Assembly (NCBI GenBank): GCA_029940535.1 | Contig: JAPYUM010000002.1 | Coordinates: forward strand, 19,264-83,263 | DNA length: 64,000 bases | Source: Vicinamibacterales bacterium | GTDB lineage: Bacteria; Acidobacteriota; Vicinamibacteria; Vicinamibacterales; UBA8438 | Direction of reading: 5' to 3' | In this document: positions 1 through 64,000 of the stretch, piece by piece | Layout: each line of letters begins with the position of its first letter | How positions within the stretch are numbered: the stretch's first letter is position 1 | The notes under the pieces: generated by a model | What the model saw: only the letters and a program-made list of their open reading frames with translations | Told to the model about the DNA's origin: nothing | Database searches by the model: none | Position numbers and translations under genes: made by a program

Positions 1-75
1 GCCGGCTGCCCGCGGTCGTCGCGGGAACGACTAGTTGGGCTCCGATCGGAACACGGTGCGACTGGGCACCCACCC

Positions 76-2079
76 TCATGAGAACGTCTGACCGGGGCTC
101 TTGAGCGTATTGATTTTGTCGCGCAGGACGGCGGCGCGCTCGAACTCGAGGTTCGCCGCGGCCGCGCGCATCTCCGCCTCGAGTGACCGGACATGGGCGT
201 CAAAGTCCGCCTGGTTGGCGAATTCCTCGGCCGCCTCGCGCACGACCGGCACCGTGACATAGTCCCGCTCGTAGACGCTCGACAGCACGTCGTCCAGCTC
301 CTTCACGATCGACTGCGGCGTGATCTGATGCTCGTGGTTGTACGCCTCCTGGAGAACGCGCCGGCGGGCCATCTCGTCGAGCGCGGCGCGCATCGACCGG
401 GTCATGACGTCCGCGTACATGATGACCCGACCGTTCACGTTCCGCGCCGCGCGACCCGAAGTCTGAATGAGCGCGCCAGACGACCGCAGGAAGCCTTCCT
501 TGTCCGCATCCAGAATCGCCACGAGCGAGACTTCGGGCAGGTCCAACCCCTCGCGCAGCAGGTTGATACCCACCAGGACGTCGAACGCGCCACGCCGCAA
601 GTCGCGCAAAATCTGGACCCGCTCGAGCGTATCGACCTCCGAATGGAGATACCGCACCCGAACCCCGAGTTCCTGGTAGAACTGGGTCAAGTCCTCCGCC
701 ATGCGCTTGGTCAACGTGGTCACGAGCACCCGCTCGCCCAGGCCGGCGCGCAAGCGGATCTCGTGCAGCAGGTCGTCGATCTGTCCCTTCACCGGGCGGA
801 CCTCGACCTCCGGGTCGACCAGGCCGGTCGGCCGTATGACCTGTTCCACCACCACGCCTTCACTCTGCTCCAACTCGTACGGTCCCGGTGTGGCGGACAC
901 GAAAATCACCTGTCCGGCCCGGGCCTTCCATTCGTCGAAGTTCAACGGCCGATTGTCGAGCGCCGAGGGCAGACGGAATCCGAAGCCGACCAACACCTCT
1001 TTACGCGCCCGGTCGCCGTGAAACATCCCCCGCACCTGCGGCACCGTCTGATGGCTCTCGTCGACGATGGTCAGCGCGTCCGGCGGGAGATAGTCGAGCA
1101 GGGTCGGCGGCGGTTCACCTGCCTGCCGGCCGGTCAGATGCCGCGCATAGTTCTCGATGCCATGGCAGTACCCGATTTCGCGCATCATCTCGATGTCGAA
1201 CATGGTCCGCTGGTGGAGACGCTGCGCCTCCAACACCTTCCCAATCGATTCCAGATCGGTGCGGCGCTCGACCAGTTCCGCCTTGATTGTCTCCACCGCC
1301 TGCAACGTCTTCGCGCGCGGCGTCACGAAGTGCGACTTCGGGTACACGGCGGTCTTGTCGTGCCGCCGCAACGTCTCGCCGGTGACCGGATCGAACGACA
1401 CCAGCTGGTCCACCTCGTCGCCGAACAGCTCGATCCGCAGCGCGATGTTTTCGTACGACGGATAGACCTCGACGATGTCTCCGCGGACGCGGAACGTGCC
1501 CCGATCGAAGTCCTGATCGTTGCGCTCATACTGAATCTCCACCAGCTTCCGAAGAATCCAGTCCCGCTCCACCCGCTGGCCACGTTCGAGCGGCAATAGC
1601 AGACCGTAGTACGCCTCGGGCGAGCCCAACCCGTAGATGCACGAGACGCTGGCGACGATGATCACGTCGCGGCGCTCGAACAGGGACCGCGTGGCGGACA
1701 GTCGCATGCGGTCGATCTCGTCGTTCACCGTCGCCTCTTTCTCGATATACGAGTCGGTGGACGGGACGTAGGCTTCGGGCTGGTAGTAGTCGTAGTAGCT
1801 GACGAAGTACTCGACCGCATTCTTCGGGAAAAAGCGGCGAAGCTCGAGAAACAGCTGCGCCGCCAGGGTCTTGTTGTGCACCATGACCAGAGTCGGCCGG
1901 TTCACCCGGGCGATGACGTGCGCCATCGTAAACGTCTTCCCCGACCCGGTGACCCCGAGCAACACCTGATGCGGATCGCCGCGCTCCAAGCCGTCGGTCA
2001 ACTCCTTCACCGCGGTGGGCTGGTCGCCACGGAGCTCGAAGTCAGAGACGAGGTGAAAGCGATCGTAGGTGCTCGACAT
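76..2079 (-). CDS. uvrB: excinuclease ABC subunit B
   Basis: 667-aa ORF with Walker [10 protein letters not shown], helicase motifs and a C-terminal UVR coiled coil ([13 protein letters not shown]). Confidence 0.97.
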
Positions 2080-2183
2080 GATCTGGAGGGCCTGCTGGGC
2101 GAACGAAGAAGATCAACGGCCGCGCGAGTCAGGCTGGCTGGAGTCGTGTGACGCGCGTCATCCGCCGTCAGCGTGTCCTGACG

Positions 2184-3134
2184 TCATCGCGGGTCGGGCG
2201 TACCGTCCTCGAAGTAGGGCGCGAAATAGCCTTCCCGACTCCGGATCGTCAAGTGTTGCAGTTCTGGTCGCGCCTCGGACAAGGTCACCGTGACCTGCCG
2301 CCAGGCGCCGTCCGTGGCGAGGTCGCTGGACACGTATCCCAAGGAGTATCGCGTCGACATCTCGTCTCGAATCTGCTGGTAGATCGCCTCGAGGTCGTCC
2401 AGCGATCCGGGAAAGTAGGACCGACCGCCGGTCAGTTCGACGATCTCCTCGAGCCGACGCCGCGTCATCATCCGATCGGCCGTGCGGTTCTGCGTCTGGA
2501 ACCCGATGGCGTAGATGGTCACGTCCGAAGCGCGCACCAATTCGAGCAGCTCGTTGAGTCGCAGGCGGCTTCGTGTGTCACTGCCATCCGTGTACAGCAG
2601 CAGCACCTTGCGCCCATCCTGGTCGAAGGCGCCGTCGAGATACACGCCGAGGGCATCGTAAAGCGCGGTCAGGCCTTTCGCTTCCTGGCCACGCAGCCGC
2701 TGGGCGAGTCGCGGAAAGTCCCGCTGCGAGAACCGGCTGACTCGCACTTCGGAGTCGAAGTCGACCAACGTGATGTCTTCGGCGAAGTCGAGACTTCGGA
2801 GAAACCGCAGCGCGGCGGTTTTCGCGAACCGGGCGTCGCGCCCCATGCTGCCGCTGGCGTCGAACAGGACCCCCAGATGAAACGGCATGGTGTCGAGGTC
2901 GCTGGCCACCCCGCTGGAAAAATAGGTGACCATTTCGCGGCGCGCGTCTTCGGTGACGACGAAGTCCTCGACGGACAGTCCCTCGACCGGGTCGCCGGCC
3001 GCGTCCACGACGGTGACGCCGACCTGCACCAGATCCACGCGACCACGAAACACCGGCTGCGCCTCGACCGGCGCCACAGACGAACCGAGCAGGAACACCG
3101 CCGGCCAACATCGGACCATGGCACCCATCATCAC
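2184..3134 (-). CDS. VWA domain-containing secreted protein (VWFA-related acidobacterial-type)
   Basis: Signal peptide followed by FRGRVDLVQVGVTVVD...FVVTEDA, then a VWA/MIDAS-like block (VLFDASGSM ... LLLYTDGSDTRS). Confidence 0.8.
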   Translation of the reverse strand: MMMGAMVRCWPAVFLLGSSVAPVEAQPVFRGRVDLVQVGVTVVDAAGDPVEGLSVEDFVVTEDARREMVTYFSSGVASDLDTMPFHLGVLFDASGSMGRDARFAKTAALRFLRSLDFAEDITLVDFDSEVRVSRFSQRDFPRLAQRLRGQEAKGLTALYDALGVYLDGAFDQDGRKVLLLYTDGSDTRSRLRLNELLELVRASDVTIYAIGFQTQNRTADRMMTRRRLEEIVELTGGRSYFPGSLDDLEAIYQQIRDEMSTRYSLGYVSSDLATDGAWRQVTVTLSEARPELQHLTIRSREGYFAPYFEDGTPDPR

Positions 3135-3255
3135 CGCGGCATGTTACCCCGATCCGGTTACCGTCGCCTCGGTCGCGGATGTCGCAAGGTCGACACCGCC
3201 CGGCGGCACGGGCGTATAATTCTGAGTTCGGGTCACGAGCGCTACGGTCTCTACC

Positions 3256-4689
3256 ATGAAGTGCCTTGCGGTGTGCCAGGACGAACTCGTCATCCGGCTC
3301 TTGGCCCGGACCCTCGCTCCCTCCCTGGACGTCGAATTCCTCGTGAACGATCGGCTGCTGGCGCGGCGACTCCACGACGCGGACGTCACGATTCATGTCG
3401 GCGACCCGCGCCGCGTGGAAACGTATGTCCGGGCCGATGTGGGACCCGGGACCCCCGTGCTGGTCCAGGAGGCGGGACGCCGGAGCCCACGACGCACCCT
3501 GGAGGCGATTCGCGATGCCGGCGCCACGCTCGTCTATTTCCTGGAGGTCGGCCACCCGAGCAGCCCCAAGCGGCAGGAGATGCTGCGGGCGCGTCTCCCA
3601 GAGGTCACCCGTCTGTCGCTCGCGGACCTACTCCACGGGCCATTGGCCGGCACGCTGCATCTCTCGATGACGCGGGCGCGGGTTCAGCAGTACCAGCGGT
3701 ATCTGGCTGACGCGGACCGTGTCTTGATTCTGCTGCACAACGACCCCGACCCAGATGCGATGGCCAGCGGCCTGGCCCTGCGCAATCTTCTCCACCGGAC
3801 CAAGACCACCGCCATCATTGGAGCGTTTCAGGGCGTCACGCGACCAGAGAATCTCAGAATGGCGAACCTGCTCGACATCCATGTGGAACCGTTGAATCAT
3901 CAGTCCCTCGCCGGCTTCGACCGCATCGCCACCGTCGACGTACAGCCGCCTTACTTCGGCGGCCTCATCCGCAAGGTCGACCTGGTCATCGACCACCACC
4001 CCGAACGGGCCGGCTACAGCGCGGCCTTCAAGGACATCCGTCCAGACTACGGCTCAACCTGTACGATCCTCACGGAGCACCTCCGGGCCGTCGACGCCAA
4101 CATCTCCGAACGCACGGCCACCGCGATGCTCTACGCGATCAAGTCAGACACCTTGTTCCTGTCGCGTCAGACCAACGAAGGGGACCTCGATGCGTTCCGG
4201 TTCCTGTATCCGTTCGCCAACGCCGCTCTGGTCCGGAAGATGGAAGGCTCGGAGACCACGGTTGAGCGACTCCAGTGCGTGGGGGAAGCGGTTCGCACCG
4301 GAACCGTCAGCGGAACGCTGTACACGGCCCACCTCGGACACGTCGCACGCGAAGATCTGATCACGCATGTCGCGGACTTTCTGTTGCAGGTGGAGGAAAT
4401 CACCTGGTCCGTAGTCTCCGGCATCGTCCATGGAGACGTGGTGGTGTCGGTGCGCAATCTTGGCGACTCCCGCAACGCGGGCGAGTTCGTGAAGCGGGAA
4501 TTCGGCGACATCGGTAGCGCCGGGGGCCATCGAGTCATGGCCAAGGCGGTGGCGCCCACTGACCGATTCGAGCAGAAGTTCGGGTCGCTCGACCCGGAGC
4601 GGATCCAGGCCACGACGCACGCACTGGCGGAACGCTTCCTGCAGGATCCTCCCGCCACGGGCCGCCGCCGGGCTGGCGCCGGGGGCTAG
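3256..4689 (+). CDS. DHH-family phosphoesterase (NrnA-like) with extra N-terminal domain
   Basis: DHH motifs LLHNDPDPDAMAS and VIDHHPE, and DHHA1 motif GGHRVMAKA. Confidence 0.85.
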   Translation: MKCLAVCQDELVIRLLARTLAPSLDVEFLVNDRLLARRLHDADVTIHVGDPRRVETYVRADVGPGTPVLVQEAGRRSPRRTLEAIRDAGATLVYFLEVGHPSSPKRQEMLRARLPEVTRLSLADLLHGPLAGTLHLSMTRARVQQYQRYLADADRVLILLHNDPDPDAMASGLALRNLLHRTKTTAIIGAFQGVTRPENLRMANLLDIHVEPLNHQSLAGFDRIATVDVQPPYFGGLIRKVDLVIDHHPERAGYSAAFKDIRPDYGSTCTILTEHLRAVDANISERTATAMLYAIKSDTLFLSRQTNEGDLDAFRFLYPFANAALVRKMEGSETTVERLQCVGEAVRTGTVSGTLYTAHLGHVAREDLITHVADFLLQVEEITWSVVSGIVHGDVVVSVRNLGDSRNAGEFVKREFGDIGSAGGHRVMAKAVAPTDRFEQKFGSLDPERIQATTHALAERFLQDPPATGRRRAGAGG

Positions 4690-4903
4690 GTTTCCTGGCG
4701 ATCCGTCCGCAGAGGGCGGACGTCGCGGCATTGACTCCGCAGGGTCACATGCCGCCTGCATGCTCCCTCGGCGGTCCTTAGACGGGGCTGCGCCCCGAAC
4801 CGCACGCGGGCCCTCGCGGGGGCCCGAAGCCCCACTCCCGTCCCGCGGGGCGCGCATTGTCGCGCGCCTTCACCTGGCCAGACGAACGGCTTGGCAGGAA
4901 ACC
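4689..4903. mobile_element. Family-2 MITE-like repeat (copy A) carrying a nested family-1 repeat
   Basis: Bounded by inverted ends GGTTTCCTGGCGATCCGTCCGC (4689..) and the complement-type end ...GACGAACGGCTTGGCAGGAAACC (..4903). With 4779..4868 removed it is 125 bp, the same length as copy C at 41046..41170. Confidence 0.65.
4779..4868 (+). repeat. Family-1 dispersed intergenic repeat (copy A, forward)
   Basis: TAGACGGGGCTGCGCCCCGAACC...CCCCACTCC...GGGGCGCGCATTGTCGCGCGCC. Near-identical blocks occur at 24488, 34676, 47382 and 55867. Confidence 0.85.
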
Positions 4904-4927
4904 GCTCTGGTGGTTCTCAGTGCCCTC

Positions 4928-6424
4928 CTAGGCTCCTGCGCCGGGTGTTCTGCCGCGAGCGGCAGCCCGTGGAATGGCGGCTGGCTCGATCTCTTCGCCG
5001 CTGGCCCCAATGACCGGCCCGACGAACTGGCGGTACCCATCTTCGTAGCCACGGTCGACCAGTTCCGCGACGGTTTGCCGCCGGTCGGAACGCTCATCGT
5101 AGCAACCCGCAAAATCGAACGGGCCGAGCGCGTTGTGCCGCGGCCGGATCTCGAACACCTCTTCAAACAGCGTGGCCCGCGACGCCACCGCATCGCGCAC
5201 CGCGGCCGACTCCATGGCCGCGAGTGACTCACCAATTCGCCCTCGACCATCGCGGCGACCGGCCCCCAGCGTGTGCGGTCCGGCCGGGCCCGGCAAGGCC
5301 GAGACGAGAATGACCTGTTGGGCGCCGGCCCGCGCCACCTCGTCAAGCAGTCGGCCGAGGGCGTCAGGTCGGTCACACACGCGATGCGTCTCACCCCGCC
5401 AGCTACTCGATGACGCAAAGGCGAGCAACCAGGGCTCTGTCGCCACCGGCAGGCTCAGGGCGGCGGCACAGGCGTCGAATGCCGCGCTGCGCGCGTCACC
5501 CGCGAGATCCAACGCCTCCAACCCCCGGTTCCGATCCGTCGCCCCGACCCGACGCTGAAAAAACCGCCGACGATACGGGTCCGCGAGCAACGCGAAGCTC
5601 ACGTCTCGTCGCCCGTCGAGATCGTGGGCCGTGATCAGCAGCTCGCGGAATCCTGGCTGCCCGAGGTTCTCGATGAGCAGATCGGTATACCGCTGCCCCA
5701 TCTCGGCCGGGCCCGGCTGGGCCACCGGCGCCGCCCCACGCATCAGCTTCCACAGCCCGTTGGCGAACCACCCCCGCGCGCCGCGCGCATCCAATGGCGA
5801 GCCGAGCAACACCCACCAGAGTGCCCCGCGTGTCCGTCGGCGGCCGGTCGCACGGAACCACTCGGCACCGGCCGTGCCTCCCAACACGGCAAGCAGCACG
5901 ATCAGCGCCATCACCACCAGCCGAGGAAGCCAGGTCGGCAACGCGGCCGTGGCAAAGACCAGTTCGACCACCTGCCCGAATCCGGTCGTCAGCGCCTCGG
6001 CGCCCGAAATCCCCCCCACCCGCAGCAGATACGCCACGGGATAGGCGAGCGCCGCGAGCAACACGGCCCCCAACGGCAACAACACCGCCGTGAGCGTGAG
6101 ACCGAGGATCCACGCTGAGGCGCGGAGGGACGGACGCCATCGATAGAGTCGCGTGACGCTCGCAGCCCGCCAGAGCCCATTGGAATCCCACAGCTGCTCG
6201 GCGCCGTCGATCGCGGCGAACGCGGCCCCGACCACGCCGATGCCACGACCGGCGACCAGGTCAATCTTGACCCCCGCCTCGTGCAGCGCGTGTAAGACGC
6301 CGGCGTGATACGCGCCGGCGGTACCGGTTCCGGTCAGGACCAGCGCGGTGCGACGTTGCGGGGCGTAGGAACTGTGCGATGGTGCTCGGGGCGGGGTCTC
6401 GGCGACGACGTGCTCGTCTTTCAC
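4928..6424 (-). CDS. patatin-like phospholipase family protein, degenerate active site, with internal transmembrane region
   Basis: The N-terminal block LVLTGTGTAGAYHAGVLHALHEAGVKIDLVAGRGIGVVGA matches the patatin fold. A hydrophobic multi-TM stretch lies mid-protein. The start was moved to GTG at 6424 to avoid overlapping greA and is uncertain. Confidence 0.7.
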   Translation of the reverse strand: MKDEHVVAETPPRAPSHSSYAPQRRTALVLTGTGTAGAYHAGVLHALHEAGVKIDLVAGRGIGVVGAAFAAIDGAEQLWDSNGLWRAASVTRLYRWRPSLRASAWILGLTLTAVLLPLGAVLLAALAYPVAYLLRVGGISGAEALTTGFGQVVELVFATAALPTWLPRLVVMALIVLLAVLGGTAGAEWFRATGRRRTRGALWWVLLGSPLDARGARGWFANGLWKLMRGAAPVAQPGPAEMGQRYTDLLIENLGQPGFRELLITAHDLDGRRDVSFALLADPYRRRFFQRRVGATDRNRGLEALDLAGDARSAAFDACAAALSLPVATEPWLLAFASSSSWRGETHRVCDRPDALGRLLDEVARAGAQQVILVSALPGPAGPHTLGAGRRDGRGRIGESLAAMESAAVRDAVASRATLFEEVFEIRPRHNALGPFDFAGCYDERSDRRQTVAELVDRGYEDGYRQFVGPVIGASGEEIEPAAIPRAAARGRTPGAGA

Positions 6425-6435
6425 AACGCGACGGG

Positions 6436-6900
6436 TCACTCGCCGTGAATGGTGACGAGTTTGAGAAGCTCGAACTCGCGGATACCGCTCGGAGTCGGCA
6501 CCTCGATCTCGTCGCCCTCTTCCTTCCCCATCAGCGCCCGTCCGATTGGAGACGCGGTCGAGATCCAACCCTTGTCGGGGTCGGCGTCCTCGGGCATGAC
6601 GAGCTGGTAGACTACGGCGGCACCGCCGGTCTCTTGCAAGTGCACGGTGGAACCGAAGGACGCGCGATCGTCCGGGATCCGATCGAGATTCATCAGAGAC
6701 ACCTCAGCCACGCGCTTGTGGAGCATCGCCAACCGCGCCTGCACGAACGACTGACGATCCTTGGCGGCCTGATACTCCGCGTTCTCGCGCAGATCTCCCA
6801 ACTCACGGGCACGCTTGATCTCTTTCGGGAGCTCGCTATTGAGCTCGCGCGCCAGGACCGCGATTTCGTCCTCGAATCGCTTGATGAGCTCGGCTTTCAT
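6436..6900 (-). CDS. greA: transcription elongation factor GreA
   Basis: MKAELIKRFEDEIAVL...LRENAEYQAAKDRQ... The ATG at 6900 gives a typical ~154-aa GreA; the track ORF extends further upstream. Confidence 0.93.
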   Translation of the reverse strand: MKAELIKRFEDEIAVLARELNSELPKEIKRARELGDLRENAEYQAAKDRQSFVQARLAMLHKRVAEVSLMNLDRIPDDRASFGSTVHLQETGGAAVVYQLVMPEDADPDKGWISTASPIGRALMGKEEGDEIEVPTPSGIREFELLKLVTIHGE

Positions 6901-7002
6901 GGTGTGTCCGGCGCCGTCTTCTCCGCCGGGCGGCGGCAGGCGCTCATCGGGTAACGATAGCACATCTGCTATGCTCACCCTCGCCCCGAACCGGACCGAA
7001 TC

Positions 7003-7833
7003 GTGCAACACATCAGCAGCCGGCGCAACCCGATCGTGGCGCGTTTTCGCGACGCCGCCACGCGCGCCACGCCGCTGGACTCATCCGCGCTCCTCGAGGG
7101 CCCGCGACTCATCGAAGAGGCGCTCGCCGCCGGGGTGACAATTGACGTGGCGGCGGTCAGTAGCGCGCCGCCGACGGGGGACCGCTGGTCCTCCCTCCTC
7201 GAGCGGCTCGACCGCGTGACCCACCTGGTGAAGGTGTCGCCCTCGGTCATGGCGGCGCTCAGTCCGGTCTCGACGCCATCGGGACTCGTCGCCATCGCCA
7301 CCTTGCGGTCGGCGGCGTTCGAGTCGACCATTCGCGCGGCCCCGCCGCTCGTACTGGGCCTGGTCGGCGTCCAGGACCCTGGCAACATGGGCGCCGTGAT
7401 CCGCGCGGCCGAAGCGGGGGGGGCCACCGGCGTCGTCACCGTCGCGGGCGCGGACCCCTACGGCTGGAAGGCGCTGCGCGGATCGATGGGGAGCACCTTG
7501 CGGTTGCCGGTCGTCCGCACGAACGATGCGGACCGCGTCCGCGCCGACGCCCGCGCGAGCGGACTGCACCAGCTCGCGGCGGTCCCGCGCGGCGGAACCC
7601 CCATCACCGACACCGACCTCTCTCGCCCGTGCCTGATCTGGCTCGGGGCGGAGGGGGACGGTCTCGCGCGTCCGCTGCTGGATGACGCGGACGAACTCGT
7701 CTCGGTCCCAATGCACGCGCCGGTCGAGTCCTTGAACATCGCGGTCGCCTCGGCGCTGATCGTGTACGAAGCGGCCCGACAACGGGCCCGCCGCACCGCG
7801 CCGGCCGTCGCCGGCCGAGGGCCATCCGCGTGA
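7003..7833 (+). CDS. TrmH/SpoU-family RNA 2'-O-methyltransferase
   Basis: SpoU motifs GVQDPGNMGAVIRAAEA, LGAEGDGL and ESLNIAVASALIVYE. Confidence 0.88.
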   Translation: MQHISSRRNPIVARFRDAATRATPLDSSALLEGPRLIEEALAAGVTIDVAAVSSAPPTGDRWSSLLERLDRVTHLVKVSPSVMAALSPVSTPSGLVAIATLRSAAFESTIRAAPPLVLGLVGVQDPGNMGAVIRAAEAGGATGVVTVAGADPYGWKALRGSMGSTLRLPVVRTNDADRVRADARASGLHQLAAVPRGGTPITDTDLSRPCLIWLGAEGDGLARPLLDDADELVSVPMHAPVESLNIAVASALIVYEAARQRARRTAPAVAGRGPSA

Positions 7834-9221
7834 CGTCCGGTTCGTTGTTCGGTGAACCGGCGATCCCACCCACCCCCGGGGCGTCGGCCACCGCGCCCCT
7901 GGCCGATCGGATGCGCCCGGCCGACTTCGATGAGTTGGTCGGGCAGGATGAGTTGCTGGGTCGCGGTCGCCCGTTGCGTCATGCCATCGAGCGCGACACC
8001 TTGCAGTCGCTCATTCTCTGGGGCCCACCGGGCACCGGCAAGACGACGCTCGCGCGTCTGATCGCGAGTGTGACCGCCTCACGCTTCGTGGCCTTCAGCG
8101 CCGTCCTCTCCGGGATCAAGGAAATCCGCGCGGTGATGGCGGACGCGGAAGACGCCAGACGTCGGGGCGAGCGCCGGACCATCCTGTTCGTCGACGAGAT
8201 TCATCGGTTCAACAAGGCGCAGCAGGACGCGTTTCTGCCCCGAGTCGAAGCGGGCGACATCGTCCTGATCGGCGCCACCACGGAGAATCCGTCGTTCGAG
8301 GTCAACGCCGCACTGCTGTCCCGGTCCCAGGTCTACGTGCTACGGGCACTGACCGCGCCAGACATCTCGACCATTCTCAATCGAGCCCTGACCGACACGA
8401 CCCGTGGACTGGGCCGCCACCCGGTCGAGGTCGAACCGGAGGCGATTGCGGCGATGGCACGCCACGCCAATGGAGACGCGCGCGCCGCCCTCAACCTGCT
8501 GGAACTGGGGGTGGCCGCCGCCGTCGCGCGCGCGGCCGAAGCAGGCGACCCTGAGTCAGCCCGGCTCGACCTCGCGCTCGCCGCCGACGCCATGCAACGT
8601 CGGGCGTTGGTGTACGACAAGGACGGCGAGGAACACTACAACCTGATTTCGGCGTTGCACAAGTCGATGCGCAACAGCGACCCAGATGCGGCTGTCTACT
8701 GGCTCGCGCGCATGGTCGAAGCGGGTGAAGACCCACTCTACATCGCGCGCCGGCTGGTCCGGTTCGCCTCTGAAGATGTGGGAAACGCCGACCCCCAGGC
8801 GCTGGCGCTCACAGTCGCGGCGAAGGAAGCCGTACACTTCATGGGCATGCCCGAGGCCAACACGGCGCTCGCCCAGGCCACCGTCTACCTCGCCTCAGCC
8901 CCCAAGAGCAACGCGGTCTACACCGCCTACACCCAGGCCGCCGCCGACGCCCATCGGGAGGTCGCCGACCCGGTTCCGCTGCATCTCCGCAACGCGCCGA
9001 CCCGGCTCATGAAGCAGCTCGATTACGGCAAGGGCTATCAGTACGCGCATGACGAACCGGACGCCGTGGCGGCGATGGATTGTCTCCCCCCGTCGCTCGA
9101 GGGGCGACAATACTACTGCCCGACGACGCGTGGATTCGAGAAAGAACTGGGCCGCCGGTTGTCTGCGTGGCGCGACCTCAAGACCCGTCGTCGAGCCGAG
9201 CCCAAGGAGCCGGCCGACTGA
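7830..9221 (+). CDS. rarA: replication-associated recombination protein A (AAA ATPase)
   Basis: Walker [10 protein letters not shown], Walker [12 protein letters not shown] and the MgsA C-terminal region ([20 protein letters not shown]). The start overlaps the trmH-like stop (GTGA). Confidence 0.95.
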
Positions 9222-9391
9222 TGCCCGGGGCCCTCTACTACGTCGGCCGCGGGCTCCAACTGCTCGGGATGGCCGCGCTCCTGGAAGCGATCCTCATCGC
9301 GGGTCCGCTCGGTCCGAGTCCCTGGATTTTCGGGTTCGGCGTCGCCGCCTTTATCGCGGGTTATCTCCTGGTGCAGAAGACCACGGAGTAG
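9221..9391 (+). CDS. small hydrophobic protein (2 predicted TM helices), translationally coupled to rarA
   Basis: Its ATG overlaps the rarA stop (TGATG). The 56-aa product is [51 protein letters not shown]. No family recognised. Confidence 0.45.
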   Translation: MPGALYYVGRGLQLLGMAALLEAILIAGPLGPSPWIFGFGVAAFIAGYLLVQKTTE

Positions 9392-9553
9392 CAGACGACC
9401 AGTGCCGCGGAGACGACAGACGCCGCCGTCGAGCTCCCGATCCCCCGGCGTCCGCCTACCGGCGCTCGTCCTTCCCCGGGCCTCCACCGAAGACCTCGGC
9501 AAAACCGGTCGCGAGATCGGACAGGGCCCGCGCGCGTCGAGCGCCTCAGCGAT

Positions 9554-9904
9554 CTATTTGGTGATTGTCAGCGCGTCTTCGATTGACATCGCGCCTTGCG
9601 CGATGCGGTCGGCGAGGGTCGGCCCCTCGACCGGTTCCAAGACGAGCGCCCGCGGGCCCTCGGACTCCTCGACCCCGTAGATGGCGGCGATGCCGGGGTG
9701 GTTGAGGCTGGCCAGCACCTGCGCCTCACGCTGGAATCGAGCGAGGCGATCGGGGTCGTTAGCGAAGGCGTCCGGCAGGATCTTCAGCGCCACCTGGCGG
9801 TTGAGCTGAGTGTCAGTGGCCTGCCAGACCTGTCCCATGCCCCCCTCGCCGATGAGGGTGGAAACCTCATAGTGCCCAAGGCGGATGCCGGAACTGAGAG
9901 ACAT
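9554..9904 (-). pseudogene. truncated Ser/Thr protein kinase (N-lobe only)
   Basis: The 116-aa ORF has the Gly-rich loop GEGGMGQVW and VALK lysine but stops before the HRDLKP catalytic loop. No remainder is seen in any frame downstream. Confidence 0.7.
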
Positions 9905-9939
9905 GGTGGTCTGTGAAGGGCAAGTATGCGGCGGACGGG

Positions 9940-10329
9940 CTACTGCCCGACGGGCCAGTGCTCGAGCGCGATTTCTGGCATCGGGAAGTGGCCGGGATTA
10001 CCAGTGGCCAGCGTCGCTCCAGCCCCGACCGTCGCCGCCGCGATCAGGCAGTCGGCCTGCGAGAGCGTCACACCCTGTCGGGCGAAGGCGCCCCGCCACT
10101 CACCAGCCTGACGCCCGGCCGGCCGGCCCAGCGAGACAATTCCGAGCCCATCGAAAAGCGCGCCGGCGGCGTCCTCCTCACCGAGGCGAAGCCCCCTCAC
10201 GACTTCCTCGACGTTGATGGCGGTTGTGAGCGCAACATCCCCACGGCGACGTAGGTTCGCGACGCGGTCGACCACCGGTCGTCCCCGTAGGTAGTCGATC
10301 AGAACGGTCGTGTCGAGCACCACCTGCAT
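9940..10329 (-). CDS. vapC: type II toxin VapC (PIN domain ribonuclease)
   Basis: MQVVLDTTVLIDYL... PIN N-terminal Asp motif; 129 aa; starts 3 nt after the upstream antitoxin stop. Confidence 0.88.
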   Translation of the reverse strand: MQVVLDTTVLIDYLRGRPVVDRVANLRRRGDVALTTAINVEEVVRGLRLGEEDAAGALFDGLGIVSLGRPAGRQAGEWRGAFARQGVTLSQADCLIAAATVGAGATLATGNPGHFPMPEIALEHWPVGQ

Positions 10330-10332
10330 GAC

Positions 10333-10572
10333 TCACCCGACTCGGGTCTTGTCGCCAAAGCGTTGGTCGCGCACCCAGGCCGCGGGGTCGGCGTCCCAGG
10401 CGTGTCCGGTGTCCGCAATGGCGCCGGCCGCCCCCTCGATGAGACGCCAACGCTTCCGCTGCTCGACCGCCGCCCGCACTGCCTCACGCACGAAGGCGCT
10501 GCGCTGTCGGGGTCCCGCGATCTCGTCAACTTGAGCCACCAATGCGTCATCGAGATCTATGTGCATTCTCAT
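10333..10572 (-). CDS. vapB: type II antitoxin VapB-like
   Basis: MRMHIDLDDALVAQVDEIAG...SAFVREAVRAAV (RHH-like), immediately upstream of vapC. The start could also be 10590. Confidence 0.8.
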   Translation of the reverse strand: MRMHIDLDDALVAQVDEIAGPRQRSAFVREAVRAAVEQRKRWRLIEGAAGAIADTGHAWDADPAAWVRDQRFGDKTRVG

Positions 10573-10617
10573 GTGCTTAGTGTCGCACATAGACGCTCGG
10601 CTGACCTGACCTCTCGC

Positions 10618-12429
10618 CTATATTCGCTCGAAGCGTCGTTCGATTTCCTTGCGCGACAGCCGGAGCACGACCGGTCGTCCGTGCGGGCAGACCGACGAGT
10701 GCGCGGTGCGGCGGAGCTCGTCGAGCAGGTAGGTCATCTTCTCGGGGGTCAGGCGATCGTTCGCCTTGACGGCGGCGTGGCACGCCGTGGTGGCGGCCAT
10801 CTGTCTGAGTGCCTCGTCGATCGCGGCTCCCTGGTCGAGTCCGTCCAGGTCTTGCGCGAGTGCCCTGAGCGCGGTTTCGCAGACCGCCAGATCCACGATG
10901 GCCGGCAGCGCCGCGACTCGCAGACTGTCGCCCCCGAACGCCTCGACGTCGAAACCGAGACGGGCGAGGGCCTCGCCGTGCGCGGCCAGCGCCTGTCGTT
11001 CGGCCGCCGGCAGCTCGATCACCATCGGCATCAAGAGCTGCTGGCTCTCGAGGGGCCCCGTGGTGAGCCGTGCCATGACCTGCTCGAACAGAATCCGCTC
11101 GTGGGCCACATGCTGGTCGATGATCGCGATCCCCTCGTCGTCGATGGCGATGATGAAGGTGTCGCGAAACTGACCCAGCGGGCGCAACGGGCGATCGACC
11201 ACCGGGGCCGGCGCGACCGCGGCCGGACGCATCTCCCGCACCAGATCGCGAAACGGCTCACTGCCACCATCCGGCGAGAACCCCACCGTCGCCCCGCTTT
11301 CAGGATTTGACGCCGGGCGCCACTCCGCTTGGTCGACGGCCGAAGCCACGGAGGTCACCCCCGCGTCCGAGACCATCCCCCCGGCAGGCCCCACCGGCGG
11401 CGCGCCGGGGTCCAGGCCGATCTCCGGCGCCGGCCCCTGCTCGAGAGCCTCCCCGATGGCGCGTCGCAGCACCTCGTGCACCAGCGACTGCTCCAAAAAG
11501 CGGACCTCCGCCTTGGTCGGATGCACGTTGACATCAACGCGGTCGGGCGTCATCTCCAGGAAGAGATGCACCTCGGGGCTTCGTTCCTTGATGGTCGCGG
11601 CACTGTAGGCATGAACAATCGCGTGTGCGATGGTGCGATCCTTGACCCCGCGTCCATTGACGAAGATGTTCTGCGGCCCCCGACGCGGCCCCTCGCCGGG
11701 ACCGGCCAACGCCGCCACAAATCCGGTCACGGTGATCCCGGCGGCCTGCTTCCGAACCTCGACCAAGTCGTCGCGATCCTTGTAGAGCTGAAACAGTCGC
11801 TCCTCGAGACTGGACGCCGGCGGACACTGCAGTAACTGTCGCCGGCCACTGGTCAGGCTGAAACCGACCGCGGGATGTCCGAGTGCCAACTGGGTGACCA
11901 ACCGCGAGACCTGGGTGGTCTCGGCGCCATCGGACTTGAGAAACTTCCGGCGCGCCGGCACGTTGTAGAAGAGGTCCGTCACTTCGAAGGTCGTACCCTC
12001 GGACGCGCCCACCTCTCGGGTCGACACGGTGACGCCGCCGGAGACTCGGATCTCGCTACCCCGCGACTCGCCCCGCGCCCGGGTCCGCAACAACAGGTGA
12101 GACACCGACGCGATGCTCGGCAACGCCTCCCCGCGGAACCCCAGTGTCCTGATCGCAGCCAGGTCGTCGAGCCGGCTGATCTTGCTGGTTGCGTGCCGCT
12201 CGAGGGCCAGCTCCGCCTCCTCCGGAGTCATCCCCTCGCCATCGTCATCGACCCGTATGAGACGTTTCCCACCCAGTTCGACGCTGACGCGAATACGGGC
12301 CGCGCCGGCATCGAGCGCATTCTCGACCAGCTCCTTGACGACCGATGCCGGTCGCTCGACCACCTCACCCGCGGCGATCTGGTTCGCGAGTTCGGTCGAG
12401 AGCCGCGTAATCCGGGATGCTCGTGTCAC
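10618..12429 (-). CDS. mutL: DNA mismatch repair protein MutL
   Basis: GHKL ATPase N-terminus (LANQIAAGEVVERPASVVKELVENALDAG) and C-terminal dimerisation/endonuclease region. Confidence 0.97.
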   Translation of the reverse strand: MTRASRITRLSTELANQIAAGEVVERPASVVKELVENALDAGAARIRVSVELGGKRLIRVDDDGEGMTPEEAELALERHATSKISRLDDLAAIRTLGFRGEALPSIASVSHLLLRTRARGESRGSEIRVSGGVTVSTREVGASEGTTFEVTDLFYNVPARRKFLKSDGAETTQVSRLVTQLALGHPAVGFSLTSGRRQLLQCPPASSLEERLFQLYKDRDDLVEVRKQAAGITVTGFVAALAGPGEGPRRGPQNIFVNGRGVKDRTIAHAIVHAYSAATIKERSPEVHLFLEMTPDRVDVNVHPTKAEVRFLEQSLVHEVLRRAIGEALEQGPAPEIGLDPGAPPVGPAGGMVSDAGVTSVASAVDQAEWRPASNPESGATVGFSPDGGSEPFRDLVREMRPAAVAPAPVVDRPLRPLGQFRDTFIIAIDDEGIAIIDQHVAHERILFEQVMARLTTGPLESQQLLMPMVIELPAAERQALAAHGEALARLGFDVEAFGGDSLRVAALPAIVDLAVCETALRALAQDLDGLDQGAAIDEALRQMAATTACHAAVKANDRLTPEKMTYLLDELRRTAHSSVCPHGRPVVLRLSRKEIERRFERI

Positions 12430-12458
12430 AGCGATGCTTGCAGCCGGCGTGCGAGTAG

Positions 12459-15239
12459 CTAGTCGGTCGTCTCGAGCGCGAGCGCGGACTGCGCCGCGGC
12501 CAGGCGGGCCACCGGCACGCGATAGGGTGAGGCGCTGACGTAGTCCAGCCCCACGCTATCGAAGAATCGAATCGACGCGGGATCACCCCCGTGCTCGCCG
12601 CACACCCCCACCTTCAGGCCCGGCTTCGCTTCGCGTCCCAGGCGCACGCCCATCTCCACGAAGGCCCCGACGCCGGTCACGTCGAGACTGGCAAACGGAT
12701 CTCGTTCGATGATCTTGCGCGCCTGGTATTGCTTCAGGAACTTTGCCGCGTCGTCGCGGGAAAAGCCGAAGACCATCTGGGTCAGGTCGTTCGTGCCGAA
12801 CGAAAAGAAGTCGGCCTCGGCGGCGATGGCCCCGGCCGTGACGGCGGCGCGCGGCACCTCGATCATCGTGCCCACGAGATACTTCACCGTGACGCCCTGT
12901 TCGGTCATGACCGTGTTCGCGACCCGGTCGACGACCGCGCGCTGGTCACGGAGCTCCCGCACGTCGCTGACCAGCGGAATCATGATCTCCGGAACCACCT
13001 TGATGCCTTCCTGGGCCAATTGGGCCGCAGCCTCGATGATGGCGCGCGTCTGCATCTCCGTAATCTCGGGGTAGCTGATCCCGAGACGAACGCCTCGGTG
13101 CCCCAGCATCGGATTGAACTCGTGCAACTGCTCCACCCGGCGCAGCAGCCGACGCTTGTCGGCCAGCTTGCGCGAACGCGGCTTGGACAGCTCGAGACGC
13201 GCAATGTCAACCAACAGGTCTTCACGTTTTGGCAGAAACTCGTGCAAGGGCGGATCGATGGTGCGAATCGTGACCGGTTCGCCGCGCATCGCTTTGAACA
13301 CCCCGTAAAAGTCGGCCCGCTGCAACGGCAATAGCTCTCGCAGCGCGGCCCGGCGGTCAGCCTCCGCCTCGGCCAGAATCATCCGCTGGACAATCTCGAG
13401 TCGGCCCTCACCAAAGAACATGTGCTCGGTGCGACACAGCCCGATCCCCCGGGCCCCGAACGCGCGCGCGATCTCCGCCTGGTCGGGCTGATCGGCGTTC
13501 GCCCGGACACCAAGCCGACGGACCCGGTCGGACCACTTCATCACCCGCATGAACCGCTGATAAATGTCGGATTTGGACGCGGGCAGGTCTCCGGCCACCA
13601 CCTGGAGAATCTCGCTCGGCTGGCTGGTCACCGAGCCGACCTTGACCTCACCGGTCAACCCGTCGAAGGACACGTCATCGCCCTCGCCGAGCACGAGGTC
13701 TCCCATCTGCAGCCGTTTGCGCTGTTCGTCCACCTGGATAGCGGCGCCGACCACGGATGGCTTGCCCATCTGTCGCCCGACGACGGCCGCGTGGGAGGTC
13801 ATCCCTCCGGTCGCCGTGAGCACTCCCTCGGCGACATACATCCCATGGATGTCATCCGGGACCGTCTCTTTGCGCACCAGCACCACGCGTTTGCCCGCGA
13901 CCGTCCACCGGAGCGCGTCGTCGGCGGTGAACACCACCTGGCCCGAGGCGGCGCCCGGCGATGCCGGCAGTCCCTTCGTCGAGACCGGAATTCTGGCCCA
14001 GGCGGCCGGCTCGAAGACCGGTGCCAACAACTGCACCAGCGCCCCGGGATCGACTAGCAACAAGGCCCGTTTGGCGCTGACGAGACGCTCGTCGACGAGA
14101 TCCGTGGCGATCCGGATCGCCGCGTGACCCGTCCGTTTGCCGCTCCGCGTCTGCAACATGAACAGTCGATCGTCTTGAATCGTGAACTCGAAGTCCTGGA
14201 TGTCTTTGTAGTGGCGCTCCAGCCGGCTCGTGATTTTGCGCAGCTGTTTGTAGGCCACCGGCATGATCCGTTCGAGCTCCGCGATCGGCTGTGGCGTCCG
14301 GATACCGGCCACGACATCTTCACCCTGCGCGTTGACGAGGAACTCACCATAGAACTCTTTGTCGCCGGTGGCCGGATTCCGGGTGAATCCGACGCCCGTC
14401 GCGGACCGGTCGCCGGTGTTACCAAACACCATCAACTGCACGCTTACCGCCGTGCCGATCTCATCCGGAATGTCGTAGATGCGACGATATTCCTTCGCGC
14501 GCGGGTTGTTCCAGGACCGAAAGACTGCATCACGCGCGAGTCGCAGCTGATCCAGCGGCGTCTCGGGAAAATCACGACCGGTCTTGGCGCTGATCAGTCC
14601 CTTGTACTTCGCCACCACCTCTCGCAGCGCTCCCTCGCCCAGCTCGGTATCGAGGATGACGCCGTGCTCCTGCTTGACATCGATCAGCTCATCCTCGAAG
14701 TCGTCCTTCGAAATGTCGAGCACTACGTTGCCGAACATCTGGATAAACCGCCGGTAACTGTCGAACGCGAACCGACCGTTGGCGGTCTGGCGACCGAGCG
14801 CCTCCGCAGTTGCGTCGTTCAGACCGAGGTTGAGGATTGTGTCCATCATCCCCGGCATGGAGAATTTGGCGCCCGATCGGACCGACAACAACAAGGGGTC
14901 GGTCAGCGACCCGAACGAGGCGCCCGCCGTCCGCTCCAACTCCCCGAGTCGTTCGAGCATTTCCACATCCACCGCCGCCGGCACCGTCCGTCGGTTCGCG
15001 TAATACAGGTTGCACGCGTCGGTCGTAATGGTGAACCCAGGCGGCACCGGAAGCCCGGCGCTGGTCATCTCCGCCAGTCCGGCCCCCTTGCCCCCCAGTA
15101 GATCGCGCATCGAGCGGTCCCCATCCGCCTTGCCGCCACCAAAGGCATACACATACTCCGGGACCGAGCGCCGTGCGGACGGCGTGGTCGTCTTCACCGT
15201 CTTCTTCGCCGTCCTGGCCGTCTTCCGCTTCTTCACCAT
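12459..15239 (-). CDS. ppdK: pyruvate, phosphate dikinase
   Basis: 926 aa with the phosphohistidine swivel motif GGMTSHAAVVGRQMG and a PEP-utilising C-terminal TIM domain. Confidence 0.97.
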   Translation of the reverse strand: MVKKRKTARTAKKTVKTTTPSARRSVPEYVYAFGGGKADGDRSMRDLLGGKGAGLAEMTSAGLPVPPGFTITTDACNLYYANRRTVPAAVDVEMLERLGELERTAGASFGSLTDPLLLSVRSGAKFSMPGMMDTILNLGLNDATAEALGRQTANGRFAFDSYRRFIQMFGNVVLDISKDDFEDELIDVKQEHGVILDTELGEGALREVVAKYKGLISAKTGRDFPETPLDQLRLARDAVFRSWNNPRAKEYRRIYDIPDEIGTAVSVQLMVFGNTGDRSATGVGFTRNPATGDKEFYGEFLVNAQGEDVVAGIRTPQPIAELERIMPVAYKQLRKITSRLERHYKDIQDFEFTIQDDRLFMLQTRSGKRTGHAAIRIATDLVDERLVSAKRALLLVDPGALVQLLAPVFEPAAWARIPVSTKGLPASPGAASGQVVFTADDALRWTVAGKRVVLVRKETVPDDIHGMYVAEGVLTATGGMTSHAAVVGRQMGKPSVVGAAIQVDEQRKRLQMGDLVLGEGDDVSFDGLTGEVKVGSVTSQPSEILQVVAGDLPASKSDIYQRFMRVMKWSDRVRRLGVRANADQPDQAEIARAFGARGIGLCRTEHMFFGEGRLEIVQRMILAEAEADRRAALRELLPLQRADFYGVFKAMRGEPVTIRTIDPPLHEFLPKREDLLVDIARLELSKPRSRKLADKRRLLRRVEQLHEFNPMLGHRGVRLGISYPEITEMQTRAIIEAAAQLAQEGIKVVPEIMIPLVSDVRELRDQRAVVDRVANTVMTEQGVTVKYLVGTMIEVPRAAVTAGAIAAEADFFSFGTNDLTQMVFGFSRDDAAKFLKQYQARKIIERDPFASLDVTGVGAFVEMGVRLGREAKPGLKVGVCGEHGGDPASIRFFDSVGLDYVSASPYRVPVARLAAAQSALALETTD

Positions 15240-15248
15240 CCGCAGTAC

Positions 15249-17492
15249 TCAGTCCTGTTCTCTGACCAGCTCCGAGACATCGGCCAGACGAGAAATCAGA
15301 CGCTCAAGTCGCTTCAGCAGCGAGAGACGACGAAGCCGGACCTCGTCGTCTTCGGCCATCACCAGCACGTCCGTAAAAAATTGATCCACCGAGGGACCGA
15401 ACCGAGCCGCCTCCGCGAACGCTGCCCGGTAGTTGTCGCCACTGGCGACCGCTTGCTCGATGTTCGCCCGGCGCTTGGCCAGTTCCGCGCTGAGTCGCTC
15501 TTCTGCCGGCTGCACGTCGCGACCCACCAGGCTGATCTGTCCTGCCTCGACCGCCTCGAACTGACGGTCCGGAAGCTTCGTCGCAATGTTCTTCACCCGC
15601 TTGAACAGCGTCGCCAGCTGCAGAAAATCGGCCGACCCGGTGAACTCCGGCAGCACGTCCAGCTTGCGCCGAGCGTCCAGGGGGGTGATGTCGTCCCACG
15701 ACCCGGTGGGCTGGGTCACGGCCCGCACGTTGCGCACATCGTGACCTCGCTGTTCGAGGACATACCGTAGCCGCTCGAGCAAGAACGTGAACAGACGCTC
15801 ACGGACCTCCGCATCCGGCTCGATTCCGTGGACCTCCTCCGCCGCAAGCACCAGGCTCTTGACGTCAGGTCTGGACGACCGTCCCGCGAGTTCCGGAAGG
15901 TCCACCAGAATACGAAACAGTCCGTGGGCTTGCCGACGGAGACCGAAGGGGTCACGCGCCCCCCGGGGCTTCTCGCCCGCATGAAACAGACCGACCAGCG
16001 TATCGAGCTTGTCCGCCAGCGACACCGCGGCCCAGCTGACGCCCGCCGTCCCCAGGTCGCTGGGGCGGGGAGGCGCGTCGGCCGTGACTCCGATCGGCAG
16101 ATAGTGGTGATACACCGCGCGCCACACCGCTTCCGGCTCGCCGTCCTCGCGCGCGTAGATGCCGCCCATCACTCCTTGCAGCTCGGGAAACTCACCGACC
16201 ATGTCGGTCGTCAGGTCGGCCTTCGCCAACAGCCCGGCACGCGCGGCGTGGTCCGCGTGGTCGTCGGCGCCGAGCGCCTCACCGGCCACCCGCCTGGCGA
16301 GTTGCTCGATACGTGCCGCCTTGGCTCGATAGCTGCCAAGCTTCGCGTGAAACCGGAGCGTGTCGAGCCGGTCCAGACGGGACGCCAGCGTGGCGCTGCG
16401 GTCCGCCTCCCAGAAGAACCGCGCGTCCCGTAGACGGGCGACCAGCACCCGCTCCGAATTGTGGGCAATCGCCGCCACATGGTCCCGTGGGGTGTTGGTC
16501 ACCGCCAGAAAGTGCTCGGTCAGAGTCCCCTGCGATGTCACCACCGGAAAATAATGCTGGTGGTGAATCATGGTCGTCTTCAGCACCTCGTCCGGCAGCG
16601 CGAGAAACTCCGTGGGAAAGCTACCGGTGACGACGGCTGGATACTCGACCAGGTCCGGCACTTCGTCGAGCAACGACGACTCCCCACCTGCGACCCCCAC
16701 CACCCCCCCGGCTCGTGCCGCCTGCGTCCGGAGCTTACGCTCGATACGGGCGCGCCGCTCCTCCCGTCCGAGCAGCACGTAGTTCCGTTTCAGGCCGTCG
16801 CGATACTCGGCGAACGAGCGCACTCGGAACCCGCGGCCCGGCTTCCCGTCACGGGCAAAAAAGCGGTGTCCATAGGTGGTCGACCCGGCCCGAACCGGGG
16901 CGACGCCCCGAGCCACCGCATCGGCGGCCCGATCGATGACAAACGGCACCACCCGGCCGCCATACAGAAACACCAGCCAACGGATCGGTCGCCCGAACGG
17001 CAGGTCGCCACGGCCATCGTCGAGCCGGGCGTCCCAGTCCATCTGTTTCGGGAACGAAAGACCGCGCAAGGTCGCGCCGAGAACCCCGGCCAGTACTGAT
17101 CGAGCCGACGCGCCTCGCTGACGCCGCTCGAAGGCCAGATAGCGCCCCTTCGGGGTGTCGATCTGGCTGAGCGCGGCGGACTCGACGCCGTGCTTGCGGG
17201 CAAAGCCGAGCGCGGCCGGGGTCGGCTGGCCGGTGGCGTCGAACGCGGCGCGAACGGGCGGCCCGGTGACCGTCTCTTCGAGATCCGGTTGCCGATCGGG
17301 CACCTTGGCCACCCGCACGGCGAGACGTCGCGGTGTCCCGTACGATTCCGGAGAAGTCGGACAGTCGAGACGTGCGTCAACCAGCGCTTGCCCGACTCGC
17401 TCCCCGAACTGACGGGTCAGCGGCGGCAACCAGCTGGCCGGCAGTTCCTCACAGCCAATTTCGATCAGTAGCTCTCGATACATGATTAGCAC
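15249..17492 (-). CDS. glyS: glycine--tRNA ligase beta subunit
   Basis: 747 aa with an N-terminus LLIEIGCEELPA typical of GlyS; directly downstream of glyQ. Confidence 0.95.
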   Translation of the reverse strand: MLIMYRELLIEIGCEELPASWLPPLTRQFGERVGQALVDARLDCPTSPESYGTPRRLAVRVAKVPDRQPDLEETVTGPPVRAAFDATGQPTPAALGFARKHGVESAALSQIDTPKGRYLAFERRQRGASARSVLAGVLGATLRGLSFPKQMDWDARLDDGRGDLPFGRPIRWLVFLYGGRVVPFVIDRAADAVARGVAPVRAGSTTYGHRFFARDGKPGRGFRVRSFAEYRDGLKRNYVLLGREERRARIERKLRTQAARAGGVVGVAGGESSLLDEVPDLVEYPAVVTGSFPTEFLALPDEVLKTTMIHHQHYFPVVTSQGTLTEHFLAVTNTPRDHVAAIAHNSERVLVARLRDARFFWEADRSATLASRLDRLDTLRFHAKLGSYRAKAARIEQLARRVAGEALGADDHADHAARAGLLAKADLTTDMVGEFPELQGVMGGIYAREDGEPEAVWRAVYHHYLPIGVTADAPPRPSDLGTAGVSWAAVSLADKLDTLVGLFHAGEKPRGARDPFGLRRQAHGLFRILVDLPELAGRSSRPDVKSLVLAAEEVHGIEPDAEVRERLFTFLLERLRYVLEQRGHDVRNVRAVTQPTGSWDDITPLDARRKLDVLPEFTGSADFLQLATLFKRVKNIATKLPDRQFEAVEAGQISLVGRDVQPAEERLSAELAKRRANIEQAVASGDNYRAAFAEAARFGPSVDQFFTDVLVMAEDDEVRLRRLSLLKRLERLISRLADVSELVREQD

Positions 17493-17510
17493 TCGGGTCC
17501 GGAGACGCCG

Positions 17511-18377
17511 TCACGCTTCGACCGGTTCGCCGACGTGGGCCTGCGCAATCGCCACCGCCAGCTCGCGCACGCGCAAGATGTAGGCTGCCCGCTCCGTGAC
17601 GCCGATGCCGCCGCTGGCATCGAGGATATTGAAGTTGTGCGAACACTTGAGACAGGCGTCGAGCGCCGGCAACACCAACCCGGAACGCAGCAGGATGTTG
17701 GCCATCCGGTGATGCTGGTCGAACAGGTCGCGGTGGAACGCCGCGAACTCCGCCTCCGGCATGTCGACCATCCCGAAGGCATACTTGGTCTGCTCCACTT
17801 CCTCCTGGTGCCGCACGTCGCGATACGCGACCCCCGGTGCCCACTCGAGATCGTAGACGTCGTCGACACCCTGCAGGTGCATGGCGATCCGCTCGAGCCC
17901 GTAGGTGAGCTCGACCGGAATCGGAGAGAGGTCAAGACCACCCGCCTGCTGGAAGTAGGTGAACTGGGTAATCTCCATCCCATCGAGCAGCACCTGCCAG
18001 CCGATGCCCCAGGCTCCGAGCGTGGGCGACTCCCAGTTGTCCTCCTCGAAGCGCACATCATGCTGCGCCGGATCGATGCCACAGGCCCGGAGACTTTCCA
18101 GATACAGCCCCTGAGCCGCGTCCGGTGACGGCTTGAGGATGACCTGGAACTGATGATGCTTGAACAACCGGTTCGGATTCTCTCCGAAGCGGCCGTCGGC
18201 CGGTCGCCGAGACGGCTGGACATATGCCACCCGCCAATGCTTCGGACCCAACACGCGGAGAAAGGTCTCCGGGTGCATGGTGCCAGCCCCGACCTCGGTG
18301 TCGAGCGGCTGCTGAATCAGGCAGCCGCGGGATCCCCAAAAATGAGAGAGCGAAGCGATCAAATCCTGCAGCGTCAC
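17511..18377 (-). CDS. glyQ: glycine--tRNA ligase alpha subunit
   Basis: 288 aa; [34 protein letters not shown] is the canonical GlyQ start. Confidence 0.97.
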
Positions 18378-18390
18378 CTGACGTTCCCTT

Positions 18391-19143
18391 TCAGGTCCTC
18401 ATACCGCGCGTCATCGCGCGTAGGACCCGCAACGACCGAAGGTCCTTTTCGAGATGGCTCCCAATGAGCTGTCGATGCGCCCGCTCCAATTCACGCGCCG
18501 CGTGAACCGGCAGCGTGAGACCGGACGCGTGCGCAGGCGCCGTACCGGCAGCGGCGCGCAAGAAGCTCACCGAGGCGCTAGATAACGCGAGCCCGCCGTC
18601 CGTCGCGCACCCGGGGCAGGACAGACCGCCGCCGGACGGGTCGAGCCGACCGCCTCCACTCACATCGCCCCCACACCGGTGGCAGGCCAGGATCGACGGA
18701 TAGACCCCTTGTAAGCGCAGCACCCAGTATTCGACATAGCGGGCCAGCTGCTCGACGCGCACCTCCCCGCCCAGCGAGTCGACGACAGCCGCCCCGAGCC
18801 GGAACAACGTGGCATTCGGGTCCGCCTCGGGTGCGCATTCATCGAACAGCTCCGCGAAGTACCCGACATGACCTAGCACATCCACGTCAGCCGACAGCAG
18901 CGGCGACCGCACCGGGTCGACATAACTCAACCGTACGAGGTCGCGCTGCTCCCGCTCAAAATACGACACGCGCGCCAGCGTCAGCGGCTCGAGCCCGCCC
19001 CCAAACCGCGACTTCGTCCGTCTGGCGCCATTCGCCACACCACGCTTCTTGCCCCGATCACTGGTCAGGAACACGACGATTCGGTCCGCTTCACCGAGCT
19101 GATAGGTGCGCAGAATCAGCGCGTCGGTCGTGTAGAGTGGCAT
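18391..19143 (-). CDS. recO: DNA repair protein RecO
   Basis: 250 aa; the OB-fold N-terminus ([22 protein letters not shown]) and Cys-rich zinc region (CHRCGG...CPGC) fit RecO. Confidence 0.9.
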
Positions 19144-19255
19144 CGCGAGCGCGTGTCGCCCCGCGTGCCATGACCCGGTGGTATGGCGCGGGCCCCGGGC
19201 TATTGTAGCCCGCCGCGGGTGGAACGGCTCAGCTCATCTCCGTGGGGCCTCGTCC

Positions 19256-20629
19256 TCACGTCAACGGCTCCAGATACGGCAGAAAGAACGTCGCCAGTCC
19301 GAGGAAGACGAAGAACCCGAAGACGTCGGTCAGGGTGGTAATGAACACCGCCGAAGCCAACGCCGGGTCTATCTTCAATGCCCGAAGCGCGATCGGAATC
19401 AGGGTCGCGGCAATCGCGGCCACCATCAGGTTGACGACCATTGCCATGGCCAGGATCAGGCCGAGATACATATTGCCTGACAACCCCCACGCCACCGCGG
19501 CCCCGACCATGCCCAACACCAACCCGTTGCCCAACCCGACCGCCGCCTCCTTGAACACCGCCTTCCTGGAATTGCCCCAGGTCAACTCCCCGAGCGCAAT
19601 CCCGCGCACGATGATCGTGAGGGTCTGGGTGGCCGCGTTCCCGCCCATGCTGGCCACGATGGTCATGAACACCGCCAGCGCTACGACCTGGTCGATGGTG
19701 GCCTGAAACGCGCGCACCACAAGGGCCGCCGCCGTCGCGGTCAGCAGGTTGACGAGCAACCATGGGAGGCGTTTCCGCATGGACTCGCGCGCCGGGGAAA
19801 AGACGTGCTCATCGCCGCTCACACCGGCCAGACGGTAGATGTCCTCTGTGGCCTCGTCCTTGATGATGTCGATCACGTCGTCGACGGTGATGATGCCGAC
19901 GAGCCGGTTCTGGTCATCGACGACCGGAATCGCGAGCAGGTTGTAGTTGGCCACGTGCTGGGCCACTTCTTCCTGGTCCGTGTCCACCCGGGCGCTGATC
20001 AGATCGGTGGTCATGATCCGCTGCAGCGGGGTCTCGGTGGCCACCAGCAGCAAGCGGCGTAGAGAGACCACCCCCACCAGATGCCGGCGGTCATCCACGA
20101 CATAGAGATAGAAGACCATCTCCACCTCGCGAGACCCTTGCAGCGCCTGAATCGCTTCACCCGCCGTCAGGTCCTCCGAGAGGGCGAACACGGTCGGATT
20201 CATGATCCGGCCGGCGGTCTCTTCGGCGTAATCCAGCAGGTTCTCGACCTCGCCAGACTCGCGCGGCCGCATCTGCTCCAACACGGCGTCCGACAGTTCC
20301 TCCGGCAGCTCGTCGATCAGCGCCGCCGCGTCATCGGACGGCATTTCCTGCAGCCAGAGCGCAATGCGGTCGGGAGGCTGGTCGGCCAGCAGCACCGCGC
20401 CGGGCTCCGGGCCGTACTCGACCAGCGCCTCCAGTGCGAGGTGGCTGTGGTGATCGAGCAGCAGGTTGAAAGTGCTGCGACGGTCTTTGTCTGGTAACTC
20501 GCCGAAGAGCTCAGCGAGATCGGAAGGATGCTGCTTCTGAAGCAGATTGATCAGGTTCGCGGACGCACCAATCCGCTGCAGTCGCTTGACCGAGTCGAGC
20601 ACCACATCGGTGCGGCGGAGGGGTGGCAT
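19256..20629 (-). CDS. mgtE: magnesium transporter MgtE
   Basis: MgtE N-domain, tandem CBS domains and a C-terminal 5-TM MgtE channel domain (GNAATQTLTIIVRGIALGEL). Confidence 0.95.
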   Translation of the reverse strand: MPPLRRTDVVLDSVKRLQRIGASANLINLLQKQHPSDLAELFGELPDKDRRSTFNLLLDHHSHLALEALVEYGPEPGAVLLADQPPDRIALWLQEMPSDDAAALIDELPEELSDAVLEQMRPRESGEVENLLDYAEETAGRIMNPTVFALSEDLTAGEAIQALQGSREVEMVFYLYVVDDRRHLVGVVSLRRLLLVATETPLQRIMTTDLISARVDTDQEEVAQHVANYNLLAIPVVDDQNRLVGIITVDDVIDIIKDEATEDIYRLAGVSGDEHVFSPARESMRKRLPWLLVNLLTATAAALVVRAFQATIDQVVALAVFMTIVASMGGNAATQTLTIIVRGIALGELTWGNSRKAVFKEAAVGLGNGLVLGMVGAAVAWGLSGNMYLGLILAMAMVVNLMVAAIAATLIPIALRALKIDPALASAVFITTLTDVFGFFVFLGLATFFLPYLEPLT

Positions 20630-20728
20630 GGTCCCGTTCTCCGGGTCGGGTCCGCGTTCACGCGCGGGTCAGGTTCAGCTGAATGTCCCACAGTCAATAC
20701 CAGTAACATCTCAATATAGCACACAGGA

Positions 20729-21640
20729 TTATCGACGAGTCTTGGTGGGAGGAGCGACCCCGGCCTGGTCGAGCAGACGATCGTTCTCCCTCCAGTCCGC
20801 CCGCACCTTGACGTGGAGGTCGAGATGCACCCGGCGCCCAAAGAAGCGTTCGAGATCTCGCCGCGCCTCGGTTCCGATCCGCTTGATCAACGCACCGCCG
20901 AGGCCGACGACGATCGGTTTCTGAGACCGCCGCTCGACCAGAATCGAGCAATAGATCTGGAGGCGCCCGGGCTCGGAGACCTCGTCGAACTGGTCGACGA
21001 CCACCGCCGTCGAGAATGGTAGCTCCGCGTGGGTGTGCTGCAAGACCTTCTCCCGGACGGTCTCGGCCGCCAGCACCCGCTCCGGCTGGTCGGTCAGGAA
21101 GTCGTCCGGATACAGTGCCTCGCCTTCAGGCAGCTGCTCGATGATGGCCCGCTCGAGAATCTCGACACCCTCTCCGCTCCGGGCCGACACGGGCACGATG
21201 GCCGTGAAGTCTCGCTGCTGGCGATACCAATCGATCAGCGGCAGCAAACGTGTCTTGGTAATGAGGTCGATCTTGTTGAGGACGAGCATGACCGGTCCCG
21301 TGGCCCGCTCGAGTTTCTCGAGGACGAATCGGTCGCCCGCCCCGAGCCCGTCGGTGGCATCGCGCACCAGCGCAATGACGTCGACATCGCCCATTGACTC
21401 GTAGGCGATATCGACCATGCGGACGTTCATGCGGTGCAAGGGCCGGTGTATGCCCGGGGTGTCAACGAACACGACCTGAGCGGCCGGGTCCCCGTCGTAG
21501 TTGCGCACCGCGACGATCCGATTGCGGGTCGTCTGAGGCTTGTCAGATACGATCGCGAGCTTGGTCCCCACGATGCGATTGAGCAGCGTGGATTTCCCGG
21601 CATTCGGCCGACCGATGAACGAGACGAACCCGGACCGCAT
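20729..21640 (-). CDS. era: GTPase Era
   Basis: G1 GRPNAGKST, G3 DTPG, G4 NKID and a C-terminal KH domain. Confidence 0.96.
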   Translation of the reverse strand: MRSGFVSFIGRPNAGKSTLLNRIVGTKLAIVSDKPQTTRNRIVAVRNYDGDPAAQVVFVDTPGIHRPLHRMNVRMVDIAYESMGDVDVIALVRDATDGLGAGDRFVLEKLERATGPVMLVLNKIDLITKTRLLPLIDWYRQQRDFTAIVPVSARSGEGVEILERAIIEQLPEGEALYPDDFLTDQPERVLAAETVREKVLQHTHAELPFSTAVVVDQFDEVSEPGRLQIYCSILVERRSQKPIVVGLGGALIKRIGTEARRDLERFFGRRVHLDLHVKVRADWRENDRLLDQAGVAPPTKTRR

Positions 21641-21641
21641 G

Positions 21642-22883
21642 TTACTTCGCCACGGCCTCGACGCCGCTGCGATGCCCCATACGCACCTTCCGCACCCGTC
21701 GACGCTCCGCTTCGAGGACCTCCACCGTCAGGTCGTCGACGTCGACCGTTTCGCCCGCGGTCGGCACGCGACCCAGTCGGGTCAGCAGGTAACCACCCAC
21801 CGTTTCGAAACCGTCGCGCTCCACCGCGATCCCAAGCCGCTCGCACATATCGGCAACGCTGACCGTGGCGAGAAACACGAAGGCGCCGTCGCCCTCATCC
21901 ACGATCGGCTCCGACTCGTCGCCGTCGTATTCGTCGCGAATCTCCCCGACAATCTCCTCGAGCAGGTCTTCGATGGTCACCAGCCCCGCGGTCCCGCCGT
22001 ACTCGTCCACGACAATGGCGCTTTGTACGTGCTCGACCTGCAACTCGCGCAGCAGATCCGCCACCCGCTTCCCCTCCGGCACAAGATAGGCCGGGCGCAG
22101 CAGCCGCGGCACGATCTTGGACGAGCCGGGGAGCCCGTCCAACGCGACCAAATCCTTCGCGAACACAAATCCCAGGATGTGGTCCAGGTTCTCTCTGAAC
22201 ACCGGGATCCGCGAGTACTCCTGCTCGGCAAAGAGGGTCCGGAACTCTGCGACCGTGGCATCGTGGGCAATAGCGACAATGTCCGGTCTCGGGGTCATCA
22301 CCTCGACGACGAGCGTGCCACCGAAGTCGACCACGGACTGCAGTAACTTCCGCTCCTCGGTGTCCTCGATCGTCGCCTCGAGGTCGGCACTCTCGCTGGC
22401 GTCAGCCTCGTCGGACTTGCCGTTGCGAATGGCCCGCGTCTCGGACCGGCGCGGGCGATGCGCCAACCGGAGCAATCCCCCGGTCACCGGACCGAGCACC
22501 CTCAGCGTCCGGTCGAACGAGGGCAGGAGCAGTTCCAGCACCCGCCCGGAACCCCGTCGCACGACGACCGACGGGACAAGCTGTTCGCACACAAGCACAA
22601 ACGTGACCAGCGCCAGCAGCAACAGCCCGACGGCCTGAGGCGTCGAGACGCCGATCAACCGAGCCAGGATGACCGCCGCGGCAGCAAACAGCAGCCCGCG
22701 AAGCAGCCGCGTCGCCACATACAACCGCAACGGGTCCTCGAGGTAGACCGTCAGGGACCCGTGCTGTATGTCGCGCTCCACGTTCAAACGCTCGGGGAGA
22801 CGCACCATGGCGCCGAATGCGGACTCGATGGTGGCCACGTAGACGACACCACATCCGATCAGGAACAGCAGCAGGGGCAACAT
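21642..22883 (-). CDS. CNNM/CorC-type hemolysin-family protein (DUF21-CBS-CorC_HlyC)
   Basis: N-terminal TM DUF21, a CBS pair and a CorC_HlyC C-terminus. The ATG at 22883 (MLPLLLFLIG) avoids overlap with ybeY. Confidence 0.88.
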   Translation of the reverse strand: MLPLLLFLIGCGVVYVATIESAFGAMVRLPERLNVERDIQHGSLTVYLEDPLRLYVATRLLRGLLFAAAAVILARLIGVSTPQAVGLLLLALVTFVLVCEQLVPSVVVRRGSGRVLELLLPSFDRTLRVLGPVTGGLLRLAHRPRRSETRAIRNGKSDEADASESADLEATIEDTEERKLLQSVVDFGGTLVVEVMTPRPDIVAIAHDATVAEFRTLFAEQEYSRIPVFRENLDHILGFVFAKDLVALDGLPGSSKIVPRLLRPAYLVPEGKRVADLLRELQVEHVQSAIVVDEYGGTAGLVTIEDLLEEIVGEIRDEYDGDESEPIVDEGDGAFVFLATVSVADMCERLGIAVERDGFETVGGYLLTRLGRVPTAGETVDVDDLTVEVLEAERRRVRKVRMGHRSGVEAVAK

Positions 22884-22891
22884 GTCGTGTT

Positions 22892-23392
22892 CTAGTTCAC
22901 CGGCAGTCCGCCTCGGCGCCGAAGTCGGCGCTCGAGTCGCACCATCTCTCCATCGTCTCGCTCGTGGTCGTAGCCGAGCAGGTGCAACAGACCGTGCAAT
23001 GCGAGTCGTCGCCACTCCTCGGACTCGGTCAGCCCGGCCGCTCGGGCTTGCCTCGCCGCTCGTCCGGTGGCAATGACGATATCGCCCAGACAGGGTGTGG
23101 GCGCCGGGCTGAGACCGGCCGGCACCGGATCGGCAGGAAACGACAACACATCGGTGACCTTGCCGATTCCTCGAAATCGCCGGTTCAGGTCGCGCATTTT
23201 ACGGTCACCGACCAGCGCCACGACGACCTCGCCGACCGCAGAGCGCGGCGCGAGACCAGCCAACCAGGCCGGAAGCCCCGGGGCCGGCTTGCGCCGCCCG
23301 CGACCGTCCGTGACGGTCACCCGCAACCGCGTGGCCCGAGAGGCCCGGGACGTAGCGATTCGAACCTGAGGGTCCGGGTCGTCCGAGGTCAT
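22892..23392 (-). CDS. ybeY: rRNA maturation RNase YbeY
   Basis: Metal-binding motif HGLLHLLGYDHE. Confidence 0.93.
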   Translation of the reverse strand: MTSDDPDPQVRIATSRASRATRLRVTVTDGRGRRKPAPGLPAWLAGLAPRSAVGEVVVALVGDRKMRDLNRRFRGIGKVTDVLSFPADPVPAGLSPAPTPCLGDIVIATGRAARQARAAGLTESEEWRRLALHGLLHLLGYDHERDDGEMVRLERRLRRRGGLPVN

Positions 23393-24468
23393 CTGTCGTT
23401 CGCGGCCTGCGCCGGGCGCGGCTCCGTGTCCATCATCTCGCCGGCGCGGTAGAGAGAACCGCTCGGGGCCCCCTCGGCATAGGCTTCGTACGCCTCGACG
23501 ATCTTCTGCACGAGCGGGTGCCGCACGACGTCGCGACCGTCGAACCGGGTGAACGCGATACCCTCGACATGCTCGACGATCCGCATCACTTCGATCAGCC
23601 CTGACGTGCGCCCCGAAGGCAGATCGATCTGCGTGATGTCGCCCGTGATGACCGCCTTCGAACCGAACCCGAGCCGCGTCAGGAACATCTTCATCTGCTC
23701 TGGCGTGGTGTTTTGTGCCTCGTCGAGGACCACGAACGCCTCGTTCAACGTGCGCCCCCGCATGAACGCGAGCGGCGCAATTTCGATGGTGCCGCGCTCG
23801 AGCAGACGGTCGACACGTTCCGCATCGAGCATGTCGTACAACGCGTCGTAGAGCGGGCGCAGATACGGGTTGACCTTCTCCTGCATGTCCCCGGGCAGGA
23901 ATCCGAGCTTCTCGCCGGCCTCCACCGCGGGACGAGCCAGAATGATCCGCGTGACTTTCTTGGCCGTGAGAGACGCCACCGCTTGTGCCATCGCCAAGTA
24001 GGTCTTTCCGGTACCGGCGGGACCGATGCCGAAGACGACGTCATGGCTGTCGATTGCTTCGAGATAGCGGCGCTGGTTCACGCTTTTCGGGGCAATGTGG
24101 CGTTTACTGGACGCTTTCACGGTGGCCCGCACGAAGAAGTCGCTGAGCCGCACTCCGTCGTCCTGCTGCACCAACTCCGCCGCGCGGCGCACGTCGTCCT
24201 GTGAGAGCTGGTAGCCGTGCGTCACCAACTCGGCCAGCTGCCCCACGAGACCCTCCAGTGCCAGGAGCGACGCTCGGGGACCTTCTGCCAGGAGCGCCGT
24301 GCCGTCCGTGCGGATCTGCACGCCAAACAGACGCTCGAACGTCTTGAGATTGGCGTCGTAGGAGCCGAACAGCGCTTCGACCCCGTCATCGGGGATGGAA
24401 ATCCGCGCGATGGTGGTGGTGCCGGGCTCGCCTTGGTCTTGTGGCACGGATAGAAATGATGGTGACAC
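23389..24468 (-). CDS. phoH: PhoH-family ATPase
   Basis: Walker A GPAGTGKTYLAM and the PhoH signature (ILARPAVEAGEKLGFLPGD). Confidence 0.94.
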   Translation of the reverse strand: MSPSFLSVPQDQGEPGTTTIARISIPDDGVEALFGSYDANLKTFERLFGVQIRTDGTALLAEGPRASLLALEGLVGQLAELVTHGYQLSQDDVRRAAELVQQDDGVRLSDFFVRATVKASSKRHIAPKSVNQRRYLEAIDSHDVVFGIGPAGTGKTYLAMAQAVASLTAKKVTRIILARPAVEAGEKLGFLPGDMQEKVNPYLRPLYDALYDMLDAERVDRLLERGTIEIAPLAFMRGRTLNEAFVVLDEAQNTTPEQMKMFLTRLGFGSKAVITGDITQIDLPSGRTSGLIEVMRIVEHVEGIAFTRFDGRDVVRHPLVQKIVEAYEAYAEGAPSGSLYRAGEMMDTEPRPAQAANDR

Positions 24469-24487
24469 GCTGTCAGGAGCCGGTCAA

Positions 24488-24579
24488 GGCGCGCACATGC
24501 GCGTCTCGCGGCCGCGGAGTGGGGCACTCGGGGTCCCCGCGTAGCGGTCGCGTGGGGTTCGGGGCGCAGCCCCGTCTGA
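24488..24579 (-). repeat. Family-1 dispersed intergenic repeat (copy B, reverse)
   Basis: The reverse complement aligns along its whole length with copies at 4779 and 47382 (…GGAGTGGGGCACTCGGGGTCCCCGCG…GTGGGGTTCGGGGCGCAGCCCCGTCTGA). Confidence 0.85.
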
Positions 24580-24594
24580 AGAGGTCGCGCCCGT

Positions 24595-24677
24595 CTGGCG
24601 GCGTTACTGCGTCAGTCACAACCCGCCTGGCTGCTCCCTCCTTGCGCCTTGCCAGACGAACGCCTCACCCGGAAACC
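24595..24677. mobile_element. Family-2 MITE-like repeat (copy B, one end missing)
   Basis: CTGGCGGCGTTACTGCG...GCCTGGCTGCTCCCTCC...GCCAGACGAACGCCTCACCCGGAAACC aligns with copies A and C. The left inverted end is replaced by the junction with family-1 copy B. Confidence 0.55.
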
Positions 24678-24682
24678 ACATC

Positions 24683-26443
24683 TTAGCGCTCTGGTGTGGG
24701 GTCCAAGTGGAGTTCGCGCAACTGATGCGCGCTCACCGTCGACGGTGCGCCCGTCATCAGGTCGACGGCCGTGGCCGTTTTCGGAAATGCCATCACGTCA
24801 CGAATAGACGGCTCTCCCGCCAGCAGCGCCAGGATCCGGTCGACCCCGAGGGCAATCCCTCCGTGCGGCGGTGTCCCGTATTCGAGCGCTTCGAGAAAAA
24901 AGCCAAACCGAGACCGTGCGTCCTCATCGCTGATCCCCAAGAGCTCAAAGATACGCCGTTGCAGCGGCTGCTCGTGGATCCGAATGCTGCCACCGCCGAT
25001 CTCGCTGCCGTTCAGGACCAGGTCATACGCTTTCGCCCGTACCGAGCCCAGGTCGGTTTCCAGACGGTCTCGGTCCTCGTCACGCGGCGCGGTGAACGGG
25101 TGATGCATCGACATGTGTCGCCCTTCGGTCTCGCTCCACTCGAACATCGGAAAATCAACCACCCAGGTCAGCGCCCGGCGCTGCTCATCGACCACGCCCT
25201 CGCGAGCAGCCAGTCTGAGACGCATCTTCCCCAACAACGCGGAGGCCTCGTGGGGCGCCCCGGCCGCCACCAGCACCAGTCCGTCGTCACCGGATCCCGC
25301 CGACTCGAGGAGCCGGCCCAGCGTCTCGGCCCCCGCCGCCTTCAGAATCGAACTCTGCACGTCGCCGCCGGGACCACGACGAGCCCAGACCAGCCCTTGC
25401 GCCCCGAGCTCGATCGCCTCGTCAACCAGCTTGTCGACCTGGCTGCGGGAGTACTTCCCCGCGCCCGGCACGACGAGCGCGCGAATCGCGCCCCCTCCGG
25501 CGACGACGTCACGAAACACCCGGAAGCTCGACTCGGAGAACACGTCGGACACGTCGACGATCGCCATCTCGATTCGCAGATCCGGCTTGTCGGACCCGTA
25601 CTTGTCCATCGCCTCGGCGTACGGCAAGCGGGGAAACGGGGTCTCGATCGACTCGTCGTTCGCGGCGAACATAGCCTGCATCAGCCGCTCGACGGCGGTA
25701 AAGACGACGTCCTGGGTCACGAAGGACATCTCCATGTCGATCTGGGTGAACTCCGGCTGTCGATCGGCGCGGAGGTCCTCGTCCCTGAAACACCGTGCGA
25801 TCTGAAAGTACCGGTCCATCCCGCTGATCATCAGAATCTGTTTGAAGATCTGTGGCGACTGCGGCAGGGCGAAGAACTCGCCGGGATGCACGCGGCTGGG
25901 CACCAGGTAGTCGCGTGCGCCTTCCGGGGTGGACTTGGCGAGCACGGGCGTCTCGATGTCGAGAAAGCCCTGGGCGTCGAGCGACTGTCGCGCCGCCATC
26001 AACACGCGGTGCCGCAATTGCATGTTCCGTTGCATCCGATCACGGCGCAGATCGAGGTAGCGATACTTCAACCGCAGGTCTTCCGACACCGGTGTCTCGT
26101 CGGCGATCTGAAACGGTGGTCGACGCGCTTCACTCAACACCGTGATCTCGCGTATGGCAATCTCGACTTCACCGGTCTCGATTTTCGGATTCAGCGTCTC
26201 GTCGGATCGGCGCTCGACCGTCCCGCACACTTTGACGACGTATTCCGGGCGCAGCCGTTTGGTCTGCGCGAGCAGCGCGTCGTCGTCGCGAGCGACCACC
26301 TGGGTCACGCCGTAGCGATCCCGGATGTCGACAAAAATCAGTGACCCGAGGTCGCGCACCCGATGCACCCAACCCATCAGGGTCGCCTCAGCGCCCATGT
26401 CGGTGGTGCGCAACGCACCGCATGTATGTGTTCGTTCAGACAC
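24683..26443 (-). CDS. aspS: aspartate--tRNA ligase
   Basis: 586 aa with an OB anticodon domain, class II motifs (FRDEDLRADRQPEFTQID; GGGSIRIH) and the GAD insertion. Confidence 0.97.
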   Translation of the reverse strand: MSERTHTCGALRTTDMGAEATLMGWVHRVRDLGSLIFVDIRDRYGVTQVVARDDDALLAQTKRLRPEYVVKVCGTVERRSDETLNPKIETGEVEIAIREITVLSEARRPPFQIADETPVSEDLRLKYRYLDLRRDRMQRNMQLRHRVLMAARQSLDAQGFLDIETPVLAKSTPEGARDYLVPSRVHPGEFFALPQSPQIFKQILMISGMDRYFQIARCFRDEDLRADRQPEFTQIDMEMSFVTQDVVFTAVERLMQAMFAANDESIETPFPRLPYAEAMDKYGSDKPDLRIEMAIVDVSDVFSESSFRVFRDVVAGGGAIRALVVPGAGKYSRSQVDKLVDEAIELGAQGLVWARRGPGGDVQSSILKAAGAETLGRLLESAGSGDDGLVLVAAGAPHEASALLGKMRLRLAAREGVVDEQRRALTWVVDFPMFEWSETEGRHMSMHHPFTAPRDEDRDRLETDLGSVRAKAYDLVLNGSEIGGGSIRIHEQPLQRRIFELLGISDEDARSRFGFFLEALEYGTPPHGGIALGVDRILALLAGEPSIRDVMAFPKTATAVDLMTGAPSTVSAHQLRELHLDPTPER

Positions 26444-26446
26444 GTT

Positions 26447-27700
26447 TCAATCCGTTCTCACGGCGCGTAGGTGAGCGACCAGGTCGGCCCTGGCCACGGT
26501 CTGCTGCTCGCCGGTCTCCATCGTTTTGACCGTCACCTGGTTAGTCGCCAGTTCATCTTCACCAAGGATCAGCATGTGGCGGGCCCGGCTGCGATTCGCC
26601 CGTTTCATCTGCGATTTCGAGGACCGTCCCTCGTAGTCGATCAACGTCGTCAGCCCGGCCCGACGCAGATCGCGGGCCAGGATGCGAGCCGCGAACCAAC
26701 TCGGGTCGCCGAGGGCCACCACGAACGCATCCGCGACGTCCATCTCGCCGGCTCCTTCCGGCAGCGCCAGCACCAGGCGCTCGAGCCCGGCCGCGAAGCC
26801 GATGCCGGACCGATCAGGACCACCGAGCTGCTTCACCAGATGGTCGTACCGACCCCCACCGAGCAGCGCGTTCTGCGCGCCAAGACTCGTCCCAAGAATC
26901 TCGAATGTCGTACGCGTGTAGTAGTCGAGACCACGCACCAGGCGGTGAGACACTCGATAGGCCAGCCCATAGGCGTCCAGATGCCGCCGGACCTCGGCGA
27001 AGTGATCGCGGCAGGCGTCGCACAAGAAATTTTCCGAATGCGGCAGCTGGTCGATGACCGGCTGGTCGGCCGGCACCTTGCAGTCAAAAATCCGAAGCGG
27101 ATTCGTGACACTCCGTCGCTGGCAGTCGCCGCACAACTCGGCGACCCGCTCCCCGAGCGCGTCGATCAGGGCCTGGGTGAATCGGGGTCGGCACGCGGCA
27201 CACCCCACCGAGTTGATCACCAACTCGGCGCCCTCGATTCCGAGCTCGGTCACCAACGCCGACGCCATCTCGATCACCTCCCCGTCAACCGCCGGGTCGG
27301 TAATGCCAAAGACCTCGATGTCCAGCTGATGGAACTGCCGGTAGCGTCCTTTCTGCGGCCGCTCATAGCGGAACATCGGCCCGAGACTGTACAGCTTGGC
27401 GCACGGTAACTCCTGCTCGAGCGCGTGCTCCACAAACGACCGGACCATGCTGGGGGTCGCCTCCGGTCGCAAGGTAATCCGGTCGCCGCCCTTGTCGGTG
27501 AAGGCGTACATCTCCTTCTGCACGATGTCGGTCGACTCGCCCGTCCCCTTCGCGAACAATTCTTCCCGCTCGATGACTGGGGTACGCACTTCGGCGTAGC
27601 CATATCGGGCGCAGAGATCGCGCGCCACGCCTTCGACGCGCTGCCAGCGGCCCACCTCGGCGGGCAGGATGTCACGAGTACCACGAATGCTGGGAATCAT
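26447..27700 (-). CDS. hisS: histidine--tRNA ligase
   Basis: 417 aa with class II motifs (GTRDILP; MFRYERPQKGRYRQFHQ; GGGRYD). Confidence 0.97.
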   Translation of the reverse strand: MIPSIRGTRDILPAEVGRWQRVEGVARDLCARYGYAEVRTPVIEREELFAKGTGESTDIVQKEMYAFTDKGGDRITLRPEATPSMVRSFVEHALEQELPCAKLYSLGPMFRYERPQKGRYRQFHQLDIEVFGITDPAVDGEVIEMASALVTELGIEGAELVINSVGCAACRPRFTQALIDALGERVAELCGDCQRRSVTNPLRIFDCKVPADQPVIDQLPHSENFLCDACRDHFAEVRRHLDAYGLAYRVSHRLVRGLDYYTRTTFEILGTSLGAQNALLGGGRYDHLVKQLGGPDRSGIGFAAGLERLVLALPEGAGEMDVADAFVVALGDPSWFAARILARDLRRAGLTTLIDYEGRSSKSQMKRANRSRARHMLILGEDELATNQVTVKTMETGEQQTVARADLVAHLRAVRTD

Positions 27701-27731
27701 TACGTTTATACGGGGCTGCGCCGCCTTCTTT

Positions 27732-27763
27732 TAGACGGGGCTTCGCCCCGAACCCTACGCGAC
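27732..27763 (+). repeat. Family-1 repeat, partial copy D
   Basis: TAGACGGGGCTTCGCCCCGAACCCTACGCGAC matches the first third of family 1. A further half-site ATACGGGGCTGCGCC lies just upstream. Confidence 0.6.
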
Positions 27764-27790
27764 GGCTCGGCGAGACCGTGCACGCGGGCG

Positions 27791-28306
27791 TTATGCCTCG
27801 AATTCGTCTTTGTAGCCAACGTAGTTGGACGCGTAGCGGGTGATCGACTCGGCTTCCTCGTGCGTGGTCGAACGGCGCACTCGCGCGGGGTTGCCCATGA
27901 CGAGTGACCCTGGCGGAATCTCCATGCCTTCGACCACGAGGGTCCCCGCCGCCACAATCGAACCAGACCCTATCACCGCACCGTTGAGGACAATGGCCCC
28001 CATGCCTATCAAACAACGGTCCTCAACGACACATCCATGCAGAATCGCCGCATGCCCCACCGTTACTTCGTCCCCGATCAGTGTGGGATGGGTCTCGCGC
28101 TGCACATGGACGACGGTGCCGTCCTGAATATTGGTGCGAGCCCCCACGCGGATCCGATTGACGTCGCCGCGGATGACGACGTTCATCCAGACACTACTGT
28201 CCTCACCGATCTCAACGTCGCCGATGACCTGTGCGCTGTGATCTACGAACGCCGTGGGAGCTACTCGAGGGGAGCCCGCGCGGTGGGACCGAAGCATCTG
28301 CGGCAA
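27791..28306 (-). CDS. gamma-class carbonic anhydrase / hexapeptide-repeat family protein
   Basis: 171 aa with left-handed beta-helix repeats and the typical start VAPTAFVDHSAQVIGDVEIGEDSSVW. Confidence 0.88.
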   Translation of the reverse strand: MPQMLRSHRAGSPRVAPTAFVDHSAQVIGDVEIGEDSSVWMNVVIRGDVNRIRVGARTNIQDGTVVHVQRETHPTLIGDEVTVGHAAILHGCVVEDRCLIGMGAIVLNGAVIGSGSIVAAGTLVVEGMEIPPGSLVMGNPARVRRSTTHEEAESITRYASNYVGYKDEFEA

Positions 28307-28395
28307 TTATACGTGGGTTTTCGGGCGAACCTACGCGCCGAACCCTACTAGCCCGTACCTCCTGGGTCCGTGGGCGCGCGTGACATAATGGCTGC

Positions 28396-29418
28396 ATGGA
28401 GGTGCATGACCGGCTCGGCCGGCCCCTGGCGAACCTGCGGCTGTCGGTCACCGACCGGTGCAACCTTCGCTGCCAGTACTGCATGCCGGAACGCGACTAC
28501 GTGTGGCTACCGCGCGCCGACATCCTGACGTTCGAGGAAATCGAGACGCTGGTGGACGTGTTCACCTCGCTGGGCACGACAAAGGTTCGTCTCACCGGAG
28601 GAGAGCCGCTGTTGCGGAAAGATCTCCCCGACCTCCTAACCCTGCTGGCGCGCAAGCCGGCGCTCACGGACCTGGCGCTGACGACGAACGGTATTCTGCT
28701 CGCAGATCAGGTCGCGGCGCTTCGTGCCGCCGGGCTGCCGCGCATCACGGTGAGCCTGGACACGCTCGACCCGGACCGGTTCAAGGCCCTGACGAGATTC
28801 GACAGCCTGGACGCGGTGCTGACCGGCCTTGACCAAGCCGCCAACGCGGGGTTCGACAGCGTGAAAATTGACACCGTCGTCATTCGCGGCGTGAATGACG
28901 ATGAGCTGGCACCGATGCTCGAGCACGGTCGGCGGATCGGGGCCGAGGTCCGGTTCATCGAGTACATGGACGTCGGTGGCGCCACCCGCTGGTCGATAGA
29001 CGATGTCGTGTCGCGGCAGGACATGCTCCAGCGACTTGCCACGCACTACGGTACGGTCACGCCGGTCGACGAAAACACCGCCGCCCCGGCCGACCGCTTC
29101 ACGCTGCCCGACGGTACCGTGTTCGGGATCATCTCTTCCACTACCGAACCGTTCTGCCGCCAGTGCGATCGCAGCCGGCTGACCGCCGATGGAGGCTGGT
29201 ATCGCTGCCTCTATGCCACCGACGGCACCGATCTGCGCGAGCCACTCCGCGCCGGCGTCGGGGTCGAGGGCCTGCGCAGCCTCATTGCGGAGACATGGCG
29301 CGCCCGCGACGACCGCGGCGCCGAAGATCGGCTGTCATCCGAAGACCGCTCGCGCCTCATCCCCGTCGAAACCCTCCAGGACCAACCCCATCTCGAGATG
29401 CACACGCGCGGCGGGTAG
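28396..29418 (+). CDS. moaA: GTP 3',8-cyclase (molybdenum cofactor biosynthesis A)
   Basis: Radical SAM motif CNLRCQYC after LRLSVTDR, a C-terminal second cluster CxxCxxxxxxxxxxxxxC (CRQCDRSRLTADGGWYRC) and a GG tail. Confidence 0.95.
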   Translation: MEVHDRLGRPLANLRLSVTDRCNLRCQYCMPERDYVWLPRADILTFEEIETLVDVFTSLGTTKVRLTGGEPLLRKDLPDLLTLLARKPALTDLALTTNGILLADQVAALRAAGLPRITVSLDTLDPDRFKALTRFDSLDAVLTGLDQAANAGFDSVKIDTVVIRGVNDDELAPMLEHGRRIGAEVRFIEYMDVGGATRWSIDDVVSRQDMLQRLATHYGTVTPVDENTAAPADRFTLPDGTVFGIISSTTEPFCRQCDRSRLTADGGWYRCLYATDGTDLREPLRAGVGVEGLRSLIAETWRARDDRGAEDRLSSEDRSRLIPVETLQDQPHLEMHTRGG

Positions 29419-29509
29419 GCGAGCCCCCAGCGGCAAGCAGTTCCCCCTCATTTCCGGCGGGTGATGGTAGCGGAGGCACTGTTCGCCGGTCCGTTACAAT
29501 CTGAGCGCC

Positions 29510-31627
29510 ATGGCCGCTACCGACACGGACACTTCCACTGATTCCCTGGGCCCACTCCTGGAGCCCGCCTCGATCGCCATCATCGGCGCCTCGAACGACC
29601 CCACGCGTATCGGCGGGCGGCCACTGCTCTACACGCGAGACGCGGGATTCGCAGGCCCCATCTATCCGGTCAACCCGAATCGCGACAGCGTCCAGGGCCT
29701 CCCGTCCTTCGCCAGCATCGGCGAGGTGCCGGGACCGGTCGACACCGCCATCATCGCGGTCCCGGCCCCGGCCGTGGTCGAGACCACCGAAGCGTGCGCC
29801 GCCGCCGGGGTGAAGGCCGTCATTATTTTCAGCGCCGGGTTCGCTGAAATGGGCGACGACGGCCGACGCCACCAGACCGCGATCGGCCAGATCGCGCGCT
29901 CGACCGGGATGCGGATCGTCGGACCGAACTGTCTGGGCGTCTACAACGCGAATCACGGTTTCTTCGGCACGTTCACGTCGACCTTCGAGGCGGGCCAACC
30001 GCGACCCGGTCGGGTCGGGCTGGTGAGCCAAAGCGGGGCCTACGGGAGCCACCTGTCGCTCCTCGCGACCTTGCGAGGCATCGGCATCCGATTCTGGGTG
30101 ACGACCGGCAATGAGTGTGACGTCGACGTGGCCGAGACGATCGGCTGGTTTGCCGACCATCCAGATGTCTCGGTCATCGTGGCCTACGCGGAAGGCATAC
30201 GAGACCGCGACCGACTGTTTGCGTCGCTGGCGCTGGCTCATGAACGCCGGAAGCCGGTCATCTTTCAGAAAGTCGGTCGTACCGAGGTCGGCGCCGACGC
30301 GGTGCGGTCGCACACTGCGTCAATGGCCGGATCCGATGCGATCTACGACGGCGTCTTCCGTCAGTTCGGCGTCTACCGGGCCACGAACACGGAGGAGATG
30401 CTCGATATCGCCTATACGGCGTCGTTTGGCATCTTCCCGGCCAGCCGGCGAGTCGGGCTCATGAGCATTTCCGGCGGGGTCGGCGTGCAGATGGCCGACG
30501 AGGCGGTGGAGCGCGGGCTCGATGTGGCCCCGATGAGCGATGCGGCCCAGGCCAAACTCAAGGCGGCGCTCCCCTTCGCCGCACCCCGCAACCCGGTCGA
30601 CATCACCGCCCATGCCTTCAACGACCCGGGCCTGGTCGGCACCAACCTGGACGTGATGCTGGCGGAAGGTACATACGACTCCATCGTCGCCTTTTTTACC
30701 TATGTCGCGGCCGCCAAGGCGATGGTTGGTCCGATCAGTGACGCCCTGCGAGCCGCGAAGACCGCGTATCCACGTTGTCTGCTGGTGCTGTCGATCGTCG
30801 GCCCGCCCGACGTCATTACGCGCTACGAGGAAGCCGGGTGCCCGGTGTTCGAGGACCCGACCCGCGCGGTGCGGGCGGTCGATGCGCTAGCGCATTTCGG
30901 CGACGTGTTCGCACGCCCGCTCCCGGATATGACCGCGTCGGGGCCGCCAGTCGTACCACTGCCAGCCGCGCCGATCGGCGAGGCCGTCGCCAAGGCGTTG
31001 CTCGTCGAGGCCGGCTTGCGGGTGGTGGATGAGCGCGCGTGCGCCACGACAGATGCCGCGGTGGCGGCGGCCACGACGCTCGGGTTCCCGGTGGCACTCA
31101 AGATCGCATCATCGGAGATTCCCCACAAGACCGACATCGGTGGCGTGATGCTCGGTCTGGACTCACCAGAAGAGGTCGCGCAGGCCTTCGCGGACGTGAC
31201 CGGACGGGCCCGAATGGCTCATCCCGAAGCCCGCCTCGACGGCGTCCTCGTGTCCCGAATGGTCACTGGGGGCGTAGAAACCATCATGGGCGTACGCTAC
31301 GACCCCACATTCGGCCCGGTCGTGATGTTCGGATTGGGTGGCATCTTCGTGGAAGTCCTCGAAGATGTCGCGTTCCGGGTGGCACCGTTCGACACGGCAG
31401 AGGCGCATCGGATGATGCGCGAGCTGCGGGGATTCCCGTTGCTCGATGGGGTGCGGGGCCGACCGCGCGGCGACCTCGACGCCACCGCGTCGGCGCTGGC
31501 CGCGCTCTCCCGTTTCGCGGCCGCCCATGCCGACGGCCTCGACAGCGCCGAGCTGAACCCGGTGGTGGTGCTGCCGGAAGGCCAGGGCGTCGTGGCGCTC
31601 GACGCGCTCGTGGTGCCAAAGGGGTAA
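29510..31627 (+). CDS. ADP-forming acyl-CoA synthetase (fused CoA-binding/ligase-CoA + ATP-grasp domains)
   Basis: 705 aa with N-terminal SIAIIGASNDPTRIGG, a succinyl-CoA-synthetase-like region and a C-terminal ATP-grasp (GFPVALKIASSEIPHKTDIGGV). Confidence 0.88.
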   Translation: MAATDTDTSTDSLGPLLEPASIAIIGASNDPTRIGGRPLLYTRDAGFAGPIYPVNPNRDSVQGLPSFASIGEVPGPVDTAIIAVPAPAVVETTEACAAAGVKAVIIFSAGFAEMGDDGRRHQTAIGQIARSTGMRIVGPNCLGVYNANHGFFGTFTSTFEAGQPRPGRVGLVSQSGAYGSHLSLLATLRGIGIRFWVTTGNECDVDVAETIGWFADHPDVSVIVAYAEGIRDRDRLFASLALAHERRKPVIFQKVGRTEVGADAVRSHTASMAGSDAIYDGVFRQFGVYRATNTEEMLDIAYTASFGIFPASRRVGLMSISGGVGVQMADEAVERGLDVAPMSDAAQAKLKAALPFAAPRNPVDITAHAFNDPGLVGTNLDVMLAEGTYDSIVAFFTYVAAAKAMVGPISDALRAAKTAYPRCLLVLSIVGPPDVITRYEEAGCPVFEDPTRAVRAVDALAHFGDVFARPLPDMTASGPPVVPLPAAPIGEAVAKALLVEAGLRVVDERACATTDAAVAAATTLGFPVALKIASSEIPHKTDIGGVMLGLDSPEEVAQAFADVTGRARMAHPEARLDGVLVSRMVTGGVETIMGVRYDPTFGPVVMFGLGGIFVEVLEDVAFRVAPFDTAEAHRMMRELRGFPLLDGVRGRPRGDLDATASALAALSRFAAAHADGLDSAELNPVVVLPEGQGVVALDALVVPKG

Positions 31628-31701
31628 GGGCGAGGCTTCAGGCTTCAGAACGAGGGTCGCTGAGGGAAGACCGGGGCGCAAGAGGCGTCGTACAAGCCGA
31701 G

Positions 31702-31727
31702 GGCCGCGCGGTTGTCGCCGCGCGGCC
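31702..31727. terminator. perfect 10-bp GC hairpin between convergent genes (candidate bidirectional terminator)
   Basis: GGCCGCGCGG-TTGTCG-CCGCGCGGCC, located between the acyl-CoA synthetase stop (31627) and the radical SAM stop (31782). No clear U-tract. Confidence 0.45.
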
Positions 31728-31781
31728 CGTTGTGTCCGTGCCGAAGCCTGAGGCCCGAAGCCTCGCGGGCGAACGAGCGAC

Positions 31782-33863
31782 CTACCCCACCTCGACCGTC
31801 TCGTCCTTTTTCTTCCCGCCAAGCCCCTGAATCTGGATGACGCCACTCTGTTCCGGCGCCTCTTCCTTCAACACGTGCTGGCGATAGAGGGCCGCCATCC
31901 GCTCATCTTCGGCCTTCTGTTTCATCTCGTCACGCGCCGCGATCTTCTCCTGCCGCGCGGTCTTGACGATGCCCTGGTCATCCAGGTCGGTCTGTAGCCC
32001 GGCCGCCACCGCCTCCGGGTCGAGCACGAGGTTGTGCTCCTTGCTGACCAGGTCGACGTCGTTGCCACCGGCGAAGATCTCGTGCCGTCCATGCTCGTCG
32101 TACCACTTGGTGAGCGTGGCGGTCATGTGCATCTTCTCGATGATGTTCCGCCAGCCAACCCCAGTGTTGTAGGCGCAGAAGGAAATCTCTCCCTCCTGGG
32201 TCGCATACGGAATGATGCAGCGCTCGGTCCGTCGGAAGTCGTAGTTAAACAGGTCCTGGAACCACATCCCGGCAATGAACAGGAAGTTCCAGCGGTCACC
32301 CCGACGCTTCGCAATATCGGCCTGGGTCCGGTCGCCCGTCACCTTTCCGTAGTCCTTGCCGGACGCCCCGAACGTCTTGTCGAACTTCTGCACCAAGTCC
32401 CACAGCTTGAAGTGGGTCGGCGCCTGGAACGGGTCGTAGTTGCGAATCAGCGCCATCGCCATCCCAAGCGTCGCCACTTTCCGGCTACGCCCACCGTCGG
32501 TGACCCGACCCAGGTCCTTGGCCAGCCGCTCCGCCTTCAAGAACGCGGTGACCGGGACCGACTCCTTGGTCTCCTTGTCGATCATGATGGCCATCCCGAT
32601 GCCGCAGTTCGGATGGCAACCGCAATTGAGTTGCCCCCAGTCGGCCTGCGGGCCATGCATGAAGTCGGCCGAATCGGTGAAGGTGCCCATGAACGAGATG
32701 GGGAACCAGTCACGTATCGGCTCGCCGATGCCGGTCTGGTTCTTCACGTCGTGGGCCAGGTGCGACAGGGTATAGCGCTGCGCGTGCCGACGCTCGTCGG
32801 TAATCTCCTCGTCGCGGCCGGTGAACGACACCGGCTGGAACGACAGGAAGTTGATCTTCTTCGGGTTGTCGAGCGCGAACTGCACAACCCGTCCGACCTG
32901 CTCGTTGTTGATCCCGTTGAGAATCGTGATGACCGGCACGATGTCCACGCCGGCGTTGTGCAGATTCTCGATGGCCCGCAGTTTCACATCGAACAGGTTG
33001 CCGACCAGCCGGTGGGAATTCGCGGCGTTGCCGACCCCATCGAACTGCAGATACGCATACCGCAGCCCGGCATCGGCGGCGGCACGGGCGAAATCCGGAC
33101 TCTTCGCAAACTCGATGCCGTTGGTGGCCGCCTGCACGCTGTTGTAGCCGACCTTCCGCGCGTAGCGGATGGCGTCGAGGAAGTACGGGGAGATGCTCGG
33201 CTCACCGCCGGAGAACTGCACCGACATCTGCCGCCTCGGCTTGATCGAGATGGCGTTGTCGAGCAACGTCTTGATGTCGTCCCACCCGAGCTCGTGGACG
33301 AATCCGACCTGGTTCGCGTCCATGAAACAGGGGTCGCACATCATGTTGCAGCGGTTCGTCAGGTCGATCGTCAGCACCGAGCCGCGACCATACTTGATGG
33401 TGCTACTGCCATGGTTGTGCAACTTCTCGTCGTTGTGGGCCCGCATGTCGCTGCCGGGGAACGAGTCTTCGAGGTGCTTGAAGAACGCGGTGTCCATCGC
33501 CATCACGTCCTCGAAGTGGCCGTGCTCGGGACAGTCCTTCACCATCAGAATCTTGCCGTCGCGTTCAATGATGTTGGCCTTGATCTCACCGACCTTCTCG
33601 TTGATCAAGATCTTGTAGTCGCGCTTGCCGTCTAGAATCTCCTGCCGCGCCTCACGCACGCACTTGGGACACAGCGAGTCGGTCTCACGAGGCCAGCCCA
33701 GGGGCGGCTTCACTTTCTCAGTCGACTTCAGCAACGGCTTGTCTGCCCACGCGGGGACAAACGACGATTTCTGGTTATATCGGTTCACCAAATCGAAGGC
33801 CCTGAATCCCGCGTCGGCAAGCAGGGTGAGTCCTTTTTCGGCGTATTTGATCGGCTTATGCAT
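31782..33863 (-). CDS. large radical SAM protein, Tes/GDGT-MAS-like (COG1964-type)
   Basis: CxxxCxxC motif CNMMCDPC preceded by a Cys/His metal site (LCPKC...KDCPEHGHFED). The ATG at 33863 (MHKPIKY) is preceded by GGAG. About 693 aa. Confidence 0.75.
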   Translation of the reverse strand: MHKPIKYAEKGLTLLADAGFRAFDLVNRYNQKSSFVPAWADKPLLKSTEKVKPPLGWPRETDSLCPKCVREARQEILDGKRDYKILINEKVGEIKANIIERDGKILMVKDCPEHGHFEDVMAMDTAFFKHLEDSFPGSDMRAHNDEKLHNHGSSTIKYGRGSVLTIDLTNRCNMMCDPCFMDANQVGFVHELGWDDIKTLLDNAISIKPRRQMSVQFSGGEPSISPYFLDAIRYARKVGYNSVQAATNGIEFAKSPDFARAAADAGLRYAYLQFDGVGNAANSHRLVGNLFDVKLRAIENLHNAGVDIVPVITILNGINNEQVGRVVQFALDNPKKINFLSFQPVSFTGRDEEITDERRHAQRYTLSHLAHDVKNQTGIGEPIRDWFPISFMGTFTDSADFMHGPQADWGQLNCGCHPNCGIGMAIMIDKETKESVPVTAFLKAERLAKDLGRVTDGGRSRKVATLGMAMALIRNYDPFQAPTHFKLWDLVQKFDKTFGASGKDYGKVTGDRTQADIAKRRGDRWNFLFIAGMWFQDLFNYDFRRTERCIIPYATQEGEISFCAYNTGVGWRNIIEKMHMTATLTKWYDEHGRHEIFAGGNDVDLVSKEHNLVLDPEAVAAGLQTDLDDQGIVKTARQEKIAARDEMKQKAEDERMAALYRQHVLKEEAPEQSGVIQIQGLGGKKKDETVEVG

Positions 33864-33953
33864 CTTTGGCTCCGGCAGCCGGGTCAACCCACAACCCGCG
33901 CTTGCGTCCAAGTCTTTTAAGAACCATAAGATAGTCCCTAATTGAGAAAAAAA

Positions 33954-33983
33954 CCCGAAGTTTCACTTGGAGGGCGTTTCGGG
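33954..33983 (-). terminator. candidate intrinsic terminator after alkB
   Basis: The minus strand reads CCCGAA-(18-nt loop)-TTCGGG followed by TTTTTTT. The loop is large, so the call is weak. Confidence 0.35.
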
Positions 33984-34043
33984 GGGGCGAACGGGCGCAT
34001 GGGGGGGGCGTTTGGCCCGCCGTCGCCAAGAGTGCGTTGCAGG

Positions 34044-34673
34044 CTATGGCGGGCTTGCGCCTTGGCGGAACGTGAGATTCAGCCGGCCATCGAAACCCAA
34101 CTCAGGTGGTCCCGTGTGTGGCAGCACGGCCGCCACGCCATGGAAACGCAAGCGACTCGGTCCTCCGAATACGAAGCCGTCGCCGGAAGCCAGCGGCACC
34201 ATCGTCTTCGCGTCCTTGCGCGTGAGCCCCCCGATGATGAACTTCGCGGTGTCACCCAGCGACACGGACACGATCGGGACACCGGCCGCCAGGGTGTCCT
34301 GGCGTTCATCCTTGTCCTGATGGAGCCCCATCTTACCGGCGGCATCGTAGGAGTTCAGGATGCAGACATCCGGGAGCAGTCGCATACCGGCCGCCTCCGC
34401 CATTCGCACGGCCAATGCCGACAGTTGCGGCGGCAGGGGCGGCGCCGGCCGGCCGTCGTGGTCCCGTCGACTGGCCTCATAGCGATAGGTGCGCGCGTTC
34501 CAGTGGCGTCCCAGGCACACCATCCGCACCCGCATCTGTCCACCGCCGCGCACCGTGGGGACATACCATCCCGTCGGCCCGTTGCCAATTGCCTGGCAGC
34601 GCTCAGCCAGCTCGAGCTGCTCAGCCAGCGACAGAAACCGCGGCAGATGGACCGCGCCGGGGAAGATCTCCAT
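34044..34673 (-). CDS. alkB: Fe(II)/2-oxoglutarate-dependent dioxygenase AlkB
   Basis: MEIFPGAVHLPRFLS... and the HxD...H facial triad context (MGLHQDKDE ... RLRFHGV). The ATG at 34673 was chosen; the upstream part of the track ORF runs into a repeat. Confidence 0.85.
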   Translation of the reverse strand: MEIFPGAVHLPRFLSLAEQLELAERCQAIGNGPTGWYVPTVRGGGQMRVRMVCLGRHWNARTYRYEASRRDHDGRPAPPLPPQLSALAVRMAEAAGMRLLPDVCILNSYDAAGKMGLHQDKDERQDTLAAGVPIVSVSLGDTAKFIIGGLTRKDAKTMVPLASGDGFVFGGPSRLRFHGVAAVLPHTGPPELGFDGRLNLTFRQGASPP

Positions 34674-34675
34674 AC

Positions 34676-34741
34676 CGGAGTGGGGCTCTCGGGGTCCCCG
34701 CGGAGTGGCCGCGTGGGGTTCGGGGCGCAGCCCCGTCTGAA
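34676..34741 (-). repeat. Family-1 repeat (copy E, reverse, truncated)
   Basis: CGGAGTGGGGCTCTCGGGGTCCCCGCGGAGTGGCCGCGTGGGGTTCGGGGCGCAGCCCCGTCTGA. It lacks the GCGCGC...GCGCGC hairpin end and abuts the alkB start codon. Confidence 0.8.
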
Positions 34742-34799
34742 TACTAGTGTAACAATGAGGCGGGGGGCGGACTCCCGATCGTTCGAGCACTCACATTCT

Positions 34800-35948
34800 A
34801 TGCCTCGTTCTTCTGATGTCGTCGTGGTCGGCGCCGGCGTCTTCGGGGCCTGGACGGCCCTCCAGCTTCGCCGCACCGGCCGGTCGGTCACGCTCGTCGA
34901 CGCCTTCGGGGCTGGTCACACCCGGTCCAGTTCCAGTGGCGCGACCCGAGTCATTCGAGTGGGATACGGCTCCGACTTGATCTACTCGCAGTGGGCCCAG
35001 CGCTCAGCTTACGCGTGGCGCGAGTTGTTTCGCGACTGGCGGCAGGAGTTGTTCACCCGCACCGGAGTGTTGTGGATGGCCCAGGACGACGACCAGAGCA
35101 TCAACGACACGATCGAAACCCTGAACCGCCTGCACGTTCCGTTCGAGAGCCTCGAGCGGAGTGCGCTCGAGCAACGGTTTCCGCAGTTTAATTTCGGCCC
35201 GATCACTCGTGGCCTCCTCGAACCCGACGCCGGAGTCATCATGGCCCGTCGAGCGGTGCAGATGGTTGTGCGCCAGGCGGTGAAGCAGAGCGTCGATTAC
35301 CGCATCACCGCGGTCACCGTGCCGACGGGGACGGGCGCTATTGATGGTCTCTCTGCCAGTGACGGCAGCCGCCTCACCGCCGGGACCTACGTGTTCGCCT
35401 GCGGCCCCTGGCTCGCGAAGCTGTTCCCATCGGTGGTCGGCGGCCGTCTCCAATCGACTCGCCAGGAAGTGTTTTTTTTCGGCGCCGAGCCTGGTACGCA
35501 GCGATTCGTTCCGCCGCACATGCCCGCGTGGATCGACGTCGCGGGCGGCGTCTACGGCGTCCCCGACCTCGAAGGACGAGGCTTCAAGATCGGACTGCAC
35601 CACCACGGCCCTCCGTTCGACCCGGACACCGGCGAGCGCATCGTCTCCGATGGCGCGCTCCAGTTGGCGCGCATGATCCTCGCCAAACGGGTCCCCTCCC
35701 TCGCACAGGCCCCACTGCTCGAAGCCCGGGTGTGCCAATACACGAACAGCGGAACCGGTGATTTTTTGATCGACCAACATCCAGACCATGACAACGTGTG
35801 GCTCGTCGGAGCCGGGTCCGGACACGGCTTCAAACACGGCCCTGCGGTCGGCGAATACGTGGCCGCTCAGTTGTCAGGCAGAGGGTCGCCAGAACCGAGA
35901 TTCACCCTCAACGCGCATCGTCCCGGTCAAGAGCGAAGAATCTTTTAG
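34800..35948 (+). CDS. FAD-dependent oxidoreductase (DAO / sarcosine-oxidase-like family)
   Basis: Dinucleotide-binding start DVVVVGAGVFGAWTA...LVDA and DAO-family length. Alternative start at 34755. The track ORF 33942..35948 is chimeric upstream. Confidence 0.85.
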   Translation: MPRSSDVVVVGAGVFGAWTALQLRRTGRSVTLVDAFGAGHTRSSSSGATRVIRVGYGSDLIYSQWAQRSAYAWRELFRDWRQELFTRTGVLWMAQDDDQSINDTIETLNRLHVPFESLERSALEQRFPQFNFGPITRGLLEPDAGVIMARRAVQMVVRQAVKQSVDYRITAVTVPTGTGAIDGLSASDGSRLTAGTYVFACGPWLAKLFPSVVGGRLQSTRQEVFFFGAEPGTQRFVPPHMPAWIDVAGGVYGVPDLEGRGFKIGLHHHGPPFDPDTGERIVSDGALQLARMILAKRVPSLAQAPLLEARVCQYTNSGTGDFLIDQHPDHDNVWLVGAGSGHGFKHGPAVGEYVAAQLSGRGSPEPRFTLNAHRPGQERRIF

Positions 35949-35967
35949 GTTTTCGGGCGCGTCGGGC

Positions 35968-38517
35968 CTAGCAGCAACCCGACCCAGGTTCGCAGCAGGC
36001 GTCGTTGTCAGGCCCGACCGTGATGTCGCGAATGCCGCTCGGGCCATCGACGATGGAGAACGAGCCGACGTAGGGTGCGTGTGACAGCTTGGCGGCGGTG
36101 TCGGTGCACACCTCGACCGCTTCCCCCCGTGGGAAGAGGTGCCCTTCCTCGTCGACGACTGCCTTCTGCGGACCCAGATAGATCGCGTACTGCCCGATGA
36201 ACTGACAGCCGGCCTTCTTCTCGAACTTGTAGCCTCGCACCGTCACGGAGTAGAACTTGCAGCCTTCGACCTCACGCCAGAAGGTCTTCTTCAGCACCGA
36301 CACCCCGTAGAATCCAGCCTTCTCTACCCCGGCCAGGAACGCCTCCTCGGTCAGTGCTCCCGAGATGCACTCGCCCCAGAGTTGGCCATCGGCCCGCATC
36401 TTTGGCGGCACCTCGTCCTCGGACACGATATCGGCCACGACGAGCCGCCCGTGGTCTTTCAGCACGCGCCAGATCTCACGGAAGACACGCGGCTTGTCCG
36501 GTGACAAATTGATGACGCAATTCGACGTCACCACGTCGACGGTCGTATCATCGACCGGGATCTCTTCGAGAAAGCCCTGTCTGAACTCGACCGCATCGTA
36601 GCCAAGCGCCTCGGCGACCTGGGGCTGACACTCGCGGGCGACCGACAGCATCTGGTCGGTCATGTCGACCCCGTAGATACGACCCTCGGGGCCCACTTTC
36701 TTGGCCGCGATGAAGCAGTCGATACCGGCGCCAGACCCGAGATCGACCATCGACTCTCCGGTGGCCAGTGCGGCGGCCGTGACCGGGCTGCCACACCCGT
36801 AGAACCGCTCGACAACCTCTTTGGGAATGTGCTCCAAATCGGCGGGCTCCGGCTGGACCGGACAGCAGAGCTCCTCTTGTGGTTTCTCCGCCGCGTCGCC
36901 GTAAAACTCACGCACCGTCAGACGCGACTTGTCGAGCACCTCTTCGGAGAGCACGCACGCCGAGTGCGTCGTCCGCACAATCGTGTCCTCATCATGCAGC
37001 GTGTGCTCGCCCATGCCGCGCAGCACGACGGGACGGTCGTAGCCTGCGTTCGGCTGCACGGTGGCCCGGCCCTCTCGAACCAGATCCGTGAAGGTGTCGG
37101 CGGCCAGACCTTTGTAGAGTTCGCAGTACGGATCGTGGGCGATGAACGCCGACCGCCGACTCCGGCCCTCGGCGGCCGCCGGCCAGTATCCGTGTTCGAC
37201 ATCGCCCCCCCCGCAGAGAAAACGTAACGAACAGGTCCGGCACAACGGTTTCCGCTCGACAGTCGCCTCGCGCAGGTCTCGGCAGACCGGGCTGGTCTTC
37301 CAGACCTCCTCGAGACGCTGTTCGGCCAAGTTGCCGCACCGCAACTCGGGCACCCCGGCCATCGAGGCCGATGGATACAAGTTCCCGTCCGTATACAGAC
37401 AGAGACTGCTCCAGCCAGCTCCGGCGAGGTCGTTCTTCACCCCGGGGCTGCCGTCGAGACGCAGCCGGAATTCCTCGATGTTGTCGATCGACACCCCGAG
37501 CTCGGTCGCCACCGCACGTGCCTTCCGCACGGCGGCCAGAATCTCCTCGGCGGCGGGCAGGTCAGCCAGTGCGCCGTCCAGCACGCGACCGCGACGGTGC
37601 GGCCACAACAAATGCACATTCCGGACGCCGTGGGCGTGTGCGAGTCGGACGATATCGTCCAGGGCATCGAGATTGTGACGCAGAATCGTCGCCGTCAGCG
37701 TCGGCCGCAGACCGGCGGCGACCGCAATGTCCACACCCTCCACGATGCGCTCAAACGTGCCATGACCACGAATCGGGTCGTTGATCGCGGCGGTCGGGCC
37801 GTCGAGGCTGATCTGAATCCGCAGACCGGGAACGGGCGCGTCGGCTGGGACGTCGGCGGCCGGCGTATGCGCCTCGACCACGGACAGCAACTGCACCAGT
37901 CGCGCCAGTCGCTCCCCCTTGAACATGGTCCCGTTGGTCAGAATCACCAACTCGCGGCCGTGCGTGCGCACGACACGGTCAGCCAGATCCAGAATATCCG
38001 GCCGCGCCAACGGCTCGCCACCGGTGAAGAACAGCCGTTGCGCTCCGAGCGTCACCGCTTGGTCGATGGCGTCGGCAATGACCTCGGTCGGTAGGCCTTG
38101 TTGACGCTCTGGCCCCGACGAGACCAAACAGTGCGCGCAACTCAAATTGCAGAAGTCGTTGACCTGGATCCACAGCTCGTACAGATGCTCCGTCTCCAGA
38201 TAGGCCGACCGGCCGAGGTACGGCGCCGGGGCGGCGCCGTCGGTCGACAGAAACCCCTGGCGAAGACCGTCGTGCGCGAATGTCTCGACATGCAGCCAAG
38301 CGCGAGTCACATCGAGCCCCGACGCGTTGGCGTAGTCGCGCACCACCTGCACGAAGGGGGTCCGACCATCGAACCGGCCCAGCAACCCCAACCCGCGATC
38401 GTCGGTGCCGATCCAGTGCGGTCTCGCGGGATCGAGCGCCACAGCGTCATTCCCGACGTCATGCACCGTATAGGCCGGTGCACGGAGCATGGTCTTGTCT
38501 TCAATCACGATAGGCAT
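35968..38517 (-). CDS. fusion protein: (PqqD-like N-domain?) + radical SAM/SPASM + full-length ArsM/AS3MT-type methyltransferase
   Basis: Radical SAM CNLSCAHC (aa 123-130) and a SPASM-like CRTCSLRFLCGGGD. The ArsM part spans aa ~525-849: CC (551/552), YGCG (575), VDLGSGAGID SAM motif, SNCVINL (667), WGECISGA (717), ...VEVCTDTA... and a Cys-rich tail CCEPGSGCC. Confidence 0.85.
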   Translation of the reverse strand: MPIVIEDKTMLRAPAYTVHDVGNDAVALDPARPHWIGTDDRGLGLLGRFDGRTPFVQVVRDYANASGLDVTRAWLHVETFAHDGLRQGFLSTDGAAPAPYLGRSAYLETEHLYELWIQVNDFCNLSCAHCLVSSGPERQQGLPTEVIADAIDQAVTLGAQRLFFTGGEPLARPDILDLADRVVRTHGRELVILTNGTMFKGERLARLVQLLSVVEAHTPAADVPADAPVPGLRIQISLDGPTAAINDPIRGHGTFERIVEGVDIAVAAGLRPTLTATILRHNLDALDDIVRLAHAHGVRNVHLLWPHRRGRVLDGALADLPAAEEILAAVRKARAVATELGVSIDNIEEFRLRLDGSPGVKNDLAGAGWSSLCLYTDGNLYPSASMAGVPELRCGNLAEQRLEEVWKTSPVCRDLREATVERKPLCRTCSLRFLCGGGDVEHGYWPAAAEGRSRRSAFIAHDPYCELYKGLAADTFTDLVREGRATVQPNAGYDRPVVLRGMGEHTLHDEDTIVRTTHSACVLSEEVLDKSRLTVREFYGDAAEKPQEELCCPVQPEPADLEHIPKEVVERFYGCGSPVTAAALATGESMVDLGSGAGIDCFIAAKKVGPEGRIYGVDMTDQMLSVARECQPQVAEALGYDAVEFRQGFLEEIPVDDTTVDVVTSNCVINLSPDKPRVFREIWRVLKDHGRLVVADIVSEDEVPPKMRADGQLWGECISGALTEEAFLAGVEKAGFYGVSVLKKTFWREVEGCKFYSVTVRGYKFEKKAGCQFIGQYAIYLGPQKAVVDEEGHLFPRGEAVEVCTDTAAKLSHAPYVGSFSIVDGPSGIRDITVGPDNDACCEPGSGCC

Positions 38518-38563
38518 GGGGACTGACTCGATATGACGCGGCGCCGTCCTGCGAGGATCCCGA

Positions 38564-39190
38564 CTACGTCGGCTGCGAAGCGCGGGCCGCGGCCACCGGC
38601 GCGGCCGCGGCCCGCTTGGTGTAGAAGAACCATAGTCGAAGCCCGAACAGGACCGCGAGCACGGCGGCGTAGACCAGCGGTGGGCCGATGTCGAGTTTCA
38701 CCAGCCACAGATAGTGCACGACGCCCGCCACGGCGGCCAGATACACCAGCCGATGCAACCGACGCCAACGTTGCCCACCGAGCCGGCGAATCATGCCTTT
38801 GGTCGACGTGAGCGCCAACGGCACGAGCAACACGAACCCCGTGAACCCGGCCGTGACATACCGCCGCTCGACAATGTCATCGAGAATCAGATCGAACGCG
38901 AAGAAGAAGTCCAACACCAGATAGGTGCTCAGATGGAGCACCGCGTAGAAGAACGCGAACAGCCCGACCATTCGGCGGTATGACGCGAGCGCTGACCACC
39001 CGAGCAGCTTCCGCAGCGGCGTCACGGCGAGCGCCGCGAGCAAGAACCGCAGCGTCCAGTCGCCGGTGCGATGGGTGATGTCCTCGATGGGGTTCGCGGT
39101 GAGTCCGCCAGTGAATGCCGCCCAGACCAACAGGCCCAGCGGGGTCAAGCACGCCGCAAACACCCACGGCTTGATGCGGCGCACCGTCAT
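38564..39190 (-). CDS. msrQ: protein-methionine-sulfoxide reductase heme-binding subunit MsrQ (YedZ)
   Basis: 208-aa ferric-reductase-like 6-TM protein with conserved His residues; immediately downstream of msrP. Confidence 0.9.
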   Translation of the reverse strand: MTVRRIKPWVFAACLTPLGLLVWAAFTGGLTANPIEDITHRTGDWTLRFLLAALAVTPLRKLLGWSALASYRRMVGLFAFFYAVLHLSTYLVLDFFFAFDLILDDIVERRYVTAGFTGFVLLVPLALTSTKGMIRRLGGQRWRRLHRLVYLAAVAGVVHYLWLVKLDIGPPLVYAAVLAVLFGLRLWFFYTKRAAAAPVAAARASQPT

Positions 39191-39233
39191 ATGGCCTCGC
39201 CCTCAGGCACCCCACCGAACCCGTCCGGTGTAC

Positions 39234-40193
39234 TCAGTAGTTCTCGACCAGATCCATGCCGTCGTAGAGGCTGGCCACCTGGTCGGCATAGCCGTTGAAT
39301 GGCTCGGTTCTCATTCTGAAGAAGCTGCCGATCCGACGCTCGCTCGCCTGACTCCACCGCGGATGACTCACGTCCGGGTTCACGTTCGAGTAGAACCCGT
39401 ACTCGCTCGGAATGGACACGTTCCAGGAATTTCTGGGCTGCTCCCGCACGAACTCCATCTTGACGATCGACTTGATGCTCTTGAATCCGTACTTCCAGGG
39501 CACCACCAACCGCAGCGGCGGGCCCTGCTGATTCATCAGCGTTTTGCCGTACACCCCGACGGCCAGAATGGCCAGCGGATGCATCGCCTCGTCCATTCGC
39601 AGTCCCTCGACATACGGCCATTGCAGGGACCGGCCCCGCTGGCCACGCATCTCCTCGGGACGATGCAACGTCTCGAACTTGACGTACTTCGCGTTCGACG
39701 TCGGCTCGAACCGCTTGATGAGGTCACCGAGCGGAAACCCGACCCACGGCACCACCATCGACCAGGCCTCGACACAGCGCAGTCGATAGATGCGCTCCTC
39801 CAGCGTGTGAGGACGCAGCAGGTCCTCGATCGCCACGTCGGCCGCCGGCTTGTTCATCTCGCCCTCGATCCGGACAGACCACGGGTCGATGGACATTTCG
39901 TGGGCGTATCGGGCGGGGTCTTCTTTGGCGGTGCCGAACTCATAGAAGTTGTTATAGCTCGTAATGTCCTCGTACGAGTTGGGCTCGTCGTCGGTGCTGA
40001 GCGGCGACTTCACGAGATTCGGAATCGGCTCCTGGGCCTGCGCCGTCCCGTCGTATCGTCCAAGCACAGTGCCGCCCGCGATGGCGCCGGCCACCGCGCC
40101 GGACGTGGTCTGAATAAACTGCCGGCGGTTGCGATACACCCGCTCGGGCGTAATCTCCGACGAGCGAATGTCCGGCGCTTGCTTGATCAGCAT
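39234..40193 (-). CDS. msrP: protein-methionine-sulfoxide reductase catalytic subunit MsrP (YedY), molybdopterin enzyme
   Basis: Tat signal [11 protein letters not shown] and the sulfite-oxidase-family Moco domain ([19 protein letters not shown]). Confidence 0.93.
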
Positions 40194-40277
40194 TGGATAT
40201 CTCCTGGATCAGCGAGTGGGTGGGGCGTGTCCGCAAGCCACGCCCCTGCTCATGATCCACCCGCTGACTTGACGTTG

Positions 40278-41003
40278 TCAATGTCCAGATCGCCGGTCAC
40301 CGCGCCCGGGGGGGCAGTCGGTGGCGGAAGGGAGGTCGAGAAAATCGACCATTTCCCTCCAGACCCGATCGAGGCTCGCGGTCAACTGATGATCGTCATC
40401 GAGCAGCACGAGACGCGCGTGCGCCCGACCAGTCGCAAACCGTTGGACCATCGCGGGATTCACCACGAGATCGTGGCGTCCCTGCAGAATCAGTATCGGT
40501 AGTGTCGTGGTGGTCGCAAAACTGTCGTAGCGCTGGGCATCGGCATACAGCTCGTAATGCACGTGACGTCGGCGACCCTCGGCGTAGTGCTCGACCTCGA
40601 GCCGGTTGGTCACCCGCCACTGCTCGAGCCCATCCGGACCCAGGCCGGTCATCCCACGGCGTCCAAAGTCGAGCGCGGGCGCGAGTAGCACCAGTCGTGT
40701 CACCGCCGGCCGGCCGTTGTCGTGGTGGGCCGACTGGTCTCCCCGTGCCGCCTGCCGCTGCGCGACGTGCAACGCGACGAACGCGCCAAGGCTCGACCCG
40801 ACCAGCACCACCGGCGCCGGCAGCGTCGCGACGAGGCGCTCGACCTGTTCCACCATCCGCGACACGGTCAACGTCGCGAAGTCCGGCTCATTGAGATCCG
40901 GACACTGGACGCTCACCCCGCGTCGCACGAGGCGCTCGCCCAGCCCGCGGGCCTTTGATGAATCGGGCGACGAGGCAAACCCGTGGAGATAAATGACATG
41001 CAT
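40278..41003 (-). CDS. alpha/beta hydrolase (YqiA-like esterase)
   Basis: MHVIYLHGFASSPDSSKA... and a nucleophile elbow GSSLG. The ATG at 41003 was chosen. Confidence 0.78.
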   Translation of the reverse strand: MHVIYLHGFASSPDSSKARGLGERLVRRGVSVQCPDLNEPDFATLTVSRMVEQVERLVATLPAPVVLVGSSLGAFVALHVAQRQAARGDQSAHHDNGRPAVTRLVLLAPALDFGRRGMTGLGPDGLEQWRVTNRLEVEHYAEGRRRHVHYELYADAQRYDSFATTTTLPILILQGRHDLVVNPAMVQRFATGRAHARLVLLDDDHQLTASLDRVWREMVDFLDLPSATDCPPGRGDRRSGH

Positions 41004-41045
41004 GGATCGCAGGCCTAGGCTAGCAGGATGCAAGAACACACGAGC

Positions 41046-41170
41046 GGTTTCCTGGCAAGCCGTTCGTCTGGCCAGACGCGAGGAGGGAGCATGCAGGCGT
41101 CACCCCCGCCCGATCGGGCGGGGGTGACCGACGAAGCAACGCCGCCAGGCGGACGGATCGCCAGGAAACC
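41046..41170. mobile_element. Family-2 MITE-like repeat (copy C, complete, 125 bp)
   Basis: Terminal inverted repeats GGTTTCCTGGCAAGCCGTTCG... / ...CGGACGGATCGCCAGGAAACC. The interior aligns with copies A and B and contains a perfect 30-bp palindrome. Confidence 0.7.
41099..41128. repeat. perfect 30-bp palindrome
   Basis: GTCACCCCCGCCCGATCGGGCGGGGGTGAC is its own reverse complement. It lies 45 bp downstream of the SET-domain gene stop. Confidence 0.9.
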
Positions 41171-41172
41171 AG

Positions 41173-41682
41173 CTACAAACGATTCGTGCACCCCGGCCGG
41201 CATCGACACACGATCTCTTTGTCGCCGTCGGTGTGGTAATCGTAGGTGAGTTCCTCACCGGCCTTGATGTTCCGACCGGCAATGATCCAGATTTTGTGGT
41301 CGATGATGTTGCTGTAGCAGTTGGGTTTGCACGCATGGTTGATAAACCGTGCGACGTTCCCGTTCACGTTCGCGTCAATGACCGAGCGCCGGGTCACGCG
41401 GAAGCACCAAATCTCGCCGCGTCGGAGATACCGGTCCTCTCGGTCTTCACTCTCCTTCGAGGTGATTTTCTCCCCGTCGTAGGTGATGATGCGCTTGTTC
41501 TTGTTCATGTCCTCAAGCGCGAACACCCCCCAGCCGTGCAGGGCGGAGCGCTTGCGGCGTATTCGAGGCAGATATATCGCACCCAATCTCGTGTGCCTCT
41601 TGGTTCTCGATGCCTGGTGTCCGACCTCGGGACGACATAGCTGCCGTCGGAGCTCGCGCGTCACGCAAAACCGCAGCATCAT
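41173..41682 (-). CDS. SET domain-containing protein (putative protein-lysine methyltransferase)
   Basis: HGWGVFA...NVARFINHACKPNC...ELTYDY... and post-SET Cys CRCRPGC. Start taken at the MML.. ATG (41682) and uncertain. Confidence 0.85.
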   Translation of the reverse strand: MMLRFCVTRELRRQLCRPEVGHQASRTKRHTRLGAIYLPRIRRKRSALHGWGVFALEDMNKNKRIITYDGEKITSKESEDREDRYLRRGEIWCFRVTRRSVIDANVNGNVARFINHACKPNCYSNIIDHKIWIIAGRNIKAGEELTYDYHTDGDKEIVCRCRPGCTNRL

Positions 41683-41727
41683 AGCAGTCTGGCGGCACGG
41701 TCCGACCGCACGCATACAATCGCGCCC

Positions 41728-42114
41728 GTGACGTCCCCCTGCCAGGAGCCGCAACCGGCACTGCTGCGACGCGGCATCGAGCAGTTCAACCGCGGGGAAT
41801 TCTTCGAGCAGCACGAAACCCTGGAAGACCTCTGGCGGGAGGAGTCACGGCCGATCCGAACCCTCTATCAAGGCATCCTGCAGATCGGGGTCGCGATGTA
41901 TCACGTGCAACGCCGCAACCACCACGGCGCCGTCTACATGCTGACCCGGGGCAGCGACTACCTTCGCCCGTTCGCCCCGTCATGCCAAGGCGTGGACGTC
42001 GCCGACCTGCTACAGCAAGCCGCGCGCGCCCTGGACGAAGTGGAACGCCTGGGTCCGAAACGACTCGACACCTTCGAGTGGTCCCTGTCGCCGCGCGTCC
42101 GCGGCAGTGGGTGA
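41728..42114 (+). CDS. DUF309 domain-containing protein
   Basis: FNRGEFFEQHETLEDLWREE...YQGILQIGVAMYHVQRRNHHGA is the DUF309 signature. Confidence 0.8.
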   Translation: MTSPCQEPQPALLRRGIEQFNRGEFFEQHETLEDLWREESRPIRTLYQGILQIGVAMYHVQRRNHHGAVYMLTRGSDYLRPFAPSCQGVDVADLLQQAARALDEVERLGPKRLDTFEWSLSPRVRGSG

Positions 42115-42159
42115 GGCCCTGTGGGCCGGTCCGAATCGCACGGTTGTATACTCGCCGGC

Positions 42160-42852
42160 ATGAGTCCCGCGCCGAGATTCACCGACCGGTCCCTCAAGTT
42201 CCTGCGCTCGCTGAAGCGGCACAACACCCGCGAGTGGTTCGCCGCGCACAAGGACGACTACGAAGCGCACGTCCGCGCCCCGATGCTCGCCGTCATCGAA
42301 CGCCTGGCGGTTGACTTTCCCCATATCGCCCCGGATTTGATCGCGTCGCCCCGTTCGATGTATCGCATCTATCGAGACACCCGGTTCTCACCGGACAAGA
42401 CGCCATACAAGACCCATGTGTCGGCCTCCTTCTCTCATCGGACCTTGCCGAAACACGAAAGCGCCGGGCTGTATTTTCACCTCGGCCCTGACCAGTTGTG
42501 GATCGGCGGTGGCCTGTACGCCCCACAAACGCCGCAACTCCAGCGCATTCGCGAACACCTCGTGTCCAACCTCCGGAGCTTTCGGACGCTCGCCGAGTCG
42601 CCCGCCATGCGACGCGTTGGAGGTGTCACCGGCTCGCGGCTGAAGCGTGTGCCACGCGGGTTCCCCGCTGACCACGAGGCCGCGGACTATCTGCGTCTGA
42701 AACAGTATCTGGCGGGCGAGGAACTGGACCCCGCCATGGCCCTCAGCCCGCGGTTCTACAGCGTGCTGGTACGACGATTCACCGCCCTGGCCCCGCTGAT
42801 CACCTTCTTGAACGCTCCACTAGTCAAAGCCGCCCGCCTCACGTTGTCATGA
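42160..42852 (+). CDS. DUF2461 (TIGR02453) family protein
   Basis: FLRSLKRHNTREWFAAHKDDYE...RIYRDTRFSPDKTPYKTH... Confidence 0.82.
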   Translation: MSPAPRFTDRSLKFLRSLKRHNTREWFAAHKDDYEAHVRAPMLAVIERLAVDFPHIAPDLIASPRSMYRIYRDTRFSPDKTPYKTHVSASFSHRTLPKHESAGLYFHLGPDQLWIGGGLYAPQTPQLQRIREHLVSNLRSFRTLAESPAMRRVGGVTGSRLKRVPRGFPADHEAADYLRLKQYLAGEELDPAMALSPRFYSVLVRRFTALAPLITFLNAPLVKAARLTLS

Positions 42853-43643
42853 CCGTTGCCCTCGTCGGGCTTGCCGGGTGCGGCATTCACGCCGGGGAAA
42901 CAGGTCTCAGCCTGAATTTCGGCCGCGAAGCCGACAGTCTGTTCGAATGGAGCGGTCAGCTTGCGGAGGGCCAGTGGCTCGAAATCCAGGGCATCAATGG
43001 CGAGGTGAACGCCGCGCCGGCCACCGGTGACACGGCTGCGGTGACCGCCGTGCGTAGGGGCATTCGTAGTGACCCTAACGAGGTGGAACTCGTGGTCGTC
43101 GAGCATGCCGACGGGGTGACCATTTGCGCCGTGTACCCATCCGGAGGCAACGAACCCAACGAGTGCGTGCCGGCGAACGGCGGCCGCAACGGGACCCGAC
43201 GCAACGATGTCAAGGTCGTGCTCGACATCCAGGTGCCAGCCGGAGTCCGCTTCGCCGGACGTATGGTGAACGGCGCCGTCCGGGCGGAAGACCTCACCGC
43301 AAACATCCGGGCACGAACCGTCAACGGCAGCATTCGCCTGTCGACCACACGGGGCGCCAGTGCGAAAACTGTCAACGGATCGATCAGGGCCTCCTTCAAC
43401 GACTCATCCTGGAATGGGGAGGCCGCGTTCGAGACGGTGAATGGCAGTATCCGGCTCAACGTGTCACCCGATATCAATGCGGACCTGAATATTCGCACCG
43501 CGAACGGCCGGATCACCACGAACCTTCCGGTCGATACGACTCGGTCGACGCGACGCCGCGTCGAGGGCACGCTGGGAACTGGAGGCCCGACGCTCCGCCT
43601 CAAGACCGTCAACGGCAGCGTCACCCTCAACCCAGTCGAGTGA
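42849..43643 (+). CDS. DUF4097-type putative adhesin lipoprotein
   Basis: Lipobox LAGC at the N-terminus and repeated VNGSIR/ANGRIT beta-helix-like units. Its ATG overlaps the upstream stop (ATGA). Confidence 0.75.
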   Translation: MTVALVGLAGCGIHAGETGLSLNFGREADSLFEWSGQLAEGQWLEIQGINGEVNAAPATGDTAAVTAVRRGIRSDPNEVELVVVEHADGVTICAVYPSGGNEPNECVPANGGRNGTRRNDVKVVLDIQVPAGVRFAGRMVNGAVRAEDLTANIRARTVNGSIRLSTTRGASAKTVNGSIRASFNDSSWNGEAAFETVNGSIRLNVSPDINADLNIRTANGRITTNLPVDTTRSTRRRVEGTLGTGGPTLRLKTVNGSVTLNPVE

Positions 43644-43695
43644 GCTAGGTTGTCCGACGATCAGTCAGCACCCCCCTCGGACGTGTATCAGCAAC

Positions 43696-44829
43696 CTAGC
43701 CCCCGGTCCGTCGCTCGGGCACTTCAGCGTGCGGCGGGCCCGGGGCAAACGCTCGCATCGCGAAGCCGGCGCCGTCGCCGGAGGCGACCAGGGCCGGTGA
43801 ACCGCAGCGTCTCTCCCCAACCAGCCTCGACAAGCGGGACATGAGCGTGGTGACCCGGGCGGCGTCCGGTCGCGCACGCGCCAGCAGCGAGATCTGTCGG
43901 CCTCCTGTCGGCGCCGGGTCGACGACCACGGTGACCTCCCTCACCCCAGCGCGCGGCGGGTTCAGGTCCAGTTCGAGCCGCACCAGCGTCCGCAGCGCCT
44001 TCGACTCACGCGTTGGAGTGGCGAGCGTCACCCGCGTGGCGTGGATTTCCCCCGTGACCAGCTTCAACTGCACCTGCACCACTGACGCGCCGGCGCTTGT
44101 CTGAGCCAGCCGTTCGCATAGGGTCTCGAACAGGCGGCTCAACACGAAGGAGAGCGGATCGAGCCCCTCGACCGGTGTCTCGAGCCTCAGAGTCGACTCG
44201 ACTCGCTGGTCCGCCGACGCCACCGTCCACGACGGGTCGTCTTCCCCGCGCGCGAACCGTTGCAACGCCAGGCCCCCCGGCCCCAGTCGCTCCAGCAGTG
44301 TCGCCGAGGACTGATGGGCCAGGTCACCCAGCGTGCGTACTCCCCAGCGACGCACCGTCGACAACAGCGCGAAGGCCGGGATGGCCAACCCCGCTCCTGC
44401 CACCGGCGCCCTTCGGCGCGCTTGCCCCGTCACGCCCCGTGCCTGCCGCCGCGCCAGCGTACGCAAGACGTCGAGCGGGAGGGACGCCAACACCGCCGCT
44501 TCCTGCCCAGGCTCGACCACGGTCAGTCCACTGCGCGCTTGGACGATCAACAACGCCGCCGACCGGGTCGGCGCCACGGCGATGCGGAGATACAGGCGCC
44601 GGTCGGCGGCCACTCGGCGGAGCGTGGCCCCCAGCTCCCGGCTGTTCCCGACCCGATCCGTGATCCCCGTCGCGTCGAGTACGACGAGATTGTCGCCATG
44701 CACCTCGACCCTCGGCGACTGTTCACGTGCCAGCCGCACGAGTTCATTGGTGACGAGTTTGGCGCGTGGCACCCCGTCGTTGGATCGGAACGCGAGACCG
44801 CGTGACGGAGCGTAGAGACAAGCAAACAT
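43696..44829 (-). CDS. imuB: ImuB-like Y-family DNA polymerase homologue
   Basis: MFACLYAP... start typical of ImuB and a Y-family fold region; directly downstream of the imuA-like gene. Confidence 0.75.
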   Translation of the reverse strand: MFACLYAPSRGLAFRSNDGVPRAKLVTNELVRLAREQSPRVEVHGDNLVVLDATGITDRVGNSRELGATLRRVAADRRLYLRIAVAPTRSAALLIVQARSGLTVVEPGQEAAVLASLPLDVLRTLARRQARGVTGQARRRAPVAGAGLAIPAFALLSTVRRWGVRTLGDLAHQSSATLLERLGPGGLALQRFARGEDDPSWTVASADQRVESTLRLETPVEGLDPLSFVLSRLFETLCERLAQTSAGASVVQVQLKLVTGEIHATRVTLATPTRESKALRTLVRLELDLNPPRAGVREVTVVVDPAPTGGRQISLLARARPDAARVTTLMSRLSRLVGERRCGSPALVASGDGAGFAMRAFAPGPPHAEVPERRTGG

Positions 44830-44865
44830 GCGTGGCACCCCTTCCCAGATACGAGACGCGCGGGC

Positions 44866-45600
44866 TCAGGCGTCGGCCCGCGGCCCTCGAAACGTAGTAA
44901 ACGCATCAGACGAGCGATGCGGAACGACCCGCGCCTCCCACACCGAATCGAGCACCGGTCGAGCCCCAGCCCCAGGTGGTCGGACATCGCCGGCCCCCGC
45001 GTTGGCCGGGGTCCGCAGCAGCACCACCTGCCCCTCTGCACTTCGCGCCGTCGGCTCTGGCCCGAGCAGGAGCCCGGACGTCTGGCCACCCGCCAACCGA
45101 CGAAACAGACCCGACCAGGCCGTGACCGGCACCTGCCGCATCTGACGCGCCGACAGATGGCTGAGGTCGAGCACGGCCACCCCAAATTCGTCCGTGTCAA
45201 TGACCAGTTCCAGCGCCGTGAGCGCCCGCGCAATCGAGGGCGACACGTCCCGGGGCTGGCCGCCCCCGTCGCCGCGGACCCACAGCAGACGTGACAGATC
45301 GAGCCCCGACGCCGCGCTAGCGGTTGGCATGAATTGGTCGCCCGGGTCGATGAGCGCGACCACCTCCCCACGTCCGGTGGCGGCAGCCAGCACGGTCGCC
45401 AGCACACCGGTGCGGGTCGACGAGCACGGACCGACGATCTCAGACAGCTGCCCGCGGGCGAACCCGCCCCCGAGCAACTCGTCGAGTCCGGGATGGCCGG
45501 TGCCGGCCAGATCGCACGGTCGTCGGCCACACGCCACAGATGTCGTCTGATCCAGTCGACGGTCAGGTGATGGCGGGCGGCGGCGGGAAATGGTCGACAT
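44866..45600 (-). CDS. imuA: ImuA-like (RecA/SulA-fold) translesion synthesis protein
   Basis: GHPGLDELLGGGFARGQLSEIVG... and ...VVALIDPGDQF...; 244 aa; paired with imuB. Confidence 0.72.
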   Translation of the reverse strand: MSTISRRRPPSPDRRLDQTTSVACGRRPCDLAGTGHPGLDELLGGGFARGQLSEIVGPCSSTRTGVLATVLAAATGRGEVVALIDPGDQFMPTASAASGLDLSRLLWVRGDGGGQPRDVSPSIARALTALELVIDTDEFGVAVLDLSHLSARQMRQVPVTAWSGLFRRLAGGQTSGLLLGPEPTARSAEGQVVLLRTPANAGAGDVRPPGAGARPVLDSVWEARVVPHRSSDAFTTFRGPRADA

Positions 45601-45607
45601 GTTTATA

Positions 45608-45622
45608 TTTCGCTTTTTGTTC
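45608..45622. promoter_or_regulatory. candidate LexA (SOS) box, GTTC-N7-GTTC type with one mismatch
   Basis: TTTC-GCTTTTT-GTTC lies within a locally AT-rich 50-bp stretch immediately upstream of imuA. Confidence 0.25.
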
Positions 45623-45792
45623 GCTTAATGGAATATAGATTGCCCGACGGGAATGATCAAGGGGAATTCGCAGATCGCCGATCGTACGGATGTCTCGACG
45701 AACCACCCGGCGCCAGGTGTTACGATGGGCGGCTGGCGTGCTCCGGAGGGCAGGACGTGTTCTTCGAAATCCTCAATATTCTCCACCGCGGC

Positions 45793-46121
45793 ATGAGACT
45801 ACGATGCCCCTGTTGCGGCCACGGACGGCTCTTCAAGAGCGCGCTACGCACCTACGACGGGCCTGCGACGAGCGATTCGAACGCGAACCTGGGCAGTGTT
45901 TCGGCGCGATCTACGTCAACCTCGGGCTGTCCGGTCTGCTCACCCTCACGGCCTACCTGATAACAACCACGCTCTTCTCGTTGACGATGACCCAGCAACG
46001 CAGCATCTTGATCCCCGTCGCCGTCCTCGGCCCGTGTCTGTGCTTCCGGCTGGCCAAAGGACTCTGAACCAGCATCATCTTCTTGGGTGAAGGACTGTAT
46101 CTGCAGTGGCCGAACCGGTAA
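45793..46121 (+). pseudogene. DUF983-like zinc-ribbon membrane protein, disrupted (frameshift + in-frame stop)
   Basis: Frame 1 reads MRLRCPCCGHGRLFKSALRTYD. The -1 frame continues ..ACDERFEREPGQCFGAIYVNLGLSGLLTLTAYLI.. to a TGA at 46065, after which the same frame still reads TSIIFLGEGLYLQWPNR. Confidence 0.5.
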
Positions 46122-47377
46122 CTGATCCGCCCCCTACTCCGCCCGCCACCGCTGTTCCATCCCCCACGCCGTCGACCGGGTCTGCGGTCCTTCGGCGGTT
46201 GGCCGTGGCTTTCACCTTCAAGAAGTTCCGCAATCTGTGGCTGGCCGCCTTCACCTCGGCGCTGGGCACCTGGATGCAACGGCTCGCCAAGCAGTTGCTC
46301 ATTCTGAATCTGACCGGCTCGGCGTTTATCCTCGGGCTCGACACGTTCTTCGCCGAAGTTCCTCTGCTGCTCTTCACCCTGGTCGGCGGAGTGGTGGCGG
46401 ACCGGCACGACCGTCGCCATCTGCTGATGGCGTCGCAGACGCTGCAGATGGTCTGTGCCCTGGCCCTGGCCGCCATGGTCTTCTTCGATGTCACCCGGGT
46501 GCGCTACATCCTGGCCCTATCGTTCACGGCCGGGGTGGCACAGGCCTTCGGGGGACCGGCGTTCCAGTCGCTCATCCCAGCGTTGGTGCCGCGCCAGCAT
46601 CTCCCCAACGCCGTCGCCCTGAACTCCATCCAATTCAACCTGGCGCAGGCGATCGGCCCGCTCATCGGCGTGCTCGTTCTGGCCGCACTCGGCATGGCCG
46701 GCTGCTTTGGCATCAACGGGTTATCGTTTCTCGCGGTCATCGCCGTGCTCGGGATGATGCGTCTGCCGCCGCCGCCACCCGGCACACGACAGCGGATGCT
46801 GACCGAGCTGCGAGGAGGGCTCTCGTACGTGCGCCATGGCGGCGCGCTCCTGGCGCTCACCGTGCTGGCATTCGCCACCACGTCGTTGGCGCTGCCCCTG
46901 AGGACATTTCTCCCAGTGTTCGCCGTCGACAACGCGCATCTGAGTTGGATGATGGCGTCGGTCGGGGCCGGCTCGGTGCTGGGGGCGCTGGTCGTCGCCT
47001 GGCTTGGCAAGTTCGAACACATGGGCCGCACGTTGCTGGTGGTGCAGGTCCTATTCGGTGGCATCATCGCCGCCTTCGCGCTGCTCCCGAACTCCGGGTT
47101 CAGCTATGTGTTGCTGTTTCTGAGTGGCACCGCGCTCCTGATGATCTTCTCGCTCACCAACTCGCTGGTGCAACTTGCGGTGCCGGACGAGCTGCGGGGA
47201 CGCGTGATCAGCATCTACCTGGTCGCGTTTCGTGGCGGCATGCCGCTGGGCAGTCTCATCAGCGGGTACTTCATCTCGCGATACTCCGCGCCCCCCGTCA
47301 TCGCCATCAACGCACTGCTGCTCTCGCTGGTGGCCGCCACATTTCTGATCGGGAATCAGCAGGTGCGGGACCTCTAG
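46106..47377 (+). CDS. MFS transporter (EntS/MFS_3-like)
   Basis: 423 aa with about 12 TM segments; FRNLWLAAFTSALGTWMQ and VADRHDRR are characteristic of this subfamily. Confidence 0.88.
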   Translation: MAEPVTDPPPTPPATAVPSPTPSTGSAVLRRLAVAFTFKKFRNLWLAAFTSALGTWMQRLAKQLLILNLTGSAFILGLDTFFAEVPLLLFTLVGGVVADRHDRRHLLMASQTLQMVCALALAAMVFFDVTRVRYILALSFTAGVAQAFGGPAFQSLIPALVPRQHLPNAVALNSIQFNLAQAIGPLIGVLVLAALGMAGCFGINGLSFLAVIAVLGMMRLPPPPPGTRQRMLTELRGGLSYVRHGGALLALTVLAFATTSLALPLRTFLPVFAVDNAHLSWMMASVGAGSVLGALVVAWLGKFEHMGRTLLVVQVLFGGIIAAFALLPNSGFSYVLLFLSGTALLMIFSLTNSLVQLAVPDELRGRVISIYLVAFRGGMPLGSLISGYFISRYSAPPVIAINALLLSLVAATFLIGNQQVRDL

Positions 47378-47381
47378 TACC

Positions 47382-47474
47382 TAGACGGGGCTGCGCCCCG
47401 ACCCCCACGCGACCCCTTCGCGGGGACCCCGAGTGCCCCACTCCGCGGTCGCGGGGCGCGCATTGTCGCGCGCC
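47382..47474 (+). repeat. Family-1 dispersed intergenic repeat (copy F, forward)
   Basis: TAGACGGGGCTGCGCCCCGACCCCCACGCGACCCCTTCGCGGGGACCCCGAGTGCCCCACTCCGCGGTCGCGGGGCGCGCATTGTCGCGCGCC. Confidence 0.88.
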
Positions 47475-47558
47475 TCTTGCCTAATGTGGGACGCGGGCAG
47501 GTCCACGCGATCACGGGCTGGACTTCCTGGGACATCGGACAACCGTTATGCTCACAAT

Positions 47559-48389
47559 ATGCACCGAGCCGCCCTCGTTCTAGTCTTGGCCATCCTCGTG
47601 GGCGGAGCCGGCTACCTGGCGAATCGGGCGATTCAACACGTCGAACGGCTCAATACAGAGATCGGCACACTGGAAGAGGCGCTGGAGCAGACCACGGTGG
47701 ACGCCGAAGCCGCCGTGCAGCGGGCCACGACGGCTGAACGCTCCGCGATTGACGCCACCACGTCGGCCGCACAGGCACGGGCCAACGCCGACCAAGCCCG
47801 CCAAAATGCCCTTGACTCAGACGAGCGGGCGAACGTGGCCGACCGTCGAGCCACCGCCGCGGTCCAGACCTCAATCGAGGCCCAGCAAGACGCGCGGCGG
47901 GCTCGCGAGGAGGCTGACGAGATTCGGCGGGTCGCCGAAGCGGAGATGAATCGGTTGACCGAGGCGCTGGGGCAGATCGCCGAAACCCGGCGCACCGCCC
48001 TCGGGCTCGTCATGAGTCTCGACGAAGGCTATCTGAAGTTCGACTTCGACCAAGCTGAGCTGCGTCCAGCGAGCCGAGAGCTGCTGTCCCGCATCGCCGG
48101 CATTCTCTTCACCGCCACGGATTCCGCCATCACCGTCACCGGGCATACCGACACCCGGGGTGAGGTGGAGTACAACCAGGAATTGTCAGAACGCAGAGCG
48201 CGGGCGGTGGCGGACTACCTGATCGGGGCCGGTCTCCCCGCCGACCTCTTCACGGTGGAGGGCCTGGGCAAGTCACAACTCGTCGACTCCGGCGACACGG
48301 CAGAGGCGCATTCGAAGAATCGGCGGGTCGAACTGGGTATCGTCAACGCGCGCATGATCGAGTCCTACGCGAACTTCCCCGCCCGGTAG
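47559..48389 (+). CDS. OmpA-family protein with N-terminal TM anchor and coiled-coil region
   Basis: The C-terminal OmpA_C domain (VTGHTDTRGEVEYNQELSERRARAVADYL...NRRVEL). The ATG at 47559 gives MHRAALVLVLAILV. Confidence 0.88.
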   Translation: MHRAALVLVLAILVGGAGYLANRAIQHVERLNTEIGTLEEALEQTTVDAEAAVQRATTAERSAIDATTSAAQARANADQARQNALDSDERANVADRRATAAVQTSIEAQQDARRAREEADEIRRVAEAEMNRLTEALGQIAETRRTALGLVMSLDEGYLKFDFDQAELRPASRELLSRIAGILFTATDSAITVTGHTDTRGEVEYNQELSERRARAVADYLIGAGLPADLFTVEGLGKSQLVDSGDTAEAHSKNRRVELGIVNARMIESYANFPAR

Positions 48390-48415
48390 TTCTGCACCGA
48401 CTGCCCCAGCGCCGG

Positions 48416-49450
48416 TTACCGCACGAGCGGACGCCATTCGAGCGTCCAACTGACCGGGAGTTCGACCGGTGTATAGCAGATGGCGTCGTCGCACGCCTGA
48501 TACTCCAACACCCCGTCGATCGTGAGACGCGCGTCCGGCTCGGCCGCCATTCCGGCGATCTCGCGAGTCATCGAAATCGTCACCTCCTGCACGAGCTGAA
48601 ATGGCTGCACGAAGACCTCGACCCGTTCGTCGAGCGGTTCGAAATGGTAGATCTCGGCGGCCGGGTAGGTCACCTCGTGGGCCCGCACGAACTCAGGCGC
48701 CTCAACCCGAAGACTGATGACCTGATAGCTGTGCGCACCCGGAGCGTAGACGTGCATGCCCGCCTTGGGTGTCACGTCGACCACCAGCGAGAAGCGATTG
48801 CCGGGGGCCACTGTGCGGTCGGTCGGGTAGGCCAGCGCCTCAAGGTGGTCCGTCGTGAGCCGCGTGGCGTTCCTGTCCGTCCCATCGGCCGCCTCGCCCA
48901 GCGCCACCATGATGCTCGACACGGTAAACCGCTCCTGGTAGGCCTGCTCGAAGAAGCGCTCGGTGACCCGGCCCTCAGGGTCGAGAATGAACGTGCCCGG
49001 ATAGGGGATACCGTAGAACCGCACGCCCGGCGCCTGCTCACGATTCAGCAGGTCGTAAGCCTTGATGATCGCTGACCCCTCGTCTGACAGCACCGGGAAC
49101 TCGATCCCGCGCGTATCGGAGAAGCCTTTGAGGGTATCGACCGTGTCGTAGGTGATGACGGCGAGTCCAAGGCCTTGGGCCGTGATGTCCGCGTAGCGGC
49201 TTTGCAGCTCCACGAGCTGCGTCTTGCAATACGGTCACCAATCCGCCGACCGGCTAAACACCAGCATCGCACCCTGGGGCCCCATGATGGACTCCACGGT
49301 CTGCGCTTGCCCGGACTGGTCCGGGAGACTGAATGCCGGGACGACGTCGCCGACCTGTGGGCCGAACTGATCCACGTCAGGCAGATCCTGGGCGACCGCG
49401 CCGAGCGCCACCGCCAAGAGGAAGATGCCGGAAAACACGAAATACCGCAT
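48416..49450 (-). CDS. secreted AhpC/TSA-redoxin-like protein fused to a DsbD-N/DsbC-like domain; candidate selenoprotein (in-frame TGA at 49235..49237)
   Basis: Two same-frame track ORFs are separated by a single TGA. Read-through gives FSRSADW-U-PYCKTQLVELQ, the redoxin WCxxC context. There is a signal peptide, and the C-terminal domain carries YQACDDAICY. Confidence 0.7.
49204..49220 (-). promoter_or_regulatory. candidate bacterial SECIS hairpin
   Basis: GCAGCUC-GUG-GAGCUGC forms a perfect 7-bp stem starting 14 nt after the in-frame UGA, with G/U in the apical loop. Confidence 0.5.
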
Positions 49451-49563
49451 GTCTCTTGTCTCCAGAGTGCCCGATGGATCCGGGCGGGCCTGACAGCAAG
49501 ACGCCGCCGACAAGCGAAACTCCCCCCCCCCTAAATACAGAGACGGCGGAGACGAGGGCCGAG

Positions 49564-50001
49564 CTACGGCAGACGCTGCCAGCGAGAACCGAGTCTCGCC
49601 GCCTCACCGCCGGGCGCCCAGATGACCAGCGTCTTGGCCGGCGGCCCGTCCGCATCGACGATGTGGTTGACCTGATCCGGTGGCTTGACGTACCCGAGCA
49701 TCCCCTCGGTCAGGATGTGGCTTTCGCCGTTGACGACATGCTCGAGAGTGCCTTCCAGGACATAGAAGATCTCCGTGACCCCATGTGAGTGGTTGCCGGA
49801 ATTGGTTCCTGGCGGCAACGTCAACCGCGCGACGTCGACCTCGACATCCATCGTTGGACCATCGAACAACACATCGAGCCGCGTGCCGCCAGGTCCGCTC
49901 TCAAAACTCACGACATCGGTGGTCGACTGCGCGAGCATCCCCGCGCCGAACGATGCCACACAGGCCACGACCGCCAACACGAGTCCTCGTCGATTCGTCA
50001 T
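49564..50001 (-). CDS. cupin domain-containing secreted protein
   Basis: Signal peptide plus cupin motifs GNHSHGVTEIFYVLEGTL... Confidence 0.8.
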   Translation of the reverse strand: MTNRRGLVLAVVACVASFGAGMLAQSTTDVVSFESGPGGTRLDVLFDGPTMDVEVDVARLTLPPGTNSGNHSHGVTEIFYVLEGTLEHVVNGESHILTEGMLGYVKPPDQVNHIVDADGPPAKTLVIWAPGGEAARLGSRWQRLP

Positions 50002-50076
50002 CTCTCTCCCTCTTTGGCACCGGCCTGGACCCGTCTACGCTCCGTGGAGGTGAGCCTTCCCATCTCGATAGTGAGG

Positions 50077-50643
50077 TCAACGCCGCAGGTCGGATGACGC
50101 CACCGTGGGTGCAGGTGCGGTCTCGCCCACGGTCGCGCTCCGGCCGATGATCCGGAGCATTCTGGGCGTCAAGAACCAGCGAAGCTCACCCGGTGGTCCG
50201 TGGTGGTTTCCGGTCATGTCGATCCGACAGACCGCCCCCTTCTTGAACCGCAGCGGCCACCGGCAGCCGGTGAGCGCGCTGGCGAGCTCCCCGATATTGG
50301 GCTCGTGGCCAACGAGCGCGATGGACGTGGCGTCCGGGTAGCGCGCCAGGACCTCTCGCACGTCGCCCGGCGTGCCGTCGAACGCCAACGCGTCGCAGTC
50401 TGTCACCGGTATCGCGACCGGCGTCGAGGCGGAGCCACCCGCCGCCACAATATCCGCCGTCTGGCGCGCGCGGACCAGCGGACTACTGAGGATGTGGTCA
50501 AACGCGACGCCCAGAGCCGCCAGGGCCGTGGCCTCGAGCCGCATACGGGCCAGGCCACTCGTGGTCAGCGGCCGACGCCCATCGTCGGGATAGTCTGGAC
50601 CGCGGTCGGCAGCAATACCGTGGCGTATGAGATAGAGCTGTAT
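50077..50643 (-). CDS. sixA: phosphohistidine phosphatase SixA (non-canonical ATA start proposed)
   Basis: The track ORF starts at MRLEAT (50544), but the catalytic block IQLYLIRHGIAADRG lies in frame upstream. There is no ATG/GTG/TTG between the upstream stop and this block. ATA at 50641..50643 is preceded by GGAGGTGA with 7-nt spacing from the GGAGG core. Confidence 0.6.
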   Translation of the reverse strand: MQLYLIRHGIAADRGPDYPDDGRRPLTTSGLARMRLEATALAALGVAFDHILSSPLVRARQTADIVAAGGSASTPVAIPVTDCDALAFDGTPGDVREVLARYPDATSIALVGHEPNIGELASALTGCRWPLRFKKGAVCRIDMTGNHHGPPGELRWFLTPRMLRIIGRSATVGETAPAPTVASSDLRR

Positions 50644-50684
50644 GGGATCACCTCCGGCGACAGTCGTCCCGTGTCAGAGGCACA

Positions 50685-51659
50685 CTAGCCATCCGAGGCG
50701 ACACGGCGGGCCGTCGAAGCAGGTTCGGCCACCACGTCGACCAGAGTCATCTTGAGACGCGGCGTCGGCGCCCCTCCGTTCGGCGGTCGGCTCCAGATCC
50801 GCGTCGCGGCCTCATCGGCGGCACCGGCCGCCTGCGTCAGCTGACGACGCTGCCCGATGAACTCGCTGTGAAGCCGCCGGCACTCCGCTTCCAGCCGATG
50901 TCGGAGACCGTCGACATGCGTGACCCAGCGTGGGACCGGCGGCGCCGGGAGCGGCATCCCATGGATCACGCGGGTCAGCACCTCGATGTCGTGCAGCCGC
51001 CCAAGCGTGTCCTGCACTGCTTTCAACCACTGCGCCGGGGCCCGACGCCGGGTCGCTCCCGCCTCGGCGGCCAACTCGAAGCCGTAGCGCAGTTTCTTGG
51101 CGGCGATACGGACGGCATGGAGACGATCCGGCACATAGAGCACACCCGCGACATCCACCGCGTCGCGAAGCTGACTGGCCCGAGCCCCCAACCGTACCGA
51201 CAACGTCCGGGTCCAGGCGCCCGTCGTCGACCCGCGCAGCTCCGCCCCCACGGCGCTCAGCCGACGGCCAAGCTTGCTGGCGTGCACCTGTTCGAGGTCC
51301 GAGACCATCCGACGCCTGGCATTCGTGCGAAGGTCGTCGAGATGCTGTCGCAGCCGAACCGTCGCATCGTCGGGGGTCCGTCCATCACGCGTCAACTTGT
51401 CGAGCAGCTGGATCCCCACGTCTATTTCGCGCACCCGGCCGAGCGCACGCCCCACCCGCTGCAGGCGGCGCCGGGCCCGGGGCGTCGCCTTGCCCCCGAG
51501 ATCGGCCGCGACCAGCGGGAGCAGTTCTCGCAAACGCCGGGTCGAGACGCGACAATCGTGTAGCGGCTCCACCTCGCCGGCGACGGCCGCGCCCAGATTC
51601 CGCTCGAAAGCGCTGAGGTAGCGGCCGAATGGGGGCTCCAGGCGATGTCGACGGGGCAT
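50685..51659 (-). CDS. CHAD domain-containing protein
   Basis: CHAD signatures HDCRVSTRRLRELL and HAVRIAAKKLRYGFE. ATG at 51659, or TTG at 51683. Confidence 0.85.
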   Translation of the reverse strand: MPRRHRLEPPFGRYLSAFERNLGAAVAGEVEPLHDCRVSTRRLRELLPLVAADLGGKATPRARRRLQRVGRALGRVREIDVGIQLLDKLTRDGRTPDDATVRLRQHLDDLRTNARRRMVSDLEQVHASKLGRRLSAVGAELRGSTTGAWTRTLSVRLGARASQLRDAVDVAGVLYVPDRLHAVRIAAKKLRYGFELAAEAGATRRRAPAQWLKAVQDTLGRLHDIEVLTRVIHGMPLPAPPVPRWVTHVDGLRHRLEAECRRLHSEFIGQRRQLTQAAGAADEAATRIWSRPPNGGAPTPRLKMTLVDVVAEPASTARRVASDG

Positions 51660-51776
51660 GGTAGGATGGGCGTCGTGACGCAAGAGCGCCGTGCACGAGG
51701 CGTTCGACCCTTCAGATTATATCCAACGCCTCGTACCCACAGCACGCTCGACATACGTGTGACACGCGCCTGACGC

Positions 51777-53390
51777 ATGCGTATTGCCACCATCGACATC
51801 GGCACGAATTCGATCCACATGATTGTGGTCCGGGTGCGCCCGGACCTCTCGTTCGAGATCGTCGACCGGGAGAAGGAGATGGTGCGTCTCGGCGCCGGCG
51901 GTCTGGACGGTCGGGCCCTGACTGACACGGCCATGCAGAACGGTCTGCTGGCGCTGTCGCGGTTCCGTCGCCTGGCCGACTCGCATCGGGTCGACGAAAT
52001 CGTGACGGCCGCCACGAGCGCCGTGCGCGAGGCCGACAACGGACGCGAGTTCCTCGATGCGATTCAGCAGTGCACCGGCATGCGCGCCATCGTCATTTCG
52101 GGCACCGAAGAGGCGCGCCTGATCCACCAGGCCGCGGTCTACGGTGTCGATGTCGGCACCGGGTCCGCGGTGGTCGTCGACATCGGCGGAGGCAGCGTCG
52201 AGCTGACGGTCGGGTCGGCAGCCGGCGCCACGCTCACCCGCAGCTTGAAGATCGGCGTGATTCGCCTGACCGAACGCTTCCGCGCCAGTGACCCGCTCTC
52301 GAAGCGTGACGACCGGGACATGACCCAGTACGTGACCGAGGCGATCGCCGAGCCGATCGCACAGATCCGCGCCCTGGGATTCGACCGCGTCATCGGGACG
52401 TCAGGCACCATCCTGAGTCTCGGGGCCCTGGCGAGCGGTGAGACCCGGTCAGCCGACGACGAGGTGCGGAATCTCCGGGTGCCCACCAAGCAGTTCCGAC
52501 GGGTGCGGGAGGAGCTGACGGCGCTGAACCTGACCGAGCGTCTTCGCGTGCCGGGGCTCGACCCGCGTCGGGCCGATCTGATTGTGGCCGGCGCGGTGTT
52601 GTTCGACACCATCCTCAAGGCCCTCGACGTCTCGGAAGTCACGCTCTGCGGTCTGTCGCTGCGGGAAGGTCTGGCCCTCGACTACATCCATCGAAATCGC
52701 ACCAAGGTCGCCAAGGTCGAGCAGTATCCGGATGTGAGACGACGCAGCGTCATCGAACTCGCCGAGCGATGCAACTACTCGGCGGCGCATGCCGGCCAAG
52801 TCGCTCGGATCGCCCTGTCGCTGTTCGACCAGACGGTCGCGACCCACGGACTGGACCGACAGGAACGAGAGTGGCTGGAGTACGCCGCCCTCCTCCACGA
52901 CATCGGCGTCCACATCAGCTTCGCGCGACACCACAAGCACTCGTACTATCTGGTCAAGCACGGCGACCTGCGTGGGTTCGAACCGGACGAAGCGGCGGTC
53001 ATCGCGCTGACCACCCGCTATCACCGGCGCGCGACGCCCAAGAAGACCCACCCGGGATATAGCGACCTCTCGCCCTCGTTGCGCCGGACCGTTCGCACGC
53101 TCGCCGCCCTGCTCCGGTTGGCCGAAGGGCTCGACCGCAGCCATGGCCAGAGCGTCAGCGACGTCATCGTATCGCCGGTCGACGACGCCTACTTCATACG
53201 TCTCGGGGCGCATGGCGACACAGAGCTCGAGTTGTGGGCCGCCCAGCGCCATGTGGCGCCGCTCGAGCAGGTGCTCGGTCGCCCGATCCGCTTCGAGTTC
53301 CTCGGTCGCACCGCGGAACCGCTGGGACCGCCACCGGGCCGCGAGCGCCCATCAGAGGCACCCTCCGTCGCGGAGTCCTCAGGCTCGTGA
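51777..53390 (+). CDS. ppx: Ppx/GppA-family exopolyphosphatase with C-terminal HD domain
   Basis: MRIATIDIGTNSIHMIV... (ASKHA fold), VVDIGGGSVEL and an HD-region LLHDIG. Confidence 0.92.
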   Translation: MRIATIDIGTNSIHMIVVRVRPDLSFEIVDREKEMVRLGAGGLDGRALTDTAMQNGLLALSRFRRLADSHRVDEIVTAATSAVREADNGREFLDAIQQCTGMRAIVISGTEEARLIHQAAVYGVDVGTGSAVVVDIGGGSVELTVGSAAGATLTRSLKIGVIRLTERFRASDPLSKRDDRDMTQYVTEAIAEPIAQIRALGFDRVIGTSGTILSLGALASGETRSADDEVRNLRVPTKQFRRVREELTALNLTERLRVPGLDPRRADLIVAGAVLFDTILKALDVSEVTLCGLSLREGLALDYIHRNRTKVAKVEQYPDVRRRSVIELAERCNYSAAHAGQVARIALSLFDQTVATHGLDRQEREWLEYAALLHDIGVHISFARHHKHSYYLVKHGDLRGFEPDEAAVIALTTRYHRRATPKKTHPGYSDLSPSLRRTVRTLAALLRLAEGLDRSHGQSVSDVIVSPVDDAYFIRLGAHGDTELELWAAQRHVAPLEQVLGRPIRFEFLGRTAEPLGPPPGRERPSEAPSVAESSGS

Positions 53391-54259
53391 CCGCCCGAAC
53401 GCTGGTGGGAGCGCTGGTCGTGGTCGCGGGCACGGGCGTGTCGGCGCAGGAAAGCGACCTGATCGCGCCGGGCGCAAAGGTCGAGCGGCTGGCGGGCGGG
53501 TTCGGCTTTCTGGAAGGACCCGCGGCCGACGCCGACGGTGCGCTCTACTTCAGCGACGTGGTCAACGACCGGATCCATCGGTGGTCGCCGGAGACCGGCG
53601 TCACCACGTTTCGGGAACGCACCGGTCGAGCGAACGGGCTGCGAGTCGATCTCGACGGCACGCTGCTGGTGTGCGAAATGGACACTCGGCAGTTGACGGC
53701 GATCGACCAGAGCGGTCAGCGGTCGGTCCTGGCGGACGAGTTCGAGGGACAGCGGTTCAACAGCCCGAATGACCTCTGGGTAGACCCGAAAGGGGGCATC
53801 TACTTCAGCGACCCCCACTATGGCCCGACGGATGCCCAGGAGATCAAGGGGAACCACGTCTACTATCTGGCGCCAGACCGCGAGACCCTCCGACAGGTCA
53901 CCACCGATCTCGTGCAACCGAACGGCATTATCGGCACCCCGGATGGATCCAGGGTCTACATCGCCGACCAGGGGGTCGGCCGGTTGTGGGCGTACCGACC
54001 GTCGGATGACGGCTCGTTGAACGACAAGCGACTGTTCGTCTCGCAAGGCTCGGACGGCCTGACCATGGACGAGCGTGGCAATCTGTATGTGACCGGACAG
54101 GACATCACCATTTTTGACCCCAGCGGGGAACCCATTGCCTCGATTGGGATACCGGAACCACCCGCGAACCTCACGTTCGGGGGACGGGATGGAACGACGC
54201 TGTTCATCACGGCCCGCACGTCGCTCTACCGAGTGGACATGCGGGTCACCGGACAATAG
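53387..54259 (+). CDS. SMP-30/gluconolactonase/LRE family protein (secreted)
   Basis: The GTG at 53387 overlaps the ppx stop (GTGA) and gives a signal peptide VTARTLVGALVVVAGTGVSAQ. Six-bladed propeller motifs are present (FLEGPAADADGALYFSD; PNGI; LFITA). Confidence 0.85.
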   Translation: MTARTLVGALVVVAGTGVSAQESDLIAPGAKVERLAGGFGFLEGPAADADGALYFSDVVNDRIHRWSPETGVTTFRERTGRANGLRVDLDGTLLVCEMDTRQLTAIDQSGQRSVLADEFEGQRFNSPNDLWVDPKGGIYFSDPHYGPTDAQEIKGNHVYYLAPDRETLRQVTTDLVQPNGIIGTPDGSRVYIADQGVGRLWAYRPSDDGSLNDKRLFVSQGSDGLTMDERGNLYVTGQDITIFDPSGEPIASIGIPEPPANLTFGGRDGTTLFITARTSLYRVDMRVTGQ

Positions 54260-54372
54260 GACCGCGGCCGACCTCCCGGGACTCGAGCCTCGACCAGGCC
54301 ATCCGATTCGGCTAAAATTGTTGTCCCACCCCATCGAATGCAGTGGGGCTTCACTGCGGGTAGAGTTGCGCC

Positions 54373-54549
54373 ATGGGTCAGTCGCTTTGCGTCCAGTGCC
54401 GGACACAACCGGTTGATCCAGCGTGGCGGCCGTTCTGCAGCGAGCGATGCAAGCTCCTGGATTTGGGAAACTGGGTGGCCGGCCGCTACCGCGTGGAGGG
54501 CGACGCGACCACTATCCGCAACAGTGACGATCCGGACCCGGACGCTTGA
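54373..54549 (+). CDS. yacG: DNA gyrase inhibitor YacG (zinc finger), 58 aa, absent from the ORF track
   Basis: MGQSLCVQCRTQPVDPAWRPFCSERCKLLDLGNWVAGRYRV... matches the YacG pattern C-x2-C...PFCS-x-RC-x3-DLG-x-W. Confidence 0.75.
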   Translation: MGQSLCVQCRTQPVDPAWRPFCSERCKLLDLGNWVAGRYRVEGDATTIRNSDDPDPDA

Positions 54550-54578
54550 TACACGACGCGAAGAGTTTCTGACACCTT

Positions 54579-55865
54579 ATGACTGACACGCTGACGATTA
54601 CCGACAACCGCACGGGCAAGCAGTATGACGTCCCCGTCACGGACGACACGATCCGGGCGATGGACCTTCGCCAGATCAAGGTCAACCCGAATGACTTCGG
54701 CTTGATGACCTACGACCCGGCGTTTCTCAATACCGCATCGTGCCGCAGTGCGATCACCTTCATCGATGGGGCCAAAGGCATCCTGCGGTACAGGGGATAC
54801 CCGATCGAACAACTGGCCGAGCACGGGACGTTCGTGGAGACCGCCTATCTCCTGCTGGATGGCGACCTGCCGAACGACACCCAGCTCACCGCGTGGAAAC
54901 AGGACCTCTCCGGTCACGTGATGCTCCACGAGAACATCAAGAAGTTCATGGAGGGGTTCCGATACGACGCCCACCCGATGGGCATCTTCTTGAGCACGGT
55001 CGGCGCGTTGTCTACGTTCTATCCGATGGCGAAGAATGTCGACGACCAACCGTCGCGACGCCGGCAGAGTCTACGGCTCATCGCCAAGGTGCCGAGCATC
55101 GCCGCGTATGCGTATCGGCACCACGTCGGAAAGCCATATATCTATCCGGACAGCCAGCTCAGCTACACCGGCAACTTCCTGAACCAACTGTTCAAGCGGA
55201 CAGAACCGATCTACCGACCCGACCCGGTGCTGGAGCGCGCGCTCGATGTGCTGTTCATCCTGCACGCGGACCACGAGCAGAACTGCAGCACCAGCGCCAT
55301 GCGAGGCATCGGCAGCTCGAACGCGGACCCGTACGCGTCGATGGCCGGCGCAGCGGCGGCGCTCTCTGGCCCGCTGCACGGCGGCGCCAATGAAGCGGTG
55401 TTGCGAATGTTGAACGACATCGGCTCCATCGACAAGGTGCCGGCGTTCGTCAAGAGCGTGAAGGCTGGCGAGGGCCGGCTGATGGGATTCGGGCACCGGG
55501 TCTACAAGTCGTACGACCCGCGAGCGACCGTCATCAAGCAGACGGCGAACGAGGTCTTCGAGGTCACCGGGCGCAACCCGTTGCTCGATATCGCGCTCGA
55601 GCTCGAGCGGATTGCGCTACAGGACGAGTACTTCGTGTCGCGAAAACTGTATCCGAACGTGGACTTCTACTCAGGGCTGATCTATCAGGCGATGGGATTC
55701 GACCCGGCGATGTTCCCGGTGCTGTTCGCGATCGGACGCACGGCCGGATGGGTAGCCCAGTGGGAAGAACTGACCAGCGACAACACCCGGAAAATCGCCA
55801 GACCGCGGCAGGTCTACGTTGGCGAGGACGCGAGAGATTACGTCCCCCTGTCCGACCGCGGGTAA
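54579..55865 (+). CDS. gltA: citrate synthase (type II)
   Basis: 428 aa; ...LHADHEQNCSTSAMR..., GPLHGGANE, GFGHRVYK. Confidence 0.97.
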   Translation: MTDTLTITDNRTGKQYDVPVTDDTIRAMDLRQIKVNPNDFGLMTYDPAFLNTASCRSAITFIDGAKGILRYRGYPIEQLAEHGTFVETAYLLLDGDLPNDTQLTAWKQDLSGHVMLHENIKKFMEGFRYDAHPMGIFLSTVGALSTFYPMAKNVDDQPSRRRQSLRLIAKVPSIAAYAYRHHVGKPYIYPDSQLSYTGNFLNQLFKRTEPIYRPDPVLERALDVLFILHADHEQNCSTSAMRGIGSSNADPYASMAGAAAALSGPLHGGANEAVLRMLNDIGSIDKVPAFVKSVKAGEGRLMGFGHRVYKSYDPRATVIKQTANEVFEVTGRNPLLDIALELERIALQDEYFVSRKLYPNVDFYSGLIYQAMGFDPAMFPVLFAIGRTAGWVAQWEELTSDNTRKIARPRQVYVGEDARDYVPLSDRG

Positions 55866-55866
55866 A

Positions 55867-55965
55867 GGCGCGCGACAATGCGCGCCACGCGGCCAACGGA
55901 GTGGGGCATGCGGGGTCCCCACGTAGTGGCCGCGTGGGGTTCGGGGCGCAGCCCCGCGCCGTCTA
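55867..55965 (-). repeat. Family-1 dispersed intergenic repeat (copy G, reverse)
   Basis: GGCGCGCGACAATGCGCGCC...GGAGTGGGGCATGCGGGGTCCCCACGTAGTGGCCGCGTGGGGTTCGGGGCGCAGCCCCGCGCCGTCTA. The stop codon of the downstream minus-strand gene lies inside its end. Confidence 0.88.
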
Positions 55966-57642
55966 GGTCGTGATACCGCGGTAGCTGACGACCAGCACGG
56001 TCACGTCGTCATTCTGCGCCGCACCCGCGGTGAAGGTCTTCACACTGGAGAACAGGTGTTCGAGCTGGGTCTGGGCGTCGTGAGCTGATCCGTCGATGCT
56101 GGACTGAATCCGTTCGTCTTCGAATTCCTCGCCTTCGGCATTCATGGCCTCGGAGACACCGTCGGAGAAGGTGACCACGAAGTCGCCCGGCTCCATCGTG
56201 ACGGTCCCCTGGTCCAGCGGAGTGGGGTCAAACAACCCCAGCGGCATCCCCCCGGTTTCCAGACGCTGTATGCCATTGCGCCCCACGAGAAACGGCGGGT
56301 TGTGGCCCGCGTTGCAGTAGGAGAGCTCACCCGTCGCACTCAGCACCGCATAGAACAGCGTCACGAAACGCGCCTCGATGCCTCGGTGAACCAGAGCCGA
56401 ATTCACCCCGCTGAGCGTCTTGGCCGGACCCGCCGCGGTGATGCTCTGGGCCGCCAGGCTCCCCTGCAGCAACGCTCCGAGCAACGCGGCCGGCGGCCCC
56501 TTGCCAGACACGTCGCCCAACGCAAAGCCGAAGCTGCCGTCCGGCAGATCGACATACTCGAAAAAATCGCCGCCGATCGATCGGCACGCCAACATCTCCG
56601 CCGCCGCGTCGAAGAACGCGCCGGCCCGGTTGCGGGTCGGCAGCAACGCCTGCTGAATCTGGGCTGCCGTCGCCATCTCCTGGTCAAGCCGCGCCTTTTC
56701 GAGGGCGTCCCGATACAACTGCGCGTTGTCGATGGCGACGGCGGCCTCCGCCGCCAGGGCGTCCAGCGTCTGCCGGGTCCCATCGTCCAGGAGCGTCCCC
56801 TTCTCCCGGCTGTCCAGATAGAGCACCCCGATCCGACGGTCTTCGGTCGTGCTCTCAGCCGACTCGACATAACGCACGAGCCGCAACGGCACACAGAGCA
56901 CGTTGCGGATCCCGAGGGCCACCGTTCCCATATGCTGGTTGGCCAAGTCGCCGTCGAGCAGGTCCGCCTCCATTCGCGACTGCCCCGTGCGGTACACCTC
57001 CTCGGGTATCTTCTTGCTGGTCTCGAAGCGACTGCCGGGCAACGATTTGCGGTCGCGTGAACGACCCAGCTTGAATTCCAACCCCTGCGCATCGGTCTCC
57101 GACAACATGATGAAGCCGCGCTCGGCCCCAGCCACCGCGATGGCAGAGTCGATGACCAACGCCAGCACTTCGTCCAGCACCTTGCCGGAGCTGAGGGCGC
57201 GCAACCCCTCCAACAACACCGCCACCTGGTGCATCTGGCCGATGGCCACGGTGCCACCATCGTCGGTGACCCCATCCGCCAACTGGAAGACCATCTCGGC
57301 CCCACCGCTCCGCCCCAGCTTGATGCGATCACCATGCGCGAGCTGTCGCTCGGTGACTTCGTCGCCGTTGACGAACGTGCCATAGCGGGAACCGCGGTCA
57401 CGCAGTTCGTAGCCGGCACCGACGGCGACGATTTCTGCGTGGTCACGAGAGACTTCGCCGCTAGGCAGATGGAGGTCGCTCGTGACCCGCCGACCCATCT
57501 GGAACGGATCCTTCGAGATTTCGACGACACGCCGACCTAGCTCATCGGTAACTTCAAGTCTGGCCTGAACCATGGATTGTCTTCGCGTGGCACCGCCCGG
57601 AGGCAGCTCAGAGATTGGATCGCGTTCGAAGATGATACCCAA
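55963..57642 (-). CDS. FHA - GAF - PP2C/SpoIIE-type protein phosphatase
   Basis: N-terminal FHA (FQMGRR...VSRDHAEI...GSRYGTFVNG), a central GAF and a C-terminal SpoIIE domain (GGDFFEY...GDVSGKG...TDGVSEA...DDVTVL). Confidence 0.88.
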   Translation of the reverse strand: MGIIFERDPISELPPGGATRRQSMVQARLEVTDELGRRVVEISKDPFQMGRRVTSDLHLPSGEVSRDHAEIVAVGAGYELRDRGSRYGTFVNGDEVTERQLAHGDRIKLGRSGGAEMVFQLADGVTDDGGTVAIGQMHQVAVLLEGLRALSSGKVLDEVLALVIDSAIAVAGAERGFIMLSETDAQGLEFKLGRSRDRKSLPGSRFETSKKIPEEVYRTGQSRMEADLLDGDLANQHMGTVALGIRNVLCVPLRLVRYVESAESTTEDRRIGVLYLDSREKGTLLDDGTRQTLDALAAEAAVAIDNAQLYRDALEKARLDQEMATAAQIQQALLPTRNRAGAFFDAAAEMLACRSIGGDFFEYVDLPDGSFGFALGDVSGKGPPAALLGALLQGSLAAQSITAAGPAKTLSGVNSALVHRGIEARFVTLFYAVLSATGELSYCNAGHNPPFLVGRNGIQRLETGGMPLGLFDPTPLDQGTVTMEPGDFVVTFSDGVSEAMNAEGEEFEDERIQSSIDGSAHDAQTQLEHLFSSVKTFTAGAAQNDDVTVLVVSYRGITT

Positions 57643-57663
57643 ACGCCGTACCCGCCGTCGAGG

Positions 57664-57933
57664 TCACGACCCGCGTCGACGCTGCCCCCACCACAGAGTC
57701 AGCGCACTGCCGCCCCACACCGCCGCGGACGCCACCCTGGCCACGGGGACTTCCAGCCAGCGATCGACGGCCACGGCCACCAACACCAGCGCAAGCACCG
57801 TGACCCACAACCAGAGCGGCGGCCGTCTGACCGCCGCCGCCGGCTCGCGCTGACGGACCGTGGTGCTGGTCCCACAACGAAAGCAAATCAGGGCGTTGTC
57901 GGCGATCTCGGTTTGACACGTGGCACACTGCAT
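57664..57933 (-). CDS. zinc-ribbon domain membrane protein
   Basis: [21 protein letters not shown] zinc ribbon followed by two hydrophobic helices. Confidence 0.6.
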
Positions 57934-57954
57934 GACGTCGCTACACGCTCTCGC

Positions 57955-58947
57955 TCAACTCGGCTGGCGGCGGAGACGGCGAGATACGCGGGCCAGCTCC
58001 ACCAACATCTCTTCCAGCTCACGACGATACGTCTCCGGGCTCATCTGATCCTTCATCGCCCGTAACGCCTGTATGTCTTCGATCAAGACGTTTCGCCTGG
58101 CCACCAGCGGGGCGAGTTTCGGATCGGTGACGACGCCGGCCCCGGCCGGCCCGGCTCCGAGAAACTGGCTAGCCGCCCTCAGCCCGTCCGGCCCCGGCTG
58201 CCCCGCCTCGCGGCCTCGGCCATCGCCGCTGTCGTCCAGGAGCGCCCGTTCGGTCGACAGGCGACCCTGGTCCTGATACCAGCGCCGCACTCCACGGCTG
58301 GCAAAGTCGAACGCCTCGAGAATCGAGACCCGACCGTTCTTGTCCGAGTCCCCCGCGCGCGCCTCGAACGCGGCCACGAAAAACTCCGGAAAGACGGTGT
58401 CATAGCGTTGGACGGTCGACTCGGTGGCGGTGACGATCGTACGTCGACGACCTGACAATCGCTCGATGAACGGCGAGCTGACGCTTGTCGTGTTCACCAC
58501 GACCACCCGACCGGGCACCCGGTCCAACCACACGCTCCACTCGCGGGCTTCGAGATCCGGCCCCACCAGATTGAATTTCGCGTCGATCCCGTCGAACGAC
58601 CCATGCCCCATCAGCACCACATAAAGCACGGCCTCATCGTCCATGCGCTCCGACAGACGGTCAACCGCCTGTCTGACGCCGTCGCGCGACGCGCGGCCAA
58701 CCCCGGGACCCGGAGTCTCCGCCAGTACGATCAGATGCTGATCGTCGAACCCCGGCACATTCCGAAGGACGGTCACCAGCCTCGACCGCCACTCGTCATG
58801 CCGGGCCGCGTAGGCGGCACCACCCGAGGCACCGGTGATGAGCAGCGTGTACTGGTCCTGCGCCAGCACGGAACCGCCACCCATCACCCATATCGCGACC
58901 ACCGACAAGGCGACCCTCGCCCACCGCGGCGCGGGGGCGACACCCAC
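57955..58947 (-). CDS. secreted protein with caspase/legumain (C13)-like fold, catalytic Cys apparently not conserved
   Basis: LLITGAS...LIVLAE...LYVVLMGHGSFDG...VVVVNTTSVSSPF parallels the C13 order (His-Gly retained; EACESGS position reads NTTSVSS). The GTG at 58947 gives a signal peptide. Confidence 0.45.
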   Translation of the reverse strand: MGVAPAPRWARVALSVVAIWVMGGGSVLAQDQYTLLITGASGGAAYAARHDEWRSRLVTVLRNVPGFDDQHLIVLAETPGPGVGRASRDGVRQAVDRLSERMDDEAVLYVVLMGHGSFDGIDAKFNLVGPDLEAREWSVWLDRVPGRVVVVNTTSVSSPFIERLSGRRRTIVTATESTVQRYDTVFPEFFVAAFEARAGDSDKNGRVSILEAFDFASRGVRRWYQDQGRLSTERALLDDSGDGRGREAGQPGPDGLRAASQFLGAGPAGAGVVTDPKLAPLVARRNVLIEDIQALRAMKDQMSPETYRRELEEMLVELARVSRRLRRQPS

Positions 58948-58964
58948 GTGATACTGCGCCGCCC

Positions 58965-61178
58965 TCACCGCAGCCCCCACTGGCGGCGCAGAACCCACTC
59001 GGTCGACACCACCGCCAGCACCAGCCCAAACGCCCAGACCGTGTGCCACAGATCGTGTTCGGTCGTCGGCGCCGTGTCCGTCACGGCGGCGCCGAGTGTC
59101 TCGACCAACGTCTCAATGTCGTCGGCGAGCAGAAACCGACCACCGGTGGCGTCGGCGAGCCGTTGCAACACGGCGTCGTGCCGTCGCGGGTCCGTCAACT
59201 CAAGATCGGCGCCACCCACCAGCACCGACAGACCGGCTCGCCCGAGCTCGACCGCGTCCCGTCCTGCCGTTGCCGTTGCCGTGACCTCGTAAACGCCGCG
59301 GCCAGGACTCGGCACCTCAACCGCATACCGGCCCGGCTGCCCCACCACCGAGGTCACCGGCGCCTCGGTCACGTCGCCCTGCGGGTCCAGAATCCGCATC
59401 CGGACCGTGGCGTCGAGCACCGGGGAGAACGCCGCATCGGCGACCGACACGTCAAACCGAAGAGGAGCACCCTCGGACCGCCCGCCCACGGAACGCAGAC
59501 TCACCGGGTCGGGGGCGTCGGCCGCGAGCCACCGAACCGTCTGCCGCCAGAAACGGTCGTAGAGGTCGTCGTTCGACGGCGCCAGCATCTTCCACCGCCA
59601 GCTCGCTTCACCGGCAAACACCATGGTCCGGCCACGCCCGAACCGCTGGATCGCCACGAGAGGGACGGCACCCCTGCCCTCATCCTGCGTCGTGGCCAGC
59701 ACCGTCGTCCCGGGACGCGGGCGCCCGAGCGTCACGACGTGTCCGAAGGGCGGCGCCGACTCCCAGCGACGCCGGGTCGCGACCACGCTCTCGGCGAGGC
59801 GCATGACTGGATGCGCCGCCCCGTCTTCGGTGGGAGAGACCCGATGAGGCATCGATCGTCCGCCGGCCACGCGCGGGTCGCCGTCCACCCGCTGCGACGA
59901 CTCCAGCGGCAGCAGCCGGTCGAGCGTCGTGCGACGCAGGCCGCGTCCGTCGAGCGACCGCGCCCCCATCATCAGCAAGCCACCGCCCCGCTCCGAGACG
60001 AACGCGGTGGTCATCTCCACCTGACTCGGGCGCAGGGACGACGGGTCGACATTCGCCAGAATCACCGCGTCGTACGCGAACAACGCCTCGCGCGACGTGG
60101 GATAACCCTCGGCCAACGCGGCCACCCCACCGGCGGCGCCCTGAATGTAGAAGGTGCGCTCACCGCGATCGTTTTGTCCCTTGTGGATGACGGCGTCGAC
60201 CGCCAGGCCCGTGTCCGCCGACAGCACGCGTTTCAGAAAGGCGTGCTCGTGACCGGGGGCGCCTTCCACCAGGAGCAGGCGCCGGGGTCGTCCGGGCGGC
60301 GCCGCCAACACGGTGCGCCGGTTGTTCTCTGGCACAAACTCCGCGGGGTCGCGTGGAATCTCGACGGTATACACCGTCGACTCGTCCGGGTCCGGCGAGA
60401 CAGACACGACCTCGCGAATGACCGCACCGTCGCGAGGCGGCGTCACCCGGATGACACGGCTCGGTTGTCCGTTCGCCAGGACCCGGATCTCGAACGGCTC
60501 CGTCCCGAATCCGTGTGACACCGCAGCAATCCCGAGTTCGACGACCGATTCGCGTGCGGCCGCCTGGCCCAGGGTCACGTCGAGCAGCTCGCGATCACGC
60601 GCGATGGTCGGAGCGCCCACACCGACCGCGTACACGGGTGGCCCCGGAGGCATCTCCCCCACGCCTTCGCCGGTATCCCCACCATCAGACACCACCACGA
60701 GACCGGCCACGCGTCGGTCCGCATAGTGCTCACCCACCGCGTCGATGGCGCCCATCACGTCGCTGCGCCCCGCCTCCGGTCGCACCGACTCGAGATCGGT
60801 CCGGCTCACACTGTCGCCGAACCCCCACACCTCAACCTGGACCCGGTCGGCGAGGGACGGACCGATACGGTCGCGAATAAGCGCGACCGCCGCCTCTAGC
60901 CGCGACGCGCCGTCGGCATCGCGCAACGCCATGCTTCGCGACCGATCCAGCAGGACAGGCAGCACCGTGTCCGTCGGCGGCAAGGGCTCCAATCGCACCG
61001 GCTGGGCCAATCCCAGCAACAGCAGGACCAGGGCCACGAAACGCAGGCCCATGAGCACGCCACGCCGTCGCAGCGACAGCGGGATGAGGAGACCCGCGTA
61101 GGCGTAGAAGGCTACGGCACCGGCCCCGATGACCAGCAGGCACGCCATCCACCAGGGAAATGGAGCCGCGAATCGCAT
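58965..61178 (-). CDS. BatA-like membrane protein: N-terminal double-TM + VWA + GATase1-like C-terminal domain
   Basis: N-terminal double-TM (PFPWWMACLLVIGAG...; RFVALVLLLLGLAQP), VWA (VLLDRSRSM ... VVVSDGGDTG) and a later YDAVILANV...GGGLLMMG block. Confidence 0.7.
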   Translation of the reverse strand: MRFAAPFPWWMACLLVIGAGAVAFYAYAGLLIPLSLRRRGVLMGLRFVALVLLLLGLAQPVRLEPLPPTDTVLPVLLDRSRSMALRDADGASRLEAAVALIRDRIGPSLADRVQVEVWGFGDSVSRTDLESVRPEAGRSDVMGAIDAVGEHYADRRVAGLVVVSDGGDTGEGVGEMPPGPPVYAVGVGAPTIARDRELLDVTLGQAAARESVVELGIAAVSHGFGTEPFEIRVLANGQPSRVIRVTPPRDGAVIREVVSVSPDPDESTVYTVEIPRDPAEFVPENNRRTVLAAPPGRPRRLLLVEGAPGHEHAFLKRVLSADTGLAVDAVIHKGQNDRGERTFYIQGAAGGVAALAEGYPTSREALFAYDAVILANVDPSSLRPSQVEMTTAFVSERGGGLLMMGARSLDGRGLRRTTLDRLLPLESSQRVDGDPRVAGGRSMPHRVSPTEDGAAHPVMRLAESVVATRRRWESAPPFGHVVTLGRPRPGTTVLATTQDEGRGAVPLVAIQRFGRGRTMVFAGEASWRWKMLAPSNDDLYDRFWRQTVRWLAADAPDPVSLRSVGGRSEGAPLRFDVSVADAAFSPVLDATVRMRILDPQGDVTEAPVTSVVGQPGRYAVEVPSPGRGVYEVTATATAGRDAVELGRAGLSVLVGGADLELTDPRRHDAVLQRLADATGGRFLLADDIETLVETLGAAVTDTAPTTEHDLWHTVWAFGLVLAVVSTEWVLRRQWGLR

Positions 61179-61346
61179 CTGGCCCTAGCAGCCCGTGGTG
61201 GAAGTGCCGCTGCATTCGACGGGCGCTGAATCCCGGAGACCTGCGTTGTTCATCGGTCAAATACTACCGGTATTTTCCCTCTTCTCGCCTTGTTCGCCGG
61301 GTCCAGCGCCCGTCTCGGTGCGACGCGGCACTTTCACCACGGGCTG

Positions 61347-64000
61347 CTAGGGTGACCCCGGCTGCGTGGCCAACGACCGGTAGTACTGGTCGACCAGTCG
61401 GCGATAGCGTGGCGGCACCGGCGCCTCACGCCCGCCGGTCACACCGTCCCGCAGATCTGCCTCGGCCAGCGCTCGTGATCGCGCATCCTCGACCCGTTGC
61501 AGCGCCGTGTCGAGGTTGCGACGAAGTGAATCCCAGTTCGCGAAGTCCTGCTTGAACCCCTCCGAGCCGGGAGCGGACGCACTCGCCCAGTGCTCGGCCC
61601 ACGCGTCCAGATCTCGACGCAGCTCCGGGTTGTCGCGCCGCAGTTCCTCCAACAGCCCCGGAGTTCGCTCCAGGCCGGCCACATACTCGCGGCGCTGGCT
61701 CCCGTCGGACGACGCCTGGTCCGCGGGATCCCCTGGCGACACGTCGGGTGGTCCCCCCGACCGCGCGGACCCAGGCGTTTCGCCCCCAAGCCGCTGCAAC
61801 GCCCGGCGCAGCTCCTGAGCCGCATCGAGTTGCTCGGCGAGTTGTCGCGCTTCGCCGTCACGCTCGGTCCCGGCCCGTCGCAACTCCTCCGCGACCCCCG
61901 CCAGCACGTCAGCCAGCTCGGCTTCCTCCTCAGCCAGGCCGTCCCGATCAATCGACCCGGTCTCGCCGCCGGTGTCCATCGCCCGTAACCGGTCCGCCGC
62001 CGCGCGCATGCGGCGGGCGACCTCCTCCTGCGCCAGGGTCTCACGCGCCGCGCGGACCGCCCCGTCGGCCGGGTCGGCGCCCGGCTCGGCGTCACCCACA
62101 CCGCGCAAGTCGCGGTCGAACGCGTCTACCCGATCCGCGATCCGCTCCTTGTCATCGGCGAGTCGGGAACGCGCATCGGCGCTCCGGTTGTCAGCTTCCA
62201 CCTCGCCGACCTCGGCCGCCACCCGGCGCTGGGCCTCGGCGATCTGTCGCACCTCGAACTCCAATTCCGCCACGGCGTCCGCGCTGGCGTCGTCAGTCTC
62301 ACCACGGATTTTCTGTTCGAGGCGCCGCAGCTGATCGAGGACCTGTTCGCCGTTCGCGAGCGCCCGTTCCGCGTCCTCCCGGCGTAGTTCGCTCGTCGCG
62401 CGCCGCATCCCCTCGGCCGCCCGGTCGAGCGGCGCCCCATCAGACTGACCTTGGCCCTGTCCACCGCTCTGCGACCCGCGGGCCAACGCTTGCGCCAGCT
62501 GCTCGAGCTGCTCGCGGAGCGCCTGCTGCTCGCGTGTCAACCGCTCCAGCGCGCGGCGCCTGGTCTCCCCCGGTCTGTCCTCGTCGGGACGGTCCAGCTG
62601 CCGATTCAACTCCGCCTGGCGCTCGGCCAGCTCCCGCAGCCGCCGCAGGGTGTCGCTGACGTCTTCTCCGCCAGCCCCCTGTGGACGCGAGCTCGTCTCG
62701 TAGTTCGTTTCCTGATCACGACGCAGCTCACGGTCGAACAGCGCCGACAGATCCTCCTGGGCTTGCGTCCCCGGCGTCTGCGCCCCTTGCCCACGCTCCG
62801 TCGACACCTGCCGGCGGCGAATCTCAGCCTGCGCCGTGAGCAGCTGGTTCAGCGCCTCCATTTCGTGCGGCAGCGCGGCGTCGGTCTGCAGCTCCTGGAG
62901 CGCCAGTTGCGCCGAGGCCATCGCGGCGAGCGCGGTGGACATGGCGGTGTTCTGCGGGGCCGGTCCGGTCTCACCCGCCGCGCGGTCGCGCCCGCGTCCC
63001 CGGATCGTGTCGGCCGCCCGGGCGACACGGTCGCGCAGTTCGGCCTGCGCTCGCGCCACTGCCTGAATATCATCAGCCACCGCCTCGGTCCGGGTGAGGA
63101 CGTCGAGGCGCCACGTCGCGACGATGATCTCTTTCTGGATCCCCGCCAGATCACCTAACTGCTCGGCGTCGCGGCCCATCCCAGACTGGCTCTGCGCCTC
63201 CTCGAACTCGTTGTCGAAGGGACGTACTTCCAGAAAGAAGATGTCCGAGCGCGCCACATTCGAATGCCCCGTGTAGCCGAGGTCACTGGCGCGGGCGTAG
63301 TAGGTCAGAAAATCGCCAGGGGTGAGATCGAGATCCTCCGCGAAGAGCGTGTATCGGCCGCTCACGGACGCGGCCTGGGCGTCGGCATCCGACGGACCAA
63401 GGCGGAGGGCACGCTCGGTACGTCCCGCGACCGTGTACACCAGCTCGAGCGACCCGACCCGATAGTCGTCGTCGGCGCGCGCCTCGATGGCCACCTCTTC
63501 AAGTGCCGTGATTTCCCGATCGCCCCCCGGACGGAGCACCTGCACGTCGGGGGCGCGGTCCACCGTGGCGCGAATGAAATAGTCAATGTCAGCCGAGCTG
63601 CTCAGCCCATCACGGTCCCTCACGCCAAGGCGGTATTCGCCGTCCGTCTCGACGGTGAACGTCGCCTGCAGCGTCTCCGGCCCTTGGGGCTCAAGCCTCG
63701 GTCGTCGCCCGTCGCTGAGCACCAACCGCCCGCTCACGACCGGTGTATCGGCGTGCGCCGTCACCCGCACGGTCGTGCCGGCCGGGGCATAGATGTCTCC
63801 GCCGTCCTCCTCGACGCGCGGCGCCAACCCGGTAAACGCCGGATAGAGATACTCGACGTCGATCCGACGTATCCGCGGAGCCACCATCGCATCGATGCGA
63901 TACACCCGCGATCGGACCGCCGCGGCGCTCACGCGGTAGACAAAACTCTCGTCCACCGCCGGAAACTCAGCGAGGTAGCCGTCGCCGTCGAGGGCGGCCC
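61347..64000 (-). CDS. large Arg/Glu/Ala-rich coiled-coil protein of the Bat-like cluster (5' end outside window)
   Basis: The reading frame stays open upstream of the track's GTG (63956) to the window edge. It has an N-terminal Ig/beta-rich part, a long charged low-complexity region and the tail PPRYRRLVDQYYRSLA. Confidence 0.6.
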   Translation of the reverse strand, partial: AALDGDGYLAEFPAVDESFVYRVSAAAVRSRVYRIDAMVAPRIRRIDVEYLYPAFTGLAPRVEEDGGDIYAPAGTTVRVTAHADTPVVSGRLVLSDGRRPRLEPQGPETLQATFTVETDGEYRLGVRDRDGLSSSADIDYFIRATVDRAPDVQVLRPGGDREITALEEVAIEARADDDYRVGSLELVYTVAGRTERALRLGPSDADAQAASVSGRYTLFAEDLDLTPGDFLTYYARASDLGYTGHSNVARSDIFFLEVRPFDNEFEEAQSQSGMGRDAEQLGDLAGIQKEIIVATWRLDVLTRTEAVADDIQAVARAQAELRDRVARAADTIRGRGRDRAAGETGPAPQNTAMSTALAAMASAQLALQELQTDAALPHEMEALNQLLTAQAEIRRRQVSTERGQGAQTPGTQAQEDLSALFDRELRRDQETNYETSSRPQGAGGEDVSDTLRRLRELAERQAELNRQLDRPDEDRPGETRRRALERLTREQQALREQLEQLAQALARGSQSGGQGQGQSDGAPLDRAAEGMRRATSELRREDAERALANGEQVLDQLRRLEQKIRGETDDASADAVAELEFEVRQIAEAQRRVAAEVGEVEADNRSADARSRLADDKERIADRVDAFDRDLRGVGDAEPGADPADGAVRAARETLAQEEVARRMRAAADRLRAMDTGGETGSIDRDGLAEEEAELADVLAGVAEELRRAGTERDGEARQLAEQLDAAQELRRALQRLGGETPGSARSGGPPDVSPGDPADQASSDGSQRREYVAGLERTPGLLEELRRDNPELRRDLDAWAEHWASASAPGSEGFKQDFANWDSLRRNLDTALQRVEDARSRALAEADLRDGVTGGREAPVPPRYRRLVDQYYRSLATQPGSP

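What the first reader, a model, noticed from the sequence alone, without database searches (positions are those of the whole stretch)
31782..33863. Tes/GDGT-MAS-like radical SAM protein in a bacterial genome (candidate membrane-spanning lipid synthase)
The ~693-aa protein has an N-terminal Cys/His metal site (LCPKC…ANIIERDGKILMVKDCPEHGHFED) followed by a radical SAM CNMMCDPC core and a long C-terminal extension. From memory, this N-terminal pattern plus core matches the COG1964 family that includes archaeal tetraether synthase (Tes / GDGT-MAS, e.g. MJ0619). Bacterial homologues, notably in Acidobacteria, have been proposed as synthases of branched GDGT or membrane-spanning lipids but remain largely uncharacterised. 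The gene looks monocistronic, with an AT-rich promoter-like region at 33864..33950 and a GC hairpin after its stop. It also looks somewhat less GC-rich than its neighbours, although I did not compute this.
Basis: partly seen in the sequence, partly recalled or inferred. Interest (0 to 1): 0.65.

Follow-up and report, generated by a model that had tools for sequence, protein, structure and literature searches.

The report
Acidobacterial Tes-like radical SAM enzyme
A marine acidobacterium carries a very highly conserved bacterial cousin of the archaeal enzyme that joins two lipid tails into membrane-spanning lipids; it keeps the catalytic metal sites but has lost one iron-sulfur cluster, and is a plausible but untested candidate for making the bacterial brGDGT lipids used as palaeothermometers.

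Summary
Window 31782..33863 (-) encodes a 693-aa radical SAM protein whose only close structural and sequence relative is archaeal tetraether synthase, GDGT-MAS/Tes (HMMER E=6e-60; Foldseek E=8.5e-37, TM 0.85). It keeps the rubredoxin-like site, the radical SAM motif, all SAM-contact residues, the catalytic C-terminal [4Fe-4S] ligands with the labile Met, and the conserved Tyr. It is not a canonical Tes. It scores 310 bits against NCBI's Tes equivalog model (cut-off 450). [quoted passage not shown] It also has clade-specific N- and C-terminal extensions. The clade is found almost only in Acidobacteriota, in at least 597 species genomes, at 73-91% identity across classes. It always stands alone, with no lipid genes nearby. 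By length and identity it matches Acid_2410, the second Tes homologue of the brGDGT producer Solibacter usitatus; this is inferred. It is also present in cultured Alloacidobacterium dinghuense. The most likely function is tail-to-tail C-C coupling of branched lipid chains to give iso-diabolic-acid or brGDGT-type lipids. No bacterial Tes homologue has yet been tested. The general hypothesis was published in 2022. The distinction between subfamilies and the reduced cofactor set appear to be new.

The parts
31782..33863 (-). CDS of the Tes-like radical SAM protein, 693 aa, with the stop codon at 31782-31784
   Evidence: ORF list. Pfam PF23545 plus PF04055. Best PDB match is GDGT-MAS. The start is supported by the SD and by the conserved N-terminus.
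33687..33863 (-). Clade-specific N-terminal extension, aa 1-59. Contains an amphipathic helix at aa 3-29 that may associate with the membrane or pack against the core.
   Evidence: Absent from GDGT-MAS. AF2 helix 3-29 has pLDDT 84-95. It has the highest hydrophobic moment in the protein, muH 0.57. Conserved across the phylum.
33498..33686 (-). Rubredoxin-like zinc-ribbon domain, aa 60-122. Ligands are C65, C68, C111 and H114. A 22-aa insertion (aa 71-92) makes the spacer 42 residues instead of 20.
   Evidence: Pfam PF23545, E=1e-14. Ligand columns are 100% conserved. The spacer is 42 residues in 385/386 clade members.
33375..33497 (-). [quoted passage not shown] It has no cysteines. Only the His equivalent to H83 (H151) is retained.
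   Evidence: No Cys lies between C111 and C172. 0/391 clade members have C-x3-C-x2-C-x2-H, against 119/119 archaeal Tes. This is the only low-confidence internal stretch of the model (aa 146-159).
32814..33374 (-). Radical SAM core, aa 164-350. Cluster ligands are C172, C176 and C179, followed by F180. SAM and 5'-dA contacts are G220, Y271, D275, V311, T313, Q343, S346, T348 and R350.
   Evidence: Pfam PF04055, E=4.7e-17. All contact residues named for GDGT-MAS in PMC9433317 are conserved in both clades.
32094..32813 (-). C-terminal auxiliary-cluster and lipid-pocket domain, aa 351-590. Contains C420, C549 and C563, M533 (the M439 equivalent) and Y553 (the Y459 equivalent). There is an 18-aa insertion at aa 497-514.
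   Evidence: These columns are invariant across the window clade and archaeal Tes. The M-x-F-x-D motif is in 386/386 and the C-x-Y-N motif in 385/386 clade members.
31785..32093 (-). Clade-specific C-terminal extension, aa 591-693. A charged helix spans aa 632-663, followed by a disordered, Lys/Glu-rich tail.
   Evidence: It lies beyond the end of the GDGT-MAS alignment. AF2 pLDDT is 30-68.
33870..33873 (-). Shine-Dalgarno GGAG, 6 nt before the ATG
   Evidence: Read directly from the sequence.
33912..33957 (-). AT-rich upstream stretch that begins with a T7 run. It is a possible promoter region, or the end of the upstream AlkB-like transcript.
   Evidence: Sequence. Local GC minimum. No sigma-70 consensus. 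The stem plus U7 fold is not better than chance.
31701..31728 (.). Perfect 11-bp GC hairpin with a 6-nt loop, between the convergent Tes-like and acyl-CoA ligase genes
   Evidence: -30.2 kcal/mol, z=-3.27, matched by 1/200 shuffles. Assembled contigs of four runs break here.

Best explanation
The gene encodes a soluble or peripheral-membrane radical SAM enzyme of the tetraether-synthase (Tes/GDGT-MAS) superfamily. It belongs to an Acidobacteriota-specific subfamily. The most likely mechanism follows GDGT-MAS. The enzyme binds two glycerolipids with one tail in each of two hydrophobic pockets. The radical SAM cluster (C172/C176/C179) cleaves SAM to 5'-dA radical, which abstracts H from the terminal carbon of a methyl-branched (iso-C15-type) chain. 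The substrate radical is parked on a sulfide of the C-terminal [4Fe-4S] cluster (C420/C549/C563, with labile M533). A second SAM then generates a radical on the other tail, which attacks to form the Csp3-Csp3 bond. The product would be an iso-diabolic-acid or brGTGT/brGDGT-type membrane-spanning lipid. Electrons would enter through the rubredoxin-like site (C65/C68/C111/H114). Unlike archaeal Tes, there is no N-terminal auxiliary cluster. What is shown: homology, fold, and retention of every residue known to matter in GDGT-MAS catalysis. What is inferred: the substrate, the product and the membrane association.
For: GDGT-MAS is the only close structural and sequence relative. HMMER gives E=6e-60 over aa 93-587. 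Foldseek gives E=8.5e-37 with TM 0.85-0.86, and the next hit is MoaA at 2e-08 with TM 0.53. The model has pLDDT 81 and pTM 0.83. All ligands of the rubredoxin, radical SAM and C-terminal clusters, plus M439, Y459 and ten SAM/5'-dA contacts, are 100% conserved in the clade. GDGT-MAS itself binds bacterial ester-linked phosphatidic acid in its pockets, and the tail termini of iso-branched fatty acids and of phytanyl chains are chemically the same (PMC9433317, PMC8941075). The clade is present in at least 597 species genomes, and the best 80 are almost all Acidobacteriota: Vicinamibacterales, Bryobacterales, Terriglobia and Blastocatellia. These correspond to the subdivisions (1, 3, 4, 6) reported to make iso-diabolic acid while lacking Mss (PMC13159169). 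Identity of 73-91% across classes indicates strong purifying selection. Codon-position GC shows the gene is native. The brGDGT producer S. usitatus has a 714-aa homologue, Acid_2410, 30.1% identical to MA_1486, which fits this clade. The only homologue reported in E. aggregans (32%, 4e-61; PMC8941075) fits it too. MAGs labelled Edaphobacter and cultured Alloacidobacterium dinghuense carry the clade.
Against: No bacterial Tes homologue has been shown to make any lipid (PMC11868695, PMC13459092). The protein scores below NCBI's Tes equivalog cut-off (310 against 450), while canonical-type bacterial homologues pass at 463-593. It lacks the N-terminal auxiliary cluster, whose role is unknown. There are no lipid genes within the 64-kb window, and no conserved neighbour in 80 related loci. 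S. usitatus also has a canonical Tes homologue, Acid_5929, that could account for its brGDGTs. In the NJ tree the nearest branches to the window clade, including the Terriglobus roseus protein P0256, have lost the C-terminal cluster Cys, so this branch of the family is functionally plastic. The links to Acid_2410 and to E. aggregans rest on length, identity and E-value, not on the sequences themselves. Transcription could not be demonstrated.
Confidence: 0.5

Rival explanations
1. It is a lipid-tail-modifying radical SAM enzyme with a job different from primary tail-to-tail coupling. Examples would be a second or closing coupling step (brGTGT to brGDGT), coupling of ester-linked as opposed to ether-linked substrates, or another C-C or C-H transformation of the alkyl chain. 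It would work alongside a canonical Tes homologue where both are present.
For: S. usitatus has both a canonical-type homologue and a homologue matching the window type, which suggests their roles are not redundant. The window type forms a separate superclade from canonical Tes in the NJ tree. It has a different cofactor complement and extra N- and C-terminal segments. The C-terminal lipid-pocket domain is only about 26% identical to GDGT-MAS, and the bridge region about 9%.
Against: Every catalytic feature linked to the coupling chemistry is retained: the C-terminal cluster, Met and Tyr. There is no cobalamin or SPASM domain that would indicate methylation or cross-linking chemistry. Many genomes may carry only this type, as E. 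aggregans is reported to have a single homologue (PMC8941075).
Confidence: 0.25
2. It acts on a non-lipid substrate. One option is a small-molecule cofactor, as in the old annotation of MJ0619 as a 7,8-dihydro-6-hydroxymethylpterin dimethyltransferase. Another is an unknown substrate, as for the related TrsS family.
For: Many database entries name clade members as the pterin dimethyltransferase. The Pfam N-terminal domain carries the HMPTM name. TrsS is the second-best NCBIfam hit at 203 bits. There is no lipid gene context. MoaA is a frequent neighbour within Vicinamibacterales.
Against: The pterin-methylase assignment could not be reproduced, and the GDGT-MAS structure was argued to contradict it: a long hydrophobic channel with bound lipids (PMC9433317). 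Acidobacteria are not known to make methanopterin (general knowledge). The TrsS score is far below its cut-off of 490, and TrsS has no known function (PMC13188914). The MoaA adjacency does not hold outside the order.
Confidence: 0.15
3. It is a catalytically degenerate or purely structural or regulatory relic of a Tes-like enzyme.
For: The N-terminal cluster has been lost. The branches nearest the window clade in the NJ tree have lost further clusters.
Against: Identity is 73-91% across classes, and all radical SAM, SAM-binding and C-terminal cluster residues are invariant in 386-391 sequences. That pattern is not expected of a relic.
Confidence: 0.03

Closest known systems
GDGT-MAS / tetraether synthase Tes (M. 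jannaschii MJ0619, PDB 7TOL/7TOM; M. acetivorans MA_1486; NCBIfam NF045702)
   Same: Overall fold, with TM 0.85 over the whole target. Rubredoxin-like C-x2-C...C-x2-H site. Radical SAM C-x3-C-x2-C-F motif. All SAM/5'-dA contacts. C-terminal [4Fe-4S] ligands with the labile Met. The conserved Tyr.
   Different: Only 29-35% identical. Scores 310 bits against a cut-off of 450. No N-terminal auxiliary [4Fe-4S] cluster, so two clusters are predicted instead of three. The rubredoxin spacer is 42 residues instead of 20. There are about 59 extra N-terminal residues with an amphipathic helix, an 18-aa insertion, and about 100 extra C-terminal residues. The host is bacterial, so the substrate cannot be the usual archaeol.
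Canonical-type bacterial Tes homologues (e.g. S. usitatus Acid_5929, 545 aa; representatives P0307, P0312, P0299, P0318 and the Phycisphaerae protein P0385)
   Same: Bacterial hosts, the same superfamily, stand-alone genes in the two contexts examined, and no experimental characterisation.
   Different: They keep the N-terminal cluster motif, are 37-45% identical to archaeal Tes, pass the equivalog cut-off at 463-593 bits, group with archaeal Tes in the NJ tree, and are shorter at about 545 aa.
Cluster-depleted relatives in the NJ tree (Terriglobus roseus WP_014786616.1 = P0256; also P0268 and P0304)
   Same: Same branch of the NJ tree, at 34-40% identity. They have no N-terminal cluster, keep the rubredoxin site and the radical SAM motif, and include an acidobacterial host.
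   Different: They have also lost the C-terminal cluster cysteines and the conserved Tyr, so the Tes coupling mechanism cannot apply to them. The window clade keeps all of these.
Mss, the bacterial membrane-spanning lipid synthase (Thermotoga / Thermoanaerobacter; PMC13159169)
   Same: The proposed reaction type is the same: radical SAM tail-to-tail coupling of bacterial fatty-acyl chains to diabolic or iso-diabolic acids. The literature describes it as remotely related to Tes and proposes a similar cluster-dependent mechanism (PMC13459092, PMC13274423).
   Different: It is a different radical SAM family, found in anaerobes and reported absent from Acidobacteria (PMC13159169). No Mss sequence was available here for a direct comparison.

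Membership tests
Tes / GDGT-MAS (NCBIfam NF045702 equivalog; PDB 7TOL) | Radical SAM C-x3-C-x2-C motif followed by Phe, plus the SAM/5'-dA contact residues (G145, Y195, D199, V236, T238, Q268, S271, T273, R275) | tested here: met
   Window C172/C176/C179/F180, G220, Y271, D275, V311, T313, Q343, S346, T348 and R350. These are 97-100% conserved in the clade.
Tes / GDGT-MAS (NCBIfam NF045702 equivalog; PDB 7TOL) | N-terminal rubredoxin-like mononuclear site, C9-x2-C12-x20-C33-x2-H36 | tested here: met
   C65, C68, C111 and H114 align and are invariant. The spacer is 42 residues, not 20.
Tes / GDGT-MAS (NCBIfam NF045702 equivalog; PDB 7TOL) | N-terminal auxiliary [4Fe-4S] cluster ligated by C73, C77, C80 and a conserved His | tested here: not met
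   There is no Cys between aa 111 and 172. 0/391 clade members have the motif, against 119/119 archaeal Tes. Only the His (H151) is retained.
Tes / GDGT-MAS (NCBIfam NF045702 equivalog; PDB 7TOL) | C-terminal auxiliary [4Fe-4S] cluster (C338, C455, C470) with the labile Met439, and the strictly conserved Tyr459 | tested here: met
   C420, C549, C563, M533 and Y553 are invariant across both clades.
Tes / GDGT-MAS (NCBIfam NF045702 equivalog; PDB 7TOL) | Whole-protein fold of GDGT-MAS | tested here: met
   AF2 model with pLDDT 81 and pTM 0.83. Foldseek against 7TOM/7TOL gives E=8.5e-37 and TM (target-normalised) 0.85-0.86.
Tes / GDGT-MAS (NCBIfam NF045702 equivalog; PDB 7TOL) | Score at or above the curated equivalog cut-off of 450 bits | tested here: not met
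   The window scores 310 bits. Controls: MJ0619 scores 744 and canonical bacterial representatives 463-593.
Tes / GDGT-MAS (NCBIfam NF045702 equivalog; PDB 7TOL) | Catalyses terminal Csp3-Csp3 coupling of two lipid tails through a cluster-sulfur adduct | not testable with these tools
   This needs lipid analysis or enzymology. No bacterial homologue has been tested (PMC11868695, PMC13459092).
Mss (bacterial membrane-spanning lipid synthase) | Sequence homology to T. maritima or T. ethanolicus Mss at E<=1e-50 and >=30% identity (the criterion used in PMC13159169) | not tested
The literature reports no Mss homologues in Acidobacteria (PMC13159169).
HMPTM (pterin dimethyltransferase annotation of MJ0619; Pfam PF23545 N-terminal zinc ribbon) | N-terminal zinc-ribbon domain PF23545 | tested here: met
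   54 bits against a cut-off of 27. This is a domain match only. The pterin-methylase function of MJ0619 was not reproduced, and the protein was reassigned to lipid coupling (PMC9433317).
TrsS radical SAM (seleno)protein (NCBIfam NF045646) | Score at or above the cut-off of 490 bits | tested here: not met
   203 bits, covering the radical SAM core only. Genuine Tes also scores 318-420 against this model, so the hit only reflects the shared core.

The most novel reading that the evidence does not exclude
This cluster-N-less, roughly 700-aa subfamily, and not Mss or the canonical Tes type, is the general acidobacterial synthase of iso-diabolic-acid and brGDGT membrane-spanning lipids. The published finding that only 3 of 14 iso-diabolic-acid-producing Acidobacteria have a Tes homologue would then be a threshold artefact, because the subfamily is 29-35% identical to archaeal Tes and the screen required at least 30%. 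It would also show that Tes-type C-C coupling needs only the radical SAM and C-terminal clusters. The presence of the gene in a marine and hydrothermal Vicinamibacterales would mark such bacteria as in-situ marine sources of brGDGTs.
Probability: 0.3. Interest if true: 0.8.

Novelty: new variant of a known kind. Interest (0 to 1): 0.55.

Why it matters
brGDGTs are among the most widely used terrestrial palaeotemperature and pH proxies, yet the enzyme that forms their membrane-spanning chains in Acidobacteria is still unknown. Mss is reported absent from the phylum, and no bacterial Tes homologue has been tested. The literature treats 'bacterial Tes homologues' as one group. This analysis splits them into two. 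The canonical type has three clusters, passes the equivalog cut-off and is patchily distributed. The second type is Acidobacteriota-wide, extremely conserved, has two clusters, and is the type encoded in this window. That gives experimenters a sharper choice of genes to express or delete: Acid_2410 against Acid_5929 in S. usitatus, and WP_186741669.1 in A. dinghuense. It also gives a clade-specific marker for reading brGDGT potential from metagenomes, and a natural experiment on what the N-terminal cluster of Tes is for. The host is a marine, vent-associated Vicinamibacterales, which bears on in-situ marine brGDGT production, a process that complicates proxy interpretation.

Tried and rejected
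1. Genomic context as a clue to function. Window neighbours recur in at most 11 of 80 related loci. De novo clustering found no neighbour family in more than 18 of 80 loci. Pfam annotation of about 40 window genes found only housekeeping or unrelated genes. Two canonical-type bacterial homologues are equally stand-alone. Context therefore discriminates nothing.

2. Horizontal transfer as the cause of the GC dip. Rejected, because GC3 equals that of the neighbours.

3. Expression evidence. Four runs labelled RNA-seq hold the locus, but depth is flat across both strands and across intergenic DNA, so the data are unusable.

4. Consensus promoter and terminator scans found nothing at the gene ends. 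The upstream stem plus U7 is no better than chance.

5. Direct confirmation that S. usitatus Acid_2410 or the E. aggregans homologue belongs to this clade. Neither sequence could be retrieved. The cluster look-ups and the last homologue search returned mostly MAGs, and the supplements of PMC8941075 and PMC13159169 gave nothing usable. The link stays an inference from length, identity and E-value.

6. No paper mentions Acid_2410 or Acid_5929 functionally.

7. TrsS and pterin-methylase readings were considered and set aside (PMC9433317).

8. Rfam found nothing in 31500-35000.
Full report
OBSERVATION. The minus strand of the window carries an ORF at 31782..33863, 693 aa from the ATG; an upstream TTG at 33911 would give 709 aa. 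The ATG is the real start. GGAG sits at 33873-33870, 6 nt before it, and the N-terminus MHKPIKY.EK is conserved in orthologues from four acidobacterial classes. Downstream, between this gene and the convergent acyl-CoA ligase gene, lies a perfect 11-bp GC hairpin at 31728-31701 (-30.2 kcal/mol, z=-3.3). It has no T-tract, and the consensus terminator scan does not call it. Upstream there is an AT-rich stretch beginning with a T7 run (33957-33912), but no sigma-70 consensus. The gene is about 4-6 points lower in GC than its flanks. Its third-position GC is 0.86, the same as its neighbours, so the dip reflects amino-acid composition and not foreign origin.

WHAT IT IS. Pfam finds the HMPTM-type N-terminal zinc ribbon (PF23545) and a radical SAM core. 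The best NCBIfam model is the Tes equivalog NF045702, at 310 bits over nearly the full model. That is below the curated cut-off of 450. TrsS is second at 203 bits against a cut-off of 490. Against the PDB, GDGT-MAS (7TOL/7TOM) is the only strong sequence match (E=6e-60, aa 93-587), with MoaA next at 3e-05. An AlphaFold2 model was built on an 81-sequence alignment of the clade plus archaeal Tes, and reached pLDDT 81 and pTM 0.83. It matches 7TOM/7TOL at E=8.5e-37 with TM 0.85-0.86 over the whole target, and the next hit is MoaA at 2e-08 with TM 0.53. There is no predicted transmembrane segment.

RESIDUE-LEVEL TEST AGAINST GDGT-MAS. The native MJ0619 sequence (P0121) reproduces the numbering of Lloyd et al., PMC9433317. 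Using it, the window protein and its whole clade keep:
- the rubredoxin-like site C9/C12/C33/H36 (window C65/C68/C111/H114);
- the radical SAM motif C98/C102/C105/F106 (C172/C176/C179/F180);
- the SAM/5'-dA contacts G145, Y195, D199, V236, T238, Q268, S271, T273 and R275;
- the C-terminal cluster ligands C338/C455/C470 with the labile M439 (C420/C549/C563, M533);
- the strictly conserved Y459 (Y553).

One defining feature is missing. The N-terminal auxiliary cluster motif C73-x3-C77-x2-C80-x2-H83 has no cysteines here, and the protein has no Cys at all between residues 111 and 172. In a census of every full-length sequence gathered, 0 of 391 clade members have the motif and 119 of 119 archaeal Tes do. 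Clade members have exactly three Cys upstream of the radical SAM motif, against six in most archaeal Tes (98 of 119). This stretch is also the only low-confidence internal part of the model (aa 146-159). Other clade-specific features are:
- a 59-aa N-terminal extension whose helix 3-29 is the most amphipathic segment of the protein;
- a 22-aa insertion in the rubredoxin domain, giving a spacer of 42 instead of 20 residues in 385/386 members;
- an 18-aa insertion at aa 497-514;
- a C-terminal extension of about 100 aa, made of a charged helix and a disordered tail.

FAMILY STRUCTURE. An exhaustive search of 1.84 billion cluster representatives found 588 representatives at E<=1e-30. A ligand table and a neighbour-joining tree of full-length members separate two groups. 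The canonical Tes group comprises archaeal enzymes plus bacterial or metagenomic representatives, such as a Phycisphaerae protein. They keep the N-terminal cluster, are 37-45% identical to archaeal Tes and score 463-744 bits on the Tes model. In the tree, the second superclade contains the window clade and P0241. Branches near them have lost the C-terminal cluster cysteines as well, including the protein of cultured Terriglobus roseus DSM 18391 (P0256, WP_014786616.1). Cluster-N-less members score 239-414 bits. P0254 has the highest score; it lacks the N-terminal cluster but branches beside the canonical group in the tree. The tree is a quick NJ tree and should be treated as provisional. The motif and score differences do not depend on it.

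DISTRIBUTION AND CONTEXT. The best 80 are almost all Acidobacteriota: Vicinamibacterales (best hit 91%), Bryobacterales including Solibacter and Paludibaculum MAGs, Terriglobia/Acidobacteriaceae, and Blastocatellia. Identity is 73-91% over the full length. So the window comes from a Vicinamibacterales bacterium. Its sequence is held word-for-word in hydrothermal-vent metagenomes and nearly so in many marine ones. That level of conservation across classes points to strong purifying selection. The neighbourhood is not conserved. Within Vicinamibacterales there is only loose synteny with a DAO oxidase, MoaA and an acyl-CoA ligase. No ether-lipid, fatty-acid or other GDGT-related gene lies anywhere in the 64-kb window. 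Two canonical-type bacterial genes are also stand-alone. Cluster look-ups found the window type in cultured Alloacidobacterium dinghuense (WP_186741669.1, 697 aa, same motif pattern) and in MAGs labelled Edaphobacter, Terracidiphilus and Candidatus Korobacteraceae.

LINK TO THE LITERATURE.
- Zeng et al. (PMC8941075) found 456 bacterial Tes homologues and proposed a role in brGDGT synthesis. They noted 40-42% identity for Koribacter and Solibacter, and a single 32% (4e-61) homologue in the brGDGT producer Edaphobacter aggregans.
- Halamka et al. list two homologues in S. usitatus: Acid_5929 (545 aa, 40.2%) and Acid_2410 (714 aa, 30.1%, 4e-62).
- The window clade is about 700 aa and 29-35% identical to archaeal Tes. 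The canonical bacterial representatives are about 545 aa and 40-45% identical. I therefore infer that Acid_2410 and the E. aggregans protein belong to the window clade. Neither sequence could be retrieved, so this is not shown.
- Sahonero-Canavesi et al. (PMC13159169) found Mss absent from Acidobacteria, and Tes homologues in only 3 of 14 iso-diabolic-acid producers, using a >=30% identity threshold. The window clade straddles that threshold, so it may have been under-counted.
- As of 2025-2026 no bacterial Tes homologue has been tested experimentally, and no paper mentions Acid_2410 or Acid_5929 functionally.

MECHANISM. The best-supported reading (confidence about 0.5) is a GDGT-MAS-type reaction on bacterial branched-chain glycerolipids. 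The steps are: SAM cleavage at the radical SAM cluster; H abstraction from a terminal carbon; storage of the first radical as a C-S adduct on the C-terminal cluster; a second SAM-derived radical; then Csp3-Csp3 bond formation. The product would be an iso-diabolic-acid, brGTGT or brGDGT-type chain. Homology, fold and conservation of all residues implicated in GDGT-MAS are shown. The substrate, the product, membrane association through the N-terminal helix and electron entry through the rubredoxin site are inferred. Lloyd et al. state that the roles of the non-catalytic cofactors are unclear and that the N-terminal cluster lies on the protein surface. Its loss here suggests that it is dispensable for the core chemistry, or is replaced by a different electron route. 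Rivals are a distinct lipid-tail reaction or sub-step (0.25), a non-lipid substrate (0.15) and a degenerate relic (0.03).

VERDICT. The general idea, that bacterial Tes homologues may make brGDGTs, was published in 2022, so it is not new. What I did not find described in the papers searched here: this is a separate, Acidobacteriota-wide, exceptionally conserved subfamily; it fails the Tes equivalog test; and it carries two [4Fe-4S] clusters instead of three. I rate it a new variant of a known kind, with interest 0.55. It makes a long-standing question directly testable with named genes in cultured strains, but no function is demonstrated.

Noticed in passing
window 35968-38517 (-): An 849-aa fusion of a radical SAM/SPASM domain (aa ~113-445) with an ArsM-like arsenite methyltransferase domain (aa ~534-842; NF008823 at 238 bits, just under the cut-off of 263). 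It ends in CCEPGSGCC. It resembles the ArsS plus ArsM pairing of arsenosugar and arsinothricin pathways, but in one polypeptide. The same fusion (843 aa) lies near the Tes-like gene in a related Vicinamibacterales MAG (L083/L084).
   Followed up: partly
window 34676-34742 (+) and 24515-24581 (+): A dispersed, GC-rich intergenic repeat of about 67 nt, 62/67 identical between the two copies. It forms a hairpin, though no better than chance (z=-1.6), and has no Rfam match. Contig depth is about 15 times that of the flanks in four marine runs, with many loose ends, so it has many copies in the genome or the community. It looks REP- or MITE-like.
   Followed up: partly
window 29000-37000, runs X5, X6, X12, X16: Runs labelled oligo-dT RNA-seq of marine metagenomes hold this bacterial locus at flat depth across both strands and across intergenic DNA. 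The reads therefore look like DNA carry-over, or a host-associated sample, and not transcripts. Contigs in all four runs break at the convergent intergenic hairpin (31621-31747).
   Followed up: partly
P0256 (Terriglobus roseus DSM 18391, WP_014786616.1), not in the window: A cultured acidobacterium carries a 624-aa relative, about 40% identical to the window protein. It keeps the rubredoxin site and the radical SAM motif but has lost both auxiliary-cluster cysteine sets and the conserved Tyr. This is a further, functionally different subfamily. Whether T. roseus also has the window type is unknown.
   Followed up: partly
window 34044-34790 (-): An AlkB-like 2OG-Fe(II) oxygenase lies directly upstream on the same strand. 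The Pfam domain starts at aa 45 and the repeat element overlaps the first ~40 codons, so the true start is probably the Met at residue 40 (~34673).
   Followed up: no
window 38564-40193 (-): An MsrQ-like (Ferric_reduct) gene paired with an MsrP-like (Oxidored_molyb) gene. This is the pair of window neighbours most often shared with related loci (10-11 of 80).
   Followed up: no
window 41173-41814 (-): A 213-aa bacterial SET-domain protein (PF00856, E=4.5e-24).
   Followed up: no
window 43696-45600 (-): Adjacent RecA-like (244 aa) and IMS_C-domain (380 aa) genes, resembling an ImuA/ImuB mutagenesis cassette.
   Followed up: no

What the first reader, a model, noticed from the sequence alone, without database searches (positions are those of the whole stretch)
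35968..38517. Radical SAM/SPASM enzyme fused to a complete ArsM/AS3MT-type methyltransferase, directly downstream of msrPQ
This is a single 849-aa ORF. Residues ~10-95 resemble a PqqD-like peptide/substrate-binding domain (…VHDVGNDAVALDP…GRFDGRTPFVQVVRDY…). Residues 123-130 carry the radical SAM CxxxCxxC motif (CNLSCAHC), and residues ~425-470 carry a SPASM-type auxiliary-cluster motif (CRTCSLRFLCGGGD…C). Residues ~525-849 are a full ArsM. All four cysteines known to be essential in ArsM/AS3MT are present in the expected spacing: CC 551/552, YGCG 575, SNCVINL 667 and WGECISGA 717. The SAM motif VDLGSGAGID, the ArsM C-terminal domain (…VEVCTDTA…F.I.DG) and a Cys-rich tail CCEPGSGCC are also there. 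Known organoarsenical pathways pair a separate radical SAM enzyme with ArsM (ArsS/ArsM for arsenosugars, ArsL/ArsM for arsinothricin). I do not recognise a described SPASM-type fusion of this architecture. It is spaced 46 nt from msrQ and 43 nt further from msrP on the same strand, so co-transcription with a periplasmic molybdoenzyme system is possible. No short precursor-peptide ORF is visible next to it.
Basis: partly seen in the sequence, partly recalled or inferred. Interest (0 to 1): 0.75.

Follow-up and report, generated by a model that had tools for sequence, protein, structure and literature searches.

The report
Radical SAM–arsenic methyltransferase fusion enzyme
This gene joins an arsenic-methylating enzyme to a radical enzyme of a type not previously tied to arsenic, and relatives in about ten bacterial phyla sit in operons that NCBI's protein-family library labels arsenosugar biosynthesis, so it probably makes organic arsenic compounds by an undescribed route.

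Summary
Window 35968-38517 (minus strand) is one 849-aa ORF with four parts:
- a PqqD/RRE-like N-domain;
- a radical SAM core (C123/C127/C130);
- a SPASM domain;
- a complete ArsM/AS3MT with all four catalytic cysteines and a Cys-rich tail.

The fusion is not an artefact. The identical protein lies on 9 contigs. Full-length orthologues occur in about 70 of 80 species genomes sampled, from Vicinamibacterales to Nitrospirota, Planctomycetota, Gemmatimonadota and Elusimicrobia.

Genomic context gives the function. Orthologues repeatedly neighbour the two NCBIfam "arsenosugar biosynthesis glycosyltransferases" (TIGR04283, TIGR04282), which are otherwise the partners of ArsS. An unfused homologue of the radical SAM half sits between those two genes. 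A reverse-order ArsM–rSAM/SPASM fusion takes ArsS's place in an otherwise near-identical operon. The radical SAM half is not homologous to ArsS beyond the cluster motif.

Best reading: a bifunctional organoarsenical synthase, in which ArsM makes DMAs(III) and a SPASM-type radical SAM domain replaces ArsS for the last C–As bond.

The msrPQ adjacency is a lineage-specific insertion. This window itself holds none of the accessory genes. I found no published description. I rate it a new variant of a known kind.

The parts
35968..38517 (-). Whole 849-aa fusion gene: RRE-like domain, radical SAM, SPASM, ArsM, Cys-rich tail
   Evidence: ORF listing and translation. Domain hits. AlphaFold model with pLDDT 88 and pTM 0.85.
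38233..38517 (-). Residues 1-95: PqqD/RRE-like winged-helix N-domain
   Evidence: The model shows strands 10-38 followed by three helices. Foldseek aligns 501 columns to CteB 5wgg and also matches SuiB, both RRE-containing maturases. 14 of 16 orthologues hit Pfam PqqD.
37483..38187 (-). Residues about 111-345: radical SAM core with CX3CX2C (C123, C127, C130)
   Evidence: Pfam Radical_SAM 81 bits. The three Cys are invariant in 50 and in 70 relatives.
37108..37455 (-). Residues about 355-470: SPASM auxiliary-cluster domain (C373, C394, C426, C429, C435, D439, C465)
   Evidence: Pfam SPASM 28.1 bits, above the 21.5 cut-off. These residues are conserved across the 47-100% identity clade. Position 439 is Cys in the unfused and reverse-order relatives.
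36946..36972 (-). Residues 516-524: conserved 'T-H-S-x-C-V-L-S' motif (C521) that ends the radical SAM module
   Evidence: C521 is invariant in alignments A1 and A2. The unfused homologue ends with the same motif, FHCACVLT. Its role as an As(III) ligand is inferred, not shown.
36034..36930 (-). Residues about 530-828: complete ArsM/AS3MT (N-terminal Cys pair 551/552, C575, SAM motif, C667, C717, C-terminal domain)
   Evidence: PDB phmmer E 4e-40 to ArsM structures with the cysteines aligned. Foldseek E about 1e-21 to 6cx6, 5evj, 4fr0 and 8xt7. NCBIfam arsenite methyltransferase PRK11873 238.5 bits against a cut-off of 263.
35971..36033 (-). Residues 829-849: disordered Cys-rich tail ...CCEPGSGCC, which always ends in CC
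   Evidence: pLDDT below 50. A terminal C(C)x4-6CC is conserved in 66 of the 68 relatives of the 820-860 aa clade (two Brocadiales proteins end CCG).
38564..39190 (-). msrQ, 46 nt upstream on the same strand; a neighbour specific to this lineage
   Evidence: NCBIfam MsrQ 175 bits against a cut-off of 130. The adjacency is seen only in part of Vicinamibacterales.
39234..40193 (-). msrP, upstream of msrQ, with a promoter-like site at 40281-40252
   Evidence: NCBIfam MsrP 455 bits against a cut-off of 207. Promoter scan.

Best explanation
The protein is a bifunctional organoarsenical synthase that works in the ArsS/ArsM-type ('arsenosugar') pathway.

**Proposed steps (all inferred).**
1. The C-terminal ArsM domain binds As(III) on its conserved cysteines (C575, C667, C717, with the C551/552 pair for the redox step). 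It methylates As(III) with SAM to dimethylarsenite.
2. The radical SAM/SPASM half reductively cleaves a further SAM at the C123/C127/C130 cluster. It then forms the third C-As bond. The most likely chemistry is addition of the 5'-deoxyadenosyl radical to the trivalent arsenical, as ArsS does.
3. Fusion would let the oxygen-sensitive, toxic DMAs(III) pass directly between the two sites. Candidate hand-off ligands are the invariant C521 motif and the terminal ...CC tail. ArsL offers an analogy, with its C-terminal Cys motif that binds As(III).
4. The auxiliary clusters may take up the electron from the arsenic-centred radical.

**Shown.** The architecture, the conservation of the catalytic residues, the distribution across phyla and the operon association.

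**Inferred.** The substrate, the adenosylation chemistry, channelling and the end product.
For: 1. The ArsM half is complete, with all four catalytic Cys aligned to solved ArsM/AS3MT structures. These Cys are conserved in about 70 orthologues from about 10 phyla.
2. The radical SAM Cys triad is invariant.
3. The neighbouring GT2 passes the NCBIfam cut-off of 182 for TIGR04283 'arsenosugar biosynthesis glycosyltransferase' in L071 (227), L087 (242), L055 (227.5), L016 (223), L025 (210) and L030 (259). The neighbouring DUF2064 passes the cut-off of 134 for TIGR04282 in L062 (212) and L069 (210).
4. An unfused homologue (33% identity over window residues 26-524, E 1e-76) lies between TIGR04283 (239) and TIGR04282 (177) in L092.
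5. A canonical ArsS operon, L094, reads YdjY-VTT-flippase-like-C_GCAxxG_C_C-x-TIGR04283-TIGR04282-ArsS, with TIGR04167 at 409 bits against a cut-off of 300. L096 has the same order, but a reverse-order ArsM-rSAM/SPASM fusion replaces TIGR04282 and ArsS.
6. No other radical SAM gene lies within 8 kb in the operon-type loci that carry TIGR04283 or TIGR04282 (L085, which has no accessory genes, holds one unrelated radical SAM ORF).
7. Other recurrent neighbours fit arsenate handling: a PHO4/PiT transporter, a PstS-like protein and an ArsC-like LMW phosphatase.
8. ArsS adenosylates DMAs(III), and ArsL binds As(III) through a C-terminal Cys motif (PMC13598754).
Against: - No biochemistry exists for any member of the family.
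- The names of TIGR04282 and TIGR04283 themselves rest on association with ArsS.
- This window contains none of the accessory genes (tblastn found nothing), so the function in this genome is inferred by orthology at 52-56% identity.
- The radical SAM half looks structurally like a peptide maturase with an RRE. The arsenical model does not explain that.
- The ArsC-like and DUF2064 hits in some loci fall below the curated cut-offs.
- The ArsM half scores just under the PRK11873 cut-off, 238.5 against 263.
- PiT-family transporters can also carry sulfate.
Confidence: 0.55

Rival explanations
1. It is a plain arsenite-detoxifying methyltransferase. The radical SAM/SPASM half serves only as a helper, for example by supplying electrons to re-reduce the ArsM disulfide, or by adding a further methyl group.
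For: The ArsM half is complete by itself. In this window the gene has no pathway partners. The DUF5714 tri-fusion relatives are stand-alone genes.
Against: The SAM-cleaving CX3CX2C triad is invariant, which a mere electron relay would not need. The radical SAM half also exists unfused inside the TIGR04283/TIGR04282 operon. No arsR, acr3 or arsB resistance genes accompany the gene in any locus examined.
Confidence: 0.13
2. It is a RiPP-type or protein-modifying maturase. The RRE-like domain recruits a peptide, the radical SAM/SPASM domain cross-links or otherwise modifies it, and the methyltransferase domain methylates it. Arsenic is not the substrate.
For: The best structural matches of the N-half are the peptide maturases SkfB, CteB, SuiB, anSME and ChlB. 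A PqqD-like N-domain is present. The nearest NCBIfam families are ScmF, the mycofactocin maturase MftC and StsB. The partner GT2 resembles MftF.
Against: No conserved small ORF lies within 4 kb of the gene across divergent loci. All family scores are far below their cut-offs. The methyltransferase keeps the As(III)-binding cysteines across about 10 phyla, which a peptide methyltransferase has no reason to do. In L096 a reverse-order fusion of the same two modules takes the place of ArsS in an otherwise ArsS-type operon.
Confidence: 0.08
3. The pathway logic is the same, but the element is a different soft metalloid or chalcogen (Se, Te or Sb). The enzyme would then make a methylated, alkylated selenium or antimony compound.
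For: The partner genes were first described as 'rSAM/selenodomain-associated transferases', a name JGI still uses. ArsS and several ArsM-like families include selenoproteins (NCBIfam names). The PiT-family neighbour also matches a sulfate permease weakly.
Against: The three- and four-Cys site is the one seen with As(III) bound in ArsM crystal structures (6cx6). ArsC-like and PstS-like neighbours point to arsenate. Selenocysteine in those families is a catalytic residue, not evidence of a selenium substrate.
Confidence: 0.1
4. The fusion is an assembly or frameshift artefact of two adjacent genes.
For: None found.
Against: The identical 849-aa product is on 9 contigs from separate assemblies. 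Full-length fusions occur in about 70 species genomes, including closed chromosomes. The model is confident through most of the junction region and falls below pLDDT 50 only at the five linker residues 524-528 (pTM 0.85).
Confidence: 0.01

Closest known systems
ArsS + ArsM (arsenosugar pathway; ArsS = NCBIfam TIGR04167, radical SAM with a DUF3641 Cys/Sec-rich domain)
   Same: It pairs an ArsM with a radical SAM enzyme. It has the same operon partners: TIGR04283 and TIGR04282, and in the unfused and reverse-order relatives also VTT/DedA, a flippase-like protein, C_GCAxxG_C_C and YdjY. The expected chemistry is 5'-deoxyadenosylation of DMAs(III) (PMC13598754).
   Different: The radical SAM module is not an ArsS homologue. 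Similarity is limited to 26% identity over 87 residues around the cluster motif. The module has an RRE-like N-domain and a SPASM domain instead of DUF3641. It is covalently fused to ArsM.
ArsL + ArsM (arsinothricin biosynthesis)
   Same: A radical SAM enzyme forms a C-As bond on trivalent arsenic and works with an ArsM. ArsL binds As(III) with a C-terminal Cys motif, RCCLKC. Here the conserved H-S-x-C-V-L motif and the ...CC tail are candidate equivalents. The ArsM half scores 207 bits on the arsinothricin ArsM model, with its C-terminal domain covered.
   Different: ArsL is a non-canonical enzyme that generates the 3-amino-3-carboxypropyl radical. No sequence relationship to ArsL was seen among the listed NCBIfam matches. 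The 207-bit score is far below that model's cut-off of 500. The operon partners are those of ArsS, not of arsinothricin.
RRE-containing radical SAM/SPASM peptide maturases (CteB, SuiB, SkfB, MftC, PqqE)
   Same: The three-module architecture matches: RRE-like domain, radical SAM core and SPASM domain. Foldseek E-values are 1e-16 to 1e-10. This clade has an Asp at the fourth position of CX2CX5CX3C. From memory, PqqE has an Asp-ligated auxiliary cluster; I did not check this here.
   Different: All family-specific NCBIfam scores are far below their cut-offs, for example MftC 114 against 265. No precursor peptide gene was found. The module is fused to an arsenic methyltransferase.
Stand-alone ArsM/AS3MT arsenite methyltransferases
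   Same: The C-half has the fold, the SAM motif, the four cysteines, the C-terminal domain and the Cys-rich tail.
   Different: It carries a 525-residue radical SAM module at its N-terminus. It is not in an ars resistance operon.

Membership tests
ArsM/AS3MT arsenite methyltransferase | Class I SAM-binding Rossmann fold with the ArsM-type motif | tested here: met
   Methyltransf_31 113 bits. Foldseek E about 1e-21 to ArsM structures, TM-score on the target 0.6-0.68.
ArsM/AS3MT arsenite methyltransferase | Four conserved cysteines (CmArsM C44, C72, C174, C224) | tested here: met
   C575, C667 and C717 align to C72, C174 and C224. CC551/552 aligns to the N-terminal Cys of CrArsM. The cysteines are conserved in the 47-100% identity clade.
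ArsM/AS3MT arsenite methyltransferase | ArsM C-terminal domain | tested here: met
   The alignment to 5evj and 4kw7 runs to residue about 823. The NCBIfam ArsM model is covered over positions 167-355 of 356.
ArsM/AS3MT arsenite methyltransferase | Score above the curated family cut-off | tested here: not met
   PRK11873 scores 238.5 bits against a cut-off of 263. The arsinothricin ArsM model scores 207 against 500 and the arsenosugar ArsM model 154 against 400. It is a near miss for the generic model, so this is a divergent ArsM sub-family.
ArsM/AS3MT arsenite methyltransferase | As(III) methylation activity | not testable with these tools
   Needs an enzyme assay.
Radical SAM superfamily | CX3CX2C cluster motif in a partial TIM barrel | tested here: met
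   C123, C127 and C130 are invariant. Pfam Radical_SAM 81 bits. The fold matches anSME, CteB and BlsE.
SPASM subfamily | Seven-Cys motif CX9-15GX4C ... CX2CX5CX3C ... C that ligates two auxiliary clusters | tested here: inconclusive
   Pfam SPASM scores 28.1 against a cut-off of 21.5. Six Cys are present: C373, C394, C426, C429, C435 and C465. The fourth position of CX2CX5CX3C is D439 in this clade, and Cys in the unfused and reverse-order relatives. The first spacing is 20 residues, longer than canonical. Cluster content needs spectroscopy.
RRE / PqqD-like domain | Winged helix-turn-helix (three strands plus three helices) that binds a leader peptide | tested here: inconclusive
   The fold is supported by the model's secondary structure, by the 501-column Foldseek alignment to CteB, and by 14 of 16 orthologues hitting Pfam PqqD. 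The window's own copy gives no Pfam hit. No peptide partner was found.
ArsS (TIGR04167) | Homology to the ArsS radical SAM core plus the DUF3641 Cys/Sec-rich C-domain | tested here: not met
   BLASTP against a bona fide ArsS (L094, 409 bits on TIGR04167) gives only 26% identity over 87 residues, E 4e-5. There is no DUF3641 hit.
ArsS-type organoarsenical operon (functional membership) | Co-location with the TIGR04283 and TIGR04282 transferases | tested here: met
   Met for orthologues and for the unfused and reverse-order homologues. Not met in this window itself.
Mycofactocin maturase MftC / other named SPASM maturases | Score above the curated equivalog cut-off and a cognate precursor gene | tested here: not met
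   MftC scores 114 against 265, ScmF 115 against 400 and StsB 102 against 625. No conserved small ORF was found.

The most novel reading that the evidence does not exclude
A second, evolutionarily independent class of C-As bond-forming radical SAM enzyme, built on a RiPP-maturase-like RRE/SPASM scaffold, has replaced ArsS. It has fused to ArsM at least twice, in both gene orders. In the boldest form of this reading, the RRE-like domain and SPASM clusters handle the enzyme's own arsenic-loaded Cys-rich tail as a tethered 'peptide substrate'. Under this reading, uncultured Acidobacteriota, Nitrospirota, Planctomycetota and others make adenosyl- or ribosyl-arsenicals. These products may be attached to the envelope through a polyprenyl-phosphate carrier, as the GT2, flippase-like, GT-C and DedA partners would suggest.
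Probability: 0.3. Interest if true: 0.85.

Novelty: new variant of a known kind. Interest (0 to 1): 0.68.

Why it matters
Only two radical SAM enzymes are known to make carbon-arsenic bonds, ArsS and ArsL. Arsenosugar synthesis has been tied mainly to cyanobacteria and algae.

If this reading is right, a third, unrelated radical SAM scaffold does this chemistry. It is hard-wired to ArsM and spread through abundant but uncultured soil, groundwater and marine phyla. Metagenomic surveys that count 'arsM' as a marker of arsenic methylation and volatilisation would then be miscounting genes that make non-volatile organoarsenicals.

The fusion also offers a single polypeptide in which to study As(III) hand-off between a methyltransferase and a radical site. 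The shared operon partners give a concrete route to the unknown later steps of arsenosugar or arsenolipid synthesis: TIGR04283, TIGR04282, the flippase-like protein, GT-C and DedA.

Tried and rejected
- **msrPQ as a functional partner: rejected.** The adjacency is confined to a Vicinamibacterales sub-clade (12 of 41 acidobacterial loci and 0 of 26 others). In sister lineages the same position holds a GT-C glycosyltransferase.
- **Tes-like radical SAM two to three genes downstream as a partner: rejected.** It is syntenic only within Acidobacteria, alongside housekeeping genes (moaA, hisS, aspS).
- **Linked precursor peptide: none found.** All ORFs of 20-90 aa within 4 kb of about 70 fusions were clustered, and none recurs across divergent loci. 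The small ORFs in L092 and L008 are unrelated to each other.
- **Accessory genes in this window: none.** Both blastp labelling and tblastn found nothing.
- **Second ArsS-type radical SAM gene near the fusions: none.** The extra radical SAM ORFs found were MoaA- and Tes-like genes in Acidobacteria, one in L051, and one of 461 aa in L085.
- **Literature: nothing.** Seven full-text searches on radical SAM + ArsM + fusion/SPASM/Acidobacteria/DUF5714/arsenosugar returned no paper on this protein.
- The tool rejected the truncated sequences. I scanned the N-domain alignment against Pfam instead.
- **Model coordinates were not accessible.** Distances between the ArsM site, C521, the tail and the radical SAM cluster could not be measured.
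Full report
**1. The observation**

The ORF lies on the minus strand at 35968..38517. It starts with ATG and encodes 849 aa.

Pfam finds Radical_SAM (118-292, 81 bits), SPASM (367-429, 28.1 bits against a cut-off of 21.5) and Methyltransf_31 (587-723, 113 bits).

For the C-half, NCBIfam gives arsenite methyltransferase PRK11873 at 238.5 bits (cut-off 263). The arsinothricin-type ArsM model scores 207 bits and is covered to its last residues. For the N-half, only sub-threshold hits to SPASM maturases appear: ScmF 115 bits, MftC 114 bits, StsB 102 bits.

msrQ (38564-39190) and msrP (39234-40193) lie upstream on the same strand, 46 and 43 nt apart. Both exceed their equivalog cut-offs.

**2. Is the ArsM half a real ArsM?**

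phmmer against PDB sequences aligns residues 529-823 to Chlamydomonas ArsM 5evj (E 4e-40), human AS3MT 8xt7 and Cyanidioschyzon ArsM 4kw7/4fr0. Counting along the printed alignment, C575 falls on CmArsM C72, C667 on C174 and C717 on C224. The CC551/552 pair aligns with the N-terminal cysteine of CrArsM.

An AlphaFold2 model built on a 31-sequence alignment is confident, with mean pLDDT 88 and pTM 0.85. Only residues 221-226, 524-528 and 829-849 are poorly predicted. Its 13 best Foldseek matches in PDB are ArsM/AS3MT structures, at E about 1e-21. The refutation condition 'generic class I methyltransferase without aligned ArsM cysteines' is therefore not met.

**3. The radical SAM half**

After the ArsM entries, the best structural matches are SkfB 6efn, CteB 5wgg (501 aligned columns, so the N-terminal domain is included), SuiB 5v1s, anSME 4k37 (TM-score on the target 0.77), ChlB 9gmc, BlsE and PqqE.

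The model shows four short strands and three helices in residues 10-86. 14 of 16 orthologous N-domains hit Pfam PqqD, with a best E of 3.9e-5, although the window's own copy does not. The N-half therefore has the RRE + radical SAM + SPASM layout of peptide maturases.

Within the clade that contains the window protein, the SPASM ligands C373, C394, C426, C429, C435 and C465 are conserved. The fourth position of CX2CX5CX3C is Asp439. It is Cys in the unfused and reverse-order relatives.

A further cysteine, C521, sits in the motif T-H-S-x-C-V-L-S and is invariant. It belongs to the radical SAM module, because the unfused homologue ends with FHCACVLT.

**4. Is the fusion real, and how widespread is it?**

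The identical protein is encoded on 9 contigs from several assemblies. More than 120 clusters of full-length proteins share 69-99% identity, and NCBI names them only 'methyltransferase domain-containing protein [Acidobacteriota]'.

A search of 1.84 billion representative proteins finds the same architecture down to about 30% identity. Three variants appear:
- A tri-fusion with an extra C-terminal DUF5714 domain. It has lost the SPASM cysteines and the CC551/552 pair.
- A reverse-order ArsM-rSAM/SPASM fusion of about 705-711 aa.
- Unfused radical SAM/SPASM proteins.

A scan of one genome per GTDB species with the N-half found more than 582 relatives. The best 80 are Vicinamibacterales and other Acidobacteriota at 56-95% identity. 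At 37-47% identity come Nitrospirota, Planctomycetota/Brocadiales, Gemmatimonadota, Lindowbacteria, Hydrogenedentota, Elusimicrobia, Latescibacterota and Omnitrophota. All are MAGs. About 70 of the 80 loci encode a full 820-860 aa fusion with the ArsM motifs.

In that clade the following are essentially invariant:
- the radical SAM triad;
- the SPASM ligands;
- C521;
- CC551/552;
- C575, C667 and C717;
- a C-terminus ending ...C(C)x4-6CC.

**5. Genomic context**

I called ORFs in all loci, clustered the neighbours by all-against-all BLASTP and annotated the recurrent clusters.

Lineage-restricted neighbours are msrPQ (12 acidobacterial loci), a Tes-like radical SAM (18 loci in the full clustering; 14 among the 41 acidobacterial loci counted), DUF2461, SET and UPF0227. 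They lie beside housekeeping genes such as moaA, hisS and aspS, so I read them as inherited synteny rather than functional linkage.

The neighbours that recur across phyla are different:
- a small GT2;
- DUF2064;
- DUF547;
- DUF3047;
- a VTT/DedA-family membrane protein;
- a MerA-like FAD disulfide oxidoreductase (NF004991, 807 bits);
- a PHO4/PiT transporter;
- a GT-C (MptB/GT87-like) glycosyltransferase.

One locus also has an ArsC-like LMW phosphatase and another a PstS-like protein.

Examples of gene order:
- L061: DUF3047-DUF547-fusion-VTT-oxidoreductase-PHO4.
- L071: DUF2064-VTT-oxidoreductase-ArsC-like-GT2-DUF547-fusion.
- L088: PHO4-fusion-x-x-DUF3047-VTT-oxidoreductase.

The GT2 passes the curated cut-off (182) of TIGR04283 'arsenosugar biosynthesis glycosyltransferase' in L071, L087, L055, L016, L025 and L030, at 210-259 bits. 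The DUF2064 passes that of TIGR04282 (134) in L062 and L069, at 210-212 bits. JGI names the same GT2 family 'rSAM/selenodomain-associated transferase', which refers to its association with ArsS.

**6. Three comparisons that tie the radical SAM half to the role of ArsS**

(a) L092 reads C_GCAxxG_C_C - TIGR04283 (239 bits) - unfused rSAM/SPASM homologue - TIGR04282 (177 bits), with overlapping genes. The homologue shares 33% identity with window residues 26-524, at E 1e-76.

(b) L094 is a canonical operon from an Actinomycetota MAG. It reads YdjY - VTT - flippase-like - C_GCAxxG_C_C - 146 aa - TIGR04283 (256) - TIGR04282 (183) - ArsS (TIGR04167, 409 bits against a cut-off of 300).

(c) L096 reads YdjY - VTT - flippase-like - C_GCAxxG_C_C - 159 aa - TIGR04283 (269.5) - reverse-order ArsM-rSAM/SPASM fusion.

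Operons (b) and (c) are collinear except that the fusion replaces TIGR04282 and ArsS. The window protein and ArsS share only 26% identity over 87 residues around the cluster motif. In the operon-type loci that carry TIGR04283 or TIGR04282, no other radical SAM gene lies within 8 kb.

I read this as non-orthologous displacement of ArsS by a SPASM-type radical SAM enzyme. Fusion to ArsM in both orders is Rosetta-stone evidence that the two halves work together.

**7. The window's own lineage**

In Vicinamibacterales the ancestral order appears to be TIGR04283 GT2 - GT-C - fusion - DUF547 (L029-L032, L036). In a sub-clade the order is TIGR04283 GT2 - msrP - msrQ - fusion (L016, L017, L019, L025, L026, L052).

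In the window and its closest relatives (L012, L013) the GT2 is gone. Only 84 nt separate UPF0227 from msrP. tblastn with all accessory proteins finds nothing anywhere in the 64 kb.

No terminator-like site lies in the 46-nt msrQ-fusion gap, and a promoter-like site lies upstream of msrP. Co-transcription with msrPQ is therefore plausible here, but it is a local accident of gene order.

**8. Mechanism (inferred)**

ArsS adds the 5'-deoxyadenosyl radical to DMAs(III) in a redox-neutral reaction. ArsL uses a C-terminal three-Cys motif to hold As(III) (review PMC13598754).

By analogy, the ArsM domain would make DMAs(III) on C667/C717. The radical SAM domain would then alkylate it, most likely by adenosylation. 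I favour adenosylation because the downstream transferases are those of the ArsS pathway.

C521 and the disordered terminal Cys cluster are candidates for passing the arsenical between the two sites. Fusion would shield DMAs(III) from oxygen in these largely aerobic lineages. The function of the RRE-like domain is unexplained. One possibility is that it binds the enzyme's own Cys-rich tail.

**9. Rivals**

- Detoxifying methylation with a helper domain is weakened by the invariant SAM-cleaving triad and by the unfused homologue inside the transferase operon.
- A RiPP maturase is weakened by the absence of any conserved small ORF and by the conserved As(III) site.
- Another metalloid cannot be excluded.
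- An artefact is excluded.

**10. Novelty**

NCBIfam release 20 has no model that names this protein. Seven full-text searches found no description. The kind of system, a radical SAM enzyme paired with ArsM for organoarsenical synthesis, is known. The radical SAM scaffold, the fusion and the taxa are new.

I rate it a new variant of a known kind, with interest 0.68. The main caveats are that nothing is shown biochemically and that this particular genome segment lacks the partner genes.

Noticed in passing
window 31782-33911 (-): A 709-aa protein with the HMPTM zinc ribbon and a Radical_SAM domain. Its best NCBIfam hit is tetraether lipid synthase Tes, 310 bits against a cut-off of 450. It stays two to three genes from the fusion in 18 acidobacterial loci and in no other phylum. 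It may be a homologue of membrane-spanning lipid synthases.
   Followed up: partly
window 33942-35948 (+) and 34044-34790 (-): The mechanical 668-aa ORF is over-extended. The DAO/sarcosine-oxidase-like domain covers residues 292-642, and relatives are called at 382 aa. The gene converges on the fusion, with 19 nt between the two stop codons. An AlkB-like 2OG-Fe(II) oxygenase gene lies on the other strand inside the over-extended part.
   Followed up: partly
relatives P0130, P0139, P0142, P0152, P0188; locus L008 10001-13192: A tri-fusion variant, rSAM-ArsM-DUF5714, of 950-1080 aa. It has lost the SPASM cysteines and the CC551/552 pair but keeps C521, C575, C667 and C717. Its DUF5714 part matches NCBIfam 'metal-binding double selenoprotein MbdU' at 124 bits. 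In L008 it is a stand-alone gene with no pathway partners.
   Followed up: partly
L094 5816-11261, L096 4035-10136, L030 5195-10535, L095 5039-9678: ArsS-type and fusion-type operons share several genes: a YdjY-domain protein, a VTT/DedA protein (weak hit to the undecaprenyl-phosphate transporter UptA), a flippase-like LPG_synthase_TM protein, a C_GCAxxG_C_C protein and a GT-C MptB-like glycosyltransferase. In L030 there is also a second GT2 that resembles polyprenyl-phosphate hexose synthases. Together these resemble a lipid-carrier glycosylation cycle.
   Followed up: no
L040, L043, L045, L048, L061, L063, L071, L076, L088 (next to the fusion): A MerA-like FAD-dependent disulfide oxidoreductase (NF004991, 807 bits) lies directly beside the fusion in 11 of the 67 loci counted, often paired with the VTT/DedA gene. 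Its role is unknown. It might reduce the ArsM disulfide.
   Followed up: no
L050, L065, L074, L083, L085, L089 (upstream of the fusion, opposite strand): A protein of about 245 aa that looks like a Crp/Fnr-type regulator, judged by eye and not scanned, is divergently transcribed from the fusion in several loci, most of them Nitrospirota.
   Followed up: no
window 38500-38563: No obvious Shine-Dalgarno sequence precedes the annotated ATG. A second in-frame ATG is at codon 10. Orthologue alignments begin at residues 1-6, so the first ATG is probably correct.
   Followed up: partly

Follow-up and report, generated by a model that had tools for sequence, protein, structure and literature searches.

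A UGA-interrupted redoxin gene in a Vicinamibacterales bacterium very probably encodes an exported selenoprotein with a fused DsbD-alpha-like domain

The analysis of a 64-kb window (the whole stretch of Vicinamibacterales DNA studied here, 64,000 nucleotides) indicates with high confidence that two separately annotated minus-strand ORFs make up a single gene, whose product is an exported redox enzyme with a catalytic selenocysteine (Sec) specified by an in-frame UGA. We are equally confident in the fuller reading, in which the locus yields an exported 344-residue Sec protein through SECIS-directed decoding and would work as the two-domain redox relay proposed below. The ORFs (49235..49513 and 48416..49213) share one frame with a TGA as the sole break between them, and read-through gives ...GAMLVFSRSADW-(TGA)-PYCKTQLVELQ...; the first-pass annotation had picked out this pair, and both its coordinates and its read-through were reproduced. 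The gene comprises 344 codons and a TAA stop, begins at the ATG at 49448..49450 and has Sec as codon 72 (Table 1). A consensus scan for promoters and terminators gave no match. TGA closes 18 of the 42 genes in the window, and the genetic code is therefore not reassigned. When same-frame ORF pairs split by TGA were scanned across the 64-kb window, no second in-frame-TGA gene was found; the scan returned only off-frame artefacts, which are typical for DNA of 66% GC.

Table 1. Features of the predicted selenoprotein locus, in window coordinates.
Feature	Position	Strand	Basis
Complete gene of the predicted selenoprotein	48416..49450	minus	Single frame with one internal TGA; orthologues laid out alike
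Likely ribosome-binding site, GGAGA	49459..49463	minus	Read from the sequence, 9 nt 5' of the ATG
Putative signal peptide, residues 1-21, MRYFVFSGIFLLAVALGAVA before QD	49388..49450	minus	Hydrophobic core, A-x-A-like end
Prx-like/ResA-like thioredoxin-fold domain, residues 33-164	48959..49354	minus	Pfam AhpC-TSA, PDB matches, model
UGA, predicted selenocysteine codon (U72), first position of U-P-Y-C	49235..49237	minus	TGA/Cys comparison
Predicted SECIS apical hairpin, GCAGCUC-GUG-GAGCUGC	49204..49220	minus	Covariation, MFE, bSECIS criteria
GTG (Val80) in the hairpin loop	49211..49213	minus	False start codon of the 265-aa ORF
DsbD-alpha/ScsB-alpha-like beta-sandwich domain, residues 215-329	48464..48808	minus	Pfam DsbD_N, fold comparison
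Cys pair C320-x4-C325 (YQACDDAICY)	48476..48493	minus	Invariant in 39 aligned sequences

The codon 72 column was compared across 88 homologous gene copies drawn from 87 sources (Vicinamibacterales, other Acidobacteriota, SAR86, Pseudohongiella, and Betaproteobacteria MAGs), revealing TGA in 76 copies and TGT or TGC in 12. The TGA copies come from several phyla and are 45-99% identical, and the recurrence of TGA at the same codon between conserved flanks lies far beyond chance. Among the database matches listed, all 38 full-length homologues have Cys in this column, in the context DWCPYCKTQ. It had been proposed that the stop falls on the first Cys of a W-C-P-Y-C motif, and this was borne out by homologues that carry either Cys or TGA there. 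In alignments with ResA and with peroxiredoxin (Prx), U72 falls in the column of the first CxxC Cys of the former and of the TxxC Thr of the latter. The Cys forms are dispersed over the tree, which fits the expectation for repeated exchange between Sec and Cys.

A 17-nt hairpin with a 7-bp stem begins 14 nt past the UGA and places its loop 21 nt from that codon. The bSECIS model describes a loop of 3-9 nt in which position 1 or 2 is G and the next nucleotide is G or U, a stem of 4-16 bp, a UGA-to-loop distance of 16-37 nt, and an MFE <= -7.5 kcal/mol (PMC13188914). The hairpin agrees with all four criteria, having the 3-nt loop GUG (G then U), the 7-bp stem, the 21-nt distance, and a folding energy of -11.6 kcal/mol for the 21-nt segment that contains it. 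Conservation of the structure is equally apparent in the alignment, in which 98.5% of the hairpin cells are paired, slid partners reach at most 53%, and none of 500 shuffles matched the observed value. All seven stem pairs are intact in 68 of the 76 TGA forms, and three of the seven show compensatory changes (G-C to A-U in six sequences, C-G to A-U in one, and G-C to C-G in one). A folding energy <= -7.5 kcal/mol was found at this position in every TGA form (76/76) as against 1/12 Cys forms, and the suggestion of a SECIS-like element in the first-pass annotation was supported by this distribution together with the covariation and the bSECIS criteria. These genes thereby offer a natural experiment, the hairpin being kept in TGA forms and lost in 11 of the 12 Cys forms, whose hairpin peptide diverges (LAELQ, MLDLQ, AIELQ). 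Of the 4608 synonymous encodings of TQLVELQ, 48 preserve all seven pairs, and the contrast between the two forms shows how a coding-region SECIS would freeze both the Q-L-V-E-L-Q peptide and its synonymous sites, because the hairpin must be kept.

As a predicted SECIS, the 7-bp hairpin with its G-U-containing loop would recruit SelB and Sec-tRNA(Sec), and the UGA at codon 72 would be read as Sec. It resembles known bacterial elements (E. coli fdhF type; bSECISearch consensus) in being a coding stem-loop just past the UGA with a stable upper stem and a small apical loop carrying G then U, and differs from them in its short loop, which measures 3 nt and would widen to 5 nt on opening of the least conserved closing pair, and in having neither a bulged U nor a family-wide lower stem; SelB binding is predicted. 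A lower stem, CGUAC/GUACG, was seen in some lineages only and was rejected as a feature of the family. No match to any Rfam SECIS family was obtained, either for the whole window at the gathering threshold or for the locus at E <= 10, where matches were at chance level. To our knowledge, Rfam holds few bacterial SECIS elements.

At 66% GC, a single in-frame stop could arise by mutation or sequencing error, and the locus would then be a pseudogene of a Cys-type redoxin with a coincidental hairpin. We give this reading next to no credence, and the comparative sequence data have refuted it already: the shared TGA persists among copies whose synonymous sites are saturated (dS at least 1), dN/dS stays well under 1 to either side of it (0.05-0.23 upstream of the TGA and 0.22-0.37 downstream), an identical 265-aa product is present on 15 independent contigs, and the hairpin follows the TGA rather than the Cys forms. 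The earlier argument that a random nonsense mutation was improbable is upheld by the identical TGA and by a protein conserved on either side of it. The annotated alternative, an exported peptide of 71-92 aa followed by a separate 265-aa protein starting from the GTG at 49213, is what gene callers give for the window, as they do for dozens of public records, and we regard it as barely credible. Such a split cuts the AhpC-TSA/thioredoxin fold between its first strands and the active-site helix and leaves the 265-aa product with neither a signal peptide nor the first CxxC position, whereas the Cys-form homologues are continuous proteins of ~350 aa. The first-pass annotation had allowed for a true two-gene architecture and for a start codon belonging to the downstream ORF; no genuine case of the former was found, as AhpC-TSA spans the TGA and both segments are under constraint, and the supposed start proved to be the GTG of the hairpin loop.

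Read as a single gene, the locus belongs to a family hidden in public annotation because the GTG of the SECIS loop is taken for a start codon. Among the best 120 database homologues listed, 82 are truncated at the UGA, most of them starting with MEL at the Val80 GTG, and the truncated entries go by the name of 'hypothetical' or 'redoxin domain-containing' protein. Counts of selenoproteins in abundant soil Acidobacteriota are therefore too low, and recognizing the gene corrects a systematic annotation error in which gene callers routinely cut such genes at the UGA.

Searches of the 64-kb window by tblastn with E. coli SelA, SelB, and SelD found no selA, selB, or selD, and ARAGORN found no tRNA, and so no tRNA-Sec, in the same stretch. 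Because the window is without sel genes, Sec decoding in its organism was deduced from relatives. In related loci L094-L096 the gene order is TGA-redoxin, tRNA-Sec, selA, selB, selD, and in locus L093 the TGA-redoxin lies ~2 kb from tRNA-Sec and selA. The sel genes (selC, selA, selB, selD) adjoin TGA-form orthologues in two lineages of Acidobacteriota, and the tRNA-SeC found there by ARAGORN is a canonical one of 95 nt. From these neighborhoods we infer that selenium would be incorporated at U72 in the window's organism as well. SelD in these related loci is itself UGA-encoded. A 'SelB' match in locus L030 was CysN and was dropped.

The UGA might instead be read by a SelB-dependent tRNA(Cys) mimic (selC*) or by an opal-suppressor allo-tRNA, so that the residue would be Cys or another amino acid. 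Allo-tRNAs, maybe nonsense suppressors, have been described in Acidobacteria, and selC* tRNA(Cys) is able to read UGA in some anaerobes (PMC5389517). We consider non-Sec decoding very unlikely here, however, as selC* was reported from Firmicutes, Thermodesulfobacteria, Nitrospirae, and Proteobacteria, not Acidobacteria (PMC5389517), and as the canonical tRNA-SeC stands beside selA, selB, selD, and a TGA-form orthologue in the related contigs. A general suppressor, moreover, would have no need for a position-fixed covarying hairpin and would misread the many window genes that end in TGA.

With Cys replacing the stop, Pfam AhpC-TSA (PF00578) was matched across the TGA (E=2e-28; score 99.2 bits, cutoff 26), and the domain displays the U72-P-Y-C75 motif and a cis-Pro-type P-G-T-F loop. 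PDB sequence matches of this domain were BCP and ResA, with ResA-like proteins the best. For structural modeling, a 55%-identical Cys homologue (P0062) took the place of the Sec protein, and a second model covered the last 150 aa of the protein encoded in the window; the P0062 model (pLDDT 90.8) gave Foldseek matches to BCP, AhpE, and ResA with target TM of 0.7-0.84. Family models scored below their cutoffs, namely the SelL-related redox protein NCBIfam NF040769 (38.8 bits against a curated cutoff of 120) and, far under, NCBIfam ResA (46.7 against 170) and DsbE (16.7 against 123). The canonical peroxiredoxin motif P-x-x-x-T-x-x-C is absent from the segment S68-A-D-W-U72-P-Y-C75, which has Ser at the Pro position and Sec at the Thr position, and the catalytic Arg of peroxiredoxins was likewise not found, the BCP Arg (...GIER-STF...) aligning with the Tyr of an I-P-Y-P-G-T-F loop that corresponds to the ResA cis-Pro loop. 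Canonical peroxiredoxin identity was therefore rejected, and the catalytic logic would be thioredoxin-like rather than Prx-like. The AhpC/TSA/redoxin active-site context named in the first-pass annotation stands on Pfam AhpC-TSA and W-U-P-Y-C, and is refined to a Prx-like/ResA-like domain, not a canonical peroxiredoxin.

Canonical peroxiredoxins nevertheless share the fold and the Pfam family, and C75 aligns with their peroxidatic Cys, so that the difference lies in Sec at the Prx Thr site, the Ser, and the unaligned Arg. Eubacterium acidaminophilum has a Sec-containing Prx with the motif PxxxTxxU. The extracytoplasmic ResA/TlpA/CcmG thiol-disulfide oxidoreductases share the fold of the domain, its W-C-x-x-C context, and a P-x-T-F cis-Pro loop, and differ from it in the low NCBIfam scores, Sec for Cys, and the extra C-terminal domain. 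Export, which had been proposed from the ATG at 49450, agrees with a signal-peptide-like N-terminus whose cleavage site was placed by eye; comparable N-termini were seen in 16/16 orthologues inspected.

For the C-terminal half, Pfam and fold comparison alike supported the proposed DsbD-N identity. Pfam DsbD_N (PF11412) was matched at residues 215-329 (E=3e-8, 34.3 bits against a gathering cutoff of 25), and the model of the C-terminal 150 aa (pLDDT 94.5) was closest in fold, among PDB entries, to 6C29 (the N-terminal domain of ScsB) and 6DPS (nDsbD of N. meningitidis), with E ~5e-5 and TM 0.54-0.66, a moderate resemblance to the immunoglobulin-like nDsbD beta-sandwich. A phmmer search of the domain against PDB sequences gave no significant match, and nDsbD/ScsB-alpha surfaced by fold comparison only. 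By analogy with the DsbD-alpha family, C320 and C325 would act as a redox pair. No transmembrane domain was found in the protein, whose DsbD-N-like domain is joined to a soluble redoxin and is not part of a DsbD/ScsB membrane transporter. In the window, no DsbD/CcdA-type partner gene lies near the gene. A DsbD_TM gene neighbors the orthologue in locus L093 only; being absent from the window and the other loci, it was rejected as a conserved partner.

The mature protein left by signal-peptide cleavage would combine a thioredoxin-fold Prx-like/ResA-like thiol:disulfide oxidoreductase with a DsbD-alpha-like domain. In the proposed relay, Sec72 would be the attacking nucleophile and Cys75 the resolving residue: Sec72 would attack an oxidised cell-envelope substrate (a disulfide, sulfenic acid, or peroxide), a selenenylsulfide with Cys75 would follow, the fused DsbD-alpha-like dithiol would reduce it, and the dithiol would be re-reduced by a membrane electron transporter of the DsbD/CcdA/ScsB type whose gene lies elsewhere in the genome. 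Both the substrate and this direction of inter-domain electron flow are suggested by analogy. Electrons could also pass the other way, from a CcdA-like membrane protein to the Sec domain (a DsbD-gamma role) and on to the fused alpha-like domain, which would reduce other proteins of the envelope, DsbC/DsbG/CcmG-like ones for example. In favor of the reverse route, the N-terminal domain is closest in sequence to ResA-like proteins, and these are CcdA clients. A further point in its favor is that the thioredoxin-like gamma domain of DsbD reduces alpha, which then reduces thioredoxin-fold clients (PMC3322552). In Caulobacter, however, the alpha-like domain of ScsB reduces PrxL, a Prx-like protein, which fits the alpha-to-Prx-like direction (PMC3322552). 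We hold the reverse route to be rather unlikely, while the data of this analysis are equally compatible with both directions and do not discriminate between them.

The relay toward Sec72 finds its closest comparison in the ScsB/DsbD envelope pathways of Caulobacter crescentus (ScsB-alpha to PrxL; ScsB to TlpA to PprX), where an exported Prx-like CxxC-type protein has a beta-sheet alpha-type domain as reductant (PMC3322552), as is predicted here. Here, in contrast, the alpha-like domain has the Prx-like domain as its fusion partner instead of a membrane transporter, the nucleophile would be Sec, and there is no linked transporter gene.

The locus very probably encodes a selenoprotein that belongs to a known class, "Prx-like thiol:disulfide oxidoreductase (UxxC)", as a genuine but unsurprising example of it, and knowledge of how Sec is encoded is unchanged by it. 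Prx-like thiol:disulfide oxidoreductase selenoproteins (PF00578, UxxC) were reportedly described by Kryukov and Gladyshev in 2004. Like the members of this class ('Prx-like 1' of the GOS selenoproteome), the protein has an AhpC/TSA domain with Sec first in U-x-x-C, many Cys homologues, and a coding-region SECIS directly downstream (PMC2398784 Table 2, PMC13188914), an assignment that rests on domain and motif, the Geobacter reference WP_010940744.1 being outside the comparison. It departs from them in being exported and in carrying the fused DsbD-alpha/ScsB-alpha-like C-x4-C domain. An exported DsbD-alpha-like fusion is not mentioned in selenoprotein reviews or in the GOS fusion list, whose 'Unknown_3' domain has CxxC as opposed to C-x4-C, and a literature search for Sec in Vicinamibacteria, or for the fusion as a selenoprotein, found nothing relevant. 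The fusion with a DsbD-N-like domain appears to be undescribed. We tentatively propose, with somewhat more doubt than conviction, an unrecognised selenoprotein architecture, an exported self-contained relay joining a dithiol alpha-like domain to a U-x-x-C Prx-like domain. If true, this architecture would amount to a cell-envelope pathway, reductive or antioxidant, that depends on selenium, and it hints at selenium use, via the fused DsbD-alpha-like relay, in the oxidising envelope of largely aerobic soil bacteria. The fusion family is common in soil Vicinamibacterales and marine Gammaproteobacteria (SAR86, Pseudohongiella), and in some genomes its gene is linked to a selC-selA-selB-selD cluster.

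Reading of the minus strand from 49513 to 48416 reveals one frame whose sole internal stop is the TGA at 49235..49237, and both ORF pieces that the first-pass annotation had set on either side of it are present in the ORF list. Translation across the stop gives ...GAMLVFSRSADW*PYCKTQLVELQSRY..., and the N-terminus from the redoxin ATG has the proposed signal-peptide-like character (MRYFVFSGIFLLAVALGAVA, then QD), with similar segments in the N-terminal pieces of 16/16 orthologues. When the stop is read as Cys, Pfam assigns AhpC-TSA to residues 33-164 (E=2e-28), so that the stop at residue 72 falls inside the domain, and DsbD_N to residues 215-329 (34.3 bits vs a cutoff of 25), which upholds the earlier assignment of the C-terminal half. 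Taken as two separate genes, as annotated, the locus would have its thioredoxin (AhpC-TSA) fold split in two and a larger product with neither a signal peptide nor the first catalytic residue; given also coding conservation on both sides of the TGA, this reading was rejected. A global reassignment of TGA does not hold either, since TGA ends 18/42 putative genes in the window. Separately, the 113 nt that separate the upstream cupin gene from the redoxin ATG include ten consecutive G at 49522-49531 on the minus strand (ten C when read on the plus strand), a tract that may be prone to slippage or sensitive to sequencing.

Coordinates of the redoxin gene features and of related loci that carry Sec machinery
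Feature	Position	Strand	Remark
Annotated ORF piece 1	49235..49513	-	mechanical ORF list
Annotated ORF piece 2	48416..49213	-	mechanical ORF list
Hairpin GCAGCUC-GUG-GAGCUGC, perfect 7-bp	49220..49204	-	begins 14 nt past UGA
Redoxin start ATG	49448..49450	-	GGAGA upstream, 9-nt spacing
Redoxin + sel gene cluster	L094/L095/L096 8707-14438		e.g. MELF01000015.1
Redoxin ~2 kb from tRNA-Sec and selA	L093 6932-11410		

A protein search with the window redoxin returned 82/120 best matches called as 225-280 aa products, the closest of which (63-99% identical) are 265-277 aa long and span the post-stop part alone, while the other 38 are full-length (~350 aa, 53-58% identity) and carry Cys at the Sec column in 38/38 cases (DWCPYCKTQ). 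The truncated homologues in the alignment start 'MEL', which corresponds to the GTG within the hairpin loop. The retrieved DNA of truncated homologues holds the same in-frame TGA with sequence kept on either side. Scanning one genome per species added 80 homologous loci, mostly from Vicinamibacterales or other Acidobacteriota MAGs and a few from SAR86, Pseudohongiella, Betaproteobacteria and other Gammaproteobacteria. Of all 88 gene copies, 76 have TGA and 12 have TGT/TGC as active-site codon, which answers whether homologues carry Cys or Sec at this column, and the Cys forms are dispersed among the TGA forms in a neighbour-joining tree, a scatter expected from repeated Sec/Cys exchange. Inactivation of a redoxin by a nonsense mutation, which the first-pass annotation had considered improbable as a chance event at this codon, would also produce an interrupted frame. 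Between the window and six orthologues, dN/dS is 0.05-0.23 over 48 codons upstream of the TGA, where synonymous sites are saturated, and 0.22-0.37 over 60 codons downstream; both halves have therefore been held as coding sequence over long divergence, and a pseudogene is excluded. Several genomes carry two TGA-form paralogues, either on one contig (L013/L084, L017/L079, L046/L052) or, in the Gammaproteobacteria MAG locus L086, as tandem copies at 1851 and 3030, ~1.2 kb apart.

The hairpin was found where it had been described after the UGA, and it agrees with every point of the published bacterial SECIS model, which specifies a loop of 3-9 nt, a stem of 4-16 bp, a UGA-to-loop distance of 16-37 nt, an MFE <= -7.5 kcal/mol, and a G among the first two loop positions with G or U directly after it (PMC13188914); the window values are loop GUG, 7 bp, 21 nt and -11.6 kcal/mol. 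At least 6/7 stem pairs are kept in 76/76 TGA forms, always equally far from the UGA, and the hairpin is kept in 1/12 Cys forms, namely L025, which is nested within a TGA clade and looks like a recent conversion. Pairing holds in 98.5% of cells over 74 distinct sequences, vs 14-53% with partners slid by 1-3 columns, and 0/500 column shuffles match the observed pairing or covariation score. Double-sided changes occur in 3/7 stem pairs: six sequences have A-U in place of G-C, one has A-U in place of C-G, and one has C-G in place of G-C. The 21-nt hairpin segment folds at -8.0 to -11.6 kcal/mol across all TGA forms, vs a Cys-form mean of -3.9 kcal/mol. All seven pairs are possible in 48/4608 synonymous encodings of T-Q-L-V-E-L-Q and present in 68/76 TGA forms, with stem third-codon positions nearly frozen (xCG 72/72, GAG 72/72, CTC 67/72). 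Because the encoded peptide is near-invariant in TGA forms and freely variable in Cys forms (LAELQ, MLDLQ, AIELQ, MVELQ), the RNA constrains the protein and not the reverse. The first-pass reading of the locus as a whole is judged correct, and the finding real.

Since the window (64 kb) contains no tRNA and no selA, selB or selD homologue, Sec decoding in its organism is something we infer; no other credible in-frame-TGA gene was seen there. Relatives provide direct evidence of the machinery. At the TGA-form locus L065, selA, whose product is 51% identical to E. coli SelA, follows ~2 kb downstream, and tRNA-Sec immediately precedes selA. Loci L094-L096, which include an NCBI MAG contig, show the order TGA-form redoxin, tRNA-Sec (opposite strand), selA, selB, selD, with the active site W*PFCRTQLVELQ, a hairpin identical to that of the window, and a selB encoding SelB winged-helix domains; this selC-selA-selB-selD cluster recurs in L097 and L098, both of them Vicinamibacterales MAG contigs. 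In these contigs selD has an in-frame TGA at the E. coli Cys17 position (AAAG*AAKLGP; L095 ~13440, L097 ~13965) and, 32 nt downstream, a hairpin with a CGUGC loop whose G-U-G apex resembles that of the redoxin hairpin, so that SelD of these Acidobacteriota is itself a predicted selenoprotein. Acidobacteria are already among the listed Sec-using phyla (PMC1794560). Downstream of selD, both lineages (L094-L098) share a conserved cluster of several DUF6152 and metallo-beta-lactamase-fold genes, with a B12-binding radical SAM gene in L094 and L095 and a CytoC_RC gene in L097/L098.

Solved structures matched by sequence are BCP-type peroxiredoxins and ResA. Against BCP, the Sec column coincides with Thr of PxxxTxxC and Cys75 with the peroxidatic Cys, Ser replaces Pro, and the catalytic Arg is unaligned, so the domain does not pass the motif tests that define a canonical peroxiredoxin; against ResA, U-P-Y-C lies over C-P-H-C and the I-P-Y-P-G-T-F loop over the cis-Pro loop. 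From these active-site alignments, the N-terminal domain combines a Prx-like fold with thioredoxin-like catalytic logic. NCBIfam matches are all sub-threshold (ResA, BCP, and a SelL-related redox protein at 38.8 vs 120 bits). A confident AlphaFold2 model of a Cys homologue (P0062, 55% identical; pLDDT 90.8, pTM 0.85) comprises a thioredoxin-fold domain, matched by Foldseek to BCP, AhpE and ResA, and then an all-beta domain. The window gene belongs to the 'Prx-like thiol:disulfide oxidoreductase' kind (PF00578, UxxC), which since 2004 has counted among the prokaryotic selenoprotein families predicted with high confidence, and 'Prx-like 1' is the eighth most abundant family in the GOS selenoproteome with 225 sequences (PMC13188914, PMC2398784, PMC1794560), where the marine relatives (SAR86, Pseudohongiella) were probably already counted. 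In the literature, we found no account of three features: a DsbD-alpha/ScsB-alpha-like domain fused to the redoxin, apparently an undescribed architecture; the family's prevalence in Vicinamibacterales; and its occasional position directly beside selC-selABD. Truncated products are named 'hypothetical protein', 'redoxin domain-containing protein' or 'peroxiredoxin', so the Sec codon is unrecognised in public annotation; truncation is systematic among the nearest homologues (P0001-P0120), most truncated products starting at the SECIS-loop GTG, and 71-80-aa N-terminal pieces are annotated as separate hypothetical proteins.

Paralleling thioredoxin-type UxxC selenoproteins, Sec72 would act as the attacking nucleophile in the envelope and Cys75 as the resolving residue. 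The fused DsbD-alpha-like dithiol, whose C320-x4-C325 pair (YQACDDAICY) is invariant in aligned homologues, would recycle the selenenylsulfide and would be re-reduced by a DsbD/CcdA/ScsB-type membrane transporter. By analogy, the closest experimental precedent for such a relay is Caulobacter ScsB, which keeps the periplasmic Prx-like PrxL reduced, and the peroxiredoxin PprX via TlpA (PMC3322552). Electrons may also run in reverse, with the Sec domain playing the DsbD-gamma part. Within the window no transporter gene is linked to the redoxin, which has cupin, His-phosphatase, CHAD, Ppx and citrate synthase as neighbours to one side, with OmpA and MFS to the other. In L093, and near no other family member seen, a gene ~2 kb from the TGA-form redoxin and adjoining a cytochrome c gene (3175-4851, minus strand) encodes a possible electron donor; this protein of 558 aa joins a cupredoxin-like N-terminal part to a DsbD_TM/DsbD_2 membrane domain. 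Elsewhere in the window, the Oxidored_molyb and Ferric_reduct genes that lie side by side at 38564-40193 (minus strand), ~9 kb from the selenoprotein gene, look like the periplasmic methionine-sulfoxide reductase pair MsrP/MsrQ (YedY/YedZ) and would be a second envelope redox-repair system. An 849-aa ORF at 35968-38517 (minus strand) is an unusual fusion of Radical_SAM, SPASM and SAM-methyltransferase (Methyltransf_31/11/25) domains.
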